A DNA stretch of 64,000 nt, taken from positions 62,001 to 126,000 of the forward strand of contig JAXGZF010000005.1 of the NCBI GenBank assembly GCA_040771865.1. Reading direction: 5' to 3'. Below are positions 1 through 64,000 of this stretch, piece by piece. Origin of the DNA: Desulfobacterales bacterium. GTDB lineage: Bacteria; Desulfobacterota; Desulfobacteria; Desulfobacterales; UBA2245. How positions within the stretch are numbered: position 1 is the stretch's first letter; every line of letters starts with the position of its first letter. Made by a program: the position numbers and the translations under genes. The notes below the pieces were generated by a model. That model did not search any database. It was not told the origin of the DNA and saw only the letters and a list, made by a program, of their open reading frames with translations.

Positions 1-1
1 G

Positions 2-232
2 GAATTTTTTACGGACCTTGATCGGGTCGACCTGGCCCGGTACCGGAATATCGGGGTAATCAGCCAGCCGCCATGGAAGGACAGAGATCGGCTCGACCGC
101 GCTTTGAGGACTTTTGAGAAGGTCCGCAGAAAGTCGTTTTGGCGGAAAGAAGACATGGTGGAGGCCATCCGCATCATCGTTCCGGAGCTGGAACATGAGG
201 AAAAGGGTCGAAATTTGGATCAGAAGATGTGA
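2..232 (+). CDS. 3' end of a polysaccharide biosynthesis protein (CapD/PglF-like UDP-GlcNAc 4,6-dehydratase), truncated by the window edge
   Basis: Frame 2 is open from the window start to TGA at 230-232: EFFTDLDRVDLARYRNIGVI...ELEHEEKGRNLDQKM*. This C-terminus resembles the family, and neighbours are polysaccharide genes. Confidence 0.6.
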   Translation, partial: EFFTDLDRVDLARYRNIGVISQPPWKDRDRLDRALRTFEKVRRKSFWRKEDMVEAIRIIVPELEHEEKGRNLDQKM

Positions 233-377
233 AAATATAAAATGCAATTTACAGACATGCTGAAAGATGATGCCGACAGGTTCCTGCATGGGATATAATG
301 CAGCATCGGGTTGACGAGGTAACGAGGAGGTTTGTAATATTAAACAATGAACGCAATCAAACCGTGACCGAATATAT

Positions 378-1919
378 ATGGAAATCAAGACTAAAATTCT
401 GATCGTGTTTATTACCTCTTTGTTGCTGTCGCTTTTTCTGACCCCATTGGCCGGACGGCTCGGGTTTAAATTCAGGGCGATTGACCATCCCGGTGAGCGC
501 AAGGTTCATTTAAATCCAACTCCAAGAACCGGCGGATTGGCCATTTTTGTGACGTTTGTCGTGGGTCTGATCTCTTGCCGGTATTTTGTAACAGACTTTG
601 CAGATTTTCTGCCGAACGATTTCCGGTTGGATCTGTTTTTTTCAGGAGCTGCGCTGATTTTCGGAGTCGGATTATGGGATGATTTCAAAAGACTCGGGCC
701 CTGGACAAAACTTTTTGTCCAGATTATCGGCGCCAGTTTAGCTTATTTTGGAGGCGTGCGGATAACGAACCTGGCGGGTTTCATGAATATTGACCTGCAA
801 TGGGTCGGTTATATCGTCACGATTTTCTGGTTTACGCTTTTCATCAACGCTATTAATCTTGTGGACGGCCTGGACGGACTGGCTGCGGGACTTGTTTGCT
901 TCACCTCGCTGGTCATGGCAGCTCTGGGTTTATTGAAACAAAACTATTTTGCGGCGACCCTGTTTGCGGTTCTGGCCGGAAGTGTCATGGGATTTTTGCG
1001 GTATAATTTCAATCCAGCCACCATTTTTCTGGGAGATGGGGGGAGCTATCTGCTCGGTTATCTAGTAGCGGGGCTTTCGGCCTTGACTTCGCTGAAAACC
1101 AATGTGGGCGCAACCATGTTGATTCCTCTGCTTGCCTTGGGAATACCGGTGTTTGACGCGCTGCTTTCCCCGGTTCGTCGTTTTATTCGAGGGCAGGAGA
1201 TGTTCATGCCGGACAACAGGCATATTCATCATCGACTTCTGGCCATGGGTCTGACAGCACGAAAGGCTGTGTGGCTGATCTACGCCATATCGATTTGTCT
1301 GTGTGCAACAGCGATTTTCCTGGTCAATCTGCGGGATGAGCAGTCCGGCTTGATTTTGATCCTTCTGGCAGCCGGTTCTGTATTGTTCATTCGAAAGTTG
1401 GGATATCTGGACTATCTGGCTTCGGATAAGATGCTGGGGTGGTTTCAGGACGTGACCGATTCGGTGGGCGTGAGCCGGGAGAAGCGGGGCTTTTTAAATA
1501 TTCAGATTGAAATCAACCGGGCAGAAAACTGTGAACAGCTGTGGACTCATTTAATTGACGCACTGGAAATGCTCAATTTTGATCGATGCGATCTGAAATT
1601 AAATGGATTCTGCCGGGCGCCGGGTTTCTCTGAGGATGGAGAGGCTCATATTTTGCGCTGGAATCGTATGAACGGAGACAACGATGTCCTGAAACGAACG
1701 CTTCGTATCGATCTCCCGCTTGTCGGCTCTGATAAAAGATGCTTTGGCAACCTGGTGCTGGAAAAAGATGTTATAAACCATGAAATTGGGCACTATACAC
1801 TCAAACGCGTTGAGCATCTCAGAAGAAATATCATTAAATCCATGGAGAAATTTGATACAAATCCTCCGCAAAACCATGAGCGTCGGTCTTCGCAGACAAA
1901 TGATACAACCCAACCTTGA
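378..1919 (+). CDS. MraY/WecA-family undecaprenyl-phosphate GlcNAc-1-P transferase with a ~150-aa soluble C-terminal extension
   Basis: Polytopic; motifs RKVH..PTPRTGG, GLWDD, NAINLVDGLDGLA, FLRYNFNPATIFLGDGG, HIHHRL. Confidence 0.9.
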   Translation: MEIKTKILIVFITSLLLSLFLTPLAGRLGFKFRAIDHPGERKVHLNPTPRTGGLAIFVTFVVGLISCRYFVTDFADFLPNDFRLDLFFSGAALIFGVGLWDDFKRLGPWTKLFVQIIGASLAYFGGVRITNLAGFMNIDLQWVGYIVTIFWFTLFINAINLVDGLDGLAAGLVCFTSLVMAALGLLKQNYFAATLFAVLAGSVMGFLRYNFNPATIFLGDGGSYLLGYLVAGLSALTSLKTNVGATMLIPLLALGIPVFDALLSPVRRFIRGQEMFMPDNRHIHHRLLAMGLTARKAVWLIYAISICLCATAIFLVNLRDEQSGLILILLAAGSVLFIRKLGYLDYLASDKMLGWFQDVTDSVGVSREKRGFLNIQIEINRAENCEQLWTHLIDALEMLNFDRCDLKLNGFCRAPGFSEDGEAHILRWNRMNGDNDVLKRTLRIDLPLVGSDKRCFGNLVLEKDVINHEIGHYTLKRVEHLRRNIIKSMEKFDTNPPQNHERRSSQTNDTTQP

Positions 1920-2231
1920 CGTCACAATTATTCTGGTACCAGCCTTCATGTTTTGTGCCGGTACCGGTTGTGGGCGCTGAAAGATGTTTTTCGATCATCC
2001 TGGTTTTACTTTGAGTTTCTTGATATTTTGGGTTACGAAGTAATGTTGCTGATTATTATAAACTCACAGCCGATTTCGGTGGTGATCCACGCAGTGTATA
2101 TGGTCCGCTGTGGAATTGAGTTGCTATAACCCCGCACCGGCATGGCAAGGTTTTATGCGGCTTTTTATTGTTGCTGAAAGGACGGACAAAGAAACAAAAA
2201 CTTCCCGATTTAGAGTTTCGAAAACTTTTTG

Positions 2232-3029
2232 ATGATCGATCTGCACTGTCATATTCTGTTTAACATGGATGACGGCCCTGTATGCATGGATGAAACCATT
2301 GCCATGGCGATGTGCGCGGTTGATGACGGAATCCATGAGATTGTGGCCACCCCGCACACCTTGAACGGAGTGTACGACAATCCGTTTGACCGGGTGGTCT
2401 GCGCCGTGAATCAGACCCAGGAGGCTCTGGATCAAAATAACATTCCCATCAAGCTGGTGCCTGGGGGGGAAAACCATTTCTGCGCGGGGTTGTCCGAACA
2501 GATTTTGAACGGCCATGGGTGTTTTATTAATGGAAACGGCAGGTACGCACTGGTAGAATTTCCTTTTCATACGCTTCCGGTCCATTACAAGAAAGAACTT
2601 TTTGTTCTTCGAATGCAGGACGTCGTTCCGATCATCGCCCATCCCGAAAGAATCATTCCTTTTCAGCAGGATATAGAACTGCTGGCGGAGCTGGTTGAAA
2701 TGGGATGCATAGTGCAACTTACAGCCATGAGCGTTACCGGGGAATTCGGGAATCAGACCATGCGCTGTGCGCATGAGCTGTTAAAGCAAAATTTGGCCTA
2801 TGTGATCGCTTCCGACGCCCATTCATCAGAAAACCGTGTGCCTGTGCTTTCCCCGGCCATAGAGGCGGCCGCTGACGTTTTGAAAAGCATGGTCTTGGCA
2901 AAAACGCTCTTTTCTGATAATCCGCGAAGAATCGTTGAGGGCAGGGACATCGTTCCCCTAAGCCGGATCACTTCTGATGCGCGGCGAATGAGTTTTTCTC
3001 GGAGAATTAAAACCTTTTTGAGCGCATAG
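2232..3029 (+). CDS. CpsB/CapC-family PHP protein-tyrosine phosphatase
   Basis: MIDLHCHIL..DDG, ATPH, IAHPER, ASDAH motifs; capsule-locus context. Confidence 0.9.
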   Translation: MIDLHCHILFNMDDGPVCMDETIAMAMCAVDDGIHEIVATPHTLNGVYDNPFDRVVCAVNQTQEALDQNNIPIKLVPGGENHFCAGLSEQILNGHGCFINGNGRYALVEFPFHTLPVHYKKELFVLRMQDVVPIIAHPERIIPFQQDIELLAELVEMGCIVQLTAMSVTGEFGNQTMRCAHELLKQNLAYVIASDAHSSENRVPVLSPAIEAAADVLKSMVLAKTLFSDNPRRIVEGRDIVPLSRITSDARRMSFSRRIKTFLSA

Positions 3030-3128
3030 AAGGCGTTCGGAATTTTCAGACGGGTTGCGGGCGACGTGCTCGGGCTTTTTCGAATGTATCAATCATTAAA
3101 TGAAACGAAAGTACCAAGGAGTCACACC

Positions 3129-3614
3129 ATGATTTTAAGAGGGCGCAATCAATTCGTATTATGGGTTTTTGGGCTGATTCTGGCCCTGATCATTTTTTCA
3201 GGATGCACTGCTTTCCGGTCCGGCAGTCAGCAGGCTTCCGAGGGGAAGGACATTCAGCAACCTACGAGCAAGAACGAACCGATTTACTATGATTTCGGGG
3301 ATGTGCTGGTTCCCAAGCAGCTGACCGTGAACAAAAAACTTTCCTTTGTTTATCGGACTCCGGGATTTTCCGCAGGTGTACTTTCACTGAAAGGCCGGGT
3401 AGAATTAAACTCTCTGCTTGCCTTTTTTCAAAACAATATGGTCAAGGACAACTGGCGTCTGGTAAGTTCATTCAAGTCGATGCGGACCATCATGCTTTTT
3501 CAGAAGGAAAACCGGTGGTGCGTCATCAATATTACAGAAAAAGAATACTATACCTACGTAGAAATCTGGGTTTCGCCCACCATGAATGAATCTGCGGCGG
3601 TCGATATTCGTTGA
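3129..3614 (+). CDS. Hypothetical lipoprotein
   Basis: AAGGAG RBS before ATG 3129; hydrophobic signal ending in lipobox-like FSGC. Confidence 0.7.
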   Translation: MILRGRNQFVLWVFGLILALIIFSGCTAFRSGSQQASEGKDIQQPTSKNEPIYYDFGDVLVPKQLTVNKKLSFVYRTPGFSAGVLSLKGRVELNSLLAFFQNNMVKDNWRLVSSFKSMRTIMLFQKENRWCVINITEKEYYTYVEIWVSPTMNESAAVDIR

Positions 3615-3647
3615 TTCGAACCCTTTTATTCCAGACGACAGGAGCGC

Positions 3648-4862
3648 ATGGATTGCATGTACGGCGATATTCTGAAGGGCAAACGGATTGTGTTGGGCGT
3701 ATGCGGAGGAATTGCCGCCTATAAGAGCGTGGAGCTGATTCGGCTGCTGACAGGAGCCGGCGCCAGGGTGCGCGTGATCATGACTCAGCATGCCCGATGG
3801 TTTGTCGGACCGACAACCTTCGGCGCTCTGACCGGAGAGCCGGTGTATGACCAGCTTTTTCAGGAGAATCGGGATGCCGCTATCCGCCATATCGAATGGG
3901 CGGAAAATGCCGATGCGGTCATCATCGCGCCGGCTACCGCCAACATCATCGGGAAGATGGCCAACGGCATCGCAGACGATGCGCTGAGCACCTTTCTTCT
4001 GGCGGTCACCGCCCCCATCATGATTTGCCCTTCCATGAACACCCATATGTATGAGAGCCGTGCGGTTCAGAGGAATCTCGACGTTTTGAGAGCTGACGGA
4101 TGCCACATTCTGGCTCCGGCTTCCGGTCAACTGGCGTGCGGAGCTTCCGGAACCGGGCGTCTGCCTGAACCCGGGCAAATCTGCGATAGAACGGCTGCCC
4201 TGCTTTCCAGGAAAGACCTGAAGGGGAAAACCGTTCTGGTAACCGCCGGTCCCACCCGGGAGGCCATTGACCCGGTGCGGTTTATTTCAAATCCATCAAG
4301 CGGAAAAATGGGGTATGCCATCGCCCGTGCCGCCGAATACCGGGGCGCCCGGGTGATTCTGGTTTCCGGCCCCGTGGAGCTATCCGATCCCCTGAACGCT
4401 TCCGTTGAGCGGGTACGATCCGCGCAGCAGATGGCGGATGCGGTTTTTTCGCATCTGGACGAGGTTGATATCGTCATCAAGGCTGCGGCCGTTGGGGATT
4501 ATCGTCCCGAGCAGGCCGCCGGGCATAAAATTAAGAAGCGTGGCGATCGGATGAGTCTTAATCTGGTTTTAAATCCCGATATTTTAAAAGAAATCGGCCG
4601 AAGAAAGGGTCGGCTGTTTCTTGTTGGGTTTGCCGCAGAAACCCAGGATTTGGAGTCCAATTCGCTTAAAAAAATTTCTCAGAAGAACCTGGATATGATT
4701 GTCGGAAATCTAGTGAGCCGTCCGGATTCGGGGTTCTCGACGGAAACCAACCAGGCGGTTTTTTTCTATTCCGACGGGTCGCGGGAAGAATTCCCGCTGA
4801 TGGAAAAATTTATTCTGGCCAATGTGCTTTTAGACCGCGTTGTCGCGCGCATAGCCGGATAA
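3648..4862 (+). CDS. coaBC: Bifunctional phosphopantothenoylcysteine decarboxylase/synthetase
   Basis: GGIAAYK, APATAN, PSMN, LACG..G.GR, TAGPTRE.IDPVRFISNPSSGKMG, VGFAAET. Confidence 0.95.
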   Translation: MDCMYGDILKGKRIVLGVCGGIAAYKSVELIRLLTGAGARVRVIMTQHARWFVGPTTFGALTGEPVYDQLFQENRDAAIRHIEWAENADAVIIAPATANIIGKMANGIADDALSTFLLAVTAPIMICPSMNTHMYESRAVQRNLDVLRADGCHILAPASGQLACGASGTGRLPEPGQICDRTAALLSRKDLKGKTVLVTAGPTREAIDPVRFISNPSSGKMGYAIARAAEYRGARVILVSGPVELSDPLNASVERVRSAQQMADAVFSHLDEVDIVIKAAAVGDYRPEQAAGHKIKKRGDRMSLNLVLNPDILKEIGRRKGRLFLVGFAAETQDLESNSLKKISQKNLDMIVGNLVSRPDSGFSTETNQAVFFYSDGSREEFPLMEKFILANVLLDRVVARIAG

Positions 4863-4867
4863 GAATC

Positions 4868-5563
4868 ATGTGCTCCAACCCGAATGATCTGATTTCCGAT
4901 ATTCAAAGCACGCTGCGCGCCATGGCCGAAGCCGGATGCCGCGGATTCGACTCAACACCGGAAAGCATTGAGATCTTGAATTCATGGGATGCACGGTCCG
5001 ACAGTCTGGATGCCATTCTCAAAGATCTGGCCGAGTGCCGGCGCTGCTCCTTGGCTGAAGGCCGGAACCATCTGGTTTTTGGCGAAGGAAATCCCGAAGC
5101 CCGTCTGGTTTTTATCGGAGAGGGGCCCGGTTTTGAAGAAGACCGGAAGGGGGCGCCCTTTGTCGGACCGGCCGGGGAGCTTCTGACAAGGATCATACAG
5201 GCCATGGGTCTGACGCGGGATCAGGTTTACATCTGCAATGTGGTCAAGTGCCGTCCTCCGAAAAATCGCAACCCCTTTCCGGAAGAGATTCAGGCCTGCC
5301 TGCCGTTTCTGGAACGGCAGATCGACTGCATAAGACCCGAATTCATATGTACTCTGGGCGCTGTCGCCGTTCAGGCACTGCTTCGGACCGAAGAGTCCAT
5401 CACGCTGCTTCGCGGCCGTTTTCAGAGCTATAAAAATATTGCCGTGATGCCGACCTTCCATCCGGCTTATCTTCTCAGAAATCCTGAAAAAAAGAAGGAG
5501 GTTTGGGAAGATGTTCAGAAAGTGATGAAACAAATGAGACTCAAGACGGAAGGCAAAAGATAG
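4868..5563 (+). CDS. Family-4 (4Fe-4S) uracil-DNA glycosylase
   Basis: CRRC, IGEGPG, PFVGPAG, NVVKCRPP.NR, TFHPAYLLR. Confidence 0.92.
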   Translation: MCSNPNDLISDIQSTLRAMAEAGCRGFDSTPESIEILNSWDARSDSLDAILKDLAECRRCSLAEGRNHLVFGEGNPEARLVFIGEGPGFEEDRKGAPFVGPAGELLTRIIQAMGLTRDQVYICNVVKCRPPKNRNPFPEEIQACLPFLERQIDCIRPEFICTLGAVAVQALLRTEESITLLRGRFQSYKNIAVMPTFHPAYLLRNPEKKKEVWEDVQKVMKQMRLKTEGKR

Positions 5564-5774
5564 AAACGAAAACAAATTTACGGAAAACGGGCATATTGCC
5601 GTTGGCATTCCGCAGTTTCAAAGTATTTTATCTGGGTATTGACAGGGTTATGAAAAATGATTTATTGAGTTATTCTTGACTTAATTTATGGTTGAAATGC
5701 GTTAAACAGGCGGGGACTCAAGGTCTCCGCTTGTGATTTTCTTGAACGGAACTGACTAAGGAGGTTGGACAGAC

Positions 5775-6098
5775 ATGGGCGGGAAAAAGAAGGAAACAAA
5801 AGAAAAGCCCCTCGAAAAATTGACGGCTAAGGAGCTCAGAGAGATCGCACTTCAAGTTCCTGATATCACGGGCGTTCATGGACTCAATAAGGACGAACTG
5901 GTTTCGATCATCAAACAGTCCCGCGGCATCAAGGAAGAGGCCAGGAAATCAGATAATACAGTCCGGGAGATCAAGGCTAAAATACGTGGTCTGAAGTGTC
6001 AGCGGGCAACTTTTCTGGAAGAAAACGATGAAAAGATGGCTGCCATTTTTCGTCGCCGGATCATCCGTTTGAAGAAAAAAACGCGTCGGGCGGCGTAG
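5775..6098 (+). CDS. Small basic protein with a Rho termination factor N-terminal-like domain
   Basis: LEKLTAKELREIA...GVHGLNKDELV resembles the Rho_N helical domain; AAGGAGG RBS; no ATPase domain. Confidence 0.7.
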   Translation: MGGKKKETKEKPLEKLTAKELREIALQVPDITGVHGLNKDELVSIIKQSRGIKEEARKSDNTVREIKAKIRGLKCQRATFLEENDEKMAAIFRRRIIRLKKKTRRAA

Positions 6099-6143
6099 GA
6101 AATTCCCTGCTCTTGCAGGACAGCCGGGGAGTTCGAAAACCCG

Positions 6144-6716
6144 ATGATCAATCCGGAATCCGTGGCATTTGACGTGGACGGGGTGATGGCAGATACTATG
6201 ACCCTGTTTCTGGACATTGCCCGGGAAGAATTCAATATTCATGAAATCCGATACGAGGATTTCACCAGCTATGATCTGGAAGAGTGCATTCAGATGGATC
6301 CCGGGGTTATGGAAAGCATTATTTCCCGAATCATTAACGGTGGGTACGCAGCCGAACTGCGCGCTTTTGATGGAGCGGCAGAGGTGCTTACGCGTCTGGG
6401 AAGACAATGCGCTCCTTTGCTGTTTGTGACCGCCCGGCCCCATGCCGGGCCGATTGATGCATGGATTCGGGAGATGATCCCTTTAAGCTTTCGAGATATT
6501 CAGATCGTTCCGACCGGCACGTATGAAGCCAAGGCCGACGTGCTGCTGCAGCGGGGCATCTCTTATTTCATCGAGGATCGGCTGGAAACCTGTTTTGCTT
6601 TGGATTCCGCGGGAATTACTCCGGTGCTTTTCAGGCAACCCTGGAATCGAAGGCAGCACCCGTTCCGGGAGGTTGGATCCTGGCGGGAGTTGGAGGCCCT
6701 GATCGACTTTAAATGA
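6144..6716 (+). CDS. HAD-superfamily 5'(3')-nucleotidase-like hydrolase
   Basis: FDVDGVMAD, VTARP, FIED, QPWN motifs. Confidence 0.8.
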   Translation: MINPESVAFDVDGVMADTMTLFLDIAREEFNIHEIRYEDFTSYDLEECIQMDPGVMESIISRIINGGYAAELRAFDGAAEVLTRLGRQCAPLLFVTARPHAGPIDAWIREMIPLSFRDIQIVPTGTYEAKADVLLQRGISYFIEDRLETCFALDSAGITPVLFRQPWNRRQHPFREVGSWRELEALIDFK

Positions 6717-7618
6717 ATCTTCGCGTCAAAGACTTAATTCCGGAATTCATTGAATCCCTGGCCACCGAAAAGAGCTATTCGGCCAATACCTGCCGGGCCT
6801 ATCGAAACGACCTTGAAGATTTCGTCTCGATCATGTCCGATCAACTGGATGAAACTCCCGTTTTCGTTGATTCGATCGATGTGTTGATGATTCGAAGTTG
6901 TCTGGCAATTCTCCATCGTTGCAATACAAAGTCGACGATTGCCCGAAAGCTTTCAGCATTGCGGTCTTTTTTAAAATATCTGGTGCGGCGGCAGATCGTG
7001 CCGGTTAATGTTGCCGAACAGATTCTGACCCCGAAACAGGAAAGGCCGCTCCCGGTTTATCTTTCCGTGGATGAGATGTTCCGGCTTCTGGACTCCATCG
7101 CTGGCGGGGATCTGCCGGGGCTGCGGAGCCGGGCGATTTTTGAAACCCTGTATTCCTGCGGGATTCGAATTTCAGAGCTGGTTTTCATGGATGCCGCTGA
7201 CGTGAATGCGGTATCGGGCATGATCCGTGTGACGGGAAAGGGCTCTAAACAGCGGAGGGTTCCGATCGGTTCCAAGGCGCTTGTTGCGATTCAGGCTTAT
7301 CGAACGCGTCTGGAAACGGAGACCGGCATAGCGCAGGATGCCGGACCGTTGTTTTTGAACAACAGGCTGGGCCGGTTGAGCGCACGATCCGTGGCGCGAA
7401 TACTGGATCAGCTGATCCGCAGATGCGACCTGACGTCGCCGGTTTCGCCCCATGCCCTGCGCCATTCATTTGCCACGCATCTTCTGGACGCCGGTGCGGA
7501 TCTTCGGGTGGTGCAGGAGCTTCTGGGTCACAAGAGCCTGTCAACCACGCAGAAATACACCCATGTCAGCATGGACCGGCTGATGGAAACCTACGACCGC
7601 GCTCATCCACGGCGATAG
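6713..7618 (+). CDS. xerC: Tyrosine recombinase XerC
   Basis: GIRISEL, GKGSKQR, HALRHSFATHLL, LLGH, TTQKYTH; conserved xerC-hslV-hslU order. Confidence 0.88.
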   Translation: MNLRVKDLIPEFIESLATEKSYSANTCRAYRNDLEDFVSIMSDQLDETPVFVDSIDVLMIRSCLAILHRCNTKSTIARKLSALRSFLKYLVRRQIVPVNVAEQILTPKQERPLPVYLSVDEMFRLLDSIAGGDLPGLRSRAIFETLYSCGIRISELVFMDAADVNAVSGMIRVTGKGSKQRRVPIGSKALVAIQAYRTRLETETGIAQDAGPLFLNNRLGRLSARSVARILDQLIRRCDLTSPVSPHALRHSFATHLLDAGADLRVVQELLGHKSLSTTQKYTHVSMDRLMETYDRAHPRR

Positions 7619-7677
7619 CTGCCGGTATGGGCAAGTCCTGCAGATTTTTGGCTGAAAGTAAATCGAAAAGAGAGACT

Positions 7678-8217
7678 ATGAATTTTCATGGCACAACGAT
7701 TTTGGCGGTCCGGCGCAACGGCAGGATCGCCGTGGCAGGAGACGGTCAGGTCACCCTGAACAATACCGTGGTCAAACATCGGGCAAAAAAGGTGCGTCGA
7801 ATCTACAACAACAAGATCGTTGTAGGCTTTGCCGGCACGACCGCCGATGCGCTGAATCTCTCGGAAAAACTTGAGGCCATGCTGGAACAGTATAATGGCC
7901 AGTTGATCCGGGCGGCCGTTGAACTGGGCCGCCAATGGCGAACCGATAAATATCTTCGGCGACTGGAGGCCATCATGATCGCTGCGGATGAGACCCGCAT
8001 GTTTCTGATTTCCGGAAACGGCGATGTTATAGAACCGGACGAGGATGTGATTGGAATCGGGTCCGGAGGTGCTGCAGCCCAGGCGGCAGCCTCGGTTCTG
8101 CTTCTGCATACCCAGATGGATGCGCGCAGAATTGTGGAGGAATCCATGAAAGCGGCCGCTTCTCTGTGCGTATATACCAATGAAGCCATCACGGTTGAAG
8201 AATTGTCCTTAGGTTAG
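7678..8217 (+). CDS. hslV: ATP-dependent protease peptidase subunit
   Basis: MNFHGTTIL (catalytic Thr after processing), GDGQVT, GFAG, GSGG. True start is ATG 7678, not 7423. Confidence 0.95.
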
Positions 8218-8245
8218 GCATCAGCATATAGAGCGAATCTGCGCC

Positions 8246-9600
<1,355 letters not shown>

Positions 9601-9604
<4 letters not shown>

Positions 9605-10494
9605 TGACGTCAGAAACCATTCAACCGAATGTTGCAGAAATACTCATCGAGGCGATGCCGTATATCCGTCGTTTTTCCGGCACGACCCTGGTCGTCAAAT
9701 ACGGCGGCCACGCCATGGTGGACGAGCAGCTCAAAGAGGATTTTGCCAGGGACATCACTCTGATGAAGCTTATCGGCATGAACCCCGTGGTCGTTCACGG
9801 CGGCGGACCCCAGATCAACAAGGTGCTCGACCAGATGGGCATTAAGTCCCGTTTTGTCCGCGGCATGCGTCTGACCGATGCGCCCACCATGGATGTGGTG
9901 GAGATGGTGCTCGGCGGCAAGGTCAATAAATCGATCGTGGCCCTGATCAACCAGCACGGCGGAAAGGCCGTGGGGCTGAGCGGAAAGGACGGCGACCTGA
10001 TCAAGGCCAAAAAACTTCAAATCCTGCATCAGGAAGATGTCACCAAACCGCCTGAAATCATCGATCCCGGTCTGGTGGGAGAGGTGACGGAAATTCATCC
10101 GGAAATCATCCATACCCTTACTCAGAAGGGATTTATACCGATTATTGCACCGGTGGGCGCCGGAGAATCAGGAGAGACTTACAACATCAATGCGGATCTG
10201 GTGGCTTCACGCATTGCGTCGGCTCTTGGCGCGGGTCGTCTCATTCTGCTGACCGATGTGGACGGGGTGCTCGACGAGCGGGGCCAGTTGATTTCCTCCA
10301 TCGATTTTGCACGCATCAACCAGTTGATCGCAGACAAGACGATCTCCGGCGGCATGATTCCGAAAATCGAATGTGCCATGGACACCCTGAAGAACGGCGT
10401 CGAAAAGGTTCACATCATCAACGGGAAAATCAGACATGCGCTTTTGCTGGAGCTGTTTACTGACAAGGGCATCGGAACGGAAGTGAAACAATGA
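9601..10494 (+). CDS. argB: Acetylglutamate kinase
   Basis: [25 protein letters not shown]. Confidence 0.96.
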
Positions 10495-11687
10495 AAAGCG
10501 AAATTATTCAAAAGGCGGATGCGGTTATTGCGCGTACCTACAAGCGGTTTCCCCTGGTTCTGGTCAGGGGGCAGGGCAATCGCCTCTGGGATGATCAGGG
10601 AAAACAGTACATTGATTTTGTCGCCGGAATTGCCGTGTGCAATCTGGGACACGCCCATCCGGCGGTGGTCGATGCCCTGGTCCAGCAGGCACAGGCCCTG
10701 TTTCATGTATCCAATCTTTACTATACGGTACCCCAGGTGGAACTGGCCGCCTGGCTGGTGGAGCGTTGTTTTGCCGACCGTGTGTTTTTCTGCAACAGCG
10801 GCGCCGAAGCCAATGAGGCCGCCATCAAGCTGGCCCGAAAGTATTTCCGGGAAAAGGGCGATCCGCGCCGTTTTCGAATCATCACCATGGAAAAATCCTT
10901 TCACGGCCGCACCATGGCCACGCTTTCGGCCACCGGACAGGAGCGGATCAAGTACGGATTTGATCCGGTTCTGGCGGGTTTTGATTTTGTTCCTTTTAAC
11001 GATATCGCCGCTGTTGAGGAAAAGATCGGTCCGGAAACCTGCGCGGTGATGCTCGAACCCATCCAGGGAGAAGGCGGCATCCGCTGCCCGGATTCAATGT
11101 ATCTGAAAGGCCTGCGCAGGATTTGCGACGAAAAGGGCATTCTGCTCATTCTGGATGAAATTCAAACGGGAATCGGCCGGACCGGCCGGCTTTTCGCGCA
11201 TCAGCATTTCGGAATCGAGCCGGATATCATGACGCTGGCCAAAGCCCTTGCCAACGGACTTCCCATCGGCGCCATGCTGGCGCGTGAGCAGGTGGCCGAA
11301 GCATTCGGTCCGGGGTCACACGCATCGACCTTCGGAGGCACGCCGGTGATCACGGCGGCCTCTCTGGCAACACTTCAGACAATTGAAAAAGAAGGGCTTA
11401 TCGAAAACTGCCGAAAGATGGGAGAATATTTCCGGAAGAAGCTTGACTGGCTCAAGTCCCGTCATGACTGTATTCAGGAGGTACGGGGGCTCGGACTGCT
11501 TCTGGGCGTCAAGCTGTCCGTTTCAGGTGATCCCGTGGTGCTTGCCTGCATGAGGCGCGGATTTCTGATCAACTGCATTCAGGGCGAGGTGCTGCGTTTC
11601 GTGCCGCCTCTGGCTGTTTCGCAACAGGACATTGACGCCCTGGCGGCATGCTTGGACGAAGTGTTAAGCATGCCGGCCGATGCATAA
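10491..11687 (+). CDS. argD: Acetylornithine aminotransferase
   Basis: [33 protein letters not shown]; arg operon context. Confidence 0.93.
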
Positions 11688-11711
11688 AAATGTGATATTG
11701 GCGAGGTTGTT

Positions 11712-12644
11712 TTGAAAAAAGACATTCTAACCATTCTGGATCTGGACAGGCAGGATATTCAAAAGCTTTTTGACCGGGCGTTTGAACTCAAGCGCCGCTA
11801 CAAACAGGGAATTTTTGATCAGCCCCTGCGGGGCAGGAGTCTCGGGCTGTTGTTTGAAAAGCCTTCGACGCGCACCCGGCTTTCCTTTGAAACCGCAGTG
11901 ATTCAACTGGGCGGAACCCCCATATTCATCAGCGCGAAAGATACCCAGCTGTCCCGCAATGAACCGGTCAAGGACATGGCGCGGGTGCTTTCCAGGTATG
12001 TTGACGCCCTGGCGGTTCGCACCTTTTCCCAGCATATTGTTGAGGAATTCGCGCAATACGCGGACATTCCGGTGATTAATGCCCTGACCGACATGTACCA
12101 TCCCTGTCAGGTGCTCAGTGATCTTTTAACCGTGCTGGAATATAAACATCGGCTTGACGGTTTGAAGGTAGCCTGGGTGGGCGATGGAAACAACGTGGCC
12201 CATTCGTGGATCAACGCTTCCGCGATTTTGGGTTTCGAGCTTTTTCTGGCGTGTCCGAAGGGATATTTACCCGATCCGTCCGTGGTTCGAAATGCGGTTG
12301 AAAACGGCTGCGGGAAGATCCAGATCACCAGCGATCCAAAGGAAGCGGCTCGAAATGCCGCGGTGATTTATACCGATGTCTGGGCCAGCATGGGCCAGGA
12401 GTCCGAGCAGCAGACCCGTCTGAAGATCTTTGAGCCTTTTCAGGTCAACGAGGTTTTGATACAAAATGCGGCGGGCGATGTCATCGTCATGCATTGTCTG
12501 CCGGCTCATCGCGAAGAAGAGATCACCGAGGCAGTGCTGGAAGGTCCCCATTCCGTGGTCTGGAATCAATCCGAAAACAAGCTGCACATGCACAAGGCGA
12601 TTCTGGAAACATTGATCCGGCCCTGTGGCCAGCTGATTGCGTAA
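11712..12644 (+). CDS. argF: Ornithine carbamoyltransferase
   Basis: STRT, HPCQ, DVWASMG, HCLP motifs. Confidence 0.95.
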
Positions 12645-12678
12645 AGCCGCTAAAGCACTCAAAATAAGGAGAACAATC

Positions 12679-13884
12679 GTGTCGAAGAAGATCAACAAAG
12701 TTGTTTTGGCCTATTCCGGAGGACTGGACACTTCGGTGATACTCAAGTGGCTTATCGAAACCTATCAATGCGAGGTGATCGCATTTTCAGCCGATATCGG
12801 TCAGGCGGAAGAACTCGACAACCTTGAGCCCAAGGCGATCAAAACCGGCGCCAGCAAGGTCTATATCGATGATCTGACCGAAGAATTCGTCAGAGATTAC
12901 GTATTTCCGGCATTTCGGGCCAACGCCATTTACGAGGGCCACTATCTTCTGGGAACGTCTCTGGCGCGTCCCCTGATTGCCAAACGCCAGATTGAAATCG
13001 CTCTGGCCGAAGGCGCGGATGCCGTCAGCCATGGGGCCACGGGAAAGGGAAACGATCAGGTGCGTTTTGAATTGACCTATCTGGCCCTGGCGCCTCACAT
13101 TCAGATCGTGGCGCCCTGGCGGGAATGGAATTTAAAGTCCCGAACCGCCTTGATGGAATTTGCACAGAAGCACGGAATTCCGGTGCCTACGACCCCCAAA
13201 AAGCCATACAGCAGCGACCGCAACCTGCTGCATATCAGCTACGAGGGCGGCATTCTCGAGGATCCATGGAATCCCCCCGACGAGGACATGTTTGTACTCA
13301 GCGTATCTCCGCAGAAGGCCCCGGACAAGGCGGAAGTGATCGAGATGTCCTTTGAGAACGGAGATCTGAGGTCGATCAACGGTAAGAAACTGTCTCCCGC
13401 GGGCCTTCTGAGCGAACTCAACCGCTTGGGAGGCCGCCACGGCATCGGCAGGGTGGATATCGTGGAAAACCGCTTCGTCGGCATGAAATCCCGCGGAGTT
13501 TACGAGACTCCAGGTGGAACGATTCTTCGCCAGGCCCACATGGCCGTGGAATCCATCACCATGGACCGGGAGGTCATGCATCTGCGCGATTCCCTGATTC
13601 CCAAGTATTCCGAACTGATCTACAACGGGTTCTGGTTTTCGCCGGAAATGCGCCTGCTTCAGAACATGATCGACAAAACCCAGGAAAACGTTTCCGGAGT
13701 GGTCAGACTCGAACTCTACAAGGGCAACTGCCGCGTGCTGGGCAGAAAGTCCGACAGGTCCCTGTACAGCGAGGATTTTGCCACGTTTGAAGACGAGAAT
13801 GTATACAGCCAGAAGGATGCCGAGGGTTTTATCCGGCTTAATGCACTGAGGCTTCGCATACAGAAACTGCTGGCCCGCTCCTAA
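12679..13884 (+). CDS. argG: Argininosuccinate synthase
   Basis: [33 protein letters not shown] start at 12679 after AGGAG. Confidence 0.96.
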
Positions 13885-13899
13885 ACGGAAGGAAAGACC

Positions 13900-15276
13900 A
13901 TGGGGGAAAAACCCTGGGACGGACGATTTTCCGAAAAGACGGCGAAGGTCGTGGAAACCTTTACCGCATCCATCGACGTGGACAGCCGCCTGTATCCCTA
14001 TGATATCGAAGGCAGCGTCGCTCATTGCAGGATGCTGGCCCGAACAGGAATCATCGCTCAGAACGAGGCCGACGTGCTGATTCGGGGACTCAACGAAATC
14101 AGGGGTCTGCTGGATCGAGGAGAGTTTGAATTCGATCAGCGTCTCGAAGATATTCACATGCACATCGAAACCCGTTTGTTTCAACTGGTCGGCAACACGG
14201 CGAAAAAGCTTCATACGGCCCGAAGCCGCAATGATCAGGTGGCCCTGGATGTGCGCATGTATCTTCGGGAAGAAACCCGCAGCATGATTCGCGATCTTGC
14301 CGCTCTTCGAAAGGTGTTTGTGGACCTGGCCGAATCAGGCCTTGGCGTGGCGATGCCCGGTTACACGCATCTCCAGCGGGCCCAGCCGGTGCTTCTGGGG
14401 CACCACTGGATGGCCTATTACGAGATGTTTTCAAGGGACGCTCAGCGGTTTCAGGACGCCTTGAAGCGCATCGACGTCATGCCTCTGGGCAGCGCGGCCC
14501 TGGCCGGAACCACATATCCGATCGACCGGCATTATGTCGCTGAACAGCTGGGTTTTGCTTGGGTTTCGGCCAACAGCATCGATTCGGTTTCCGACCGGGA
14601 TTTCATCATCGAATTTCTGGCCGCGGCCAGTTTGTGCATGATGCATCTGAGCCGGCTTTCCGAGGAACTGATTCTGTGGTCTTCTTCGGAATTCTCCTTT
14701 ATCGAGCTGCCCGATGCCTTTACCACCGGAAGCAGCATCATGCCGCAGAAAAAAAATCCGGACGTGCCCGAACTGGTGCGGGGAAAAACCGGAAGGGTTT
14801 TTGGCGACCTGGTTGCGCTTCTGACACTGATGAAATCACTTCCCCTGGCCTATAACCGGGACATGCAGGAGGACAAGTCGATCTTGTTCAGCACGGTGGA
14901 CACGCTCAAGGCCTGCATCGAAGTGACCGTCCAGATGCTTCCCTGTATCCGGGTTCATGCGGATGCAATGCGGCGGGCCGCCGGCCGGGGCTTTCTCGAT
15001 GCAACGGATCTGGCCGACTATCTGGTCACCCGGGGCATGGCGTTTCGCGAAGCCCACAGCTGTGTGGGAAAAGCCGTGGCTTTTGCCCTTTCGCGGAACA
15101 GGGAACTCAGCGAACTGAGTTTGAACGAACTCAAGGGTTTTTCCGAGTTGATCGGAGAGGACGTTTATGAGTTTCTGAAGGTGGAGCGCATGATTGATCG
15201 GCGGCAATCCGCCGGCGGAACCGCCGCTCAAAACGTTCGAAAGGCGATTGAACAGGCCAGAGAGGATCTTGGCTGA
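13900..15276 (+). CDS. argH: Argininosuccinate lyase
   Basis: HTARSRNDQ, PGYTHLQ, GSSIMPQKKNPD. Confidence 0.97.
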   Translation: MGEKPWDGRFSEKTAKVVETFTASIDVDSRLYPYDIEGSVAHCRMLARTGIIAQNEADVLIRGLNEIRGLLDRGEFEFDQRLEDIHMHIETRLFQLVGNTAKKLHTARSRNDQVALDVRMYLREETRSMIRDLAALRKVFVDLAESGLGVAMPGYTHLQRAQPVLLGHHWMAYYEMFSRDAQRFQDALKRIDVMPLGSAALAGTTYPIDRHYVAEQLGFAWVSANSIDSVSDRDFIIEFLAAASLCMMHLSRLSEELILWSSSEFSFIELPDAFTTGSSIMPQKKNPDVPELVRGKTGRVFGDLVALLTLMKSLPLAYNRDMQEDKSILFSTVDTLKACIEVTVQMLPCIRVHADAMRRAAGRGFLDATDLADYLVTRGMAFREAHSCVGKAVAFALSRNRELSELSLNELKGFSELIGEDVYEFLKVERMIDRRQSAGGTAAQNVRKAIEQAREDLG

Positions 15277-15297
15277 ATTTTTTCACTGGGAGCGGAA

Positions 15298-15453
15298 ATG
15301 CATTCGTTATTCATTAAGTGCGGCCGGTTTTTCAAGGGGATTGTAACGGCGCTTTGTCTGACGGTTCTGTTGTGCGGTTTGACCGGATGCGGAAAAAAAG
15401 GGCCTCCGGTTGCGCCGTCTCAGATCCAATCGGAAAAAAGCCTTCCAGGTTAG
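15298..15453 (+). CDS. 51-aa lipoprotein, YifL/LptM-like (below the ORF-track cutoff)
   Basis: Translates MHSLFIKCGRFFKGIVTALCLTVLLCGLTGCGKKGPPVAPSQIQSEKSLPG*; lipobox LTGC followed by GKKGP; lies between argH and lysA. Confidence 0.8.
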   Translation: MHSLFIKCGRFFKGIVTALCLTVLLCGLTGCGKKGPPVAPSQIQSEKSLPG

Positions 15454-15500
15454 ATTTTGAATCTGATCTGCCGTGCTGATTTATTGAAACAAGGTGAACC

Positions 15501-16766
15501 GTGAACCATTTTGAATATCGGGGAAATGAACTTTTTTGCGAGGAGATTCCTGTCAAACACATCGCCAAGGCGGTGGGAACTCCTTTTTATCTGTACAGTC
15601 ATGCGACCCTGAAGCGGCATTATGAGGTTTTTCATTCGGCATTTGAAGGAATCGAGCGGCTGATCTGCTATTCGGCAAAAGCTAATACGAACCTGGCTGT
15701 TTTGAATTTTTTCCGGTCTCTGGGAAGCGGTCTGGACATTGTTTCCGGAGGCGAGCTTTACCGGGGGCTTAAGGCGGGGTTTTCCCCGGACCGCATCGTG
15801 TACTCCGGAGTGGGCAAGCGCGCTGACGAGATCGACGAGGCCCTGGGCGCGGGAATTCTTATGTTCAATGTGGAGTCCCTGGAAGAGCTCGATCTGATCA
15901 ATCATCGGGCCGGCGCTCTGGGAAAAAAAGCGCCGGTCGCTATCCGCGTGAATCCGGATGTGGATCCGAAAACCCATCCTTATATTTCAACAGGGCTGAA
16001 GAAAAACAAGTTCGGTATCGACGCCCGAACCGCGATGGAGGCATACCGGCTGGCCACGAAAATGGAACACGTGCGCATTGTCGGCGTGGATTGCCATATC
16101 GGATCCCAGATTACCCGGACCGATCCGTTCCAGGATGCCATGAAAAGCATTCGAGCCGTTATTCAAGAGCTTTCCGGCATGGGCATCGCCGTTCAGTACC
16201 TGGATATGGGCGGCGGTCTGGGCATTACCTACGACAGCGAAGCGCCGCCTCAGCCTGCGGATTACGCCAGAGCCATCGTGGATTCATTAAAAGGGGTTCC
16301 GGTCCGGCTGATTCTGGAACCGGGGCGGGTGTTGGTCGGAAATGCCGGCATACTGGTCACCCAGGTGCTCTATCGAAAAATCGCTTCGGAAAAATCGTTT
16401 ATTGTGGTGGACGCTGGCATGAACGATCTGTTGCGTCCTTCCATATACAAGGCCTTTCACGGCATTACGCCGGTGGAGAAAAACACGGCGGAACCGCTGG
16501 TGGCCGATGTGGTCGGTCCGATCTGCGAAAGCGGGGATTTTCTGGCCCAGGACCGGAAAATATTCTCAGCAGGTCGCGGCGACCTGCTTGCGGTGATGAG
16601 CGCCGGCGCATATGGCTTTGCCATGTCGTCGAATTATTGTTCCCGGCTGAAGGTAGCCGAGGTCATGGTCCGGGGCGACCGGTTCGAGGTGATCCGGCGC
16701 CGGCAGACCTATGAGGATCTTGTGGCCGGGGAGACCGTTCCGAGTTTTCTGGACTCAGGGGATTGA
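15501..16766 (+). CDS. lysA: Diaminopimelate decarboxylase
   Basis: YSAKAN, HIGSQ, DMGGG, EPGR, GPICESGD. Confidence 0.96.
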   Translation: MNHFEYRGNELFCEEIPVKHIAKAVGTPFYLYSHATLKRHYEVFHSAFEGIERLICYSAKANTNLAVLNFFRSLGSGLDIVSGGELYRGLKAGFSPDRIVYSGVGKRADEIDEALGAGILMFNVESLEELDLINHRAGALGKKAPVAIRVNPDVDPKTHPYISTGLKKNKFGIDARTAMEAYRLATKMEHVRIVGVDCHIGSQITRTDPFQDAMKSIRAVIQELSGMGIAVQYLDMGGGLGITYDSEAPPQPADYARAIVDSLKGVPVRLILEPGRVLVGNAGILVTQVLYRKIASEKSFIVVDAGMNDLLRPSIYKAFHGITPVEKNTAEPLVADVVGPICESGDFLAQDRKIFSAGRGDLLAVMSAGAYGFAMSSNYCSRLKVAEVMVRGDRFEVIRRRQTYEDLVAGETVPSFLDSGD

Positions 16767-16786
16767 AACTCAGTTAAGCGTGATCG

Positions 16787-17611
16787 ATGAAAGATATCGA
16801 ATTTTACAAGATGAGCGGAGCAGGCAATGATTTCATCATCATCGACAACCGGAATCCGGTTGTCGATGAAACCGATCTTGCCGCATTCATTGCAAAAGTC
16901 TGCCGCAGAAAGTTTTCGGTAGGCGCTGACGGGCTGATTCTGGTGGAGTCCTCGAACAAGGCGGATTTCAAGTGGCGGTTTTACAACTCGGACGGCAGCA
17001 GGGCAGAGATGTGCGGAAACGGCGCCCGTTGCGCCGCCAGGTTTGCCTATGTCAACCGAATCGCAGGACCCGAACTGTCTTTTGAAACCGACGCGGGCAT
17101 CGTTTCGGCCCGGATTCAAAACGATCGCGTTAAAATCCGCATGACCGATCCCGCCGGGCTGAGGCTGAACTATCCGTTGAGAATTGACTCACGGATGCTT
17201 CGCATCAGCAGCATCAACACCGGCGTTCCCCATGCGGTGGTTGAGGTGGAGGATTTGGAAAACGCCGATGTGTGCGGTGACGGCCGGTGCATTCGTTTCC
17301 ATGAAGCATACGCACCTGCGGGAACCAATGCGAACTTTGTGTCCATGACAGCTAAAGGCGAAATTGCCATTCGGACCTACGAGCGGGGCGTTGAGGATGA
17401 GACGCTGGCCTGCGGCACCGGATCCGTGGCTGCCGCCCTGATTATGTCAAAAATCAGGGGCCTGTCCTCTCCGGTTGATGTTTTGACTCGAAGTCAGGAG
17501 CGTCTCAGTGTTTATTTCCGAATGGACGGGGATCGGTTTTACGATGTGTACCTGGAAGGCAGCGCCCGAATCATCTATGTCGGCAGACTGAATTCGGAAG
17601 CCTGGGCCTGA
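16787..17611 (+). CDS. dapF: Diaminopimelate epimerase
   Basis: GAGNDF, EMCGNG, NTGVPH, ERGV..ETLACGTG. Confidence 0.96.
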   Translation: MKDIEFYKMSGAGNDFIIIDNRNPVVDETDLAAFIAKVCRRKFSVGADGLILVESSNKADFKWRFYNSDGSRAEMCGNGARCAARFAYVNRIAGPELSFETDAGIVSARIQNDRVKIRMTDPAGLRLNYPLRIDSRMLRISSINTGVPHAVVEVEDLENADVCGDGRCIRFHEAYAPAGTNANFVSMTAKGEIAIRTYERGVEDETLACGTGSVAAALIMSKIRGLSSPVDVLTRSQERLSVYFRMDGDRFYDVYLEGSARIIYVGRLNSEAWA

Positions 17612-17662
17612 AGCTTCTTACGGCATCAAAGAAGAAACTGGAAATGCAGAGTCCGTGCACTT

Positions 17663-18154
17663 ATGGCCGTGGTTTACATCAGTTTGGGATCGAATATGGG
17701 CAGAAGACGGGAAAACTGCCTTCTCGCTCTGGATGAACTGGGCCGGCCCTCTGTCGGATCTTTGACCGGACGATCGGAATTTTATCTGAGCCAGCCTGTA
17801 GATTGCCCTCGGCAGAACTGGTTTGTCAATGCGGCGGCGCGTCTCGATACACGGCTCGATCCGTTTGCGCTGCTTGAACAGACAAAACGCATCGAAATTC
17901 AGCTGGGCAGAGTGAAAAACACGGTTCGATTCGGCCCGAGGATCATTGATCTGGATATCGTTCTGTACGGCGATCAAATCCTGGACGCGCCGGAACTGAC
18001 GATTCCCCATGCGAGGATGCATAAAAGACGTTTTGTGTTGCAGCCGATTTGTGATATAGATGACCGCATCGTTCATCCTGTTTTTAAAGAACCGTTAACC
18101 CGTCTTCTGGCGCGGATTCCCGAATCCGGCCAGAAACTGATTCGAATTGCATGA
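17663..18154 (+). CDS. folK: 2-amino-4-hydroxy-6-hydroxymethyldihydropteridine diphosphokinase
   Basis: ISLGSNMG, GPRIIDLDI, IPH..M..RRFVL.P. Confidence 0.93.
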   Translation: MAVVYISLGSNMGRRRENCLLALDELGRPSVGSLTGRSEFYLSQPVDCPRQNWFVNAAARLDTRLDPFALLEQTKRIEIQLGRVKNTVRFGPRIIDLDIVLYGDQILDAPELTIPHARMHKRRFVLQPICDIDDRIVHPVFKEPLTRLLARIPESGQKLIRIA

Positions 18155-18390
18155 GACTATTAATTCTGGCGGCGTTGATATTCCTAGGCTATCGGGCTTT
18201 AAAAGCCCGTATCGGCAGCGGGCATCGAAGCTCAGAAAACGATTTGCGGAATCTGGATGACGAGATGATTCAGGATCCTTTTTGCGGCGTCTATTTCCCC
18301 AGGAAAAACGCCGTTCGTGCGAGCATCGGGAAGAAGGATTTTCTTTTTTGCAGCGAGCAATGCCGGGATGCGTATCTGAGCGGCCGTTGA
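18151..18390 (+). CDS. Small membrane-anchored TRASH/YHS-like metal-binding protein
   Basis: N-terminal TM segment, then DPFCGVY...FCSEQC. Confidence 0.75.
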   Translation: MRLLILAALIFLGYRALKARIGSGHRSSENDLRNLDDEMIQDPFCGVYFPRKNAVRASIGKKDFLFCSEQCRDAYLSGR

Positions 18391-18448
18391 CAACTTGAAA
18401 CGGCTTGATTCCGGCGTTTTGAACAGATGATGACAAGGAAGGAACAGC

Positions 18449-19093
18449 ATGAAATTTTTCATCGATACGGCCAATATTGAACAAATCAAGGATGCCAACC
18501 GTATGGGCATGATTGATGGGGTTACCACCAATCCAAGTCTGATCGCCAAGGAATCCGGAGATTTTGAAACCATTGTCAAGGAAATTTGCCGAATCGTCGA
18601 TGGACCTGTCAGCGCCGAGGTCATCGCCCTGGACCTGGAGGGCATGCTCAAGGAAGCCCGCCATCTGGCGACATTGCATCCGAACATCGTGGTGAAGATT
18701 CCCATGACCATCGAGGGGATGAAAGCCGTTCGGCAGCTTTCGGAGGAGGGTATTAAAACCAACGTCACGCTGGTATTTTCTCCTTTGCAGGCGCTGATGG
18801 CGGCCAAGGCCGGAGCCAGTTACGTCAGCCCGTTTGTCGGACGCCTGGATGATATCGCGCATGACGGTCTGCTGCTGGTGGAGCAGATTGTTGAGATTTA
18901 CAGCAATTATGCCTTTGAAACCGAGATCATCGTTGCTTCCGTGCGTCATCCGCTTCACGTGCTGGAATCGGCGCTGATCGGTGCGGATATTGCTACGATT
19001 CCTTACGGAGTTTTGAGCAAAATGGCCGAGCATCCCCTCACGGACAAGGGTATTAAGGCATTTCTGAATGACTGGAAAAGGGCACAAAAATAA
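18449..19093 (+). CDS. Transaldolase (short Tal/Fsa family)
   Basis: [27 protein letters not shown]. Confidence 0.92.
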
Positions 19094-19108
19094 ATAACCG
19101 ACGCCAAG

Positions 19109-19684
19109 ATGCTTGAAATATTCTCAAAAGACAGAATCAAGTTCTACCTGAGTGATCCCAATACGCTGACCCTGGCGCGGGTTGCGGCGGTGCCGGTGAT
19201 CGTCGTTCTGCTGCTGTTTCCCAACCGGCCTTGCACCTTCCTGGCTGCCTTGCTGTTTTCAGCGGCATCGATCACCGATTATCTGGACGGTTTTTTTGCC
19301 AGACGGCAGGGACTGACGTCGGAATTCGGCAAGATCATGGATCCGCTGGCAGACAAATTGCTTTCCTCTCTGACCTTGATTATGTTGAGCGGGCTTGGCT
19401 GGATTCCTGCCTGGATGGTATGCGTGATTATCGGCCGTGAGCTTTCGGTGACCGGATTGCGCAATGCCGTGAGTCAAAAGGGCAAAGACGCTTCGGCATC
19501 CTGGCTTGGAAAATACAAAACCGGATTTCAGATCGCAGCCATTATTCCGCTGTTGTTTCACTATTCTTATTTCGGCATTCAACTTCATGCCATCGGGATG
19601 GTGATGCTGTGGGCGGCTTTGATTTTAACGGTGTGGTCCGGGGTTGACTATATGATCCGTTACACCAGAATTTTACGCAGCTAG
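19109..19684 (+). CDS. pgsA: CDP-diacylglycerol--glycerol-3-phosphate 3-phosphatidyltransferase
   Basis: PNTLT, TDYLDGFFAR...GKIMDPLADK; followed by tRNA-Gly and tRNA-Cys. Confidence 0.93.
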   Translation: MLEIFSKDRIKFYLSDPNTLTLARVAAVPVIVVLLLFPNRPCTFLAALLFSAASITDYLDGFFARRQGLTSEFGKIMDPLADKLLSSLTLIMLSGLGWIPAWMVCVIIGRELSVTGLRNAVSQKGKDASASWLGKYKTGFQIAAIIPLLFHYSYFGIQLHAIGMVMLWAALILTVWSGVDYMIRYTRILRS

Positions 19685-19696
19685 TCAAATTTTCTG

Positions 19697-19726
19697 TTGA
19701 CAGCGGCCGTGTGATGAATGTATAAG
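19697..19726 (+). promoter_or_regulatory. Sigma70-type promoter of the tRNA operon
   Basis: TTGACA-N18-TATAAG ending 12 nt before tRNA-Gly. Confidence 0.65.
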
Positions 19727-19738
19727 GCAACACACTGG

Positions 19739-19813
<75 letters not shown>

Positions 19814-19821
19814 TTTTTTTT

Positions 19822-19896
19822 GGCGGCATAGCCAAGTGGTAAGGCAGCGGTCTGCAAAACCGTTATTCTCCGGTTCAAATCCGGATGCCGCCTCCA
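19822..19896 (+). tRNA. tRNA-Cys (GCA)
   Basis: GGCGGCA/TGCCGCC acceptor stem, CT-GCA-AA anticodon loop, GGTTCAAATCC T-arm, encoded CCA. Confidence 0.97.
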
Positions 19897-19904
19897 ATGA
19901 AATC

Positions 19905-19940
19905 AAAGGGCTCATCCGGAATGGATGCGCCTTTTTTTTT
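19905..19940 (+). terminator. Intrinsic terminator after the tRNAs
   Basis: Imperfect stem AAAGGGCTCATCC/GGATGCGCCTTT followed by a T-run. Confidence 0.75.
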
Positions 19941-20037
19941 AATAGTCATCCTTGTTTGTCCACCGGTGTTTTTGTGTGAAAGTCCGATTCGATTGCGGCC
20001 GATTGGAAACCAATATCATGCTTGAAAAGGCGGATTG

Positions 20038-20964
20038 ATGAGGCGTCAAACAATTCTGCATGATGCAAAACTGGCTTTGAAGGGTTTTTGTATGGGGGCG
20101 GCGGATGTCGTGCCCGGAGTGTCCGGTGGAACCATGGCCCTGGTTCTGGGAATTTACCCGGAACTGATCGCTTCCATTCGATCCTTTGATTTGAAATTCT
20201 TAAAACAGCTCGCGGCTTTTCATTTCAAGGAAGCATTCGATCGTGTATCCTGGCGATTTGTCCTCTTTCTGGCCATCGGAATTCTAACCGCCATATTTTC
20301 TCTGGCCCGGATCATCGGCTGGCTTCTCGCTGAGCATCCCGTTCTGATATGGTCCTTTTTTTTCGGCTTGGTGCTGGCGTCCGCCTTTACGGTGTCGCGG
20401 CATCTGGAGCGCTGGCGGCCTTCAATGGTGTTCATGATGCTCTGCGGAATTGCCGGAGCCTATTGGATTGTCGGCCTGATTCCTGCGGTGACCCCCGATG
20501 CGGCGTGGTTTCTTTTTCTCAGCGGTGCGGTAGCGATCTGCGCCATGATTCTGCCGGGAATTTCGGGTTCATTCATTCTCGTTCTGATGGGAAAATACCA
20601 TTACGTGTTGCAGGCGGTAAATCAGCGGGATGTTGTTGTTCTGGCCATTGTAGCCGCGGGCGCTCTCGCGGGACTGGTCTGTTTCGTCAGGCTGCTTCAC
20701 TGGCTGCTCAACAATTTCAGGAACCTGACGATAGCGGTATTGACCGGCTTTATGATCGGCTCTCTGCGGCGCGTGTGGCCATGGAAGATGCTTGAAAACA
20801 GCTTGGATTCTCAGGGCAATCTCGTCGGAGTTTTTTCGGTGAACATTCTGCCTTCGGGGACCGGCGATACGCTTCAGGCCGTTGCTTTGATGGGGGTCGG
20901 GTTTTTTCTGGTGATCGCCTTGGATGCGCTGTCCGCTCGAAAAGAGAAAAAAAACTCGTTGTAA
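20038..20964 (+). CDS. DUF368 membrane protein (undecaprenyl-phosphate translocase family)
   Basis: Duplicated motifs GAADVVPGVSGGTMA and AMILPGISGSFIL. Confidence 0.88.
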   Translation: MRRQTILHDAKLALKGFCMGAADVVPGVSGGTMALVLGIYPELIASIRSFDLKFLKQLAAFHFKEAFDRVSWRFVLFLAIGILTAIFSLARIIGWLLAEHPVLIWSFFFGLVLASAFTVSRHLERWRPSMVFMMLCGIAGAYWIVGLIPAVTPDAAWFLFLSGAVAICAMILPGISGSFILVLMGKYHYVLQAVNQRDVVVLAIVAAGALAGLVCFVRLLHWLLNNFRNLTIAVLTGFMIGSLRRVWPWKMLENSLDSQGNLVGVFSVNILPSGTGDTLQAVALMGVGFFLVIALDALSARKEKKNSL

Positions 20965-20970
20965 AGCCGT

Positions 20971-21423
20971 TTATCGGAACCTTCTGTCCAGCAGCAGATG
21001 GGAGAAGTATCCCAGTTCAGCGGCTGCGTAGAAGGGCAGCAGAGGCTGAACCGGTGCGTTGATGAACAGTGCCGGCAACAGTATAATGGGAGAGGGTACG
21101 ATCACCATGGCCCACCAGGTGTGAGTCCAGCCTCTGTGGCGGCCGACGGCCGGAAGCAGCGCGCAGAATCCCAGGAATGCGGCCCATTGGTAAGCACCCT
21201 GAATGATCAGGGCAAGATCCAGAACCGCCAGTGCAAAATAAAACAGGTTCTGCCCCTTGGAATCGGTGTCCGTATCCGGAAACAGGGCGCCCAGCACGGT
21301 TGCCAGCATCAGAACCGACCCGGTCTGAAGGTCGGTCCGGTACACGTCGAAGGCAGCCAGACCGGCCAGGGCGGCCCCTCCCAGAACCAGCCCGCCACCT
21401 AAATGCGTTCGATATCCCGGCAT
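20971..21423 (-). CDS. Membrane metal-dependent hydrolase (YdjM-like)
   Basis: RTH, LFPDTD, HRGWTH, SHLLLD motifs. Confidence 0.8.
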   Translation of the reverse strand: MPGYRTHLGGGLVLGGAALAGLAAFDVYRTDLQTGSVLMLATVLGALFPDTDTDSKGQNLFYFALAVLDLALIIQGAYQWAAFLGFCALLPAVGRHRGWTHTWWAMVIVPSPIILLPALFINAPVQPLLPFYAAAELGYFSHLLLDRRFR

Positions 21424-21433
21424 GTTTTCGGAT

Positions 21434-22594
21434 TCAATGCCTGCCCGCAGAGGTGACGTCGGGCGTTTGCATCACGGCGTCCGCAATTGTTTCGGAAGCC
21501 TTGAGTATATCTTCTTTTGTCGTCATTCGGCCTGTGCTGAACCGGACGCTGCAGCGGGCCAGATCCGGCGGAATCCGCATGGCCGAAAGAACATGAGATA
21601 TGGATGCGGCATCGCTGTGACACGCGGCGCCCGGCGAGGCCGCGACATCCAGACCTATGTGTTCGAGCAGAAAACCGGCCTCTACACCAGGAAAAGATAC
21701 ATGGAGAGTGTTGGGAAGGCAGTTCTCGAGGTTTCCGTTGATCCGGATCCGGGGCAGTTTCTGTTTCAGACCCGATAACAGCAGGTCCCGCATGGATTTC
21801 ATGTGGCGGGCGTTTTCTTCAAGTTCCCGAGATGCAATGGCCGCCGCTTCTCCGAGTCCGACGATTTCCAGAACATTCTCGGTTCCCGCCCGTTTGCCTC
21901 CTTCCTGGCCGGCACCATGAATCAATCTGCTCAAAGAAACGCCGCTTCGAATATAAAGCGCTCCGACGCCCTTGGGCGCATAAAATTTGTGCCCCGCAAT
22001 CGACAGCAGATCCACCCCGAGGTCGTTTACCTGTACCGAAATTTTTCCAATGGACTGGGCCGCATCGCTGTGCACGGCGATGCCTTTTTTGCGGGCCAGC
22101 CGGGCGATTTCGGAAACGGGCTGAATCGTTCCCACCTCATTGTTGGCGTGCATGATCGTAATCAGAATGGTTTCCGGACGAATGGCCCGTTCGATTTCAT
22201 CGGCATCGATCCTGCCATAACGGTCCGGCAATATACGGGTGATTTGAAAACCCGAGTTTTCCAGGCTGCGACATACTTCCAGGACGGCGGGATGTTCGAT
22301 CTGGGATGTAATGATGTGATTGCCGCGGTTCCGGCGGGACAGGGCGATGCCTTTAATGGCATGGTTGTTCGATTCGGTGCCGCCGCTGGTAAAGATGATT
22401 TCATCCGGCCGGCATCCGATCAGATCCGCGACCTGACCGCGGGCTTTTATCAGGGCCTGTTTTGGCTTGATTCCATACCAGTGAGCGCTGGATGGATTTC
22501 CGAACTCGACCGAAAGATACGGCATCATCGCCGCAATCACCCGGGGATCAAGCGGCGTGGTTCCATTATAATCCAGATAGACGGGGGAGGGCAT
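21434..22594 (-). CDS. Cysteine desulfurase / selenocysteine lyase-like class V PLP enzyme
   Basis: YLDYNGTTP, SGGTESNN, HSDAAQ, GHKFYAPKG, GAACHS; probable start ATG 22594. Confidence 0.88.
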   Translation of the reverse strand: MPSPVYLDYNGTTPLDPRVIAAMMPYLSVEFGNPSSAHWYGIKPKQALIKARGQVADLIGCRPDEIIFTSGGTESNNHAIKGIALSRRNRGNHIITSQIEHPAVLEVCRSLENSGFQITRILPDRYGRIDADEIERAIRPETILITIMHANNEVGTIQPVSEIARLARKKGIAVHSDAAQSIGKISVQVNDLGVDLLSIAGHKFYAPKGVGALYIRSGVSLSRLIHGAGQEGGKRAGTENVLEIVGLGEAAAIASRELEENARHMKSMRDLLLSGLKQKLPRIRINGNLENCLPNTLHVSFPGVEAGFLLEHIGLDVAASPGAACHSDAASISHVLSAMRIPPDLARCSVRFSTGRMTTKEDILKASETIADAVMQTPDVTSAGRH

Positions 22595-22684
22595 GAATCT
22601 TTTGTCCAGTGCTTCGAAGGCCTGAGTGATCAAGTATTCGTGTCCCGAAACGACCGGATGTTCAACAGAGAAAACCGCGTCGCC

Positions 22685-22975
22685 CTATTTGCGGCTTTGA
22701 TTGATTCTGTCCTTCAGTACGCCGGAGCATTTGAAGGTCACCACCCGTCGGCTGTCGAGCATCATGTCTTGGCCGGTAGCGGGGTTTCGGCCCCGGCGTT
22801 TATTTTTCTCTTTGACGCAGAATTTGCCAAAACCGCTGACGAGAACGTCCTCTCCGTCTTCCAGGGTTTTTTTAATGATGTCGAGAAGGTTTTCAACCAT
22901 ATCCGCGCTGTGCTTGCGGGAAAAACCCGTCCTTGATTGAACCGAGTCCACAATCCGTGCTTTAGTAAGCGTCAT
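22685..22975 (-). CDS. ihfA: Integration host factor alpha-like subunit
   Basis: MTLTKA, SGFGKF, RRGRNPATG, RRVVTFK. Confidence 0.85.
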   Translation of the reverse strand: MTLTKARIVDSVQSRTGFSRKHSADMVENLLDIIKKTLEDGEDVLVSGFGKFCVKEKNKRRGRNPATGQDMMLDSRRVVTFKCSGVLKDRINQSRK

Positions 22976-23038
22976 GGTGAACGTATTCCTCTGATTTTAA
23001 AAGATATTAAACGAACCGACATTCTGAACACCGGATAG

Positions 23039-23067
23039 AGACTATGAGTATATTTAGATTTTGTCAA
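23039..23067 (-). promoter_or_regulatory. Sigma70-type promoter for the IHF gene
   Basis: Minus strand TTGACA-N17-TAGTCT within an AT-rich intergenic region. Confidence 0.6.
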
Positions 23068-23142
23068 TAAATTTTAAGATGTTACATGATAAAAATTATG
23101 CGGAAAAATATAACTGTTTGAAATAAAATAAAAAACATATTT

Positions 23143-25101
23143 TTAGAGCATATTCGCATTTTTTTCGGGATTGAATTTTCTGATGGATTGATGAAAAATT
23201 CGAATGTTTTCAGTTTCGTATTCAGAGGCATACCGCAGCCGGATGTATAGATCGATGATGCTGTCCACGTTTTCCTTCAGGTCTTTGCGAATGCTTCCCA
23301 CGTGATGGGCGTAATCCGACGGTCCCTGATCCGGTCTGCGGGGCAGGCCGCATCGAGCGAGCTTGTCGCAGAACCTTTCATAGGATCGTTGAACCGGATC
23401 GATCCGATGCCGAATCGCAAATCCTTTGAAGCGCATGATGGCCGTTGCCAAAAGCAGGGTGATGCCGATGGAAAGCAGCAGGATCAATACAGGGCGCGTC
23501 CAGGTTTTGGGAAGTCCTGTTTTCTCAAGAAGGCTGAATTGACGCTGCTTTGTATAGCCGATCACCCAGAGATTCCATTGATTGGCGGCTGCATCCCATG
23601 CCAGTGCCGCAGGTTTCAGAAATCTGGCGATAAACTCGGGATATTGAATTGTTCGACGCAGAGTTCGTCCCGAGATAATTCCGGCGCCGGTTTCCTGCAT
23701 GATGCGTTCCGGCGCCACCGCGGCTGTCGGATCAATGCGGTGCCATCCCTGTTCTTTTGTCCACACCTCGGTCCAGGCGTGTGCGTCGGACTGACGAACG
23801 ATCAGATAGTCTCCGAAGGGATTTTTCTGACCGCCCAGGTAACCCACAACAACTCTGGCCGGTATTCCGGCTGCTCTCATCAGAAATGCAAAGGCTGAGG
23901 CGTAATGTTCGCAGAAGCCGGCTTTGGTGTTGAACAGAAAATCGTCCAGCAGGTCGCCGGATAGACCGGGCGGTGAGAGCGTGTATACAAAGCCTTCTGT
24001 TTCGAAAAATTCCAGAGCTTTTTGGATGATTTGATCTTCCGCGTCAGCCTGCTGCGCCCATTTCCGGGCCAGGCTGGTGGATCTTGGATTTACGGAAGCG
24101 GGAAGTTGCAGGGCCTGATGTTCCCATGGATGCAGCCGACGGGCTGCATGAAACGGACCGGACACCAGGTCAAACATCTGGCGTTTATATGATAGCCGTT
24201 TCAGAAAAAGGGTTTGATCGGCAGTCATGCTTGCGGCATTCGGAATCGAAACGGGAATGTCAAGGGCAAAAAGCCAGCGATTTTCATGAGGTTCCAGGGT
24301 AAGCGTGTATCGAATCAGATTCTGATCCGATTCTGCGAAGGCGCCTACAGGAATATTGCTGCCCTGATGCCAGGTTTTCCCGTCAAAATGCCAGAGAACC
24401 AATCCTCGCCAATAAAGATTCGATGAATCCGGAACAGGACCTTCAAACTGAACGCGAAATGCAACCGCCGGGCTTCGGGCAAGGGAAGTGATATCGCCTG
24501 GAGAAATATGATCCGAAAAACCGCTGGTTCCGACGGCTGACCGGGAGATTCCCCAAATATTGCCCTGAAATCTGGGAAAAAGAAAAAAAAGAACGATCGC
24601 AACCGGAAGCGCCTGTAAAATAATCCTGGCGGCAAGCCTTGCATCGCTTGATAGATGGGTGTTTTTACAATTCAGATGAATCATGACGGCCGTGGTCCAT
24701 GCCACGGATGCAGCCATATAAAGCGCTGATGCCAGAGACTCGGTATTCAGAACCTGGGCCAGCACAAGGAAATAGGATAGAAAGAGCGCCACCATGCGGT
24801 GTCTGAAACTTTCGAGCTCCAGGGATTTCAGGCCTGCCATCAGGACCAGCATGCCCAGAAACGCTTCGCTGTCCAGCGCCGAGCTGTAGGTGATGAATAT
24901 TCCGGCCATGCCTGTGGACATGGCGATGGCGCGAAAAATCTTTCCGGGCCATTTCAGTTTGTTGCGGTCCAGATAATAAACGTATCCCCAGCACGCCAAA
25001 CAGAAGACCGTAATCCATGGCGGCAGTGTAAAGGCATGAGGCGCCAGCGCGATTGCCAGCGCCGCCAATACCAGCGGGACCTGTCCTGTTTCATGGCGCA
25101 T
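23143..25101 (-). CDS. TgpA-like membrane transglutaminase (DUF3488 + transglutaminase + DUF4129)
   Basis: N-terminal TM helices; GFCEHYA, DAHAWTE, RIDPT catalytic C/H/D triad. Confidence 0.9.
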   Translation of the reverse strand: MRHETGQVPLVLAALAIALAPHAFTLPPWITVFCLACWGYVYYLDRNKLKWPGKIFRAIAMSTGMAGIFITYSSALDSEAFLGMLVLMAGLKSLELESFRHRMVALFLSYFLVLAQVLNTESLASALYMAASVAWTTAVMIHLNCKNTHLSSDARLAARIILQALPVAIVLFFLFPRFQGNIWGISRSAVGTSGFSDHISPGDITSLARSPAVAFRVQFEGPVPDSSNLYWRGLVLWHFDGKTWHQGSNIPVGAFAESDQNLIRYTLTLEPHENRWLFALDIPVSIPNAASMTADQTLFLKRLSYKRQMFDLVSGPFHAARRLHPWEHQALQLPASVNPRSTSLARKWAQQADAEDQIIQKALEFFETEGFVYTLSPPGLSGDLLDDFLFNTKAGFCEHYASAFAFLMRAAGIPARVVVGYLGGQKNPFGDYLIVRQSDAHAWTEVWTKEQGWHRIDPTAAVAPERIMQETGAGIISGRTLRRTIQYPEFIARFLKPAALAWDAAANQWNLWVIGYTKQRQFSLLEKTGLPKTWTRPVLILLLSIGITLLLATAIMRFKGFAIRHRIDPVQRSYERFCDKLARCGLPRRPDQGPSDYAHHVGSIRKDLKENVDSIIDLYIRLRYASEYETENIRIFHQSIRKFNPEKNANML

Positions 25102-26020
25102 CGAAATCTACCGCAATGCCGTAGGCGGCCAGCTGCTTCAGGCATAAATGAAGGTGGGCTTTGCCGATCGCCGGGGCAATGCTTTTTCCGGGAAGTTTCA
25201 GGCCGTACTTGAGGCCCGTGCGATGCGCCTTCATGATTGTGCCGCAGAGTTTGGACAGTTTTAGTTCCGTGTCGGCTTCTTTGAGTTGATCCCAGTCCGC
25301 GACAATCGATGTTCCAGCAGCAGCGACAAAGGTTTTGATAAAAAGACCCTGGCCGCCGGAATACGCTTTCCAGGAAATATGTCGCGGTGAATCTCCGGGT
25401 TGATAGGTTCTCAGCTCATGAAAATCATCGGCGCCCGGAACCGGTTTCATTTTATGATGCGAGGCGCCCGTACCGCCGGATTCGAAAGGAAACGGAAAGC
25501 CGTAAGCCGGGCGAGGGTAGATCACGCAGGGCGCATCAATCGGTATCCTTTTTCTTGCCCAAAACAACCCTAGCGGATACCGCGTCTGAATCGTCAGCAT
25601 TCTGAACCGCAATATGCCGCGTACGGTCCTTTTGATTTCTATATGGATGTGCGAATCATTTTCTGGAAGGTTTTCGACAACATATGCCTCCCTGGACAGT
25701 TCGAATTTGACCGCGTATTTCAAGCTGCCCGGATTATGGACGTGTAGAACAAATTTGGCGTTTTCGCCGGCAAAAACGCCTTGAGCGCTGATGGATCTGA
25801 TCTGGATTCCAGATAGATTTCGATGCGTATAACCGACAGAGACAAGGACGATGGCGCCGAGCAGAAAGGTGAACACAAAAGCCATGTTGCTGTTGTAATT
25901 GCCCGCGCCTGCTGTCATGGCCATGAGCGTTATGATCGAAATGATTCCATACCCGCTGGGTGACAGAGAAGCGGAATGGTTCCCTGCGGTTTTACTCGAA
26001 TTCGAGTGCAGAAAGCGCAC
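25091..26020 (-). CDS. DUF58 protein
   Basis: TRYPLGLF, DFHELRTYQPGD..RHISWKA; lies between moxR and tgpA. Confidence 0.88.
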   Translation of the reverse strand: MRFLHSNSSKTAGNHSASLSPSGYGIISIITLMAMTAGAGNYNSNMAFVFTFLLGAIVLVSVGYTHRNLSGIQIRSISAQGVFAGENAKFVLHVHNPGSLKYAVKFELSREAYVVENLPENDSHIHIEIKRTVRGILRFRMLTIQTRYPLGLFWARKRIPIDAPCVIYPRPAYGFPFPFESGGTGASHHKMKPVPGADDFHELRTYQPGDSPRHISWKAYSGGQGLFIKTFVAAAGTSIVADWDQLKEADTELKLSKLCGTIMKAHRTGLKYGLKLPGKSIAPAIGKAHLHLCLKQLAAYGIAVDFDAP

Positions 26021-26049
26021 GAATCTTGATTCCGGGCGAAAAAATATTT

Positions 26050-26964
26050 TCAGACGACAGGTACCTTTCTGAGCAAAGCGTTCAACTGCGGCCGGGGCAG
26101 TTCGCCAAAATCTTCCCGACTGTGCAGCCGGTGGCCCGCCACCCAGAGCATTACTTTCTGAATATCTTCCGGAAGCCCGTAATGCCTTCCTTCCAGAAAG
26201 GCCCAGGCACGGGCGGCTTTAAGCATCGCGATTCCGGCTCTGGGTGACAGGCCTACTGCAAAATCAGGCGAGTTTCGTGTGAAATCGATAATGTTCTGAG
26301 TATATTCCAGCAGGGCCTCGGAAACATGTACTTTTCGTATCTGTTTTTGAACTGCAACCGCATCCGCGGCGGTCAGGCACGGTTCCATATGCGCAAGCGA
26401 ATCAATGACATCGACCTGCTGAAGCAGCTTTTTTTCAGCGGCCCGGTCTGGATAGCCAAGCTCAATGCGCATGAGAAACCGATCCAGTTGGGACTCCGGA
26501 AGGGGGAAGGTCCCGGACTGCTCCAGAGGATTCTGAGTGGCAATCACAAAAAAAGGATTATCCAGAAAGCGTGTATTTCCTTCCGTCGTGACCTGGTTTT
26601 CCTCCATGGCTTCCAAAAGGGCGCTCTGCGTTTTTGGGGTGGCCCGGTTGATTTCATCCACCAGAAGCACCTGGGTGAATATGGGGCCTGGATGGAAAAC
26701 GAAGGTTCCGGTTTTTTTTTCGAAAACGCTGACGCCGAGAATGTCGCCGGGAAGCATGTCGCTGGTGCATTGGATTCGGCGGAACTGGAGCCCCAGACAT
26801 CGGGACAGAACTTTTGCCAGTGTGGTTTTGCCGATTCCCGGAATGTCTTCAATCAACAGGTGGCCTTCGGCAAAAAAGCAGGTCAGGGCAAGGCGGATTT
26901 GTTCTTCTTTTCCAAGCACCACCCGGGAAATTCTGCTAACAAGATCGTCAAAAGATATCTGCAT
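26050..26964 (-). CDS. MoxR-family AAA+ ATPase
   Basis: EDIPGIGKT, DEINRATPKTQSALLEAM, ATQNP, LPESQLDRF. Confidence 0.93.
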   Translation of the reverse strand: MQISFDDLVSRISRVVLGKEEQIRLALTCFFAEGHLLIEDIPGIGKTTLAKVLSRCLGLQFRRIQCTSDMLPGDILGVSVFEKKTGTFVFHPGPIFTQVLLVDEINRATPKTQSALLEAMEENQVTTEGNTRFLDNPFFVIATQNPLEQSGTFPLPESQLDRFLMRIELGYPDRAAEKKLLQQVDVIDSLAHMEPCLTAADAVAVQKQIRKVHVSEALLEYTQNIIDFTRNSPDFAVGLSPRAGIAMLKAARAWAFLEGRHYGLPEDIQKVMLWVAGHRLHSREDFGELPRPQLNALLRKVPVV

Positions 26965-27295
26965 GGTTGCAATTTAAAATATCAAAGGATTGTATAATTC
27001 GGAACCGGTAATTTTCCTGGGCTTGTTGGCGAAGCGCTTTCCCTATTTAAACACCATGATTTCGATCCCTGTCTTTTCAGCCTGTAAATATTACAACAAT
27101 AATACCGTGGGTATGGGGTGTCAAACTTTCGCTCCCCATCGCTGAGAGCTTTCTCTGGGAACATTGAAAGGACAACAGGTCGCGATTTGTCTGCTTCCCG
27201 GCGCGAAAGCAGGTCAGTTCGTGTGTTGCTGTGAATTCGCCTGAAATTTTTAAACAGATTCCGCTTTCGGTTAAAATAATCCATCTTAATAAATG

Positions 27296-27331
27296 AATAT
27301 CATTATAATTGATATAATGATATTTATTATT
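27296..27331. promoter_or_regulatory. AT-rich inverted repeat / Fur-box-like operator
   Basis: AATATCATTATA-N5-TATAATGATATT perfect 12-bp inverted repeat; TATAATGATATTTATTATT matches 15/19 of the classical Fur box. Confidence 0.4.
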
Positions 27332-27398
27332 TGACTTTCATGTAAATTTAGTGTTTCTTATTAAAATCAAAGCAAAAAATCAAAGGAGGAGGTCTGCT

Positions 27399-27827
27399 GT
27401 GAAAGAAACCCTGCAACCCGGACTGACATTCGAATTCAAATTTAAGGTTCCCGAAAACAAGACCGTTCCCCATCTGTTTCCTGAAGCCGCAGAATTTCAA
27501 CTCATGCCCAAGGTTCTGGCAACGGGTTTCATGGTGGGTCTATTTGAATGGACGTGCATTCAGGCGATCAATCCCCATATTGACTGGCCCGCAGAACAGA
27601 CCGTGGGAATCGGTGTTCAGCTTACCCATCTGGCCGCTACGCCGCCGGGATTGGTGGTGGCGGTTTCCGCAAGACTCGAAGCGGTTTCGGGCCGCAAACT
27701 GACTTTTTCCATCGAGGCTCATGACGGGATCGAAAAGATCTCGGAGTGCAAGCATGAGCGTTTTGTGATTGATGCAGAAGGATTTAATGCCAGACTCCAA
27801 AAAAAGATAGCGAAGTCCGGGATGTAA
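27399..27827 (+). CDS. FlK-like (fluoroacetyl-CoA-type) hotdog thioesterase
   Basis: VLATGFMVGLFE, TVG..V..THLAATPPG, HERFVI; GGAGG RBS before GTG 27399. Confidence 0.85.
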   Translation: MKETLQPGLTFEFKFKVPENKTVPHLFPEAAEFQLMPKVLATGFMVGLFEWTCIQAINPHIDWPAEQTVGIGVQLTHLAATPPGLVVAVSARLEAVSGRKLTFSIEAHDGIEKISECKHERFVIDAEGFNARLQKKIAKSGM

Positions 27828-28028
27828 TCGAATGACGTCGCCGATTGAATTTTTTTAATCCGGTTGTATCATCATAGTTGTCGCATGCGAGTTCTGATGA
27901 CCGGGGTCGAATCAGGGGTGTTTCAAAATTCGCCGATTGTAGAAAGCAATGTATTATTTGTTCATTGAAGACCGTCATGAGACTGATTTGTTCGAATGAA
28001 TCGTTGAGCAGCAGGAAAGGGGTGCGAT

Positions 28029-28466
28029 ATGGCCGATGGTTATGCCTGCCCGATGCTTCCCTCGGAGACGATTTCGGAATACAGGGAAATTTTTCAAACA
28101 GTCGAAGATGGAATTGAATATGTGCTGGAAATGTTTCCGATGCTTTTCAGAAGTGCGCTGTCTGAAATTCGGGGAAAATTTTCCAAAAAGGAAGTGATGG
28201 TGATTATCCGCGTGATGAGCGGATTGATTCTTTCTCCCCAGTTGGCTGGCCAGTATATCATCGGCAATGTGCTTGACCGAATTGCCCGGGAGGATTTGGT
28301 TGCGTCGGATGGGATCGAAAAAAGCGGGTTTTTGGAGAAATTGCGAACGCTTAATATCTTTCAGAGAGCATGCCTGGAGATATGGGCCAACAGCTACTGG
28401 TATCACGGCGGAAAACCCTACGAGGACAGCGACGCCTTGAATAGATATATGGAGACGCTGATATAG
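28029..28466 (+). CDS. Hypothetical protein, 145 aa
   Basis: Clean ORF with a purine-rich RBS (AAAGGGGTG); no motif recognised. Confidence 0.7.
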   Translation: MADGYACPMLPSETISEYREIFQTVEDGIEYVLEMFPMLFRSALSEIRGKFSKKEVMVIIRVMSGLILSPQLAGQYIIGNVLDRIAREDLVASDGIEKSGFLEKLRTLNIFQRACLEIWANSYWYHGGKPYEDSDALNRYMETLI

Positions 28467-28611
28467 GGAGCGTCACGTACATCCTATATTCTCTGTGTCA
28501 TGAAATTTTTATAAAACAAAAAAGAATTTAAATTCAATAAGATATAAATTGACGCAATTTTTGAGTGCACCTGTTTTGTTGTTTTCTGGCGACGATTCGA
28601 CTCGTCTCTCT

Positions 28612-28650
28612 AAAAAAAATCCCACGCCGGATCGTAAGTTTATCCGGCAT
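28612..28650 (-). terminator. Intrinsic terminator, minus strand
   Basis: AUGCCGGAU/AUCCGGCGU stem, then GGGA and U8. Confidence 0.65.
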
Positions 28651-28845
28651 ACTCCCTGGTTGGTAGCGGAATCGCCCATCATCCCTTATCCTGGCTGCAA
28701 GGTTCAACAGGAGGCCCGGATGTTGTCCGCCGAGGTCTCTGATGCCTCAAGGTACATCCTCGGGCTCTTTTATCGAAACTGCAATTGCTCTACTGAACCC
28801 CGGTGCCCTGACTGCATGACTTCTGTCGCTCCGTTGCGGACTCTA
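28612..28845 (-). ncRNA. Candidate structured orphan ncRNA, family unassigned
   Basis: Nested helices with G-U pairs that form only on the minus strand; ends in a stem plus U8; no long minus-strand ORF. Confidence 0.5.
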
Positions 28846-29057
28846 TCACACTAAATAACAGCAAAATCGATCGTCTGTTCCATCCGAGTCAGTTGAACCA
28901 TGCGCTGGCAAAATCAAAAAAGGTTCATAAATCATAGCCGGCCGTTTCGCCGAGAAGTGCCGTTTGTTCAGGAATCTGCTTGAAGAAATTTGCCAGCCGT
29001 GTCATAAAAATTCCTTATTATTTTTTATCGTTCCGGGAGATTTCAGGGGAGGAAGGG

Positions 29058-29606
29058 GTGAACCAGACGGCCTTGGTTGTGGGCGGGTGCAGAAGCGGAA
29101 AAAGCAGATACGCCCTTGAGCTGGCGGAGCGCAGGTTCGGAGCAAGGAAGATCTTCATGGCGACCTGTGTTCCTGCGGACGGCGAGATGCGCTGCCGGGT
29201 AGAGCGGCATCAGGCAGAGCGGGGGCCTTCCTGGACCACGGTGGAATCTCCGTTTCGGCTATCCGAGGATCTGCTTTATCACAGTGAAAGGGCCGACGGG
29301 ATTATCGTGGATTGTCTGACGCTCTGGGTGAGCAATCTGATGATGGAAGGCCTGGAACTGGACGACGTTGCCCGCCGTGTTCAGACATTGACCGATGCGC
29401 TTGAGCGGGCAAGATGTCCGGTGGTGCTGGTGTCCAATGAGGTGGGAACCGGTATTGTTCCGGAAAACGCCTTGGCCAGATGCTTTCGGGATGCAGCGGG
29501 ATTTGCCAACCAGCAGGTGGCCCGGTGCGCGGACACCGTGGTGTGGATGGTGGCGGGAATTCCGGTGACGGTTAAACAACCTTCGGGCTTGGGAACAAAT
29601 CCATGA
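29058..29606 (+). CDS. cobU: Adenosylcobinamide kinase / adenosylcobinamide-phosphate guanylyltransferase
   Basis: GGCRSGKS, RHQAER, VDCLTLW, SNEVG.G; GTG start 29058. Confidence 0.93.
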   Translation: MNQTALVVGGCRSGKSRYALELAERRFGARKIFMATCVPADGEMRCRVERHQAERGPSWTTVESPFRLSEDLLYHSERADGIIVDCLTLWVSNLMMEGLELDDVARRVQTLTDALERARCPVVLVSNEVGTGIVPENALARCFRDAAGFANQQVARCADTVVWMVAGIPVTVKQPSGLGTNP

Positions 29607-30331
29607 GGGGGTTGATCTCGGCCATTCGGTTCATCACCGTGCTGCCGGCCGGAGAATCCGGAACCTTTGAGCCTCGAAATATGATTCCTTTTTTCCCGGT
29701 GGTGGGGCTGCTGCTCGGCGGCCTGACGGCCGGATTTGATTTCGTGGTTTCTCGTTTCTGGTCGGGTCCGACGGTCGCGCTGCTGGATGTTCTTTTTCTG
29801 GCGGCCTTGACCGGCGCTCTGCATATAGACGGCCTGGGAGATACGGCCGATGGCCTTTACGGCCGACGCTCCCGTGAAAAGGCCCTGGCCATCATGAAGG
29901 ACAGCCGGATCGGCATCATGGCCCTGATGGCGGTGGTTTCGGCCCTTGCCGTGAAATGGGCGGGAATTTTCGGGCTGGACGATCACCGCCTGCTGTTGAT
30001 TATCATCATTCCGGCCTATGCCCGGGGCAGCATGATCATGGGGATTTTCAGCCTTCCCTATGGAAGGCCCGAGGGGGGGACCGGTCGGCACTTTTTTGAT
30101 GAAAAGCTGGGATTTTCGGACTTTAAATGGATGGGGATTCCTCTATGTCTATCGCTCCTGCTGGGGTGGAAGTTTTTCTGGCTCAACGCGGTTTATGGTA
30201 TTCTGGTGTTTGCGTTGCTCCTGTTCTATAAGAAGCGCATGGGCTGCGTCACCGGCGACATGCTGGGCGCCATGACCGAAATCATTGAAGCTGGGCTTTT
30301 TCTGATGGTTTCCATGGAGTTTGCGGCATGA
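29603..30331 (+). CDS. cobS: Cobamide synthase
   Basis: GALHIDGLGDTADG, MKDSRIG, TGDMLGA; polytopic. Confidence 0.93.
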   Translation: MRGLISAIRFITVLPAGESGTFEPRNMIPFFPVVGLLLGGLTAGFDFVVSRFWSGPTVALLDVLFLAALTGALHIDGLGDTADGLYGRRSREKALAIMKDSRIGIMALMAVVSALAVKWAGIFGLDDHRLLLIIIIPAYARGSMIMGIFSLPYGRPEGGTGRHFFDEKLGFSDFKWMGIPLCLSLLLGWKFFWLNAVYGILVFALLLFYKKRMGCVTGDMLGAMTEIIEAGLFLMVSMEFAA

Positions 30332-31410
30332 TTCAGGGCCATGGCGGAAATATTTTTGAGGTGGCTGAACGGCTGGGATGTGCGCCATCTGAGATTATTG
30401 ACATGAGCAGCAATGTCAATCCTCTGGGACCGATGCCCGAACTGGTGGAACATCTTCAAAATATTCTTTCCGAGATCATGTCGGTATTGCCCCGGGTGGA
30501 TGCCGCAGACATCGTCGAGCTCTTTGCACGCCGTTACAATCTGGATCCCCGCTGTGCTCTGGCGGCAAACGGGAGCACTCAGCTGATATACGACATACCC
30601 CGGGCTTTTGAAACGAAAAAGGCAATCATTCTGGGCCCTACCTATGCGGATTACGCCGATGCCTGCCGAATGCAGGGCGTCTTGTTCGACGAATTTCTTG
30701 CTGAAGAAGACGATGGGTTTGTCCCGGATTTGAACCGGTTCGGAGACAGACTTTCCGATGCGGATTCGGCATTTGTCTGCAACCCCAACAATCCGACCGG
30801 CGTGTTGATTCCGGCACGTCAGTTGCGGGATCTGTGCGGCTCTCATCCCCGTGTGTGTTTTGTCGTGGATGAGTCCTATCTGCCCTTTGCGCCGGAAGGA
30901 GAGCGGCAATCCATGGCAGGTTGCGGGCTTGGCAATGTCGTTATTTTGAATTCCATGTCCAAGATATACAGGTTGCCGGGGCTGAGAATCGGTTTTCTGA
31001 TCGGACAGCCGGAAATGATTCAAAAAGCGGTCCGTTATCGTCAGCCATGGTGTGTGAACGGCCTGGCTCAGGCGGCCGTGTCGTATCTGATGGCGCATCC
31101 GCAGAATACGGATGCCTTTGTTGCCAAGACCCGCGTCCTTCTGGCAGAGGAAAGAATAAACTTTGTGCAGGCTTTGAATGAAGTTCCGGATATTCAATTT
31201 TATGATAGCAGCACCTCGTTTCTGCTGGCCAAATTGTCCGGAAGGTTTACCGCCGAAAAGGTATGGGATTTTCTCTGCCGGCAACGGATTCTCATACGGG
31301 ACTGCACGAATTTCAACGGCCTGACAAACCGTTTTGTCAGGTTTTCATTGAAGACACATGATATAAATACTATAGTAGCCCAAAGACTGGCGTTATGGAT
31401 GAAATCGTAA
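30328..31410 (+). CDS. cobD: L-threonine-O-3-phosphate decarboxylase
   Basis: HGGN, DMSSNVNP, CNPNNPTG, VDESY, SMSK.Y.LPGLRIG; cob context. Confidence 0.88.
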   Translation: MIQGHGGNIFEVAERLGCAPSEIIDMSSNVNPLGPMPELVEHLQNILSEIMSVLPRVDAADIVELFARRYNLDPRCALAANGSTQLIYDIPRAFETKKAIILGPTYADYADACRMQGVLFDEFLAEEDDGFVPDLNRFGDRLSDADSAFVCNPNNPTGVLIPARQLRDLCGSHPRVCFVVDESYLPFAPEGERQSMAGCGLGNVVILNSMSKIYRLPGLRIGFLIGQPEMIQKAVRYRQPWCVNGLAQAAVSYLMAHPQNTDAFVAKTRVLLAEERINFVQALNEVPDIQFYDSSTSFLLAKLSGRFTAEKVWDFLCRQRILIRDCTNFNGLTNRFVRFSLKTHDINTIVAQRLALWMKS

Positions 31411-31505
31411 CAGATTCGGCCCTAAAAGGTGGTGTTCAATATTGCGGCTCGCGATCTGTTTGTGAGGTAATTTAACCATTCGGGAGTTATGAGGTGGAGG
31501 TTGCG

Positions 31506-32468
31506 ATGGATTTCTCCAACACTTGGTATGTTATTCCGGCAGCATTTATTCTTGATCTTATCTTCGGCGATCCCCAAAATCTGCCCCATCCGGTTCGATG
31601 GATGGGAAATGCCATTACCGTCTTGGAGCCTTCTTTCCGAAGGCTTCCCTTCAGACCGGTCATTTCTGGGTCACTTTTTGCGCTATTCTTGATATTGGCC
31701 TCTTGGGCGGCCGTGGCTATTCTGGTCGTTCTGGCTGCCAAAATTCACCCTTTGGCGGCGGGCATTATTCAGCTGGCGCTGATTTTTTTCTGCCTTTCGA
31801 CCCGTTCTCTGCAACAGGCTGCCAAGAATGTGCTGACCGCCCTGCGGACGAATGACCTTTCAGCGGCCAGAAAAAATGTGGCGGAAATTGTCGGAAGAGA
31901 TGTCGCCGGTCTTAACGAGGCGGACGTGGCAAGAGCCACCGTCGAATCGGTCGGAGAAAATCTTGTGGACGGCGTGATTACGCCGCTTTTTTTTGCCTTT
32001 CTCGGCGGAGCTCCGCTGGCCGTTGCCTATAAAATGGTCAACACGCTTGATTCAATGATCGGATACCGCAACAAGGACTATATCGAATTCGGAAAGGCTG
32101 CGGCACGTATCGACGACGTTTTCAACTATATTCCGGCACGTCTTTCGGTTTTTTTCATCGCTTTGGCTGCCCAGATCACCCGTCGCAAAGGAATGCAGAC
32201 GCTTGCCATGGCTTTTGATCAGGGGAAAAATCATTTAAGCCCGAACTCCGGTTATCCGGAAGCCGCCTTTGCGAGCGTTCTGGAGGTTCGACTCGGCGGG
32301 CCTTCCACCTATGGCGGTGTTCAGGTCAGTAAGCCCTTTATCGGAGAACAGTTTGGCGAGGTTGCGACGGAAGACGTCAAAAAGGCCTCGAATCTGATGA
32401 TGATTTCAGCCGTTCTGGCACTGGTGGTTTTCTGGGTTGTCGCCGCCATTTTCAGCACAGCGGGCTGA
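31506..32468 (+). CDS. cbiB: Adenosylcobinamide-phosphate synthase
   Basis: GDP..LPHPV, NTLDSMIGY, ARIDD, SPNSGYPEA. Confidence 0.93.
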   Translation: MDFSNTWYVIPAAFILDLIFGDPQNLPHPVRWMGNAITVLEPSFRRLPFRPVISGSLFALFLILASWAAVAILVVLAAKIHPLAAGIIQLALIFFCLSTRSLQQAAKNVLTALRTNDLSAARKNVAEIVGRDVAGLNEADVARATVESVGENLVDGVITPLFFAFLGGAPLAVAYKMVNTLDSMIGYRNKDYIEFGKAAARIDDVFNYIPARLSVFFIALAAQITRRKGMQTLAMAFDQGKNHLSPNSGYPEAAFASVLEVRLGGPSTYGGVQVSKPFIGEQFGEVATEDVKKASNLMMISAVLALVVFWVVAAIFSTAG

Positions 32469-32538
32469 TCAAAGGCTCACGTCTGAATCAGGGTACAGGG
32501 GGCATTGTCATCTCAAGGAGGAAAGGGCTGATTGTTGA

Positions 32539-33348
32539 ATGCAGCCAAAGCTTTCACGCTCTTACAGAGGATTTTACCCTTTTAAACTGTCCGTTCCCTC
32601 TTTTGTTTATCCTGCAAGCTGGGCGGACAATGTCAGGGCCCTGGGGCCTTTTGTCGATGAGATCGAGCTTCTGCTGCTGGAAAGTGGACCCGAAAACCTG
32701 CCTTCAGCGACTCAGATTGATGAACTGGAAAGGCTCGCCGATACGCTTGAATTGACCTATAATGTCCATCTTCCAACGGATATTTTCCCAGGCCATTCAA
32801 ATTCCTTCATTCGCCGCAGAGCAATAGATGCGCTACGGCGTGTTCTGGATCTTGTCGGACCTCTGGGGCCTTCCACCTGCACATTGCACCTTACCCCTTC
32901 CGCTGATATTCAAACTGCGGATCAGATAGCTTCATGGCGTGATCGCCTGAATGAAGATCTGGAACAAATTCTCTCAAACGGGTTTCTTCCGGAGCAAATT
33001 TCCGTTGAAAACCTGTTTTATCCGTTTGACTGGTCGGAGCCAGTCATTACGGGACTTGGGCTTTTTGTGTGCATGGATGTCGGTCATCTCATGGTAAGCG
33101 GCATGGATGCCGGGCGTTTTTTTGAAGAATGGCGGCATCGGATTTCCATCATGCATCTGCACGGGGTGAATGGAAATCAGGATCATCTGAATCTTGACCG
33201 ACTCAATCCGGCGCAGATGGAAACCGTTCTGAAAATGCTCACCCGATACCGGGGAACCGTTTCTATCGAAGTCTTTTCTCTTGCCGGGCTGTCCTCGTCC
33301 CTGGCGGTGCTTGAAAAAAACTGGAATATACCGACAACCCGAAGCTGA
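32539..33348 (+). CDS. cbiR: Cobamide-remodelling phosphodiesterase (AP-endonuclease-2 TIM barrel)
   Basis: PSFVYP...DEIELL, YNVHLP, SVEN, MDVGH, MHLHG, DH, SIEVF metal-ligand pattern; lies at the end of the cob operon. Confidence 0.75.
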   Translation: MQPKLSRSYRGFYPFKLSVPSFVYPASWADNVRALGPFVDEIELLLLESGPENLPSATQIDELERLADTLELTYNVHLPTDIFPGHSNSFIRRRAIDALRRVLDLVGPLGPSTCTLHLTPSADIQTADQIASWRDRLNEDLEQILSNGFLPEQISVENLFYPFDWSEPVITGLGLFVCMDVGHLMVSGMDAGRFFEEWRHRISIMHLHGVNGNQDHLNLDRLNPAQMETVLKMLTRYRGTVSIEVFSLAGLSSSLAVLEKNWNIPTTRS

Positions 33349-33440
33349 GCCGAAGAAATGGCATGACCTGAAAGATGGTTTTTTGTTATTATTAAAAATC
33401 AAGGGGATGGATTGTGGTGGGCGTTATCGTCCGTTAAAGT

Positions 33441-33456
33441 CGGAACAAGTCTTGCA
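33441..33456 (+). promoter_or_regulatory. Possible sigma54 (-24/-12) promoter
   Basis: CGGAACAAGTCTTGCA has exact GG/GC spacing, ~95 nt upstream of the CheX-like gene. Confidence 0.4.
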
Positions 33457-33550
33457 TTATGTTTTGGATAGATATTTGCAGCTGTTTATCGCTGTGGGAA
33501 TAATTTTTTCATCGTTGCGTTTGCGTGGAGTCTGAGAATTCGGAAGGAAT

Positions 33551-34153
33551 GTGCAGATGCGGGAGCAAGGAGACACAACTGAAAAGGTGATCAAGTGTTT
33601 GTGTGATTCGGTGCGGGAGGTCCTTAAAATCACCACCGCTTCGCAGATCGAGATTTCCCCTATGCTGCAAAGAATCAGCACCGTATCCCTAAGGCCCGAT
33701 ATCGGATGCTTTGTGCAGTTCGGAGGGGATTTTTCAGGTCTGGTGGTGATGAATTTTTCCGGAGCGGCGGGTCTGGAGATCTATCAGCGTTATATGAAAA
33801 ACATGGGAATGCCCGAGGAAGAGCTTGCCGGCCAGCATACCGCCGATGCGGTTGCCGACAGTCTCGGAGAGCTGATCAATCAGATCATCGGCCGATTCCG
33901 CGTGCTGATGGAAAAGCACTATCGGGTTGGCGTTCAGCACAATCAGCCCAAGGCCGTTACGATCTCCGATCGAATCGTGATCTCCATTGCCGCGGCAATT
34001 TTTCAGCCGCAGAATCTGCGCGTATCTTGCAGGACGCAGGACCAGAACCGGTTCAACATGGAGATCTCCATGGAAAAGATTGAATTTTACCCCATGGACG
34101 GGTTTGAAGCGAATCATTCCCAGGATACAGAGAAACTGTTGTCCGGGCTTTAA
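33551..34153 (+). CDS. DUF3334 / CheX-like phosphatase-fold protein
   Basis: PDIGCFVQF.GDFSGLVVMNF and D.LGELINQIIG (ExxN phosphatase motif). Confidence 0.7.
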   Translation: MQMREQGDTTEKVIKCLCDSVREVLKITTASQIEISPMLQRISTVSLRPDIGCFVQFGGDFSGLVVMNFSGAAGLEIYQRYMKNMGMPEEELAGQHTADAVADSLGELINQIIGRFRVLMEKHYRVGVQHNQPKAVTISDRIVISIAAAIFQPQNLRVSCRTQDQNRFNMEISMEKIEFYPMDGFEANHSQDTEKLLSGL

Positions 34154-34258
34154 ATCAGCAGAATTTGCAGGCTGACCGAAGCGCGGAAGCAGAATTTTGA
34201 ATTTATACGGACCGATCAAGATCGGTCGAAGATGTCTTCAGATGAAAAGGAAATCGGT

Positions 34259-34705
34259 ATGAGTCCTTATCGCCAAACGATTTGCATTGTATACGCGGAT
34301 GATGATCCCGAGGATCGAATGCTGGTTAAAGATGCACTGGACGAAAGCCGGCTGGCCAATCCGATTCATTTTGTGGAGGACGGCGAGCAGTTGATGGATT
34401 ATCTCAAGCGCCGGGGCCAGTATGCCGATTTGGCCGAAAAACCCTATCCGGGTTTGATTCTGCTGGATCTGAACATGCCTCGAAAAGACGGACGGGAAGC
34501 CCTTGAGGAGATCAAGGCCGATCCGAAGCTGCGCCGCATACCCGTAGTGGTGCTGACGACCTCAAAGGCGGAGGAAGACATCTGCCGGAGCTACGATCTG
34601 GGCGTGAGTGGTTTCATCGTAAAGCCGGTGACCTTTGATTCGCTGATCGAGATTGTCCGGACGCTCGGGAAATACTGGTTTGAGATCGTTGAACTGCCGG
34701 TTTAA
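34259..34705 (+). CDS. Single-domain response regulator (Rcp1-like)
   Basis: ADDD, LLDLNMP, LTTS, KP, YWF C-terminus; alternative start at 34232. Confidence 0.9.
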   Translation: MSPYRQTICIVYADDDPEDRMLVKDALDESRLANPIHFVEDGEQLMDYLKRRGQYADLAEKPYPGLILLDLNMPRKDGREALEEIKADPKLRRIPVVVLTTSKAEEDICRSYDLGVSGFIVKPVTFDSLIEIVRTLGKYWFEIVELPV

Positions 34706-34826
34706 GCATTTTTTGAAATTCGAACCGGTTTTTTTGATTTGCTGAGAGCATTTTGATTTTTTGCATGTTTGTCAGAATTTTGACCCGGCGTTCTTTTTGA
34801 ACCGTTTTTGAAGGAGAACCCAGCCC

Positions 34827-35231
34827 ATGACACGTATTTTGGTGGTTGATGACGACGATCAGATCCGTGCTTTGCTTCGAGATGTTCTGGAACGCGATCA
34901 GTTCGAGGTCATGGATGCGGCGGACGGCGATGTTGCATTGGCTTTGCAGAGGAAATATCCGGCTGATCTGATCATTACCGATTTGATCATGCCTTCAAAA
35001 GACGGTATCGAGATGATAATGGAATTTCGAAAGGAATTTCCCTTGGTCCCAATTATTGCGATTTCCGGCGGTGGTTCATTGGGCCCTGGCCGTGTTGCGG
35101 CCGAAGATTATCTGAGGCTTTCAAAGGCTTTCGGCGCGGTCTGCACATTTCCAAAACCCTTAGACATGAAGCTGCTGCTCGATAAGATCCGGCAAATGCT
35201 TGCCTTGGATTCGGCGCCTTCCGTTACATAG
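34827..35231 (+). CDS. Single-domain response regulator
   Basis: VVDDD, ITDLIMP, AISG, KP. Confidence 0.9.
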   Translation: MTRILVVDDDDQIRALLRDVLERDQFEVMDAADGDVALALQRKYPADLIITDLIMPSKDGIEMIMEFRKEFPLVPIIAISGGGSLGPGRVAAEDYLRLSKAFGAVCTFPKPLDMKLLLDKIRQMLALDSAPSVT

Positions 35232-35507
35232 CTCGACACTTTACGGGAGGCTTTCTCCGATCCTTCGTTTTTGATTCTGAAAAATATCAGTGGACAAATC
35301 AAAGGCGTCCATGTAAATAGATTACCTTGTTTCTGGAAAAGGCGATGGAAGCATCGGAACTCTCTTTTGACAATAATCAGTCATCATGTGTTGAAGAATC
35401 CGTGCTTCCGGAATCTGATGGTAATCCGAAAACAAAACTTGTCAAGCGGAGATGGGCCTTGGTGATGTGGCCTCTTGCAGCCCGCTGATTCCAGAGGAGT
35501 TTGTGGC

Positions 35508-35963
35508 ATGATTGCGTATCAGCTTTGCGTTGAAGCTCAGAACAAGCCCGGCAGCCTGGCCAGAATCACCGCGACTCTGGCCAGAGAAAAAATCAATCTT
35601 CGTTCCATTACGATCAGCACCTACCAGGATCACGGCATCATCAATATTCTGGTCGACGATTCCCAGAAGGCGTTCAAGGCCCTGAAAAGCGAAGGCCTTC
35701 CCGTGTCCCTGAAACCCGTGCTGGCCGTTCTGATCGATGACAAACCCGGCGGACTGGATGAATTGATTCAGCTTCTTTACAAAGAAAATATCAATGTTGA
35801 AAACGCCTACGGATTTGTTCTTGAAAGCTGGAAAAACGCCGTGTTTGTCCTGGATGTCGATCAGGAGGAGAAAACCCGTAAGATACTGCATGACGCAGGG
35901 TTTAAAATGCTCAGCGCCGATGCTCTGGCGGCCGTGGAGCCCTTTCACTACATGAAATACTGA
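35508..35963 (+). CDS. Tandem ACT-domain protein
   Basis: NKPGSL...INL and DKPGGL...INV ACT repeats; GAGGAG RBS. Confidence 0.85.
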   Translation: MIAYQLCVEAQNKPGSLARITATLAREKINLRSITISTYQDHGIINILVDDSQKAFKALKSEGLPVSLKPVLAVLIDDKPGGLDELIQLLYKENINVENAYGFVLESWKNAVFVLDVDQEEKTRKILHDAGFKMLSADALAAVEPFHYMKY

Positions 35964-36066
35964 ATTTGAAATTTAGGATTGTCGATTTTGATAATGCAAT
36001 TGGTTCTTGAAGAATGCTTTCGGACGTTCCATAAATGGCAAGCCGGTATTTCGCGGGAAAGAGATT

Positions 36067-36255
36067 ATGAAGTACTATATTGAACTTTGGGATGATAACG
36101 AAATGTGGAGCCGGATGGATTCCAGCATGGATGACAAGATAGAAGCCTATCACACGGCCTGTTTTGTTGCCTGCCGAAGGAATACGAAGGCCAAGATTGT
36201 TGACGGTTGCGGCAATGTGTTTGCCGAGATCAAGCCGGAATCACTGATGATCTAA
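36067..36255 (+). CDS. Small hypothetical protein, 62 aa
   Basis: ATG 36067 after a purine-rich stretch; fills the gap before the riboswitch. Confidence 0.5.
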   Translation: MKYYIELWDDNEMWSRMDSSMDDKIEAYHTACFVACRRNTKAKIVDGCGNVFAEIKPESLMI

Positions 36256-36337
36256 CCGAAGGCTTCCATTTTCAGACTGTCTGCGGAATATCTTGACGGA
36301 AAGGATGAACTTTTCCAAATAAAAAAAGTCACTTGCA

Positions 36338-36506
36338 GAATCGTTTGGCCCCTTCGGGGATAACAGGGAAACCGGTGCGATTCCGGTACGGACCCGCCGC
36401 TGTAATCGGGGACGAAATCCGCACAAGGCCACTGGTTCTTTTAAGAGGATCGGGAAGGCGCGGAGACTAGACAGATCCGAGAGTCAGAAGACCTGCCATA
36501 CGGTTT
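36338..36506 (+). promoter_or_regulatory. Cobalamin (AdoCbl) riboswitch 1
   Basis: AACAGGGAAACCGGTGCGATTCCGG, CCCGCCGCTGT, GCCACTG, GGGAAGG and B12 box AGTCAGAAGACCTGCC. Confidence 0.95.
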
Positions 36507-36523
36507 GGCTTTGTGGAGACGGC

Positions 36524-36560
36524 AAATCCTCAAGCGTAGAACGCTTGAGGATTTTTTTTT
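36524..36560 (+). terminator. Attenuator terminator of riboswitch 1
   Basis: AATCCTCAAGCGT-AGA-ACGCTTGAGGATT followed by a T-run. Confidence 0.9.
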
Positions 36561-36613
36561 GAGGAAGACCTGATTTATTCGAAACCCTGAACAATGACAA
36601 TGGGTTGAATAAC

Positions 36614-37660
36614 ATGAAGACGATGAAAGCGGCTGTTTTGCTTCGGCCCGGAAGTCTGGAAATCCGCGAGGTAAAGCAACCGGCATGTCCGAAGGACGGC
36701 GTGCTGGTTCAGGTGAAAGCCTGCGGCATATGTGCGGCGGATGTGAAAATGCTGTCGGCGGGGCATCGCGCTCTGGTGTACCCGCGAATCCTCGGCCATG
36801 AGATTGCTGGAATTGTGGCGCAGAGCAGAAGCCCCCTTTTTCGGGAAGGCGACCGGGTTCAGGTGCCGCCCGGCCTGAGTTGCGGGGTCTGCAGGCATTG
36901 CCGAGCTCATGCGGACAACCAGTGCCCGTCGGTTCAAATTCTGGGTTTTAACCGGGACGGCGGGTTTGCCCAGTATTTGGCTCTTCCGCTCGGCATCGGA
37001 CCTGTCCGGGCGGTTTTGCATCCGCTTCCTTCGAGCATGCCCTTTGATCATGCGGTTTTTGCCGAGCCCCTGGCCTGTTGCATCAATGCTCAGAATAAGC
37101 TGGGCCTGAGTCGGAAGGATTCGGTGCTGATTGTGGGTGCCGGTCCCCTGGGACAAATGCATGCGGCTCTGGCGGCGCATCAGGGAATAGCACAGATTCT
37201 GGTGGCCGACATGGATTCGAGACGGCGGATACTGTCGGAGTCAATGGGGATAACGGTTCTGGATGCGCTGAATCCTCTTTTTTTTGAGCAGTTGAGTACT
37301 CTTACCGGCGGTCATGGTCTGGATGTGCTGATCTTTGCGGCAGGCGTTGGTCTGGATGACCGGTTTCTCGAGGCCATGGCTGCAGGAGGGCGTGTTTCGA
37401 TTTTCAGCGGCATGAGCGCTGATCATTCCAAGGCAGCTCTGGACTTAAACCGGATACATTACCGGGAGATCATCTTCGCCGGTGCTTACGGATGCACGGT
37501 GCGTCAAAACGCTCAGGCTCTTGAATGGATTGCATCAAACGGAGCGGCGGTTGAAAGACTGATCACCCGCCGCGTGTCGCTGACCGGTATTGCGGATGGA
37601 TTTTCCCATGTCCGGGAAAAAATTGCTCTGAAATCCGTCGTGGAGGTGGAACATGAATGA
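36614..37660 (+). CDS. Zn-dependent medium-chain dehydrogenase (polyol / threonine-dehydrogenase-like)
   Basis: CGICAAD, GHE, structural Zn CGVCRHC...C, EPLAC, GAGPLG Rossmann motif with downstream Asp (NAD preference). Confidence 0.88.
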   Translation: MKTMKAAVLLRPGSLEIREVKQPACPKDGVLVQVKACGICAADVKMLSAGHRALVYPRILGHEIAGIVAQSRSPLFREGDRVQVPPGLSCGVCRHCRAHADNQCPSVQILGFNRDGGFAQYLALPLGIGPVRAVLHPLPSSMPFDHAVFAEPLACCINAQNKLGLSRKDSVLIVGAGPLGQMHAALAAHQGIAQILVADMDSRRRILSESMGITVLDALNPLFFEQLSTLTGGHGLDVLIFAAGVGLDDRFLEAMAAGGRVSIFSGMSADHSKAALDLNRIHYREIIFAGAYGCTVRQNAQALEWIASNGAAVERLITRRVSLTGIADGFSHVREKIALKSVVEVEHE

Positions 37661-38762
37661 ATCGATCAGAGAGTTCGGACGGTATATCGATCAACTGATC
37701 GCCGGCCGGAACCTGACCCGAATGGAAAGCCGCGATCTTTTCGGTCAGATTCTGTCAGGCGATCAAACGGATATCCATCAGGGCGCCTTTCTTTCGGCGA
37801 TTACCGCCAAGGGCCCGACGCCCCAGGAAATCGCAGGGGCCTGGCAGGCCATATTTGAAATGGATACCGTCAGGGTGCTGCCGGATACTTCAAAACCCCT
37901 GGTGGACAACTGCGGAACCGGCATGGATGCTTTCAAGACCTTTAATATCAGCACCGGGGCTGCGATCGTGGCCTCTGCCGGGGGCGTATGCGTTGCCCGT
38001 CACGGCGCTCGGGCCATCACCTCCGAATGCGGCACCGTGGATCTGTGCGAGTCCCTTGGCGCGGATGTAGAATGCGGGCCGGAGATTGTGCGGGAAAGTA
38101 TAGAAAAAACGGGTCTTGGTTTGTTCAACGGAATGAGTTCTCAGATTCATCCCCGGGCCTTGTTTCGAATTCTTTCGCGAATGCGTTTTGGAAGCGTTTT
38201 GAATATCGCGGCCTCTCTGGCCAATCCTGCGCGCCCTCTTTACGGCGTTCGTGGGGTATATGACCCTGAACTGGTGATTCCCGTCATCGAGGCCATGCGG
38301 GAAATCGGATTTGTCCGGGCCATGGTCTTTCATGGCCTTCTGCCCGGAAAGAATGGCGGCATCGATGAACTTTCGCCTGCAGCGGAAAGCTTTGTGGCCG
38401 AACTGAACGCAGACGGGAAAATTTCTTCTTACTGGCTGGAACCGCGCATACTGGGAGTTGAGTATGACAAGCCGATAGATGCCATTGCCGGCTGCGGTGG
38501 GCCGCAAGAAGAGGCTCTGCGGCTTCTGGGCGTGTTTTCTGGAAAGGAAAAATCCGCATTGTATCAAACCATCTGTTTGAATGCGGCGCCGCTTTTTTAT
38601 GTATCCAGCACGGTTTCAGACCTGAAGGAAGGATTTGAAAAGGCCCGAGATGTCATCGATTCCGGACAGGCGCTGAATCAGGTCTTCAACTGGGTTCAGG
38701 CTCAGAACCGGAACCCGGAGCAGGGCCGTGTCCGCATGAACCAGCTGCTAGCAATGTTATGA
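37653..38762 (+). CDS. Divergent anthranilate-phosphoribosyltransferase-fold (TrpD-like) protein outside any trp operon
   Basis: DNCGTGMD..KTFNIST, ARHGARAITSECGTVD, IDE, NAA; overlaps the upstream gene by 8 nt. Confidence 0.8.
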   Translation: MNESIREFGRYIDQLIAGRNLTRMESRDLFGQILSGDQTDIHQGAFLSAITAKGPTPQEIAGAWQAIFEMDTVRVLPDTSKPLVDNCGTGMDAFKTFNISTGAAIVASAGGVCVARHGARAITSECGTVDLCESLGADVECGPEIVRESIEKTGLGLFNGMSSQIHPRALFRILSRMRFGSVLNIAASLANPARPLYGVRGVYDPELVIPVIEAMREIGFVRAMVFHGLLPGKNGGIDELSPAAESFVAELNADGKISSYWLEPRILGVEYDKPIDAIAGCGGPQEEALRLLGVFSGKEKSALYQTICLNAAPLFYVSSTVSDLKEGFEKARDVIDSGQALNQVFNWVQAQNRNPEQGRVRMNQLLAML

Positions 38763-38788
38763 AAAGTGCAAAAGGGGGTTGAATAACA

Positions 38789-39868
38789 ATGAACACGGGT
38801 AAACCGATTGAAGAGATCATCCGCGAGATAGAACCGGTCGATGGGGACTGGCTGGAAAAAGCCCGCGCCCGGACCCGGAGTCTGGTCATGCCCACCCGCG
38901 CCCTGGGTCGTCTCCATGAAATCGCGGAGCAGATTTGCGCCATTCAAAGAACTCTGACCCCGGCCATCGGCCGTAAGGCGATTCTGATCATGGCCGGAGA
39001 CCACGGAGTGGTCGCCGAAGGCGTCAGCGCATACCCGCAAAGCGTTACCGCGGAGATGATCCGTACCTTTCTCAGAGGCGGGGCCGGCATCAATGTTCTG
39101 GCAAGGCAGGTGGGCGCCGATGTCGCCGTGGTGGATACCGGAATTATTCCGGATCTGGATCCGAATATGTTCGTCGGCAACGAGCAGCTTCGAATCTGCA
39201 AGGTAGGCCGGGGAACGGCGAACCTTGCCCAGGGCCCGGCCATGACCCGAAGCCAGGCCGAAGCCTGTGTTTCCCTCGGCTTTCTGGCTGCGGAAAAATG
39301 GATCAAAGATGGGGTTGATCTGATTGGAACCGGCGATATGGGCATCGGAAACACCACGCCGTCTTCGGCCATCGGCGTTGTGATCACCGGTGCGGACCTG
39401 GACCGGATGGTCGGTTTGGGAACCGGTGTGGATGCTCAGGGTATTGCACGCAAGAAGGCGGCCATCGCGCGGGGCATAAAAATCAATGCTCCCGATGCCC
39501 CGGACGGTCTGGACGTCCTTTCCAAGGTCGGTGGATTCGAGATCGGCGCCATTGCCGGATGCATTCTGGCCGGGGCCTTTTACCGCCGGCCGGTCGTGGT
39601 GGACGGTTTGATTTCAACGGCAGGCGCCCTGATCGCCCATACACTCTGTCCTCTGTCCTCGCAGTACATGTTTGCCGCCCATTGTTCCGAGGAGCCCGGC
39701 CACCGGATCATGTTGAACCATCTGGGGCTGGTCCCCATTCTGGATCTGGGAATGAGACTTGGCGAGGGAAGCGGAGGCGCGGTAGCCATGGGAATCATGG
39801 AGGGCGCCGTGCGCGTGATGAATGAGATGCTGACCTTTGAAGAGGCTGGCGTGAGCGACAAGGAATAA
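38789..39868 (+). CDS. cobT: Nicotinate-nucleotide--lower-ligand-base phosphoribosyltransferase
   Basis: LGRL, AGDHGV, GDMGIGNTT, GGFEI, VDG.I, MRLGEGSG. Confidence 0.95.
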   Translation: MNTGKPIEEIIREIEPVDGDWLEKARARTRSLVMPTRALGRLHEIAEQICAIQRTLTPAIGRKAILIMAGDHGVVAEGVSAYPQSVTAEMIRTFLRGGAGINVLARQVGADVAVVDTGIIPDLDPNMFVGNEQLRICKVGRGTANLAQGPAMTRSQAEACVSLGFLAAEKWIKDGVDLIGTGDMGIGNTTPSSAIGVVITGADLDRMVGLGTGVDAQGIARKKAAIARGIKINAPDAPDGLDVLSKVGGFEIGAIAGCILAGAFYRRPVVVDGLISTAGALIAHTLCPLSSQYMFAAHCSEEPGHRIMLNHLGLVPILDLGMRLGEGSGGAVAMGIMEGAVRVMNEMLTFEEAGVSDKE

Positions 39869-39995
39869 GTTGCCCGGAAAGTGCCGTTGATTGGATTCAG
39901 GCATCTGGAAAGCAGGCTTATCGTTTTGCAGACAGGTCCGCACAACAAAAAAAATGGTTGACTTTGAAATGGTTTTTTTTTAAGGGTGATTTTCA

Positions 39996-40157
39996 CTCAG
40001 GTGCTCAATGGATTGAGCTCAAAAGGGAACCCCGTGTGATTCGGGGATGGGCCCGCCGCTGTGATCGGGGACGAAATCCGCAGAAAGCCACTGGTTCGAT
40101 TTGAATCGGGAAGGCGCGGAAAATAGAATGATCCGAAAGTCAGAAGACCTGCCTGAG
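39996..40157 (+). promoter_or_regulatory. Cobalamin (AdoCbl) riboswitch 2
   Basis: CTCAGGTG...AAAAGGGAACCCCGTGTGATTCGGGG, CCCGCCGCTGT, GCCACTG, GGGAAGG, AGTCAGAAGACCTGCCTGAG. Confidence 0.95.
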
Positions 40158-40225
40158 GGAAGAAGCCGTTGCCTCCGAGGAACAGAGGCGTTTGGCGTGT
40201 AAGATCTTGAGGATAAAAAAGGGAC

Positions 40226-40265
40226 ATCCCGGATCGATGATACCAATCGATCCGGGATTTTTTTT
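40226..40265 (+). terminator. Attenuator terminator of riboswitch 2
   Basis: ATCCCGGATCGAT-N7-ATCGATCCGGGAT followed by a T-run. Confidence 0.9.
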
Positions 40266-40294
40266 GCCCGGTGGAAGCTGCCTGCAAGGAGGAC

Positions 40295-42304
40295 ATGATG
40301 AAGGGATGGATCGTATCTTTTTGCGCTATCGTTATGCTGTGGACGACACCGGGGCTGTGCCTTGAGGCGGAAAAACAAGCGGAATCTCCGGTTCTGGAAA
40401 CCGTGGTGGTGACCGGCGCAAGAACCGAACAGAAAATTGAAACAGTAGCCGCCAATGTCACGGTGATAGACCGGAAAGCCATTGAATCCTCCAATGCCAA
40501 ATCCGTTGTGGATCTGCTGCGGGTCGAGGAGGGAATTGTGGTGAAAGATCTTTTGGGGAACGGTCGGCAGGCTCAGGTGGATCTGCGGGGATACGGGGAA
40601 ACAGGCCCCTACAATACCCTCGTGCTCGTAGACGGCCGTAGGGTCAACGAGATCGATCTGAGCGGAGTGGACTGGACCCAGGTTCCCCTGAATCAGATCG
40701 AGCGCATCGAGATTGTCCGGGGGGCCGGAAGCGTGCTTTTCGGTGATAATGCCGTGGGCGGAGTGATCAATATCATCACCAAAACGCCTGGCTCCGAACC
40801 TCGGGCTCGAGTCGAACTGTCCGGAGGAAGTTACGGAAAAAACAGCCAGTCCGCCTATGTGAGCGGCGGCAGCGAAAAATTTGCGGCCGCTGTTTTTGCC
40901 GACCGCGATTTCAGCGACGGATATCGGGACAACGGAGATTTTTCGGCCCTGGATGTGGGTTTCAAGATGTTTCTGTACCCTTCGGAATCCCTGACCATGC
41001 GTCTGGATGGCTCGCGTCATGTTGATGAATACGGCCTGCCCGGCGCTCTGACCGAGGCCGAGATGGCCGAGGATCGCACTGCCACCAACAGCCCGCAGGA
41101 TAATGCCGACAATGACGAACACTACCTTCGATACAGCGTAGACTGGGAGACAGGCGCCGGAAATTTCATTACAGACATCGCCTGGCGCGAACGCAGTTCC
41201 ATTTCGCGATGGGCCAGCTGGTCATGGTTCACCGATTCGGATATCGAGACCTGGTCCATTGCCCCCCGATACGTCTATGCCGGTGATGTTTTCGGGCATG
41301 AGAACACTCTGACGGCGGGTGTGGATGCTTATTGGACCCAGATGGATCTCGGGAGCTATTACAGCGCCGACATGAATGATCCCAGCGAGGTTTCCGACAT
41401 TTCGCGGGATTCTCTCGGACTCTATGTTCAGGACGACCTTTACGTGTTTGAAAATCTGATTTTCGGTCTGGGCGCGCGATTTGAAAAGGTCCGATACGAT
41501 TTGAATAAAAAAGACCTGACGGGCTGGTATTCTTCCCTGGACGCGGAGGTGGATGACGAGGAGTACGCCTGCAGCGTCGGACTGACCTATCTGTACGGCG
41601 AGAACTCTTCGGCTTTTGCCAGGTATAACCGGAGCCTTCGGTATCCCCTGGTGGATGAACTCGTGGTGTATGATTTTATGGCCGGTTCGATTGTGGTCAA
41701 TGAGAATCTGAAGCCCCAGACCGGCGATCATTATGATTTCGGCATCCGGCATAATTTTACCTCAAAACTTCAGGCCAGGGCTACGGTGTTCTTTTCAAGA
41801 ATTGAAGACGAGATTTTTTACAACAAGGCCACCTATTCCAACGAAAACCATCCCAAGACCTCTCATCATGGCGTGGAGACGGGACTTCGGGCGGATCTGT
41901 CCGATCATTTTACTATTTTCGGCAACTATACCTATGAAAACGCCGTCTTTGAAGCAGATCCGTACAAAGACAATGATATTCCGGGCGTTCCCGCACACAA
42001 GGCCAACATCGGCATTCTGGTGCGAGACCTGACGCCGGGACTGATCCTGTCTGCCTTATACAACTATGTGGGATCCAGTTATGCCATCAGCGACATGGCC
42101 AATGGGGTGGATAAACAAAAGGCCTATTATACGGTGGATCTGAAAGCTTCATATAAATGGAAAGGCATTCAAGGTTTTGTCGGCGTGAACAATATCACGG
42201 ACCAGGAGTATTCCGAATATGTGGTGGCGAGTTCTGCAGGAACCCGCGTTTTTTATCCGGCGCCGGAAAGAAACTGGATCGCCGGAATTCAAATCGAGTT
42301 TTAA
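40295..42304 (+). CDS. btuB: TonB-dependent corrinoid receptor (BtuB-like)
   Basis: Signal peptide, TonB box ETVVVTG, plug motifs LVLVDG, IERIEIVRG, GGVINIITK, C-terminal F; directly under a B12 riboswitch. Confidence 0.85.
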   Translation: MMKGWIVSFCAIVMLWTTPGLCLEAEKQAESPVLETVVVTGARTEQKIETVAANVTVIDRKAIESSNAKSVVDLLRVEEGIVVKDLLGNGRQAQVDLRGYGETGPYNTLVLVDGRRVNEIDLSGVDWTQVPLNQIERIEIVRGAGSVLFGDNAVGGVINIITKTPGSEPRARVELSGGSYGKNSQSAYVSGGSEKFAAAVFADRDFSDGYRDNGDFSALDVGFKMFLYPSESLTMRLDGSRHVDEYGLPGALTEAEMAEDRTATNSPQDNADNDEHYLRYSVDWETGAGNFITDIAWRERSSISRWASWSWFTDSDIETWSIAPRYVYAGDVFGHENTLTAGVDAYWTQMDLGSYYSADMNDPSEVSDISRDSLGLYVQDDLYVFENLIFGLGARFEKVRYDLNKKDLTGWYSSLDAEVDDEEYACSVGLTYLYGENSSAFARYNRSLRYPLVDELVVYDFMAGSIVVNENLKPQTGDHYDFGIRHNFTSKLQARATVFFSRIEDEIFYNKATYSNENHPKTSHHGVETGLRADLSDHFTIFGNYTYENAVFEADPYKDNDIPGVPAHKANIGILVRDLTPGLILSALYNYVGSSYAISDMANGVDKQKAYYTVDLKASYKWKGIQGFVGVNNITDQEYSEYVVASSAGTRVFYPAPERNWIAGIQIEF

Positions 42305-42503
42305 TTTTTAAGGATTTACTCCGATCTCTGAGGATCGGCATGCTCCCGGCCGGGAAGGGGTGACCTGAAACCCCTTCCCGTGCATTTTTGTACTGCGACG
42401 ATGCAATTCATCCCTTCTGTTGAACAAAATTTCATATTCGTGTAGACAAGTTCTGTTGTCGATATGGGCGGCAGACACATCAACTTTGATTCTGAGGAAA
42501 TTT

Positions 42504-43136
42504 ATGCGTGAAATTTTTATCAGCGGCGGTCCGGTAATGTATCCGCTGCTTCTGTGTTCCATTATGGTGCTGACCGTTGTCATTGACCGGTTGATTTTCT
42601 GGTTCCGGGTGGACCTGAACCGAAACCGGCCCCTGGTGGACGAAATTCTCGAGCTGAGCCGCAAAGGAGATTGGGAGGCGGTCAGAACCCGCGCGATTCA
42701 GAACAGGGATTATGTGGTCCGCATCCTGGTGACGGGCATTCTGCATCGCGAATTTTCCATGACCAAGGCCATGGAATCGGCTGCGGCGGATGAGATTCGA
42801 CGCATGCGCCGTTTCATGGGGGTGCTGGACACAATGATCACGGTGGCGCCGCTGCTGGGAATTTTTGGAACCGTGACGGGCATCATTACCTCCTTTGAGA
42901 TGCTCGGCTCAACAGGCATCGAGCATCCTCAAGCCGTAACCGCCGGAATCGCCCAGGCTCTGATTACGACTGCCGCCGGCCTGGGAATCGCCATCCTGTC
43001 CGTTTTTCCTTACAATTATTTCAACTCGCGGGTGGACCGCGCTGCCCAGAATATCGAAAAATACGCCACCAGCCTTGAAATCGTCTATGAAAAGATCGTG
43101 TATACCAATGGAACAACAGGGGAGAAGGATCGGTGA
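42504..43136 (+). CDS. exbB: ExbB/TolQ proton-channel protein
   Basis: APLLGIFGTVTG, GIAQALITTAAGL. Confidence 0.88.
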   Translation: MREIFISGGPVMYPLLLCSIMVLTVVIDRLIFWFRVDLNRNRPLVDEILELSRKGDWEAVRTRAIQNRDYVVRILVTGILHREFSMTKAMESAAADEIRRMRRFMGVLDTMITVAPLLGIFGTVTGIITSFEMLGSTGIEHPQAVTAGIAQALITTAAGLGIAILSVFPYNYFNSRVDRAAQNIEKYATSLEIVYEKIVYTNGTTGEKDR

Positions 43137-43543
43137 AGGTCAAGATCGATGATCGCAGACGTGCCCGCATTGAGATGCTTCCTCTGATCGACATCGTGTT
43201 TCTGCTGCTGGTATTTTTTATTTACGCCATGATGTCCATGGCCGTGCATCGTGGGATGAACGTCGCTCTGCCGGAATCTTCGACGGCCGGCAACGAAAAA
43301 AACCCGAAGATATCCGTGTCGGTAACGGCGGACGGATCGGTTTATGTGGACAAGGCGTCGGTTTCACCGGAATCTTTGACGGCGGTTTTGAAGGAAAAGG
43401 CCGCCGGCGACGGGCAGGCAGGCGCCATGCTTTTTGCGGACCGCGAACTGCCTTATCAGACGTTGTTTCGCGTTCTGGACCAGATTCAAATGGCCGGTAT
43501 CACAAAAATCTCTCTTCAAGCCAGGGCGGAACACCACCCGTGA
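43133..43543 (+). CDS. exbD: ExbD/TolR protein
   Basis: PLIDIVFLLLVFF, AD..LPY. Confidence 0.9.
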   Translation: MKVKIDDRRRARIEMLPLIDIVFLLLVFFIYAMMSMAVHRGMNVALPESSTAGNEKNPKISVSVTADGSVYVDKASVSPESLTAVLKEKAAGDGQAGAMLFADRELPYQTLFRVLDQIQMAGITKISLQARAEHHP

Positions 43544-44223
43544 GACGCCTGCTTTTTGCAGCCCTTGCGGCGGTCGGAATTCACGGCCTGTTGTTTGTCT
43601 GGGAGTTTGATCTGACGGTCGCTCCACATCGGCATGAGCCAGAGTCCCGTACGCTGAATATGATTCTGATATCCCCGGTGCCGGAAAAGCCGGCGGTCAA
43701 ACCGCTTGAACATCCCCGGAATTCTTTGCCGCGAGCGCCGGTTCCTCCTCCCCCGAAGCAAAAAGCCCCGAAACCCGTTCAGCCGGTCCAAAAACCGCCG
43801 GCGACACCCGCTTCGACCGAGCGGCCTTCGGAAGAATCCATTGCGGCGCCTGAGACGCAGCCTCAAGTCCTTCCGCAGGCCGAAGCTTTCGAACCGGTCC
43901 GGCCAGAGCTGTCTGAACGATCCGGTTCCGAGAACCTTTCGAACGTTGTGCGTGAAGCGGTCCCCATGTACCGGAGCAACGCGCCGCCGGACTATCCCCG
44001 CTCGGCACGGAAAAGAGGATGGGAGGGAACTGTCATTCTGGAAATCCTGGTGGATGTCGAAGGCAGCGCCAAAGACATTCGGATTAATGAATCCAGCGGA
44101 TATGATATTCTGGATGAGGCGGCCGCGTCGGCGGCAAAGAAATGGATGTTCGTACCCGGAATGAGAGGCGATGCTCCCGTGGAAATGTGGGTTCGCGTGC
44201 CTGTGACCTTTCAGCTGCAATAA
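43540..44223 (+). CDS. tonB: Energy transducer TonB
   Basis: TM anchor, Pro-rich linker, YP..AR..G.EG and SSG..ILD.AA C-terminal domain. Confidence 0.9.
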   Translation: MRRLLFAALAAVGIHGLLFVWEFDLTVAPHRHEPESRTLNMILISPVPEKPAVKPLEHPRNSLPRAPVPPPPKQKAPKPVQPVQKPPATPASTERPSEESIAAPETQPQVLPQAEAFEPVRPELSERSGSENLSNVVREAVPMYRSNAPPDYPRSARKRGWEGTVILEILVDVEGSAKDIRINESSGYDILDEAAASAAKKWMFVPGMRGDAPVEMWVRVPVTFQLQ

Positions 44224-44431
44224 TTCGAGGATTCTTTTCGTCATTTCGACCTTTCTTGTCAGGGCTGGCATTTCAAACAGATTGGCTTGAAACAGCAGTC
44301 TTTGCATGCGCCGATCTTCTGCCTGATTTTGATTCCGGCTTGCAAAAAACTCAGAAACCCGTATGATGACAGGTATTTTATGGCTTGAGTGCAAATGCGC
44401 TCACCGTCGGCAGCATACAAGGAGAAGAAGC

Positions 44432-45865
44432 ATGCCCCATCAGCCTTCGGGTTTCCAATCGGATCACCCCAAATTTCTGACTTCCACACGGTTTACCGAA
44501 TTTAATCTGTCTCAGGAGGTCATGATGGGAATTTCCGATGCGGGTTTTGATTTCTGTACACCCATTCAGGCTCAGGTGCTTCCTGTCGCTTTAGCCGGAA
44601 AGGATGCCGCGGGCCAGGCTCAGACCGGAACGGGCAAGACAGCGGCCTTTCTCGTGACGGTATTTGCCCGCATTATGGGGTCGAAGCCGGGCAGAGCCGG
44701 CCGGCCTTCTGCCCTGATTCTGGCGCCCACCCGGGAACTGGCCCTTCAGATTTACAACGAGGCCTGCCTGCTTGGGCGTCATACGGGGTTGGTCGCCGTA
44801 CCCGCCGTGGGCGGCATTGATTATCGAAAACAGGCCGATGATCTGAAAAAAGGGGCTGATATCGCAATCTGCACGCCCGGCAGACTCATCGATTTCATGA
44901 AACAGGGGATTTTTCAAACCGCCGGCATTCGCATCGTTGTGATCGACGAGGCCGACCGATTGCTGGATCTGGGCTTTGCAAAAGACATCCGCTATATTCT
45001 GCGAAAACTTCCCCATTATGATCAGCGGCAGACGCTTTTGTTTTCCGCCACACTGTCTTACCGGGTCCTGGAACTGACCTATGATTTCATGAATCTTCCG
45101 GAGTTTATATCGGTCACGCCGGACAAGGTAACTGTGGAAGGCATCGAACAGGTGCTGTATCACCTGGGGCGCGAGGACAAGCTTCCTTTTATTCTAGGCT
45201 TTTTGAAAAATGAGGAATGGAGCAGAATTCTGATCTTTTCGAACACCCGTCATGAGGTCGTTCGCCTGGCTGAGAGACTTCAGGCCAACGGATGGGAAGC
45301 CCAGGGAATCACCGGCGATCTGGATCAGCGAAAGCGGCTTCGGCTGATGGAAAAATTCAAATCCGGGGAAGTGCGGATTCTGGTGGCGACCGATGTGGCC
45401 TCCAGAGGAATTCATGTGGAAGACGTCAGCCACGTGATCAACTACGATATTCCTCAAGACCCCGAAAACTACATCCACCGCATCGGGAGAACCGCCCGGG
45501 CCGGAAAATCCGGATGCGCTGTCACCCTGGCCTGTGAAGCATACGTCTATTATCTGGAGGCGGTGGAAGATCTTCTGGGTTATAAAATTCCGGTCGGATG
45601 GGTGGAGGAGGACCGGTTGATTCCGGATCGATCTCCGGCGCCCGAAAAGCGACGCTGGAAAAAGTCGGGGACGCCAGCAGCAAAACCGGCTGTAAGGTCT
45701 AAAGCTCGAAGACCGCGAAGGTCCGGGGTGAATTCAAAACAGGGCGCGCCGATTGCTAAAACGTCGAAACCGGATCCGGTTTCCCGGAATGGTCCGGGAA
45801 CGGGTCGCCGGAGAAAACAAGGTCGCCGTTCAAATCAAAAAACAAAAAGTCCAAACTTAGCATAG
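44432..45865 (+). CDS. DEAD-box RNA helicase (RhlB-like)
   Basis: AQTGTGKT, PTRELA, DEAD, SAT, HRIGRTAR, basic tail; probable start ATG 44432. Confidence 0.92.
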   Translation: MPHQPSGFQSDHPKFLTSTRFTEFNLSQEVMMGISDAGFDFCTPIQAQVLPVALAGKDAAGQAQTGTGKTAAFLVTVFARIMGSKPGRAGRPSALILAPTRELALQIYNEACLLGRHTGLVAVPAVGGIDYRKQADDLKKGADIAICTPGRLIDFMKQGIFQTAGIRIVVIDEADRLLDLGFAKDIRYILRKLPHYDQRQTLLFSATLSYRVLELTYDFMNLPEFISVTPDKVTVEGIEQVLYHLGREDKLPFILGFLKNEEWSRILIFSNTRHEVVRLAERLQANGWEAQGITGDLDQRKRLRLMEKFKSGEVRILVATDVASRGIHVEDVSHVINYDIPQDPENYIHRIGRTARAGKSGCAVTLACEAYVYYLEAVEDLLGYKIPVGWVEEDRLIPDRSPAPEKRRWKKSGTPAAKPAVRSKARRPRRSGVNSKQGAPIAKTSKPDPVSRNGPGTGRRRKQGRRSNQKTKSPNLA

Positions 45866-45877
45866 GTCTTTGAGGCA

Positions 45878-46204
45878 ATGCCTGTCGCGGAGGATGGAGT
45901 GACACTTACGAGTTTGCAGAAAAAATATCTCAGGTCCCTGGCGCATGGACTTAAGCCTGTTGTGTTCATTGGCCAAAAAGGAGTCTCCGATACGCTGATT
46001 CAGGCAGTGGATTTGGCCCTGACCGATCATGAACTGATCAAGGTCAGGTTCAACGAATTCAAGGAAAAGCCGCAAAAGTTAAACATAATCGAGGAACTTG
46101 AGAAAAACTGTAAATGTCAACTGGCGGGGCTGATCGGTCATAAGGCGATTTTATTTCGCCTAAATTCAGATCCGGACCGGCGTAAAATCATGCTGCCCGA
46201 ATGA
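45878..46204 (+). CDS. yhbY: CRM-domain ribosome-assembly RNA-binding protein
   Basis: LRSLAHGLKPVV.IGQKG, HELIKV. Confidence 0.88.
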   Translation: MPVAEDGVTLTSLQKKYLRSLAHGLKPVVFIGQKGVSDTLIQAVDLALTDHELIKVRFNEFKEKPQKLNIIEELEKNCKCQLAGLIGHKAILFRLNSDPDRRKIMLPE

Positions 46205-46310
46205 CCCTCGATGGAATCGCCATCGGCCGGCGCCAAATGGACGCCTTAAAGGTCTTCGGGCCCGATGTCTAAACCCCTCGAAGCATCTCGAGTCGTACGA
46301 TTCTCCTGTA

Positions 46311-48563
46311 TCATGCGTGCTCTTTCAAATAGCGGTAAAGCCCGGGATGGGTGCATACCTCGTAGTATTTTTGGCCGGTCGACCGGACCGGCTTCAGCGT
46401 TTCCGGAGACACCACTAAAATATCGTCCTCCCGAATAATCAACCGCTGATACTGTCCGGTAGCTGTAGGAAATATGCCAGTGTAAATCCGGATTTCGTCT
46501 TCCTGTATTTCGGGAACTCGGCAGGAAATAAATTTCAGATCGATCTCTCGGGCCAGTTTTTCAAATCCGTCTGCGTTCAGCTCAATACCATTAACGTTAT
46601 ATCTAAGAATCTGGTCATCTAAGGTTCCGTTTTCCTGATCGGATGCTGTATAAAAAATATAGAGATTGAAAGGGGCTGAACGATTTTCGATATGCTTGCG
46701 AATCCTTTTGGAACAGCTCGCCATACGGTCGGCCAGATTGATTGCCGGGGATATCATGATCGGTTTTTCGGCATCAAAGAGATAGGTCGGAGGCGCATCG
46801 TTAAAGCTGATTCCGATGCCGATCTCCAAGGGTGGCAAATGATAGGTTTTGTTCCTCTGGTTGTAATGCCCAACGATGGAAATCGTGTTCAGAGACAATC
46901 CGCAGGCGCGTGCTACCGCATACCATCCGCGGGGAGAATCTTCCCGTTCAAATATGGACAGAATCAGCGCATCGCCTTCTATAAAAACCTTTCCCGCTCC
47001 GTACCGGGGCAGGATGTTGGAGATGGGATCAAAAAAAGTCAGGCTGAAATAGGATGCCGGATTCAGCCCGGTTTCTTTCATTTGTTGCGTAATTTCCGTT
47101 GATCCACGGACATCGGCCTTTAAGATTACGTGATTGATGATCTGCTTTTCTTCCAGACGCTGTTCATGGGGCAACAAAAACTCGTACAACGATCGGTTCG
47201 CTCTGGAAAGATGAATGGTTTTTTCATCAAGATTCAGATTGATCCGGTCCATGACGTTTTGAATAATCTGCTGGTTGGTCCGGTCCCGGTGATAGGTCAG
47301 AAGCCTTGTCAGAAATTCGATGAGGTATTGTTTGCGTTTTTTCCTTGAAATCAGTTGAATCCGGTCCGCCATCTTCAACAGAGGTTTCAGGGATACAACT
47401 TCTCCGGTGATTTTCTGCAAACGTTCGATCCGGTCGTGAACCAGCCTTCTGCCTTTCCGGTCGATCAGATACTGCAGTACCAGCTGCGGGGCCAGGGGGG
47501 GGCAGTACTGATGGCAGATCGTTTTCATTTCAAAGATAGCCGAAATTCGTGGGATCAGGCCTTTTTTCCGAAACTCTCGGTAGAAAAAATCCAGGCATCT
47601 TTTCTGATTGCCGATACGGCTTTTTAAGGTGCGCAGATCTTCAGGAGATGCCCCGTTTTGAACCCGTTGTTTCAGATGCTCGGAGGTTTCGAAATAGTTC
47701 ATCAACAGGCCGATATTGTCTACCTGAAGCATCCATGCCTGAATTTCAGGATCCGACGAGGGCTTTGCGGTAGTATTGTGACCGGGCAATGGAGCGCTGT
47801 TCCTGGAGGCCAACTGTTCCATCAGTCCCTGAATTATTGAGACCAGGGGATCATAGCGATGGAGATCCTCGAAACGGTTGCCCAGCAGGACATAGTGCTC
47901 CATCATGAAAAAATCATCCGGATCTTTTGTATAAAGCAGCGGACCGGAAAAAAAATCGTCCGGCAGCAGATGCTCCGCGCCGAAATTGGATTTGCGGATG
48001 GATTTGAGCTCCGAGTTTTGCATTTCAACCAGATGGCCGAACAGTTCTTTACCGGATTGGATCAGGATCTGGCGTCGATTTCTGGATACCACCGTCAGCT
48101 CTTCCTTGAGCTTAATGGCGGCATGAGCGTCTTTAAAAGATTTTTCCTTTTGAAAGATCAGATGGCGGATTTGGTCCATCATCTTCTGAAACTGTTTTTC
48201 CAGCTCTTCGGTGAAAAATTTGACCAATGCCGCCTGGGCCATCAGATCGATTTGAATTTCCCTTTCTCGTTTTGCGAGGTTAAGGGCATCCAGAAGTACG
48301 TCTTTGCAAATTTGCTTGAATTCAACAACCTCCTGACCCCAACTCGACCTCCTGTCGGAATACAGAAAGATTTCCACCTCGGCGTGCCGGCAGACCAGAG
48401 CAAGAACAAAAGCGCCAGCCGCCTTTCGAAAGTCGTCGCTCAGATGCACATCGCAACGGATATTGTCCACTCCCATGCGGAGTCTGTCCATGGAGAAATC
48501 AACACGGTAGGATTTCAGAGGAAAATCCACGGCCTTAGGTATGGAGGAATAAAAAAGTTCCAT
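46311..48563 (-). CDS. Large helical protein with a C-terminal class III nucleotide-cyclase-like domain
   Basis: KADVRGST, IEGDA, EIGIGI, AINLADRM. Start is uncertain: 48563 is preferred over 48764, which collides with the divergent gene. Confidence 0.7.
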   Translation of the reverse strand: MELFYSSIPKAVDFPLKSYRVDFSMDRLRMGVDNIRCDVHLSDDFRKAAGAFVLALVCRHAEVEIFLYSDRRSSWGQEVVEFKQICKDVLLDALNLAKREREIQIDLMAQAALVKFFTEELEKQFQKMMDQIRHLIFQKEKSFKDAHAAIKLKEELTVVSRNRRQILIQSGKELFGHLVEMQNSELKSIRKSNFGAEHLLPDDFFSGPLLYTKDPDDFFMMEHYVLLGNRFEDLHRYDPLVSIIQGLMEQLASRNSAPLPGHNTTAKPSSDPEIQAWMLQVDNIGLLMNYFETSEHLKQRVQNGASPEDLRTLKSRIGNQKRCLDFFYREFRKKGLIPRISAIFEMKTICHQYCPPLAPQLVLQYLIDRKGRRLVHDRIERLQKITGEVVSLKPLLKMADRIQLISRKKRKQYLIEFLTRLLTYHRDRTNQQIIQNVMDRINLNLDEKTIHLSRANRSLYEFLLPHEQRLEEKQIINHVILKADVRGSTEITQQMKETGLNPASYFSLTFFDPISNILPRYGAGKVFIEGDALILSIFEREDSPRGWYAVARACGLSLNTISIVGHYNQRNKTYHLPPLEIGIGISFNDAPPTYLFDAEKPIMISPAINLADRMASCSKRIRKHIENRSAPFNLYIFYTASDQENGTLDDQILRYNVNGIELNADGFEKLAREIDLKFISCRVPEIQEDEIRIYTGIFPTATGQYQRLIIREDDILVVSPETLKPVRSTGQKYYEVCTHPGLYRYLKEHA

Positions 48564-48828
48564 GCGCTTTTCGAGTATGAAATTGGGCTCAAGGACGAAG
48601 TCAGAAAATTCAGATTCGAACCTACCACACGCCGAATAAAAATAAAATAATACTTTTGTATGTTTTTTGCTTCGTTGCTCCGTACGGGCAATATTTTTGA
48701 CAGGGATATGCTTTTCTTTTAAGATTGAAGCAAACTTTGCGTTTTGAACCGGTTTTGAATCCATGCCGGTTTATGGTGCGGCCCTTCGGTTAAAAATTAG
48801 CATGGACTTTCTGGATTCGGAGAACAGG

Positions 48829-49836
48829 ATGGACCTATCGAATTTAAAACCATCCGAAGCCGTCAAGTCGTCGATGATCGCCGGTATTGCCGTTTTGACG
48901 GCTCTGGCCGTTTTGGGCGTATGGATCGGCTACCGGCAGCTTCATTTTAATCCCGCTGTTCTGGCTATGCGGACCGAGGTGTCGGGAACGATTCCTGCTC
49001 TGCAAACGGATTCCCTGATTTTTCGGATTCCGGAAACACTTGTGGCTGCAGCGCCGGAACTCTATGATGACACTAACCTTTCGGACAAGATCAACGGAAA
49101 GGCGGAACTGTACCTTGCCGCGGGTTTCAGGTCGTTGACGGCTCGAAGGTTCAGTCCGACACAGATTCCCGACCAATGGGTGGAAGCGTTTTTTTACGAG
49201 ATGCGGGATGCATCCGCTGCCTTTTCCGTTTACAGCGTGCAGCGTCGCGAGGATGCAGCGCCTTTGAATGTGACTCGATATTCCTATGAGACATCGAACG
49301 CGCTTTTTCTGGCCCACGGCGTCTATTACATCGAACTGATTGCATCAGATGCTCAGCCGCCGCTTCAGGAAGCTGCAAGAAGCCTGGCGCGAGCCTTTGT
49401 GGCGTCGCATCGCGTTTCGGAAAACCAAATTACGGAGGCTGAAATTTTTCCCGATGCCTACCGGACTTCCGACGAGATCAAACTGCTCAGCGCGCCGGTA
49501 TTCGGATGCGAATTCCTGGACAAAATTTATACGGCCTTCTACGAGATTCAGGGCGATCGCATGACGGCTTTTCTATCCCGGCAGGACTCGGCGGACAGTG
49601 CCCGGAATCTGGCAATGCAATACCGGGAATTTCTGCTGCGTTTCGGGGCCCGTGAGCTGGATTTGAATCTCGATGTTCCCGGTGTGCACGTTTTGAAGAT
49701 ATTCGATGTTCTGGAAGCGGTTTTTACGTGGGGCCCTTATCTTGCCGGCGTGCATGAGGCTTCAAATGAGGATCGCTTGAAAATACTGGTCCAAACCCTT
49801 TATCATGGGCTTTCGGAGACCGGAGATGGGGCCTGA
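48829..49836 (+). CDS. Membrane-anchored exported protein (DUF6599-like)
   Basis: Single TM helix; LSDKINGKAELY and AFSVYS motifs. Confidence 0.6.
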   Translation: MDLSNLKPSEAVKSSMIAGIAVLTALAVLGVWIGYRQLHFNPAVLAMRTEVSGTIPALQTDSLIFRIPETLVAAAPELYDDTNLSDKINGKAELYLAAGFRSLTARRFSPTQIPDQWVEAFFYEMRDASAAFSVYSVQRREDAAPLNVTRYSYETSNALFLAHGVYYIELIASDAQPPLQEAARSLARAFVASHRVSENQITEAEIFPDAYRTSDEIKLLSAPVFGCEFLDKIYTAFYEIQGDRMTAFLSRQDSADSARNLAMQYREFLLRFGARELDLNLDVPGVHVLKIFDVLEAVFTWGPYLAGVHEASNEDRLKILVQTLYHGLSETGDGA

Positions 49837-50809
49837 AGAAGATCTGATTTCCCGGCGCAATTTCTTGGTCCGGGCGCTTAAGACCGGCCTGACGGGCACG
49901 CTGGTCGCCGGAGGCGGAATCCTGTTTTACGACCCGGACGGACCGATCCCCCCGGTTGTTCAAGCAGTCAGCTTTCCGGATTTTACCATTTCCGGAATCA
50001 AAAAAAAGCTGTGCATCGTTCATGGGCCGGACCGGAAAAAGAACCTTCGGTCTGCGTTTCAGGCCCTGGGGGGCATGGAGTCCTTCATTCGCCCTAAAGA
50101 CCGGGTTTTGATCAAGGTCAACGCCGCATTTGCCACGCCGCCGCAGCTGGGGGCGACCACGCATCCCGAACTGGTGAGCGAAACGGTCCGCATGTGCATT
50201 GAGTCCGGCGCCGCTTATGTGGCGGTGACGGACAACCCGATCAATGATCCGCAGAGCTGTTTTGAACTCACCGGTATCGGACCGGCAGCCCGTCAGGCGG
50301 GTGCGCATGTGATTCTGCCGGATCCCGGCGCTTTTGAGCTGCTGACCGTACCCAATGCCCGGCTGATTCGAAACTGGCCCGTTATGGTGGGCCCGTTCGA
50401 GGGGATCACCCGGGTCATTGGAATGGCGCCGGTTAAAGACCATCAACGCAGCGGCGCCTCCATGACGCTGAAAAACTGGTACGGCCTGCTCGGAGGCAGG
50501 CGAAACATCTTTCACCAGGACATTCATACCATCATTCAGGAGCTTTCCATCATGATCCGCCCGAGCCTCGTGATTCTGGACGGGGTCGTGTCCATGGTCC
50601 AGAACGGGCCAACCGGCGGGTCGTTTTCGGATCTGAGGCGGACCGACACCCTGATCGTCGGCACGGATCCGGTAGCCGTGGACGCCGTCGGCGCGGGTCT
50701 TCTGCAAAGATCTTTAGACCAGTTGCCTTTTCTTGAAAAAGCTGAGGCGGCCGGTGCCGGCACCGTGAACTATGAATCCTTAAACCCGATCAGAATCAAC
50801 GCCGGATAG
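49826..50809 (+). CDS. DUF362 protein with Tat signal
   Basis: SRRNFL; LIKVN, TTHPE, KDH..SGASMTLKN..G, DPVAVD. Confidence 0.8.
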   Translation: MGPEEDLISRRNFLVRALKTGLTGTLVAGGGILFYDPDGPIPPVVQAVSFPDFTISGIKKKLCIVHGPDRKKNLRSAFQALGGMESFIRPKDRVLIKVNAAFATPPQLGATTHPELVSETVRMCIESGAAYVAVTDNPINDPQSCFELTGIGPAARQAGAHVILPDPGAFELLTVPNARLIRNWPVMVGPFEGITRVIGMAPVKDHQRSGASMTLKNWYGLLGGRRNIFHQDIHTIIQELSIMIRPSLVILDGVVSMVQNGPTGGSFSDLRRTDTLIVGTDPVAVDAVGAGLLQRSLDQLPFLEKAEAAGAGTVNYESLNPIRINAG

Positions 50810-50818
50810 GATGCAGCC

Positions 50819-52684
50819 ATGGATATGCGGGTTGTGCGACGGGTCTGCCAGGTATTTTTTCTGATGCTTTTTTTGTGGCTTTGCGCGGTCATGACCCTTG
50901 GAGCAGGCTGGCGGCAGCTCCGAGGCTGGCCGGTTAACTGGTTTCTCCAGATCGACCCTCTGATCGGCCTGGAAACGCTTTTGAGCACCGGCCGTCTTTA
51001 CGGGGGCATGCTCTGGTCTCTGGCGGTGGTGTGGATGACCCTGGCTTTTGGCAGATTTTTCTGCGGATGGGTGTGCCCTCTGGGAACCTGCCAGCAGGCG
51101 GCCGGATACGCAGGCCGGCGGACTTTGTCCCTGGCCGGAAAAGTGGGGGTGAACCAATATCGCGGGGCCCAGAATCTGAAATACTGGATTCTGGCTGCAC
51201 TGACAGCGGCTGCCGCTGGATCCGGCATTTTGCAGGGCATGATTCATGTCCCCTGGCTTATTGCGATGATCGTCTGCATCGCGATAGGGTATTTTAGAGG
51301 CGTCAGCGCGTTTTACCTGGGTGTTGGTTTGATGCTGTTCTGGGCGCTGGTCGCCGTGTTTCAGACAATTGCACCCGGATTTTTACAGGTCGGCCTTTTG
51401 GATCCGGTCTGCCTGATGCAGCGGTTCGTCAATTTCGTGCTGCTGCCGCTGGCGGACGGCGGAATTGTCAATATGTATCCCGGAAACCGCTTTTACGCGC
51501 TGGGCTGGTTTTCCGCCGCAATGGTGGGATTTGCCGTAGCCGCCTCGGTGCGCATTCCGCGGTTTTACTGCCGATATGTTTGTCCCCTGGGAGCGCTTTT
51601 CGGTCTGATCAGCCAGGCATCGTTCTGGACCCTGTTCAGAAAGAACGTTCAATGCCGGAAATGCCGCGTCTGTGAAAAGGATTGCGAGGGGGCCTGTGAA
51701 CCTTCAGATCGGTTCCGGGTATCCGAGTGCGTGCTTTGCCTCAACTGCATGGCCTCATGCCCGGATGATGAGATCCGATTCGGAATCGCCCCCGGCCGCC
51801 ATCATCCCATCGATCTGGAACGTCGCCGGCTGCTGGGCGCCGTTGTGCTGGGAGTTGCGGCAGGTCCGGTAACGAGACTGGATCCTCTGAACGCGGCGGC
51901 CTGGAATCCGGAACTGGTCAGGCCTCCGGGCAGCCTGAATGAAGCCGAATTTCTGTCCCGGTGCGTAAAATGCGGGCAGTGTGTGCGTATCTGCCCCACC
52001 AACGTGATTCAGCCGGCCGGTATCGAATATGGCTTCAGCCGGTGGGCCACGCCGGTCCTGAATTTCCGGGCAGGCGCCAGCGGGTGCCAGCTCAACTGCA
52101 TTGCCTGCGGCCATCTTTGCCCGACGGCCGCCATCCGGCCTCTGGGACTGGATGAGAAAAAAGCTGTGCGCATCGGTACGGCTTTTGTGGATTGGGGCAG
52201 GTGCCTGCCATGGGCCATGGACCGGCCCTGCATTGTCTGCCAGGAAACCTGTCCGGTCAGCCCCAAGGCCATTTCAACCCGGATCCATTTCAGCTTTCTG
52301 GACCTGGGCACTCTGGCGGTTGAGGCTGTTGATGCTGCCGGCATTCACCTGAAAGACAGCGTTCTGCCGCCGGATCAGCTGGCTGGCGGAGATTATTACT
52401 GCGTAATCGGTCAGGATGGTTACTCGCGGATTCTGGCCAATACCGATCGCCTTCTGGTTCTGGAAGATTCGGGCATGCAACAGCCAAATTTCAAAGACCA
52501 TATCCGGATTGCGATCCGTCTTCAAAGGCCCGTGGTCGATCCAAATCGATGCATCGGCTGCGGAATCTGCCAGCACGAATGCCCGGTTCGCGGAAAACCG
52601 GCGATCTGTGTGACGGCGGAAAACGAATCCCGTCACCGGTCACATGCACTGCTGATTGCTGAACCTCGGTCCGGGCAGTCCTGA
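50819..52684 (+). CDS. Membrane polyferredoxin (NapH-like + NapG/MauM-like fusion)
   Basis: GRFFCGWVCPLG, CRYVCPLG, RPPG...CVKCGQCVRICP, several CxxCxxCP motifs. Confidence 0.85.
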   Translation: MDMRVVRRVCQVFFLMLFLWLCAVMTLGAGWRQLRGWPVNWFLQIDPLIGLETLLSTGRLYGGMLWSLAVVWMTLAFGRFFCGWVCPLGTCQQAAGYAGRRTLSLAGKVGVNQYRGAQNLKYWILAALTAAAAGSGILQGMIHVPWLIAMIVCIAIGYFRGVSAFYLGVGLMLFWALVAVFQTIAPGFLQVGLLDPVCLMQRFVNFVLLPLADGGIVNMYPGNRFYALGWFSAAMVGFAVAASVRIPRFYCRYVCPLGALFGLISQASFWTLFRKNVQCRKCRVCEKDCEGACEPSDRFRVSECVLCLNCMASCPDDEIRFGIAPGRHHPIDLERRRLLGAVVLGVAAGPVTRLDPLNAAAWNPELVRPPGSLNEAEFLSRCVKCGQCVRICPTNVIQPAGIEYGFSRWATPVLNFRAGASGCQLNCIACGHLCPTAAIRPLGLDEKKAVRIGTAFVDWGRCLPWAMDRPCIVCQETCPVSPKAISTRIHFSFLDLGTLAVEAVDAAGIHLKDSVLPPDQLAGGDYYCVIGQDGYSRILANTDRLLVLEDSGMQQPNFKDHIRIAIRLQRPVVDPNRCIGCGICQHECPVRGKPAICVTAENESRHRSHALLIAEPRSGQS

Positions 52685-52728
52685 TGCAACAACGGCTGAA
52701 AATTTAAATTGCATTTTTCAAAGATCAG

Positions 52729-54000
52729 ATGGAGGTTGAAATGGAACCCGATAACAGCGATCCAACTCGCAGGGAATTTTTAAAGACCACATCGATGGCA
52801 GCCATGGGCGTTCTGCTGGCTTCGACGATTCCGAGGCCTGCCGAAGGACAGACCCCGACCGCCGTGCCCACCCGTGCATTCGGCAAAACCGGCGCAACGG
52901 TTCCCATTCTCGGACTGGGCGGAATGTTCGACATTCCCTCCAACCAGCTTGTGCTCAGACAGGCTTACCAGTGGGGGGTCACCTACTGGGATACGGCTGA
53001 CTGCTACGGCGGCAGCGAAACCGGAATGGGGATGTATTTTGAAAAATACCCGGAACATCGAAAGGACATCTTTCTGGTCACCAAGTCCTGCGAACGGGAT
53101 GCGCAGGGCATGACCCGATTGCTGGAGCAGTCTCTGAACCGCCTTAAGACCGATTATATTGACCTGTACCTGGTTCACGGGGCGAAGCATATCGATGAAA
53201 TGTCTGATGAAATCCGGCGATGGGCGGAAAAAGAAAAATCAAGAAAACGGATTCGATTCATGGGTTTCAGCACTCACGCCAACATGGAAAAGCTCATGCT
53301 GGCGGCAAGCCGTCTTGGGTGGATCGACGGCATTATGATGACCTATAATTTCCGGCTCATGCACACGGATCAGATGCAGGCCGCCGTGGAAGCCTGCACA
53401 AAGGCCGGTATCGGTCTGACCGCCATGAAGACGCAGGGGGGCGGTTCGGTTCGGGCTGACAGCGAGGCCGAGATCGCACTGGCAGGCCGGTTTCTCAAGA
53501 AAGGCTTTACCGACAAGCAGGCCCGTATGAAGGCGGTCTGGGAGAATCCGCATATCGCCTGCATCTGTTCCCAGATGCCGAGCATGACCGTGCTGATGTC
53601 CAATGTGACGGCCGCCCTGGATCAGACCCGGCTGTCGAAAGAAGAGGTGGACCTTTTCAGGCAGCTTGCCCTGCAAACGGCGCCGTCCTATTGTGCCGGA
53701 TGCGCCGAGATCTGCGAAAGGGCCTTGGATATTCCGGCGCCGGTCAGCGACGTGATGCGTTGCCTGATGTACCGCCACAGCTATGGGGAGACGGAGCGGG
53801 CCGAAGCGCTTTTCAACCGGATTCCGAAGGACCTTCGGGACGCCATGCGCCTGGCGGATTATTCAAAAATCCAGCGTCTCTGTCCGCAGAAGATGCCCGT
53901 GGCACGATTGATGATAGAGGGCTGCCGCATGCTGGACCGGAGATTCCGGTATGCTGCGCGGGCAGACGATGCGGAAATTCAGCCTGGTTCTATAGGATAG
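52729..54000 (+). CDS. Aldo/keto reductase with Tat signal and C-terminal Cys cluster
   Basis: TRREFL; WDTADCYG, VTK, YLVH tetrad; CAGCAEIC...CP. Confidence 0.85.
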   Translation: MEVEMEPDNSDPTRREFLKTTSMAAMGVLLASTIPRPAEGQTPTAVPTRAFGKTGATVPILGLGGMFDIPSNQLVLRQAYQWGVTYWDTADCYGGSETGMGMYFEKYPEHRKDIFLVTKSCERDAQGMTRLLEQSLNRLKTDYIDLYLVHGAKHIDEMSDEIRRWAEKEKSRKRIRFMGFSTHANMEKLMLAASRLGWIDGIMMTYNFRLMHTDQMQAAVEACTKAGIGLTAMKTQGGGSVRADSEAEIALAGRFLKKGFTDKQARMKAVWENPHIACICSQMPSMTVLMSNVTAALDQTRLSKEEVDLFRQLALQTAPSYCAGCAEICERALDIPAPVSDVMRCLMYRHSYGETERAEALFNRIPKDLRDAMRLADYSKIQRLCPQKMPVARLMIEGCRMLDRRFRYAARADDAEIQPGSIG

Positions 54001-54055
54001 CGTCCATGATGCCGGAAGCCGAATTTGCCGGACCCATCATTTTCGTGAGCCGGAC

Positions 54056-55006
54056 TTACCGGCCGATGGGCGTAAAAAAATATGAGAACAGAGCCAGAAC
54101 GGCCGGAAGGGTTAAAATCGAAACCAGAAAACTGCTGAAAAAAAATTGATTCACCAGAGCGCGATTGCCGCCGGCGCGTTCGGTCACCAGAGGAACGGCG
54201 GTCAGGGGAGGAACAGCGCTTTCCAGAATGATGATCAGGGCGATCTCGTAAGGAGGCCGGACGATCATCAGAATGCCGAGCGCGACCAGCGGAAAGACGA
54301 TGTTTTTGGCAATGATGAATTTGACGATTTCTTTTCCGTAAAGGCGGCCCTTGCCTTTAAAATCCAGATAAATATTGCCGCCGATGATGATCATTACAAT
54401 CGGCAGGGTCATGTGGCCGATCATTTTGAGGCCTTCCAGAACAAATTTCGGCGTCAGAACATGCAGCCCAGACAATCGAATCGCGACTGCCGTCAGTACG
54501 GAGATCATGACAGGATTCAAAATCCTTTTCATATCGATGGATTTTTCGGCGTTTTTAAAGAACAGATGATAGGTGCCGAAAAACAGAGACGGGAAAAACA
54601 GGGTGAAGAGAAAAAGTTGCGTGATGATCGTTGCGTCGGGGCCCATCATTCCGGTTAGAACGGCCAGAGGAAGAAACAGGACGTTGTGATAAAAAAGGCT
54701 CAGGGCGAACTCGCTTTGAAAACGTTTTTCAGAGAGCGGGGTTAATAAAAGGGTCATGAGCCCGGCCAGAAGGGTGAAGCCTGCCCACCACAGGGGAAGG
54801 GTCCACCAGGAAGGAAACGCGACAGGGTCAAAGTTTGAAATGATGTTTGAAAAGATCATGGCCGGGAGCGCTACATCCAGGGCCAGAGGAGAAAGCAGCC
54901 CGAAAGCATTTTCCGGAAGAACCCGCCGGCTGATGATCCAGAATCCGATCACTCCCATTCCGATCAGAACGGCAACCGCCTCGAAAACATTGATAAAAAC
55001 TGACAT
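54056..55006 (-). CDS. AEC-family membrane transporter
   Basis: About 10 TM helices; ALPAMIF, N..FLPL, LNP, ESAVPP pattern. Confidence 0.75.
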   Translation of the reverse strand: MSVFINVFEAVAVLIGMGVIGFWIISRRVLPENAFGLLSPLALDVALPAMIFSNIISNFDPVAFPSWWTLPLWWAGFTLLAGLMTLLLTPLSEKRFQSEFALSLFYHNVLFLPLAVLTGMMGPDATIITQLFLFTLFFPSLFFGTYHLFFKNAEKSIDMKRILNPVMISVLTAVAIRLSGLHVLTPKFVLEGLKMIGHMTLPIVMIIIGGNIYLDFKGKGRLYGKEIVKFIIAKNIVFPLVALGILMIVRPPYEIALIIILESAVPPLTAVPLVTERAGGNRALVNQFFFSSFLVSILTLPAVLALFSYFFTPIGR

Positions 55007-55080
55007 TGTCCTCCTCCCGGCATCAGCTGGAATTCGGTGTCCGATTTGGAGCCACGGCAGACAGACTCATTGTATGATAC

Positions 55081-55728
55081 TTATACCGATTGGGATCGAT
55101 TTTCAATATCGGGCGTGTGGGTCTTCAGAATGCAGATATTGCCTCCGTATATCGTTTTTTTGAATGAAACGATCAGGTTTGCGGCCTGAATGAGGGGAAA
55201 AAGCCCCTGTGTTCGGGAAAAATTCAGAAAATTTCCAAAATGTTCCCACCCGGCCATTCTTTCGATGATCAGGATGGGGATGGATAAGGGATGGCGGAGG
55301 GGGATGCGGTAGTCGGCGAAAAGAATCCGCCCGGCAATCCGTCGGGCCCGAAGGATCAGCTCAAGGCGCGATTCCGGTACGATTTCATGAAGCATCATGG
55401 AAAATACGGCACAGTCCACCCGCGGCTCTTCAAGACGGTTGAGGGCCGACAGGGCGTCGCCGCAGATCAGGCGCAGATTGTCGATGCTGCGCTCCGCACT
55501 GATTCGATGCGCCTGCCGGATCATGAGAGGAGAGTGGTCGATGCCGATAACCTTTTCGCATCGTTTGCTCAGATTCATGGCCAGCGCTCCGGTGCCGCAG
55601 CCGATGTCCACAGCCACGCTGCCCGGCTCGATCAGGTCGAAGATGGCGTTTCGAATCGGTTTCAACAGGGGGTCAATCCATCGGGCGTAAGGCTGGCCGT
55701 CATAATATCGGGCTTTTTCCGGCTCCAT
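55081..55728 (-). CDS. Class I SAM-dependent methyltransferase
   Basis: VDIGCGTG, GID.S..M, LHE, ADY; immediately downstream of thiL. Confidence 0.85.
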   Translation of the reverse strand: MEPEKARYYDGQPYARWIDPLLKPIRNAIFDLIEPGSVAVDIGCGTGALAMNLSKRCEKVIGIDHSPLMIRQAHRISAERSIDNLRLICGDALSALNRLEEPRVDCAVFSMMLHEIVPESRLELILRARRIAGRILFADYRIPLRHPLSIPILIIERMAGWEHFGNFLNFSRTQGLFPLIQAANLIVSFKKTIYGGNICILKTHTPDIENRSQSV

Positions 55729-55730
55729 GA

Positions 55731-56741
55731 CTATTCCTGCTTGAAGTGGTCCCACCCTGTGGGGGAAAGCGGACGGGAGCTTTTGTCCGTAAAAACGATG
55801 ACGGCATTTTGAGTCTCGGTGATTTCTCCGATGCGTTGAAGCGGGTAGCCAAATCGGTTTTCAAAGTTCTGAGCCAGCGCATCGATCTGTTCCGGAGAAA
55901 CCGTGACGATCAGCGCGTAGTCTTCCCCGCCAGCCAGAATCAATTCCGTGGCGTTCAATTCGAATTTTCGGCAGAAAAACTCCAGGGCGGGTGACACAGC
56001 AAGTTTTTCAGCATCAATCCGTACGCCGGTCCGACTTTCCTCGATAATGTGGCCGAGATCCGAACTCAGCCCGTCGCTGACGTCAATGGCGGCATGCACC
56101 CCGGGGTGGTGAGACAGAAACCAGCCTTCTTCCAGGCAGGGGCGGGGAAGCAGGTGGGCTTCCTTCAGAATTTTCAGTTCCGGTGTGTCGGCTGGAATCC
56201 GGTTGAGTATCAGGTGAAGCCCGGCCCGGCTTTGTCCGAGAAATCCCGCGCAGCAAACGATGTCTCCGGCGACGGCCGCGTCCCGATACAGGATGTTTTC
56301 TTTCCGTGCGGATCCCACGACACAGACGTTGATCACCAGATCGGTTAAGGAGGCGGTCGTGTCTCCTCCAAGAATGTTGACCTCATGTCGTTTTGCCAGA
56401 TCTTTCATGCCCTGGTAGACTTCTTCGAGAAATTCGACCGGACAGTCCCTGGGAATCGCGATGCTGACAAAGGCTTCCCGTGCTTTTCCCCCCATGGCGG
56501 CAATATCGCTCAGATTCACCGCCATGGCTTTGTATCCCAGATTGAATCCGGAGGTCGCATCCCTGAGAAAATGGACCCGTTCCACCATCAGATCCGTAGT
56601 GACTATTGCCACTTCTCCGTTTTCTAGGGTAAAGGCGGCCGCGTCATCCCCGATGGCCTTCAGTACATGTTTTGGACGAACCAGGCATCCTTTGCTGATC
56701 TTATTGATAAATCCGAATTCTCCGATGTCTTTTAACGGCAT
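55731..56741 (-). CDS. thiL: Thiamine-monophosphate kinase
   Basis: GEFGFI, GDDAA, NLSDIAAMG, GGDT, DVSDGL, GGEDY. Confidence 0.95.
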   Translation of the reverse strand: MPLKDIGEFGFINKISKGCLVRPKHVLKAIGDDAAAFTLENGEVAIVTTDLMVERVHFLRDATSGFNLGYKAMAVNLSDIAAMGGKAREAFVSIAIPRDCPVEFLEEVYQGMKDLAKRHEVNILGGDTTASLTDLVINVCVVGSARKENILYRDAAVAGDIVCCAGFLGQSRAGLHLILNRIPADTPELKILKEAHLLPRPCLEEGWFLSHHPGVHAAIDVSDGLSSDLGHIIEESRTGVRIDAEKLAVSPALEFFCRKFELNATELILAGGEDYALIVTVSPEQIDALAQNFENRFGYPLQRIGEITETQNAVIVFTDKSSRPLSPTGWDHFKQE

Positions 56742-57059
56742 GCCGTACAGATCCTTTCGTTGTCGCTGGGTCCAAATTCACTGCGGGGTTTGTCGCCATT
56801 CTTCTGATTCCATAAGGAAGAACGTCCGTCAAGTCAAGCCGAACATATTGAAATGCTGACTTATGTCGAGAGTTCGGACACAAGTTTTTTTCAGTGCCTT
56901 CAAAGCGGAGGGTTTGTTTTTGCATGCGAGGCGTTCAAATGATGCATTCGATTCCGAATATTACGTTTTTATTGACAACCGGCGGGGGTAAAATGTAATA
57001 GCTTCTTTAATATGACCGCTGAACGACAAGGCTTACCCGGGGTTGTCTCATAAGGAGCT

Positions 57060-58715
57060 GTGGATATGCTGAAGGAAAATCTCGTTAAGGAAATCGAGCA
57101 AAGCATCATTCGCAACTGGTCATCGCCGGCGTTTTCCGATTATGGAAAGCCGCCGTTGACCTATGCCGATGCGGCTTCAAGGATCCGGTGGTTTCATCGG
57201 GTGTTCGAGGACTGCCGGATTGGCCCGGGAGACCGGATCGCCCTGATCGGAAAAAATTCAGCCAACTGGGCCATGACATACCTTGCGGTTATATCGTACG
57301 GCGCCGTGATCGTACCCATTCTTCCGGATTTTCATCCGGAAGAAATCGCCCATATCATCCGACATTCCGAATCCGTTTTCGTGTTTGCCGCAGACGGCAT
57401 CTTCAACACGCTGGATGTGGCATTGATGCCCGATGTTCAGGCGTTTTTTTCTCTGGAGAATTTTACGCCGCTGTCTCATCGCGACGAAAAGCTGGGCGAA
57501 GTCCTTGAAAAAGCCTCGATTTACTGTCTTGAATCCAACCGGACGAAGGCCGTGGATTTTTCCCTGAAGCCCGTGGATAACCCTCAGCTGTCTTCAATTG
57601 TCTATACTTCCGGCACCACTGGATTTTCAAAAGGAGTGATGCTTTCCCACAACAGTCTGATGGCCAATGTGCGTTTCGCAAGGACGTACATGCCGCTGAA
57701 ACAGGGAGACCGGATTGTTTCATTTCTTCCCCTGGCCCATGCCTTCGGGTGTGCTTTTGACTTTCTCTTTCCATTCATTGTGGGCTGCCATATCACCTTT
57801 CTGAAAAAAATTCCTTCCCCATCCGTGGTGGTCAAGGCGTTTCAGGAAATACAGCCGCATTTGGTGATGACGGTGCCGCTGGTGGTCGAAAAAATTTATA
57901 AAAATCATATCAAGGACAAGCTCGATAATGCCAAGGTGCGTTTTCTTCTGAAACTGCCGCTGGTCAACCGGCTGATTCTGAAAAAATTCAACGACAGATT
58001 GAGCCAGGTGTTCGGCAACCATTTTTATGAGGTGGTGATCGGCGGTGCCGCTCTGGAGGAAGAGGTCGACCGGTTTCTGAAAAAGATCGGATTCCGTTAT
58101 ACCATCGGCTACGGGCTGACTGAATGCGGACCGCTGGTCAGTTATGCGCCGCATTCCGGACACCGCGTCGGAGCGGTGGGCCGGCTGGTGGACACCCTGG
58201 AGTTGAAAATCGATTCGCATGATCCCGCCCTCGAGCCCGGCGAGATTCTGGTGCGCGGCGATAATGTCATGGACGGCTACTACAAAAACCGGGAGGCGAC
58301 GGCAGAGGCCATCGATTCCCAGGGCTGGCTGCATACGGGAGACCTGGGGCTTCTGGATGCCGACGGTTTCATTCATATCAAAGGACGATCCAAAAACATG
58401 ATTTTGGGGCCATCCGGGCAGAACATCTATCCCGAAGAAATCGAATCCCGCCTCAACGGCATGGATTATGTCGAGGAATCCCTGGTGATCGAATCCGGCG
58501 ACAAGCTGGTCGCCCTCGTTCGTCCCGACTATGAGCGGTTACGCACTCACGGCATCGATGGATCTAAAATTCCCGAAATCATGGAAAAAAACAGAAAAGA
58601 ACTTAATTCAAAACTCCCTGCTTACAGCGGTATTTCCAGAATTCAGATCCATCCAGAGGAATTTGAAAAAACTCCCACAAAGAAGATCAAGCGCCGTCTG
58701 TACCGCACTGTTTAG
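57060..58715 (+). CDS. Long-chain acyl-CoA synthetase
   Basis: YTSGTTGFSKG, GYGLTE, GWLHTGDLG, GQNIYPEEIE. Confidence 0.9.
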   Translation: MDMLKENLVKEIEQSIIRNWSSPAFSDYGKPPLTYADAASRIRWFHRVFEDCRIGPGDRIALIGKNSANWAMTYLAVISYGAVIVPILPDFHPEEIAHIIRHSESVFVFAADGIFNTLDVALMPDVQAFFSLENFTPLSHRDEKLGEVLEKASIYCLESNRTKAVDFSLKPVDNPQLSSIVYTSGTTGFSKGVMLSHNSLMANVRFARTYMPLKQGDRIVSFLPLAHAFGCAFDFLFPFIVGCHITFLKKIPSPSVVVKAFQEIQPHLVMTVPLVVEKIYKNHIKDKLDNAKVRFLLKLPLVNRLILKKFNDRLSQVFGNHFYEVVIGGAALEEEVDRFLKKIGFRYTIGYGLTECGPLVSYAPHSGHRVGAVGRLVDTLELKIDSHDPALEPGEILVRGDNVMDGYYKNREATAEAIDSQGWLHTGDLGLLDADGFIHIKGRSKNMILGPSGQNIYPEEIESRLNGMDYVEESLVIESGDKLVALVRPDYERLRTHGIDGSKIPEIMEKNRKELNSKLPAYSGISRIQIHPEEFEKTPTKKIKRRLYRTV

Positions 58716-59040
58716 CAGCCCGTAGATTTCCCTTCTGATTCAGCTGACTTTCCGGCATGATGTATTATATAAATAAGCGGAAAATCAGCATCATGTCTAA
58801 ACCGCTGTTCGCGGCAAGTCTTCTGAACATCAAGCGGCGATGGATTGTCTTCCGGTCGCACTTTGAGGCCATGAAGCCGCTGCGTTGTCAAGCCGAGAAC
58901 TTTTCAATTTAAAAACTTGAATCTTTATTTTCGCCGGGTTTATAGTCGTTGAACAGAAAAAAGAGGCCGATGGCTTTGGACTTTTACCCTTGCGATTTAT
59001 AAGCGGATTCAAATACAATGATATAAACAGAAGGTGCGAA

Positions 59041-59835
59041 ATGAACATAGGCAAAAAAATCAGAATCAAAAGAATCGTCAACAGAAAGTCCGGCAAAACC
59101 GTGATCATTCCGATGGATCACGGCGTCTCAATGGGGCCGATTCAGGGCCTTGAAGATATTGACAAAACGGTCAACATGATCCTGCGGGGCGGGGCGAATG
59201 CCACGGTGGTCCATAAGGGCATCGTCACCTCCACCAACCGGAGCGAGGATACGGATATCGGTCTGATTATCCATCTGTCGGCTTCAACTTTGCTGAACCC
59301 CTTTCCGAACAACAAGATATCGGTGTGTGACGTTGACGAGGCCCTTGCGCTGGGTGCCGATGCGGTTTCGGTGCATGTGAATATCGGCGCGGGCGGGGAA
59401 GCGGCGATGCTCGAGTCCCTCGGCAAAACCGCCAGAGAGTGCAACCGGTGGGGAATGCCGCTGCTTGCCATGATGTATCCCAGAGGGGATCAGGTGGATG
59501 TCAATGTCGAATCCGTCAAGCTTGCCGCCAGGGTGGGTGCTGAACTGGGCGCCGACATCATCAAGTGTCCGTATACCGGAAGCGCGAAGTCGTTTGAGGA
59601 GGTGGTTCGAGGATGTCCTGTTCCGGTGGTGATCGCCGGAGGTTCCAAGCTCAGCGACGAAGAAACGCTCGACATGATCGAGGGCGCAATGGAGGCTGGG
59701 GCGGCCGGACTGTCCATGGGAAGAAACGTGTTTCAGCACGAGGATCCCGAACATTTTGTGAGAGTCGCCTGCGAGATGGTGCATAACGGCATGCCTGCGA
59801 GAAAGGCGCTGAAAATGCTGCGCAGACAGCTTTGA
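59041..59835 (+). CDS. DhnA-type class I aldolase (ADH synthase / AroA'-like)
   Basis: PMDHG, HLSAST, MMYPRG, ELGADIIK, AGG, GRNVFQ. Confidence 0.8.
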   Translation: MNIGKKIRIKRIVNRKSGKTVIIPMDHGVSMGPIQGLEDIDKTVNMILRGGANATVVHKGIVTSTNRSEDTDIGLIIHLSASTLLNPFPNNKISVCDVDEALALGADAVSVHVNIGAGGEAAMLESLGKTARECNRWGMPLLAMMYPRGDQVDVNVESVKLAARVGAELGADIIKCPYTGSAKSFEEVVRGCPVPVVIAGGSKLSDEETLDMIEGAMEAGAAGLSMGRNVFQHEDPEHFVRVACEMVHNGMPARKALKMLRRQL

Positions 59836-60037
59836 ATTCAGGTCCGGCCTCTATTTTCAGCATCGGACCTATGATCGAATGAATTAAAAACGTGTCGGCA
59901 CTGTCTGAAAAAAGCGCTTGAAAGGCCGGTTGCCGCTTTAAGACAACCTGTTTCAGCTTCCGGCTTTGCGGATTCTTGCATATTTTGTTGGAGCATCTTC
60001 ATTCGGTATGAACCTCAAAACTATCAGGAGGCGAGTT

Positions 60038-60631
60038 ATGACGATCAGTTTGCCGAGTTTAGCTTATGCGAAAAATGCCCTGGAACCTTACATCAGTGAA
60101 AAAACCATCGAATTTCATCATGGCAGGCACCACAATGCGTACGTCGAAAACGCGCGAAAGCTCATTGAAGGAACCGATCTCGTCAATCAACCCCTGGAGG
60201 CTGTTGTCGAAAGGGCGGTCGCGGATCCTTCCAAGATGGCTCTGTTCAACAATGCGGCTCAGGTCTGGAACCACTCTTTTTACTGGAACTGCATGAAGCC
60301 GGGCGGTGGCGGAGCGGCTTCGGGCAGAATCGCCGATCAGATTGCTGTTGCCTTCGGCGGTTACGAAAAGTTTGCCGAACAGTTCAAGAATGCGGCGATG
60401 ACGCAGTTCGGAAGCGGATGGGCCTGGCTGGTGCTGAAGGACGGCAGGCTCGAGATCTCCAAAACCGGCAACGCCGATACGCCGATGGCCCATGGCGTCA
60501 AACCGCTTCTGACGATTGACGTCTGGGAGCATGCCTACTATCTGGACTATCAGAACCGAAGGGGGGATTACATCGACGCGTTTTTGAAGCATCTGGTCAA
60601 CTGGGATTTCGTGAATTCCCGACTGGTTTGA
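60038..60631 (+). CDS. sodB: Fe superoxide dismutase
   Basis: HHGRHH.AY, FNNAAQVWNH, FGSGWAW, DVWEHAYY. Confidence 0.92.
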   Translation: MTISLPSLAYAKNALEPYISEKTIEFHHGRHHNAYVENARKLIEGTDLVNQPLEAVVERAVADPSKMALFNNAAQVWNHSFYWNCMKPGGGGAASGRIADQIAVAFGGYEKFAEQFKNAAMTQFGSGWAWLVLKDGRLEISKTGNADTPMAHGVKPLLTIDVWEHAYYLDYQNRRGDYIDAFLKHLVNWDFVNSRLV

Positions 60632-60694
60632 CCGATTGCTTCTGAGTCAGTTGAGCATGATATATTATTTTCAATCCGGGTGAAATCCCCAAAA

Positions 60695-60728
60695 AAAGGG
60701 GGGGCGTGCTTGCCCCCCTTTGCTGTTT
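60695..60728 (+). terminator. GC-rich hairpin after sodB
   Basis: AAAGGGGGGGC/GCCCCCCTTT stem flanked by an A-run and a T-rich tail. Confidence 0.6.
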
Positions 60729-60778
60729 CGTCCTTCCGAGGACCCGTTAAGGGTATGGGGTATTTCGAAAAGAATTGT

Positions 60779-60830
60779 TTGACATGCAAGAGAAAATTTG
60801 AGATAAAAAGACCGACCGGTCTGTCTTTTT
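60779..60830 (+). promoter_or_regulatory. Promoter plus palindromic TetR-type operator
   Basis: TTGACA-N17-GATAAA; AAAAAGACCGACCGGTCTGTCTTTTT is a 26-bp palindrome with one mismatch at 60805-60830. Confidence 0.75.
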
Positions 60831-60852
60831 TTGAAGATCAAGGATTATCCCA

Positions 60853-61443
60853 ATGCCTTCGCGGAAAGAAAACATTATTCACGAGGCCCTGAGGCTGTTT
60901 TCCCTGAAGGGTTTTTCCAGCACCTCGATCACCGACATACTGGAGGCCGCCGGTGTTTCCAAGGGAGGATTTTACAACCATTTCAAGAGCAAGGAAGATC
61001 TGTTTTACGCCGTTCTTGAGCGGGCGCGGCATATCTGGCGCGAGAAGGTCCTTGAAGGGGTGAATCAGGTGGATGATCCCATCGGCAGAATATGTCTGGT
61101 GCTTAAAAATTATCGCGATTCGTATCTGATCGATTTCGAAAATATCCCTGGGGGATGTATTTTTATCACGCTTGCCGTAGAACTGGCCGATCAGCATCCC
61201 AAGCTGGCCGATGCGGTGAATCAGGGATTTTCGGGGTTCAAGGCCATGATAACCGGTTACTTGAATCAGGCGCAGGAAGCAGGCGATTTGAGATCGACGG
61301 TTTCCACCAGAGCGGTCGCCGAGATGGTGTTTGCCGGCATGCTGGGGGCCTCGGTGATGTATGGCATCAACAAGTCCGCCGATGATTTGAATCATGCGAT
61401 TGAAGCCGTTATCCAATATCTGAAGGAACTGGTTCGAGTCTGA
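60853..61443 (+). CDS. TetR/AcrR-family regulator
   Basis: KGFSSTSITDI..AAGVSKGGFYNHFKSKE HTH; GC motif in the C-terminal domain. Confidence 0.93.
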   Translation: MPSRKENIIHEALRLFSLKGFSSTSITDILEAAGVSKGGFYNHFKSKEDLFYAVLERARHIWREKVLEGVNQVDDPIGRICLVLKNYRDSYLIDFENIPGGCIFITLAVELADQHPKLADAVNQGFSGFKAMITGYLNQAQEAGDLRSTVSTRAVAEMVFAGMLGASVMYGINKSADDLNHAIEAVIQYLKELVRV

Positions 61444-61496
61444 CCGGTTTGCCTGAAGTCTGGCTGTTCCGTCTTAACCCGAGAAAGGAGGATGTG

Positions 61497-62633
61497 ATGA
61501 TCGATTTTACCTTTACCGAGGAACAGGAAATGTTCAGAAAGGCGGCCCGGGAGTTTGCGGAAACTCAGGTAGCGCCGCGAGTGGCCGAGATGGAGGCTAC
61601 CGGCAAGGTTTCAGTAGCCGTTGTTCGGGCCCTGGCCGAGGCCGAGATGATGGCCCTAACCGTTCCCGAGCCGTTCGGCGGTCTGGGGCTGGGCTATACG
61701 GCCAGAATGATCGCTTTGGAGGAGATCAGCCGGATTTCGGTGGCCACCGCCATGATGCTCCAGGTGTTTGCCTTGGGAATCGAGCCGATTGTGAAATTCG
61801 GTAACGAGGCGCAGAAAAAGAAATACCTTCCCGATCTGGCCTCCGGAGAGCGTCTGGCCACGACTGCCGTTACCGAAGCCACCGGCGGGTCCGATCCGAC
61901 GAGCATTCGGACGTCATATCGCAAAGACGGCGATGATTACATCATCAACGGCCGGAAATGCTTTATCACCAATTCTCATATTGCCGACACCCTCACGATT
62001 CTCGCCAAGGATGAAAATGATCCCAAGGCGTTTTCCGCCTTTATTATCGAAAAGGGCATGCCCGGCTTCAAGGCGACGCATGAAGAGAACAAGGTCGGCA
62101 TGCGAGGATGCAATACCGGAGAGCTTTCCTTTGAAGATCTCCGTGTTTCAAAGGAACAGATTCTTTCCGTCGAAGGTAAGGGGCTTCGCGTGACTATGGC
62201 GGCCATCGGCGATGTGGGCCGCGGCGGCATGGTGGGATGCGCCCTGGGTGTTCAGGCGGCCTGCCTGGAAGCTTCGGTGAAATTTGCCCGCGAACGCATC
62301 CTGTACGGCAAGCCGATCAGTCAGCTGCCGACCATACAGAGCAAGCTGGCCGAGATGAAAGTGGATCTTGAGGCCGGACGGCTGCTGGCGTACCGGGCCA
62401 GCGCTATCCAAGACAGGGGTCAGCCTTCCAGCAACGAGTTCGCCGTGGCAAAGTATTTTACTACAGAGGCTGCACAGAAGGCCGCCAAAATGGCCGTGGA
62501 CATTCACGGAGGATACGGGTGCATGCAGGAGTATGCGGTGAGCCGGTACCTCAGGGATGCCTTTGTTCTGGGGCCCTCGGCCGGAACCTCGGACATCATG
62601 AAGGTGATCATCGCTCGCTGGGTACTTTCCTGA
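61497..62633 (+). CDS. Acyl-CoA dehydrogenase
   Basis: TEATGGSD, NGRKCFITN, KVGMRG, IHGGYG. Confidence 0.92.
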   Translation: MIDFTFTEEQEMFRKAAREFAETQVAPRVAEMEATGKVSVAVVRALAEAEMMALTVPEPFGGLGLGYTARMIALEEISRISVATAMMLQVFALGIEPIVKFGNEAQKKKYLPDLASGERLATTAVTEATGGSDPTSIRTSYRKDGDDYIINGRKCFITNSHIADTLTILAKDENDPKAFSAFIIEKGMPGFKATHEENKVGMRGCNTGELSFEDLRVSKEQILSVEGKGLRVTMAAIGDVGRGGMVGCALGVQAACLEASVKFARERILYGKPISQLPTIQSKLAEMKVDLEAGRLLAYRASAIQDRGQPSSNEFAVAKYFTTEAAQKAAKMAVDIHGGYGCMQEYAVSRYLRDAFVLGPSAGTSDIMKVIIARWVLS

Positions 62634-62712
62634 TTCTATTTCAATACGTTTAAAACTCCTGCTGAATTCATCGCTGAGTTCACAGAGGCGAAAACACAGA
62701 ATAGGATGCCTC

Positions 62713-63513
62713 ATGACGCTTCAGATTATTGTGTGCGTTAAAGCCGTACCCGATCCGGCGAAGGCCGATCGCATCAGAATCGATCCGGCAACGAGAATGC
62801 TCAAGCGAGCTCAGGTTCCCCTGGCGTTCAACCCGCTGGACCGAAACGCCCTGGAGGCGGCGCTGCAGATCCGGGAGAAATCCGGCGCTCGAATCACCGT
62901 CCTCAGCATGGGGCCTTCAGGGGCGGAAAACATTGTCAGAGAATGCCTGTCTCTCGGCGCCGATCATGGAATTCTGCTGTCCGACAGGGCTTTTGCCGGG
63001 GCGGACACTTATGCCACCTCGTTTACACTGGCAAAAGGAATCGAGAAGATCGAACAATATGACCTGATCCTCTGCGGCATGGCCAGCAGCGACGGGGCCA
63101 CGGAATGGGTTGGGCCCCAGATCGCCTCGTTTTTGGGAATACCGGTGGCAACCCAGGTTGAGGAATTTGCACAGGTCGATTCGCAAACCTTCAGGGTCCG
63201 ATCCGGAATTGAAAACGGATACCGTCTGATGGAGATAAAGCTCCCGGCGCTGTTGACCGTAACTCGAAAGCTGAACCGCCCGCGTGCCCTTTCGTTTTCA
63301 GGGATCATCAAGGCCAGAAAAAAGCAGATAGTCCAATGGGGTTTGCGGGATCTCGGGCTCGCCGAAGATCAGGTCGGCCAGGCGGCATCCCCGACCGTGG
63401 TGAGTGCGATGACCACCCGCACGGTTCGAAGACAGGTTGAATTCATCGAGGGTCCCATCGAGCAGAAGGCTGAAATTCTGGTGCAGCGGCTGGCCCACGC
63501 CGGCTTGATCTGA
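62713..63513 (+). CDS. etfB: Electron transfer flavoprotein beta subunit
   Basis: VCVKAVPD, NPLD..ALE, SMGP, AGADT.AT, DG.T..VG. Confidence 0.9.
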   Translation: MTLQIIVCVKAVPDPAKADRIRIDPATRMLKRAQVPLAFNPLDRNALEAALQIREKSGARITVLSMGPSGAENIVRECLSLGADHGILLSDRAFAGADTYATSFTLAKGIEKIEQYDLILCGMASSDGATEWVGPQIASFLGIPVATQVEEFAQVDSQTFRVRSGIENGYRLMEIKLPALLTVTRKLNRPRALSFSGIIKARKKQIVQWGLRDLGLAEDQVGQAASPTVVSAMTTRTVRRQVEFIEGPIEQKAEILVQRLAHAGLI

Positions 63514-63574
63514 GATCCGCTATCAGAAGAACTGGCTGGATTTTCGCTGGCGACTATATGGAGAGAATGGACCT

Positions 63575-64000
63575 ATGACAACAAAAGCTTTCGATGGCCC
63601 GGTGTGGGTGGTGGCGGAACGGGTCGACGGGCGGATTCAGAATGTCTCGCTGCAGCTTGTCGGAAAGGCAAGACAGCTTGCCGACGAACTGAATTCATGC
63701 GTTGAGGTTGTTCTTCTGGGGCACGGGATGAAGAATCGCATCGAGCCCCTGTTTGCCGCCGGAGCTGACAGGGTTTACCTGGGAGATGATCCGGTTCTGA
63801 ACTGGTATCAAGCTGACATTTACACGGAGATGATCGTTTCTCTTGCCCTGAAGATAAAGCCGGAGATTCTGCTCATCGGATCGACATGCACGGGCAGGGA
63901 GCTGGCGCCGCTGGTTGCGGCCCGGCTGGCGACGGGACTTACCGCCCACTGCATTGATCTGAAAATTAATGACCGGAACATTCTGGAGCAATGGGTTCCG
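63575..64000 (+). CDS. etfA: Electron transfer flavoprotein alpha subunit, truncated by the window edge
   Basis: MTTKAFDGPVWVVAE...GADRVY...GRELAPLVAARLATGLTAHC; frame open to the window end. Confidence 0.88.
   Translation, partial: MTTKAFDGPVWVVAERVDGRIQNVSLQLVGKARQLADELNSCVEVVLLGHGMKNRIEPLFAAGADRVYLGDDPVLNWYQADIYTEMIVSLALKIKPEILLIGSTCTGRELAPLVAARLATGLTAHCIDLKINDRNILEQWVP

Follow-up and report, generated by a model that had tools for sequence, protein, structure and literature searches.

A structured RNA beside the cob operon of a Desulfobacterales bacterium reads as a degenerate bridge-RNA homologue in the right end of an IS110-family element

The question raised by this locus is what kind of structured RNA lies on the minus strand of an intergenic region adjoining a cob operon, within the window (the whole stretch of 64,000 nucleotides that was analysed). 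A first-pass annotation had placed there, at 28845-28612, a stand-alone small RNA of unknown family flanked by two genes of the opposite strand. Both neighbours are indeed on the plus strand:

28029-28466, plus strand: 145-aa ORF, conserved with the sister species
start near 29056, inside the ORF 28980-29606, plus strand: cobU (Pfam CobU, E 1e-56)

All the pairings that had been listed were found in the minus-strand letters of 28845-28612. They comprise a 10-bp helix between GGUUCAGUAG (28799-28790) and CUGUUGAACC (28710-28701), a GGAUGU/ACAUCC extension, a GAGG/CCUC hairpin, a UCCG-CAA-CGGA hairpin at 28840-28830 and a GCCGGAU/AUCCGGC stem followed by U8 at 28619-28612, and most of them are contained in the minimum-energy fold of this strand. 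That fold reached -82.0 kcal/mol (z -1.96) and was at least equalled by 7 of 200 shuffles, versus 70 of 200 for the plus strand (z -0.37); the asymmetry between the strands is thus genuine, yet modest. The comparison with Rfam 15 yielded no family at the gathering score over the region and, at E<=10, only a chance match (Rota_CRE, E 3); the description of a structured-RNA gene on the minus strand, matching nothing in Rfam, was borne out. Consensus scans of the minus strand located a terminator-like site at 28638-28621 and no promoter match less than 200 nt upstream of 28845-28612, the sole sigma-70-like match being found about 200 nt upstream, at 29046-29017, with a frequency no higher than in shuffles.

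Several other features of the locus were recorded. A small protein gene ended by the terminator was considered and discarded, there being no minus-strand ORF of at least 30 aa that ends upstream of the U8 within 28620-29000. On the minus strand, visual reading of the stretch from cobU to the repeats described below showed a 26-codon ORF (29005-28925) with AAGGA about 8 nt upstream, which may be due to chance. Metatranscriptome contigs, from 1 of 13 runs and with strand and ends unreadable, cover 28013-28397 and 28466-28620, and nothing within 28621-29400; the second of them, 155 nt long with 2 differences, extends exactly from the stop of the 145-aa gene to the A/T-run. Elsewhere in the window, Rfam 15 identified cobalamin riboswitches at 36329-36514 and 39982-40170 on the plus strand (115.9 and 122.9 bits, respectively), the latter preceding an ORF that starts at 40271 and resembles a TonB-dependent receptor, as well as two adjacent plus-strand tRNA genes at 19739-19810 and 19822-19893 (71.9 and 69.2 bits).

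When a longer query was submitted to BLAST, the intergenic region split into four pieces. Two of them, 28380-28465 and 28963-29080, are syntenic with contig C20 of a sister species of the same genus (G001), and the remaining two are repeats:

28479-28782, minus strand: solo right-end (RE) copy, from just past the expected transposase stop to the element terminus (BLAST, nhmmer)
28786-28960, minus strand: separate repeat of 175 nt, with 73% identity to one place only, G001:C24

A second copy of the former, shorter and 84-85% identical by BLAST, is present in the bacterium's own genome (G000:C7), and four matches to the region were found in the sister species. The alignments of 28479-28782 with G001:C10, G001:C16 and G000:C7 (78-85% identity) all end at base 28479, and conservation between copies continues through the U-run up to this terminus. 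The copies in the window, in G000:C7 and in contigs C10, C16, C14 and C32 of G001 have an exact right terminus in common and differ in their transposase-side cut points, which lie inside loop 1 or at the start of the RNA, among the last 30 codons, or at 330 codons, or leave only the last 72 nt.

The 175-nt repeat abuts the right-end copy in the window and is no part of the RNA derived from the insertion sequence. It holds the 5' hairpin (28830-28840) as well as the 5' strand of the 10-bp helix (28790-28799), which means that the 5' third (about 60 nt) of the RNA as first drawn belongs to another repeat, and that the boundaries 28845-28612 have to be replaced by those of the conserved RNA, 28594-28779. 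The 5' hairpin is not conserved in the only homologue of this segment, at G001:C24. At that place, the homologue has as its neighbour a transposase-like ORF that is unrelated and in fragments. The intergenic region of the sister species that is syntenic with the present one consists of 568 nt of unrelated sequence, and the element is absent from it; as this is no empty site, the exact boundaries of the insertion cannot be read from it.

The nature of the 28479-28782 repeat became apparent from its surroundings in other genomes. In G001:C10, it lies directly 3' of a 330-aa ORF that matches Pfam Transposase_20 (E 8.5e-18) as well as the C-terminal half of DEDD_Tnp_IS110. Relatives of this transposase were collected by scanning one genome per species, and the best 80 of 102 stretches, which share 46-65% identity and come mostly from Desulfobacterota-type MAGs, were used. 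Most of the ORFs extend some 110 codons further upstream than the one in G001; the three full-length relatives that were scanned have both Pfam domains complete, and one full-length relative compared with NCBIfam scored 183.7 bits, above the cut-off of 140, with NF033542, "IS110 family RNA-guided transposase". The 3' flanks were then taken from those loci where the match extended to the C-terminus and the flank was no shorter than 150 nt (n=74). With nhmmer, window positions 28783..28480 aligned to all 74 flanks, the homologous sequence starting 6 to 312 nt past the transposase stop, mostly within about 35 nt, and in most of them the alignment terminates at the same point as the window copy. 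The homology makes 28479-28782 a copy of the right end, which is non-coding, of an IS1111-like insertion sequence of the IS110 family, and what had been taken for a stand-alone small RNA of unknown family is replaced by a right end with its bridge RNA, found in 74/74 of the transposase 3' flanks.

The ends of the element were defined from copies within single genomes. The left end starts (A)C-GT-TATATATTGAAAT, left ends reading (A)C-GT-TATATA, and the right end closes TTGACA-N13-GGAT-GT, after which comes host CC(C), the opening of the right flank in nearly all elements. Among 58 distinct right ends, 51 have TTGACN exactly 17 nt before the end of GT, and in 49 of 51 distinct left ends GT is followed by TATATA; given these positions, ends abutted on a shared GT would give TTGACA-N17-TATATA. 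A junction promoter produced by abutted ends is known for IS110/IS1111 elements from sections of two published accounts (PMC11187229, PMC12288879). The corresponding positions in the window are the following:

28479-28480, minus strand: GT, putative recombination core, where homology to all other copies stops
28496-28501, minus strand: degenerate -35 box ATGACA (family TTGACA), lying 17 nt before the GT core ends

In one element (L033) the left non-coding end measures about 136 nt and the right one about 309 nt, and the RNA occupies the right end in all 74 flanks. The element is likely of the IS1111 type, an assignment based on the location of the RNA and the lengths of the ends, because the subterminal inverted repeat recognised by inspection (TATATT / AATATA) is only 6 bp long, compared with the 7-17 bp given for IS1111 elements in part of PMC11208160. 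In two of the related elements, a partial second RNA copy lies between the transposase stop and the main RNA (L057 3446-3586, 49.1 bits; L061 3468-3542, 18.6 bits), and several intact elements have a second right-terminus motif 40-140 nt past the first (L061 4063/4106, L062 5844/5891, L044 3891/4033). These extra RNA copies and termini suggest that events occurred repeatedly at one site.

The right end encodes a predicted RNA of about 185 nt, whose structure is backed by covariation. This structure was derived by hand from complementary conserved blocks in a 47-sequence MAFFT alignment (A3) covering ~185 nt from the start of the right end. When RNAalifold was run on a 414-column alignment as a whole, the consensus was poor (22 pairs), and a UUCGG/CUGAA pairing considered earlier was dropped in favour of the long-range helix P1 once compensatory changes had been seen. 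When the structure was tested on the same A3 alignment, with 3' partners slid by 1-3 columns and 500 shuffles as controls, 85.1% of 2178 cells were paired, compared with 31.3-47.0% in the slid controls. Changes on both sides were found in 32 of the 47 pairs, the covariation score was 0.315 (0.068-0.116 when slid), and on four of five measures none of the 500 shuffles of the 47 sequences reached the observed values. A covariance model of 185 positions and 47 pairs, R1, was built from this alignment. Placed on the window by R1 and the A3 structure, the RNA and its helices are:

28594-28779, minus strand: bridge-RNA / seekRNA homologue, degenerate, matched over the full length of R1
28777-28769/28604-28596, minus strand: P1, long-range closing helix
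28764-28762/28717-28715, minus strand: P2, side branch, CCC/GGG
28748-28745/28735-28732, minus strand: P2 hairpin, GAGG/CCUC
28713-28706/28611-28605, minus strand: Px, CUCUC-NNN with NNN-GAGAG
28705-28698/28624-28617, minus strand: P3, forming a rod with P4
28695-28690/28631-28626, minus strand: P4
28676-28668/28655-28646, minus strand: P5, variable hairpin beyond an internal loop

The two internal loops of this RNA provide the link to guide RNAs. Their four sides are located as follows:

28749-28761, minus strand: loop 1, 5' side, left-target guide position (family ...ACGU, window ...ACCU)
28718-28731, minus strand: loop 1, 3' side (family GGGAC; window CGGAC with a 2-nt deletion)
28677-28689, minus strand: loop 2, 5' side, AUAAGGGAUGAU, putative left-donor guide, repeating the RE terminus ..AGGATGT
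28632-28645, minus strand: loop 2, 3' side, GGAUAAAC-UUACGA (family ..GUAACGA, which includes the complement of CGTTA, the start of the left end)

The 5' side of loop 1 repeats the host DNA to the left of the element together with the GT core. Over 39 left junctions, 175 of 312 positions agreed, and none of 2000 permutations, a control that ignores the relatedness of the elements, was as high (permuted mean 126.9, sd 7.9). In the case of the L033-L035 loop and the L034 left junction, 11 of 12 letters agree. Since the flanks are host DNA of different genomes, the match is not explained by a common ancestry of these flanks, though guides are shared by related elements. On the 3' side of the same loop, the family GGGAC is the complement of GT plus the CCC to the right of the element; beyond this conserved CCC, a mutual-information scan identified no RNA columns covarying with right-flank positions.

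Regarding loop 2, its 5' side, AAGG[G/A]AUG, repeats the right terminus TAG[G/A]ATGT, and the G/A pair gave the top mutual information among the pairs of RNA columns and end columns that were scanned. The two letters agree in 50 of 50 distinct elements, an agreement that goes back to only 2 independent changes on the transposase tree (sign test p 0.5), and this concordance is suggestive, and no more, of a donor guide. The 3' side of the loop would pair with the left-end start CGTTA, as judged from its letters. One loop matching the host DNA on the left and a second apparently matching the element's own end are, on this sequence evidence, the signature of a bridge RNA or seekRNA, which in IS1111-type elements is described, in parts of the original reports, as an RNA downstream of a DEDD recombinase with target and donor loops and a dinucleotide core (Durrant et al. 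2024, PMC11208160; Siddiquee et al. 2024, PMC11187229). In the window copy, a stretch of 9 nt, AGGAUGUAC, is found both at the target-guide position (28760-28752) and at the right junction of this copy itself (28485-28477). This repeat, AGGATGTAC, spans the right terminus and 2 bases of the flank, and its recurrence could be due to chance, given the similarity between guide and end in the family, or to self-targeting.

The copy in the window has departed from its family. R1 matched it over 28594-28779 with 110.1 bits (E 1e-29), the lowest score among full-length matches, compared with 175.4 bits for the nearest relative, G001:C10, and 133.7-185.2 bits for 14 scored copies, out of more than 70, that are linked to a transposase. 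In the model alignment, 8 of its 47 pairs are non-standard, versus 2 of 47 in G001:C10; the broken pairs comprise 3 of the 9 in P1, 3 of the 8 in Px, and one each in P3 and P4. The guide letters next to the core have also changed, from ACGU to ACCU and from GGGAC to CGGAC with the 2-nt deletion. A tblastn search of 27900-29300 with 14 full-length relatives, of more than 70, revealed no transposase remnant, the best match (E 0.026) being noise, and none of the 5 genome matches to the left-end motif (allowing 2 mismatches) falls within the window. PF02371, PF01548 and the cognate protein each gave 0 matches in the bacterium's own assembly, which is 98.3% complete in 13 contigs. The window copy is, in consequence, linked to no recombinase gene and stands as a homologue without a partner.

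These changes would also be behind some of the features that had first drawn attention to the region. Among the helices originally proposed, CCC/GGG (P2) and GAGG/CCUC are features of the family, while the 10-bp helix, its extension and the terminator stem are specific to this copy. Across 52 homologues, the 10-bp outer helix was paired in 33.8% of cells, and its 5' strand lies outside the element; the GGAUGU/ACAUCC extension was paired in 29.3% and closes a guide loop that is open in the family. The terminator is represented by the following stretch:

28612-28650, minus strand: "terminator" GCCGGAU/AUCCGGC plus U8, formed from the 3' side of loop 2 and the 3' strands of P4 and P3

Hairpin and U8 are present in the window as described, but they lie inside the conserved RNA and are not a family feature. 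The stem was paired in 67.0% of cells, with its central pair formed in 3 of the 52 homologues; the window has GGGAUUUUUUUU where the family consensus is GGGUUCGC.., so that the U8 takes the place of GGGUUCGC, and the U-run is absent from most family members. Taken together, the three copy-specific features were paired in 44.0% of cells, compared with 42.9% in shuffles, 29 of 500 of which were as high. In other words, homologues exist and the family structure covaries, but the three helices first proposed do no better than shuffles. With a terminator in this copy only, no promoter within 200 nt and no element at the sister locus, the region does not present a promoter, terminator and same-locus conservation of its own.

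All these observations can be integrated by assuming that 28479-28782 is, very probably, a 5'-truncated copy of an IS1111-type IS110 element that lacks the transposase and keeps the whole right end, and that, judging from its sequence, it is most likely an inactive relic. The relic reading follows from the lack of a left end and a transposase here, the failure to detect an IS110-family transposase in the assembly, the mutated helices and guides, and the absence of the element at the sister locus. A model can be proposed for the intact relatives, in which the element would circularise and its abutted ends would form the TTGACA-N17-TATATA promoter. The RNA would be produced downstream of the transposase gene and, when folded, would form a rod with P1 as its closing helix and two internal loops. 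Loop 1 would pair with the target (...GAC-GT-CCC...) and loop 2 with the joined element ends, and the DEDD recombinase would then insert the circle at the GT core. Within this model, homology, structure, the agreement of the loop with the left flank and the two halves of the promoter come from the present analysis, and the binding of RNA to protein and the recombination chemistry would be as in the published work on IS621 and ISEc11. The outer helix and the U8 "terminator" would represent by-products of copy-specific mutations and of the neighbouring, unrelated repeat.

A different possibility is that the copy, as an orphan bridge RNA, still works: it would be transcribed and taken up in trans by a recombinase of the IS110 family encoded outside the assembly (in an unassembled IS copy, a plasmid or an incoming element), and would direct that enzyme according to the guide specificities of the copy itself. 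At 110 bits it remains recognisably folded, with most helices surviving and loops 1 and 2 largely intact. IS copies are frequently missing from draft assemblies, and a partner transposase outside the 13-contig draft is possible. The family, moreover, includes other members without an enzyme. R1 finds the RNA, in a patchy distribution, in 14 of 61 related genomes, and a cognate transposase (at least 50% identity) occurs in 8 of the 61; half of the RNA-positive genomes (7/14) are without a cognate transposase match, two of them showing decayed transposase C-termini upstream. A complete mini element of about 376 nt without a transposase was found at 874-1251 of L004 (G031:C563). It begins with the left end ACGTTATATATT, carries the bridge RNA some 66 nt later (950-1132, 173.5 bits) and closes ..TATAGGATGT, with CCCC as its flank; from this arrangement, L004 is readily interpreted as a non-autonomous derivative of natural origin, in which the two ends and the guide RNA are retained. 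In metagenomes, 5 contigs contain the left-end motif 45-75 nt before a P1 motif, 3 of them ending inside the RNA and 2 showing a P1 stub only, so that L004, from a genome, is the only complete both-ended mini element, with none among the 5 contigs. It has also been reported, in a section of PMC11187229, that a seekRNA supplied in trans supports the movement of a mini-IS construct.

The orphan copy of the window, however, has no left end and could not itself be mobilised. It has lost 3 of 9 pairs of P1 and 3 of 8 of Px, its core-adjacent guides are changed and its -35 box is mutated, and a search of its own assembly revealed no IS110-family transposase. A working orphan bridge RNA at this locus is for these reasons very unlikely. 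Much the same holds for the broader notion that right-end/guide-RNA modules behave as "guide-only" parasites that borrow a recombinase in trans and supply a target specificity of their own, with the window copy, whose target-guide stretch shares 9 nt with its right junction, active or recently so, which is best regarded as a rather unlikely proposal. The literature search made here produced no description of transposase-less bridge-RNA copies of this lineage. As a separate observation, L091 (G008:C128) contains two degenerate, inverted RNA copies about 6 kb apart (27150-27333, plus strand; 33570-33755, minus strand), each preceded by a decayed transposase C-terminus, and the pair may be a composite structure.

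It could also be envisaged that the relic has been exapted as a host small RNA spanning 28845-28612, having gained a 5' segment out of the neighbouring repeat, together with an outer helix and an intrinsic terminator (perfect stem and U8), all three of them new. The mutations of this copy happen to produce a clean hairpin with U8 as well as an outer helix of 10 bp and an extension of 6 bp, and the minus-strand fold stands at z -1.96. Against this, the three features are not kept beyond chance in the other 51 homologues, the 5' hairpin is not conserved in the only homologue of its segment, the element is missing at the sister locus, and the sole promoter match, about 200 nt upstream (29046-29017), is no commoner than in shuffles. 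Exaptation is, in view of this, highly improbable. That the region acts in cis as a regulatory leader, either a riboswitch or an attenuator, for the cob operon or a gene of the minus strand is barely credible, in spite of its adjoining cobU in a window with two genuine cobalamin riboswitches elsewhere, because it lies on the strand opposite to cobU, has no Rfam match and no real minus-strand gene downstream (a 143-aa minus-strand ORF overlaps the conserved plus-strand 145-aa gene), and the same RNA accompanies a transposase in other genomes. The first-pass annotation was right in considering the RNA unrelated to the cob operon.

The interpretation as a transposase-less right end of an IS110-family element removes a false lead, in that there is no new small-RNA family beside the cob operon. 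It is accompanied by a model, R1, of a bridge-RNA lineage missed by Rfam 15 (about 185 nt, eight helical segments, two guide loops) and common in sulfate-reducer-type genomes, which can be used to annotate "orphan structured RNAs" elsewhere. The transposase-less copies and L004 provide, in turn, natural cases for studying if the guide RNAs of RNA-guided recombinases are able to survive or spread in the absence of the enzyme.

Three known systems invite comparison with the RNA of this window. The first is ISPpu9 of Pseudomonas putida, where, according to portions of Pares-Guillen et al. 2025 (PMC12288879), a small-RNA gene normally located downstream of an IS110-family transposase also occurs alone (orphan ssr9/MITEPpu9). 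The orphan ssr9 copies described there keep both end boxes (A', B') and form circles, whereas the window copy consists of the right end only, and Ssr9 is reported in that account as not needed for transposition, in contrast to the window RNA, a guide-RNA homologue (PMC12288879). Within the IS family of the window, the both-ended mini element comparable to ssr9 was seen only in another genome, at L004.

IS621, of the IS110 group, is the second. Its core is CT, unlike the one here, which appears to be GT. Its bridge RNA has, like the present one, two internal loops, for target and donor, the donor loop of the present RNA being putative (passages of Durrant et al. 2024 and of Hiraizumi et al. 2024, PMC11208158), and in both systems the 5' side of each loop corresponds to the top strand left of the dinucleotide core and there is a junction promoter (PMC11208158, in part). 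By contrast, the IS621 RNA is located in the left end, upstream of the recombinase, while the RNA considered here is in the right end, and the target loop lies here on a side branch (P2) instead of in series with the donor loop as in IS621.

The third, the IS1111-type seekRNA of ISEc11 and ISPa11, is likened to the present RNA by description, with no demonstrated sequence relationship and no matching Rfam model. For ISEc11, seekRNA forms of 82 and 154 nt are given in sections of the two reports, compared with the ~185-nt, P1-closed RNA with a three-way junction found here (PMC11187229, PMC11208160), and the window copy differs from IS1111-type elements in being without transposase and left end. 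What the two share, as far as the relevant parts of these papers describe it, is an RNA encoded within a long right end, after the gene of a DEDD transposase, abutted ends that give a -35/-10 promoter, short RNA stretches that match the target flanks and the element ends, and site-specific insertion without target duplication (PMC11187229, PMC11208160).

Follow-up and report, generated by a model that had tools for sequence, protein, structure and literature searches.

The lower base of a cobamide decides which organisms and which enzymes can use it. To our knowledge, only three sources of this base are understood, namely BluB, the Bza enzymes, and ArsAB with the use of purines or phenols. BluB is an O2-dependent DMB synthase that acts as a flavin destructase, and anaerobic benzimidazole synthesis is reportedly encoded by a bzaAB/bzaF-cobT-bzaCDE operon (the work of Hazra et al. 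in 2015). ArsAB, which are CobT homologues, and CblT/CblS, in which CblS is a kinase, are alternative routes that activate or salvage lower ligands. Here we analysed a 64,000-nucleotide stretch of a Desulfobacterales genome (the window), in which cobT closes a cassette with two other enzymes, a Zn-dependent dehydrogenase (MDR) and a paralog of the anthranilate phosphoribosyltransferase TrpD (TrpDL). In literature searches we came across no account of such a cassette. If a widely distributed, B12-regulated enzyme pair is tied this closely to CobT, one of the best-studied cofactor pathways would gain an unrecognised step.

Layout, regulation and conservation of the cassette

The cassette and its surroundings consist of the following features.

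28980..33348, + strand: cobU-cobS-cobD-cbiB and cbiR, context (Pfam CobU, CobS, Aminotran_1_2, CobD_Cbib, AP_endonuc_2)
32539-33348, + strand: cbiR, remodelling phosphodiesterase (NF041277, 257.5 bits against a cut-off of 105)
36329..36514, + strand: Cobalamin riboswitch aptamer heading the cassette (RF00174, 115.9 bits against a gathering score of 31.5; model positions 1-189, full-length)
36524..36562, + strand: intrinsic terminator (attenuator) of the riboswitch expression platform (14-pair stem at 36524-36554, then a T-run)
36605..37660, + strand: Zn-dependent MDR dehydrogenase of the threonine/polyol-dehydrogenase group (ADH_N, PF08240, and ADH_zinc_N, PF00107; probable start ATG 36614)
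37653..38762, + strand: TrpDL, phosphoribosyltransferase paralog of the TrpD fold, acceptor site remodelled (Glycos_transf_3, PF00591, 1.4e-54; Glycos_trans_3N, PF02885, 1.6e-15; TIGR01245)
38789..39868, + strand: CobT, NaMN:base phosphoribosyltransferase (TIGR03160, 418.4 bits against a cut-off of 319.3)
39982..40170, + strand: second Cobalamin riboswitch, context (RF00174, 122.9 bits), followed by a terminator at 40226-40258
40271..44223, + strand: TonB-dependent receptor (BtuB-like), ExbB, ExbD and TonB, context (Pfam Plug/TonB_dep_Rec, MotA_ExbB, ExbD, TonB_C)

The first-pass annotation of this DNA had read a riboswitch with an attenuator ahead of the three genes, an 8-nt overlap between the MDR and TrpDL reading frames and a 26-nt gap from TrpDL to CobT; the covariance model and the hairpin bear out the former, and both distances match the ORF coordinates. 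The terminator scan returned 5 sites compared with a mean of 5.0 in shuffled sequences, and the weight of the hairpin therefore comes from its position directly behind the aptamer. The CobT of the cassette is the single CobT match in the genome.

The arrangement recurs in many genomes, as the first-pass annotation had proposed to examine. When 300 other genomes of the order were sampled, 51 proved to carry the TrpDL clade, nearly always adjoining MDR. Of the 48 clade loci examined within the order, 44 have MDR as a neighbour and 28 have a neighbouring or fused CobT; the other 20 show no CobT within 6 kb. Of the 45 loci scanned that extend far enough upstream, 38 have a Cobalamin riboswitch immediately ahead of the genes in the same orientation, and 7 have none. 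In metagenome loci, MDR adjoins TrpDL in 68 of 80, and of 11 long loci that have MDR and TrpDL alone, 7 carry the riboswitch. At least 15 loci encode MDR and CobT as one protein of about 700 aa, with MDR at the N-terminus and CobT at the C-terminus, and an unrelated-looking, archaeal-type CobT (TIGR00303) adjoins the cassette at two loci (L127 and L120). A scan with clade-specific motifs gave at least 478 relatives; clade members come from Desulfobacterota, proteins are named from Dehalococcoides and Methanosarcinales/Halobacteriota MAGs, and one locus has Gram-positive features.

On the basis of the synteny, the riboswitches, the MDR-CobT fusions and the adjacency of archaeal-type CobT, we are confident that the cassette is strongly linked to CobT and B12. 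This linkage also bears on the idea that the pair replaces a B12-dependent reaction, like metE or nrd genes behind B12 riboswitches, and has no role in the lower ligand. Such a bypass would fit the many loci whose riboswitch controls MDR and TrpDL alone, without any further cob gene, but it can hardly explain the fusion or the adjacency to both bacterial- and archaeal-type CobT, and we consider it very improbable.

The dehydrogenase looks active as an enzyme. It keeps the catalytic Zn ligands (Cys, His/Glu, Glu), the structural Cys4 site and the GxGxxG motif when aligned to 4ej6 and 5kia, and 22 free and 15 fused copies likewise retain the Zn ligands and the NAD motif, 7 of the free ones having Glu in place of His. 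Its best NCBIfam matches are IolM and Tdh, all far under their cut-offs; for L-threonine 3-dehydrogenase, for example, it scored 155 bits against 380 (NF003808) and 137 against 458 (TIGR00692).

A TrpD paralog outside tryptophan biosynthesis

By name and score, TrpDL would be an ordinary anthranilate phosphoribosyltransferase (AnPRT) that serves tryptophan synthesis or is decaying from that role. TIGR01245 gives it 254.4 bits, above the cut-off of 199, which makes it a TrpD by NCBI's cut-off, its top PDB matches are all AnPRTs (e.g. 9ucw, E 5e-49), and every clade member is named anthranilate phosphoribosyltransferase in the databases. However, the rest of the pathway is missing. As had been claimed for the window, no other trp gene was found among the 39 ORFs between 20035 and 63513 in a Pfam scan, and the same holds genome-wide: searches of the 98.29% complete genome gave no match for TrpE/chorismate-binding proteins, IGPS or TrpA, only a sub-threshold 20.5 bits for PRAI (TrpF), and a best TrpB match of 44.5 bits against a cut-off of 392.

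The acceptor site is altered as well. The motifs of TrpDL are GTGMD, RHGAR, CGTVD and LNIAASLANP, and compared with canonical enzymes GTGGD has become GTGMD, KHGN has become RHGAR and GPL has become ASL. The Asn position of KHGN is thus Ala (Ser in a few clade members), and the Arg of helix alpha8 has given way to Gly or is missing within F-G-S-x-L-N. According to PMC9835598 and PMC5537072, this Arg and the KHGN Asn bind the carboxylate of anthranilate; the role of the GTGGD motif in AnPRT is likewise taken from these papers. The changes are conserved across 48 aligned proteins, including 2 GTGAD rows later placed in a sister clade, and in 25 aligned clade proteins only the Met of GTGMD and the Gly replacing Arg are strictly invariant. 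Invariant replacement residues across the clade point to selection, not decay. In contrast to the acceptor site, the residues for the PRPP 5'-phosphate and the metals are kept (FNIST, T123-S124, D238-E239).

In the TrpD tree suggested at first pass, the 45 TrpDL rows group in one clade (SH-aLRT 99) that excludes the 16 canonical TrpDs, the majority of which come from carrier genomes. A separate canonical trpD is found in most carriers, with a second TrpD-family match at 32-38% identity in 46 of 51, and in none of the searches of the present genome, where TrpDL is the only TIGR01245 match. The first-pass annotation had named, as an outcome that would speak against its proposal, a sole TrpD that complements a trpD mutant. 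TrpDL is formally the sole TrpD, but the sense is the opposite, since it is alone because the whole tryptophan pathway is absent, and both anthranilate-carboxylate ligands have been lost. Judged from its sequence, TrpDL is a distinct TrpD paralog clade with a remodelled acceptor site, and it is well supported that it is not a tryptophan-biosynthesis enzyme; the ordinary AnPRT explanation is close to refuted. If this reading is true, it would correct a systematic mis-annotation that falsely credits genomes with a step of the tryptophan pathway.

Cobamide metabolism and the candidate roles of the pair

CobU, CobS, CobD, CbiB and CbiR are present in the genome (CobD with 273 bits for TIGR01140, slightly below the cut-off of 290.55), and the corrin-ring pathway was not found in the 98.29% complete assembly. 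The proposed check for bluB and bza found neither gene in the genome. The best BluB match reached 48.4 bits against a cut-off of 150, and the single ThiC-family gene, located beside ThiE, is a true ThiC, scoring 643.7 bits against 410 with the ThiC model and only 573 bits against 700 with the BzaB model. Its gene content marks the organism as one that salvages and remodels cobamides and has no known benzimidazole route. The first-pass suggestion of an undescribed, CobT-linked and B12-regulated enzyme pair is therefore well supported, with its synteny, riboswitch and fusions recurring and with this genome lacking other trp genes, bza and bluB. We think it likely that the cassette is B12-repressed and provides CobT with the lower (alpha-axial) base, or readies that base for it, during the assembly of the nucleotide loop.

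How the pair would do this is much less certain. Among the three options put forward at first pass, ribosylation of an aryl amine followed by redox at the sugar fits best, and we tentatively favour it in a four-step form, in which all of the reactions, and the nature of the substrate, are inferred. First, TrpDL with PRPP and Mg2+ would N-phosphoribosylate a carboxylate-free aromatic amine or N-heterocycle, possibly taken up from outside. Second, the Zn-MDR would oxidise, with NAD+, a secondary hydroxyl on the sugar of the ribotide. Third, the oxidised sugar would fragment and free the finished base; in the most specific version, an ortho-amino group would attack the open-chain C1' imine, ribose C1' would become benzimidazole C2 and a four-carbon sugar phosphate would be lost, which resembles the logic of BluB without O2. 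Fourth, the base would be handed directly to CobT, which would form the alpha-ribotide from NaMN. We know of no direct precedent for a Zn-MDR that oxidises the sugar of a ribotide or for the proposed fragmentation. It also speaks against the model that no chorismate-utilising enzyme was found in the genome and that we identified nothing that would furnish a fitting aromatic amine or diamine. A hint of an imported aromatic substrate is given by channels and transporters: in 8 loci the operon includes a gene for a PF13557 outer-membrane channel, which in this genome is under a separate Cobalamin riboswitch, and AI-2E or MFS transporters lie directly downstream of the cassette at three loci (L127, L169 and L180).

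The same B12-regulated channels and transporters would also suit the capture and release of a scarce finished base, in which TrpDL traps an imported benzimidazole or other base as a charged beta-ribotide by means of PRPP, and MDR, at the fused CobT, then oxidises the sugar so that the base is freed or the ribotide anomerised. Base salvage usually works by PRPP-driven trapping, the genome belongs to a pure salvager with CbiR and without base synthesis, and the MDR-CobT fusion suits a hand-over of the base. However, CobT alone activates free bases, which makes two extra enzymes look redundant and costly, and we know of no precedent; the observations are compatible with a finished base and with a precursor alike, and we regard capture and release as unlikely.

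Another option from the first pass, in which TrpDL makes or regenerates the beta-ribotide donor of CobT, for example NaMN from released nicotinate and PRPP, has lost ground and is decidedly unlikely. The stereochemistry fits, as alpha-PRPP yields a beta-ribotide that CobT converts to an alpha-ribotide, and so does the tight linkage to two different CobT families. However, NadC (211.6 bits) and a NAPRTase-family gene are already present in the genome, nicotinate has a carboxylate although TrpDL has lost both carboxylate-binding residues, and the dehydrogenase, which is the more constant partner, would be left with no role.

With CbiR encoded 3 kb upstream in the window and CbiR-like genes adjoining the cassette at two loci (L073 and L087), the pair could also, as in the remaining option from the first pass, break down or re-use what CbiR or CbiZ sets free from unwanted bases in the form of ribosides or ribotides. 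Such recycling is very unlikely: most carrier loci have no CbiR nearby, the fusion partner is CobT and not CbiR, and remodelling frees alpha-ribosides, whereas TrpD-type chemistry uses beta-anomers.

If the base-supply reading of the cassette is true, it would explain how salvagers without BluB or Bza get or handle a base, and the base supply of salvagers bears on organohalide respiration and syntrophic consortia. In its boldest form, which we consider rather unlikely, the cassette would be a third, so far unrecognised way to make a lower ligand of the benzimidazole type or another N-heterocycle, independent of O2 and radical SAM, in which a TrpD-derived enzyme ribosylates an ortho-diamine or amine and a Zn-dehydrogenase, often fused to CobT, triggers ring closure and sugar fragmentation, with C1' becoming imidazole C2. 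Salvagers, including some Dehalococcoides and members of methane- or ethane-oxidising consortia, would then have their own base supply.

Comparison with described systems

Compared with TrpD (AnPRT, EC 2.4.2.18; PF00591 and PF02885), TrpDL shares the two-domain fold families, the ribose-5-phosphate residues and the DE metal residues. It differs in having GTGMD for GTGGD and RHGAR for KHGN, in lacking the carboxylate Arg and Asn, and in forming a separate clade, and it is encoded with MDR and CobT behind a B12 riboswitch, not among trp genes. With Tdh, IolM, IdnD and GatD of the MDR family the dehydrogenase shares a Zn-binding and a Rossmann domain, the two Zn sites and a motif of the NAD type, but it falls far below the equivalog cut-offs and, at 15 loci or more, forms one protein with CobT; to the best of our knowledge, a CobT fusion has not been described for enzymes of these types. 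Like ArsAB and CblT/CblS, the cassette would be an accessory system that gives the CobS step an activated base, although those systems belong to other families and use other chemistry.

A parallel in organisation is the bza operon, which is also a B12-riboswitch operon of anaerobes with proposed base-making genes beside cobT; the cassette, however, lacks the ThiC-like radical-SAM enzyme and has a phosphoribosyltransferase and a Zn-dehydrogenase instead. A second ThiC-family gene, a possible BzaF, occurs in 7 of 45 cassette carriers and 11 of 45 non-carriers, which gives no anticorrelation. In three genomes (G075, G112 and G037) the two systems coexist, each with its own CobT and the bzaF-like gene adjoining the second one, and the cassette is thus not simply a substitute for Bza. 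BluB shows no homology to the cassette and needs O2, but the favoured model would share its chemical outcome, in that a sugar C1' becomes benzimidazole C2 and a four-carbon sugar phosphate leaves.

The cassette and its cobamide-related neighbours in the window

The first-pass annotation described a B12 riboswitch followed by a Zn-dependent dehydrogenase gene (MDR), a TrpD-fold phosphoribosyltransferase gene (TrpDL) and cobT, and this arrangement, with an overlap of 8 nt between MDR and TrpDL and a gap of 26 nt between TrpDL and CobT, was borne out by Rfam, ORF and Pfam/NCBIfam analyses. The relevant features of the window are the following.

28980-33348: cobU-cobS-cobD-cbiB cluster, then a CbiR gene, upstream of the cassette
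36329-36514, + strand: full-length Cobalamin riboswitch aptamer (115.9 bits; gathering score 31.5)
36524-36554: 14-pair hairpin and T-run behind the aptamer, putative attenuator
36605-37660: MDR ORF, Zn-type MDR dehydrogenase by Pfam/NCBIfam
37653-38762: TrpDL ORF, TrpD fold (TIGR01245, 254 bits; cut-off 199)
38789-39868: CobT ORF, bona fide CobT (418 bits; cut-off 319)
39982-40170: second Cobalamin riboswitch with its own terminator, controlling a TonB-dependent receptor and ExbB/ExbD/TonB

There is no space for a promoter or terminator between the three cassette ORFs, which are translationally coupled and under B12-dependent control. For MDR, alignments to solved dehydrogenases favour the ATG at 36614 as the start. 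Since the scan found five terminator-like sites against a mean of 5.0 in shuffled sequences, it is solely the position of the hairpin behind the aptamer that points to an attenuator. Upstream of the cobU-cobS-cobD-cbiB cluster, in which CobD is a CobD-like threonine-phosphate decarboxylase, no riboswitch was found, and the model for CbiR, a cobamide remodelling phosphodiesterase, was passed by the window gene at 257.5 bits (cut-off 105). Elsewhere in the window, an 817-aa ORF without a Pfam match (46311-48764, - strand) adjoins a DUF6599 / DUF362 / multi-4Fe-4S gene group at 48763-52684.

TrpDL as a separate clade and its conserved gene order

Matches to TrpDL were bimodal across an order sample of 301 genomes (the window's own genome, G000, and 300 others of the same order). 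TrpDL-level matches were found at 54 places in 51 other genomes (44-91% identity, E <=1e-93), and canonical TrpDs matched at 32-38% identity with E about 1e-50. As 46 of these 51 carriers have at least two TrpD-family matches, TrpDL is normally an extra copy; the separate canonical trpD is thus present in most carriers, but not in G000. The divergence proposed in the first-pass annotation also held in a quick maximum-likelihood tree (IQ-TREE), where 45 TrpDL rows lie on one side of a branch with SH-aLRT 99, apart from 16 canonical TrpDs taken mostly from carrier genomes; two rows (L188 and L199) were wrong ORFs with a branch length of 10 and are uninformative. Among the TrpDL rows are proteins with names from Dehalococcoides mccartyi and from Methanosarcinales and Halobacteriota MAGs. 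A search of genome contigs with the TrpDL protein alone returned one locus (L010, 91% identity) and is superseded by searches of genome samples from the order and the phylum and by scanning metagenomes for clade motifs. The phylum sample of 401 genomes gave 9 further carriers outside the order, and the metagenome contigs, searched with two clade-specific motifs, gave at least 478 relatives.

Fifty loci of the order were fetched with flanks of about 8 kb, 48 of them being counted as true clade loci. Two loci, L082 (G075:C2) and L088 (G264:C1), were removed from the clade counts; they carry GTGAD without the other motifs and represent a sister family distinct from TrpDL. The neighbours of L082 are IGPS, PRAI, a RibD_C reductase and a molybdopterin oxidoreductase, with neither a riboswitch nor MDR.

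In the 48 clade loci, with genes placed by tblastn, the co-location of TrpDL homologs with MDR, cobT and the riboswitch was confirmed: 44 have MDR as a same-strand neighbour, 28 have CobT either adjacent or as a fusion, and 38 have a Cobalamin riboswitch (Rfam) immediately upstream in the same orientation. Rfam found no riboswitch upstream in 7 loci (L053, L055, L056, L060, L070, L084, L087), 2 loci were cut by the contig end and 1 was outside the scan. In two of these riboswitch-less loci (L053 and L055, family f37), TrpDL is preceded by genes of the shikimate pathway, encoding a type II dehydroquinase and a shikimate kinase. Among the kept metagenome loci MDR is adjacent in 68 of 80, and nearly all of the other 12 end beside the gene. 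A metagenome subgroup with only MDR and TrpDL has the riboswitch in 7 of 11 long loci, one of which (L180) lies beside pilin and sortase genes of Gram-positive type. One metagenome contig (L106) carries the TrpDL-CobT-receptor segment twice, inverted, around a truncated TrpDL, which is probably an assembly artefact.

The association with CobT takes several forms. In at least 15 of the 48 loci, the gene after TrpDL encodes a single protein of ~700-745 aa with an MDR N-terminal half and a CobT C-terminal half (for example L055, with DBI_PRT at 415 bits and TIGR03160 at 419 bits), so that an active-looking Zn-dehydrogenase is recurrently fused to CobT. In two other loci (L127 and L120) TrpDL neighbours an archaeal-type CobT (TIGR00303; 301 and 391 bits), which extends the connection with the CobT reaction to a second, very different CobT family. 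CobT was found in each of the 38 carrier genomes tested, 31 of which have exactly one copy, and in many of these one-CobT carriers, G000 included, the adjacent or fused copy is the only one.

Additional partners were observed. In 29 loci, TrpDL and the MDR(-CobT) gene are separated by a conserved ORF of ~90-100 aa. This ORF matches no Pfam family, lacks a homologue in G000 and may be an additional, fourth element of one type of cassette. Outer-membrane channels of PF13557 (the 'phenol MetA' family) occur inside the cassette in 8 loci and also in L017. In G000, a channel homologue (58% identical) lies away from the cassette, directly behind a third Cobalamin riboswitch, where a 218-aa protein without a Pfam match accompanies it. 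AI-2E or MFS transporters lie directly 3' of TrpDL in L127, L169 and L180. These channel and transporter neighbours hint that the cassette substrate is a small aromatic imported from outside.

L065:7753-8034, - strand, and L055:7184-7492, - strand: examples of the small ORF, found also in 27 other loci
G000:C8, L181 6616-7827, - strand: third Cobalamin riboswitch (114.2 bits) and PF13557 channel

Downstream of TrpDL/MDR in L075 (3582-6605, - strand) are genes for a P-type ATPase and for an O-methyltransferase carrying a dimerisation domain (Methyltransf_2), which we take to be the domain type of BzaC; on the upstream side are a BtuF-like binding protein and two more methyltransferases.

Tryptophan and cobamide genes in carrier genomes

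The assembly of G000 (2.98 Mb), in which the window is C5:62001-126000, is 98.29% complete, and TrpDL is its sole TIGR01245 match. Genome-wide family searches, in which each trp family was detected in 14/14 control genomes, gave no match in G000 to TrpE or any chorismate-binding enzyme, IGPS or TrpA, and at best 20.5 bits for PRAI and 44.5 bits for TrpB (cut-off 392). Because these families are missing from a nearly complete assembly and the sister species G001 retains a canonical TrpD (C8:159597-160574), a recent loss of the trp pathway with tryptophan auxotrophy is suggested. Only two TP_methylase genes (514 aa and 307 aa) are present, and this copy number leads us to infer that G000 has no corrin-ring pathway. 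The proposed check for bza/bluB was also negative in G000: the best BluB match reached 48 bits (cut-off 150), and the sole member of the ThiC family is a true ThiC located beside thiE (ThiC model, 643.7 bits against 410; BzaB model, 573 bits, below its cut-off of 700). From these absences, the two TP_methylases and CbiR, G000 appears to be auxotrophic for tryptophan and to salvage and remodel cobamides, with no known route to benzimidazole; it nevertheless retains a TrpD-like gene behind a B12 riboswitch. Two unlikely rival explanations are that the cassette recycles the by-products of remodelling, or that it belongs to a B12-independent bypass. A third, in which TrpDL supplies the donor NaMN to CobT, takes up the beta-ribotide donor option of the first-pass annotation and is weakened, since G000 already has NadC and a NAPRTase-family gene.

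A second ThiC-family gene was found in 7/45 carriers compared with 11/45 non-carriers, and the BzaB model, the only Bza model used here, exceeded its cut-off in 0/90 genomes. In three carriers, a second ThiC-like gene adjoins a second CobT in what looks like a bzaF-cobT pair, and TrpDL has its own MDR-CobT fusion, which in G037 is far from TrpDL.

G075:C2:1221106-1223489: ThiC-like gene and second CobT
G112:C12:56829-59278: ThiC-like gene and second CobT
G037:C3:2596880-2599333: ThiC-like gene and second CobT

Given this coexistence, and with no clear depletion of second ThiC-family genes in carriers, the cassette appears not to be simply a Bza replacement, and it may serve another base or another base source.

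Predicted chemistry of the cassette

The residue changes of TrpDL are consistent through the clade in an alignment of 48 proteins, which includes two GTGAD sister-clade members; strict invariance was judged on 25 clade proteins.

Motif changes from canonical TrpD to the TrpDL clade
GTGGD to GTGMD
KHGN to RHGAR
SGSAD to CGTVD
G-x-R-T-x-F-N-x-L-G-P-L-x-N-P to F-G-S-x-L-N-I-A-A-S-L-A-N-P

According to published work, GTGGD is the signature PRPP loop of the family, and the carboxylate of anthranilate is held by the Arg of helix-alpha8 and the Asn of KHGN (PMC9835598, PMC5537072). Compared with TrpD/AnPRT, TrpDL shares the 5'-phosphate ligands (N-x-S-T, T-S) and the DE metal ligands, but differs in GTGGD and has lost both carboxylate ligands. 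The simplest reading of these residues is a PRPP-dependent transferase whose acceptor would no longer be an aromatic carboxylate. Public names of clade members are uniformly 'anthranilate phosphoribosyltransferase', and the ESM Atlas gave generic AnPRT clusters only; a plain, housekeeping TrpD is rejected, as TrpDL is the sole TrpD in a nearly complete genome where the trp families searched were not found, and its acceptor-site residues are changed.

For MDR, the best NCBIfam equivalogs (IolM and Tdh, ~155 bits) are far below their cut-offs of 380-450, and the closest solved relatives are the uncharacterised Zn-dehydrogenase 4ej6 and threonine 3-dehydrogenases. In 22 free copies and 15 fused ones, MDR retains the catalytic Cys, His-Glu pair and Glu, the GxGxxG motif, all four structural cysteines and, following the second strand, an acidic residue that suggests NAD as cofactor; the catalytic His is replaced by Glu in 7 free copies. 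With these residues kept, MDR looks like an active secondary-alcohol or polyol-type dehydrogenase.

Gene fusions usually join consecutive pathway steps. The MDR product is thus probably the substrate of CobT, a free base, with TrpDL acting before MDR. We consider a role of the cassette in lower-ligand supply for CobT to be quite likely. In the scheme that we propose, TrpDL would convert an aromatic amine and PRPP to a beta-N-ribotide, MDR would oxidise a sugar hydroxyl of the ribotide with NAD+, and the oxidised sugar would fragment to release the base to CobT. This order of ribosylation, sugar oxidation and release of the base is a tentative proposal, to which we give somewhat less than even chances; a less likely rival is the capture and release of a finished base. 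In its boldest version, an ortho-diamine would close onto ribose C1', which would become C2 of benzimidazole, and we regard this ring closure as rather unlikely.

In a full-text literature search, no paper was found in which either CobT or the lower ligand is connected with a TrpD-like protein, an early mention (Rodionov et al. 2003) being possible; the sought terms are absent from the text of PMC6461909. A figure legend on cobalamin-associated regions of a Chlorobium lists just the names 'trpD' and 'DH', the former being a candidate member of the TrpDL clade (PMC8620254).

In conclusion, the cassette is probably a lower-ligand operon under riboswitch control that draws on enzyme families to which this task has so far not been attributed, and it could prove to be categorically new chemistry. 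The ring-closure version would resemble the chemistry of BluB, but would proceed without O2.
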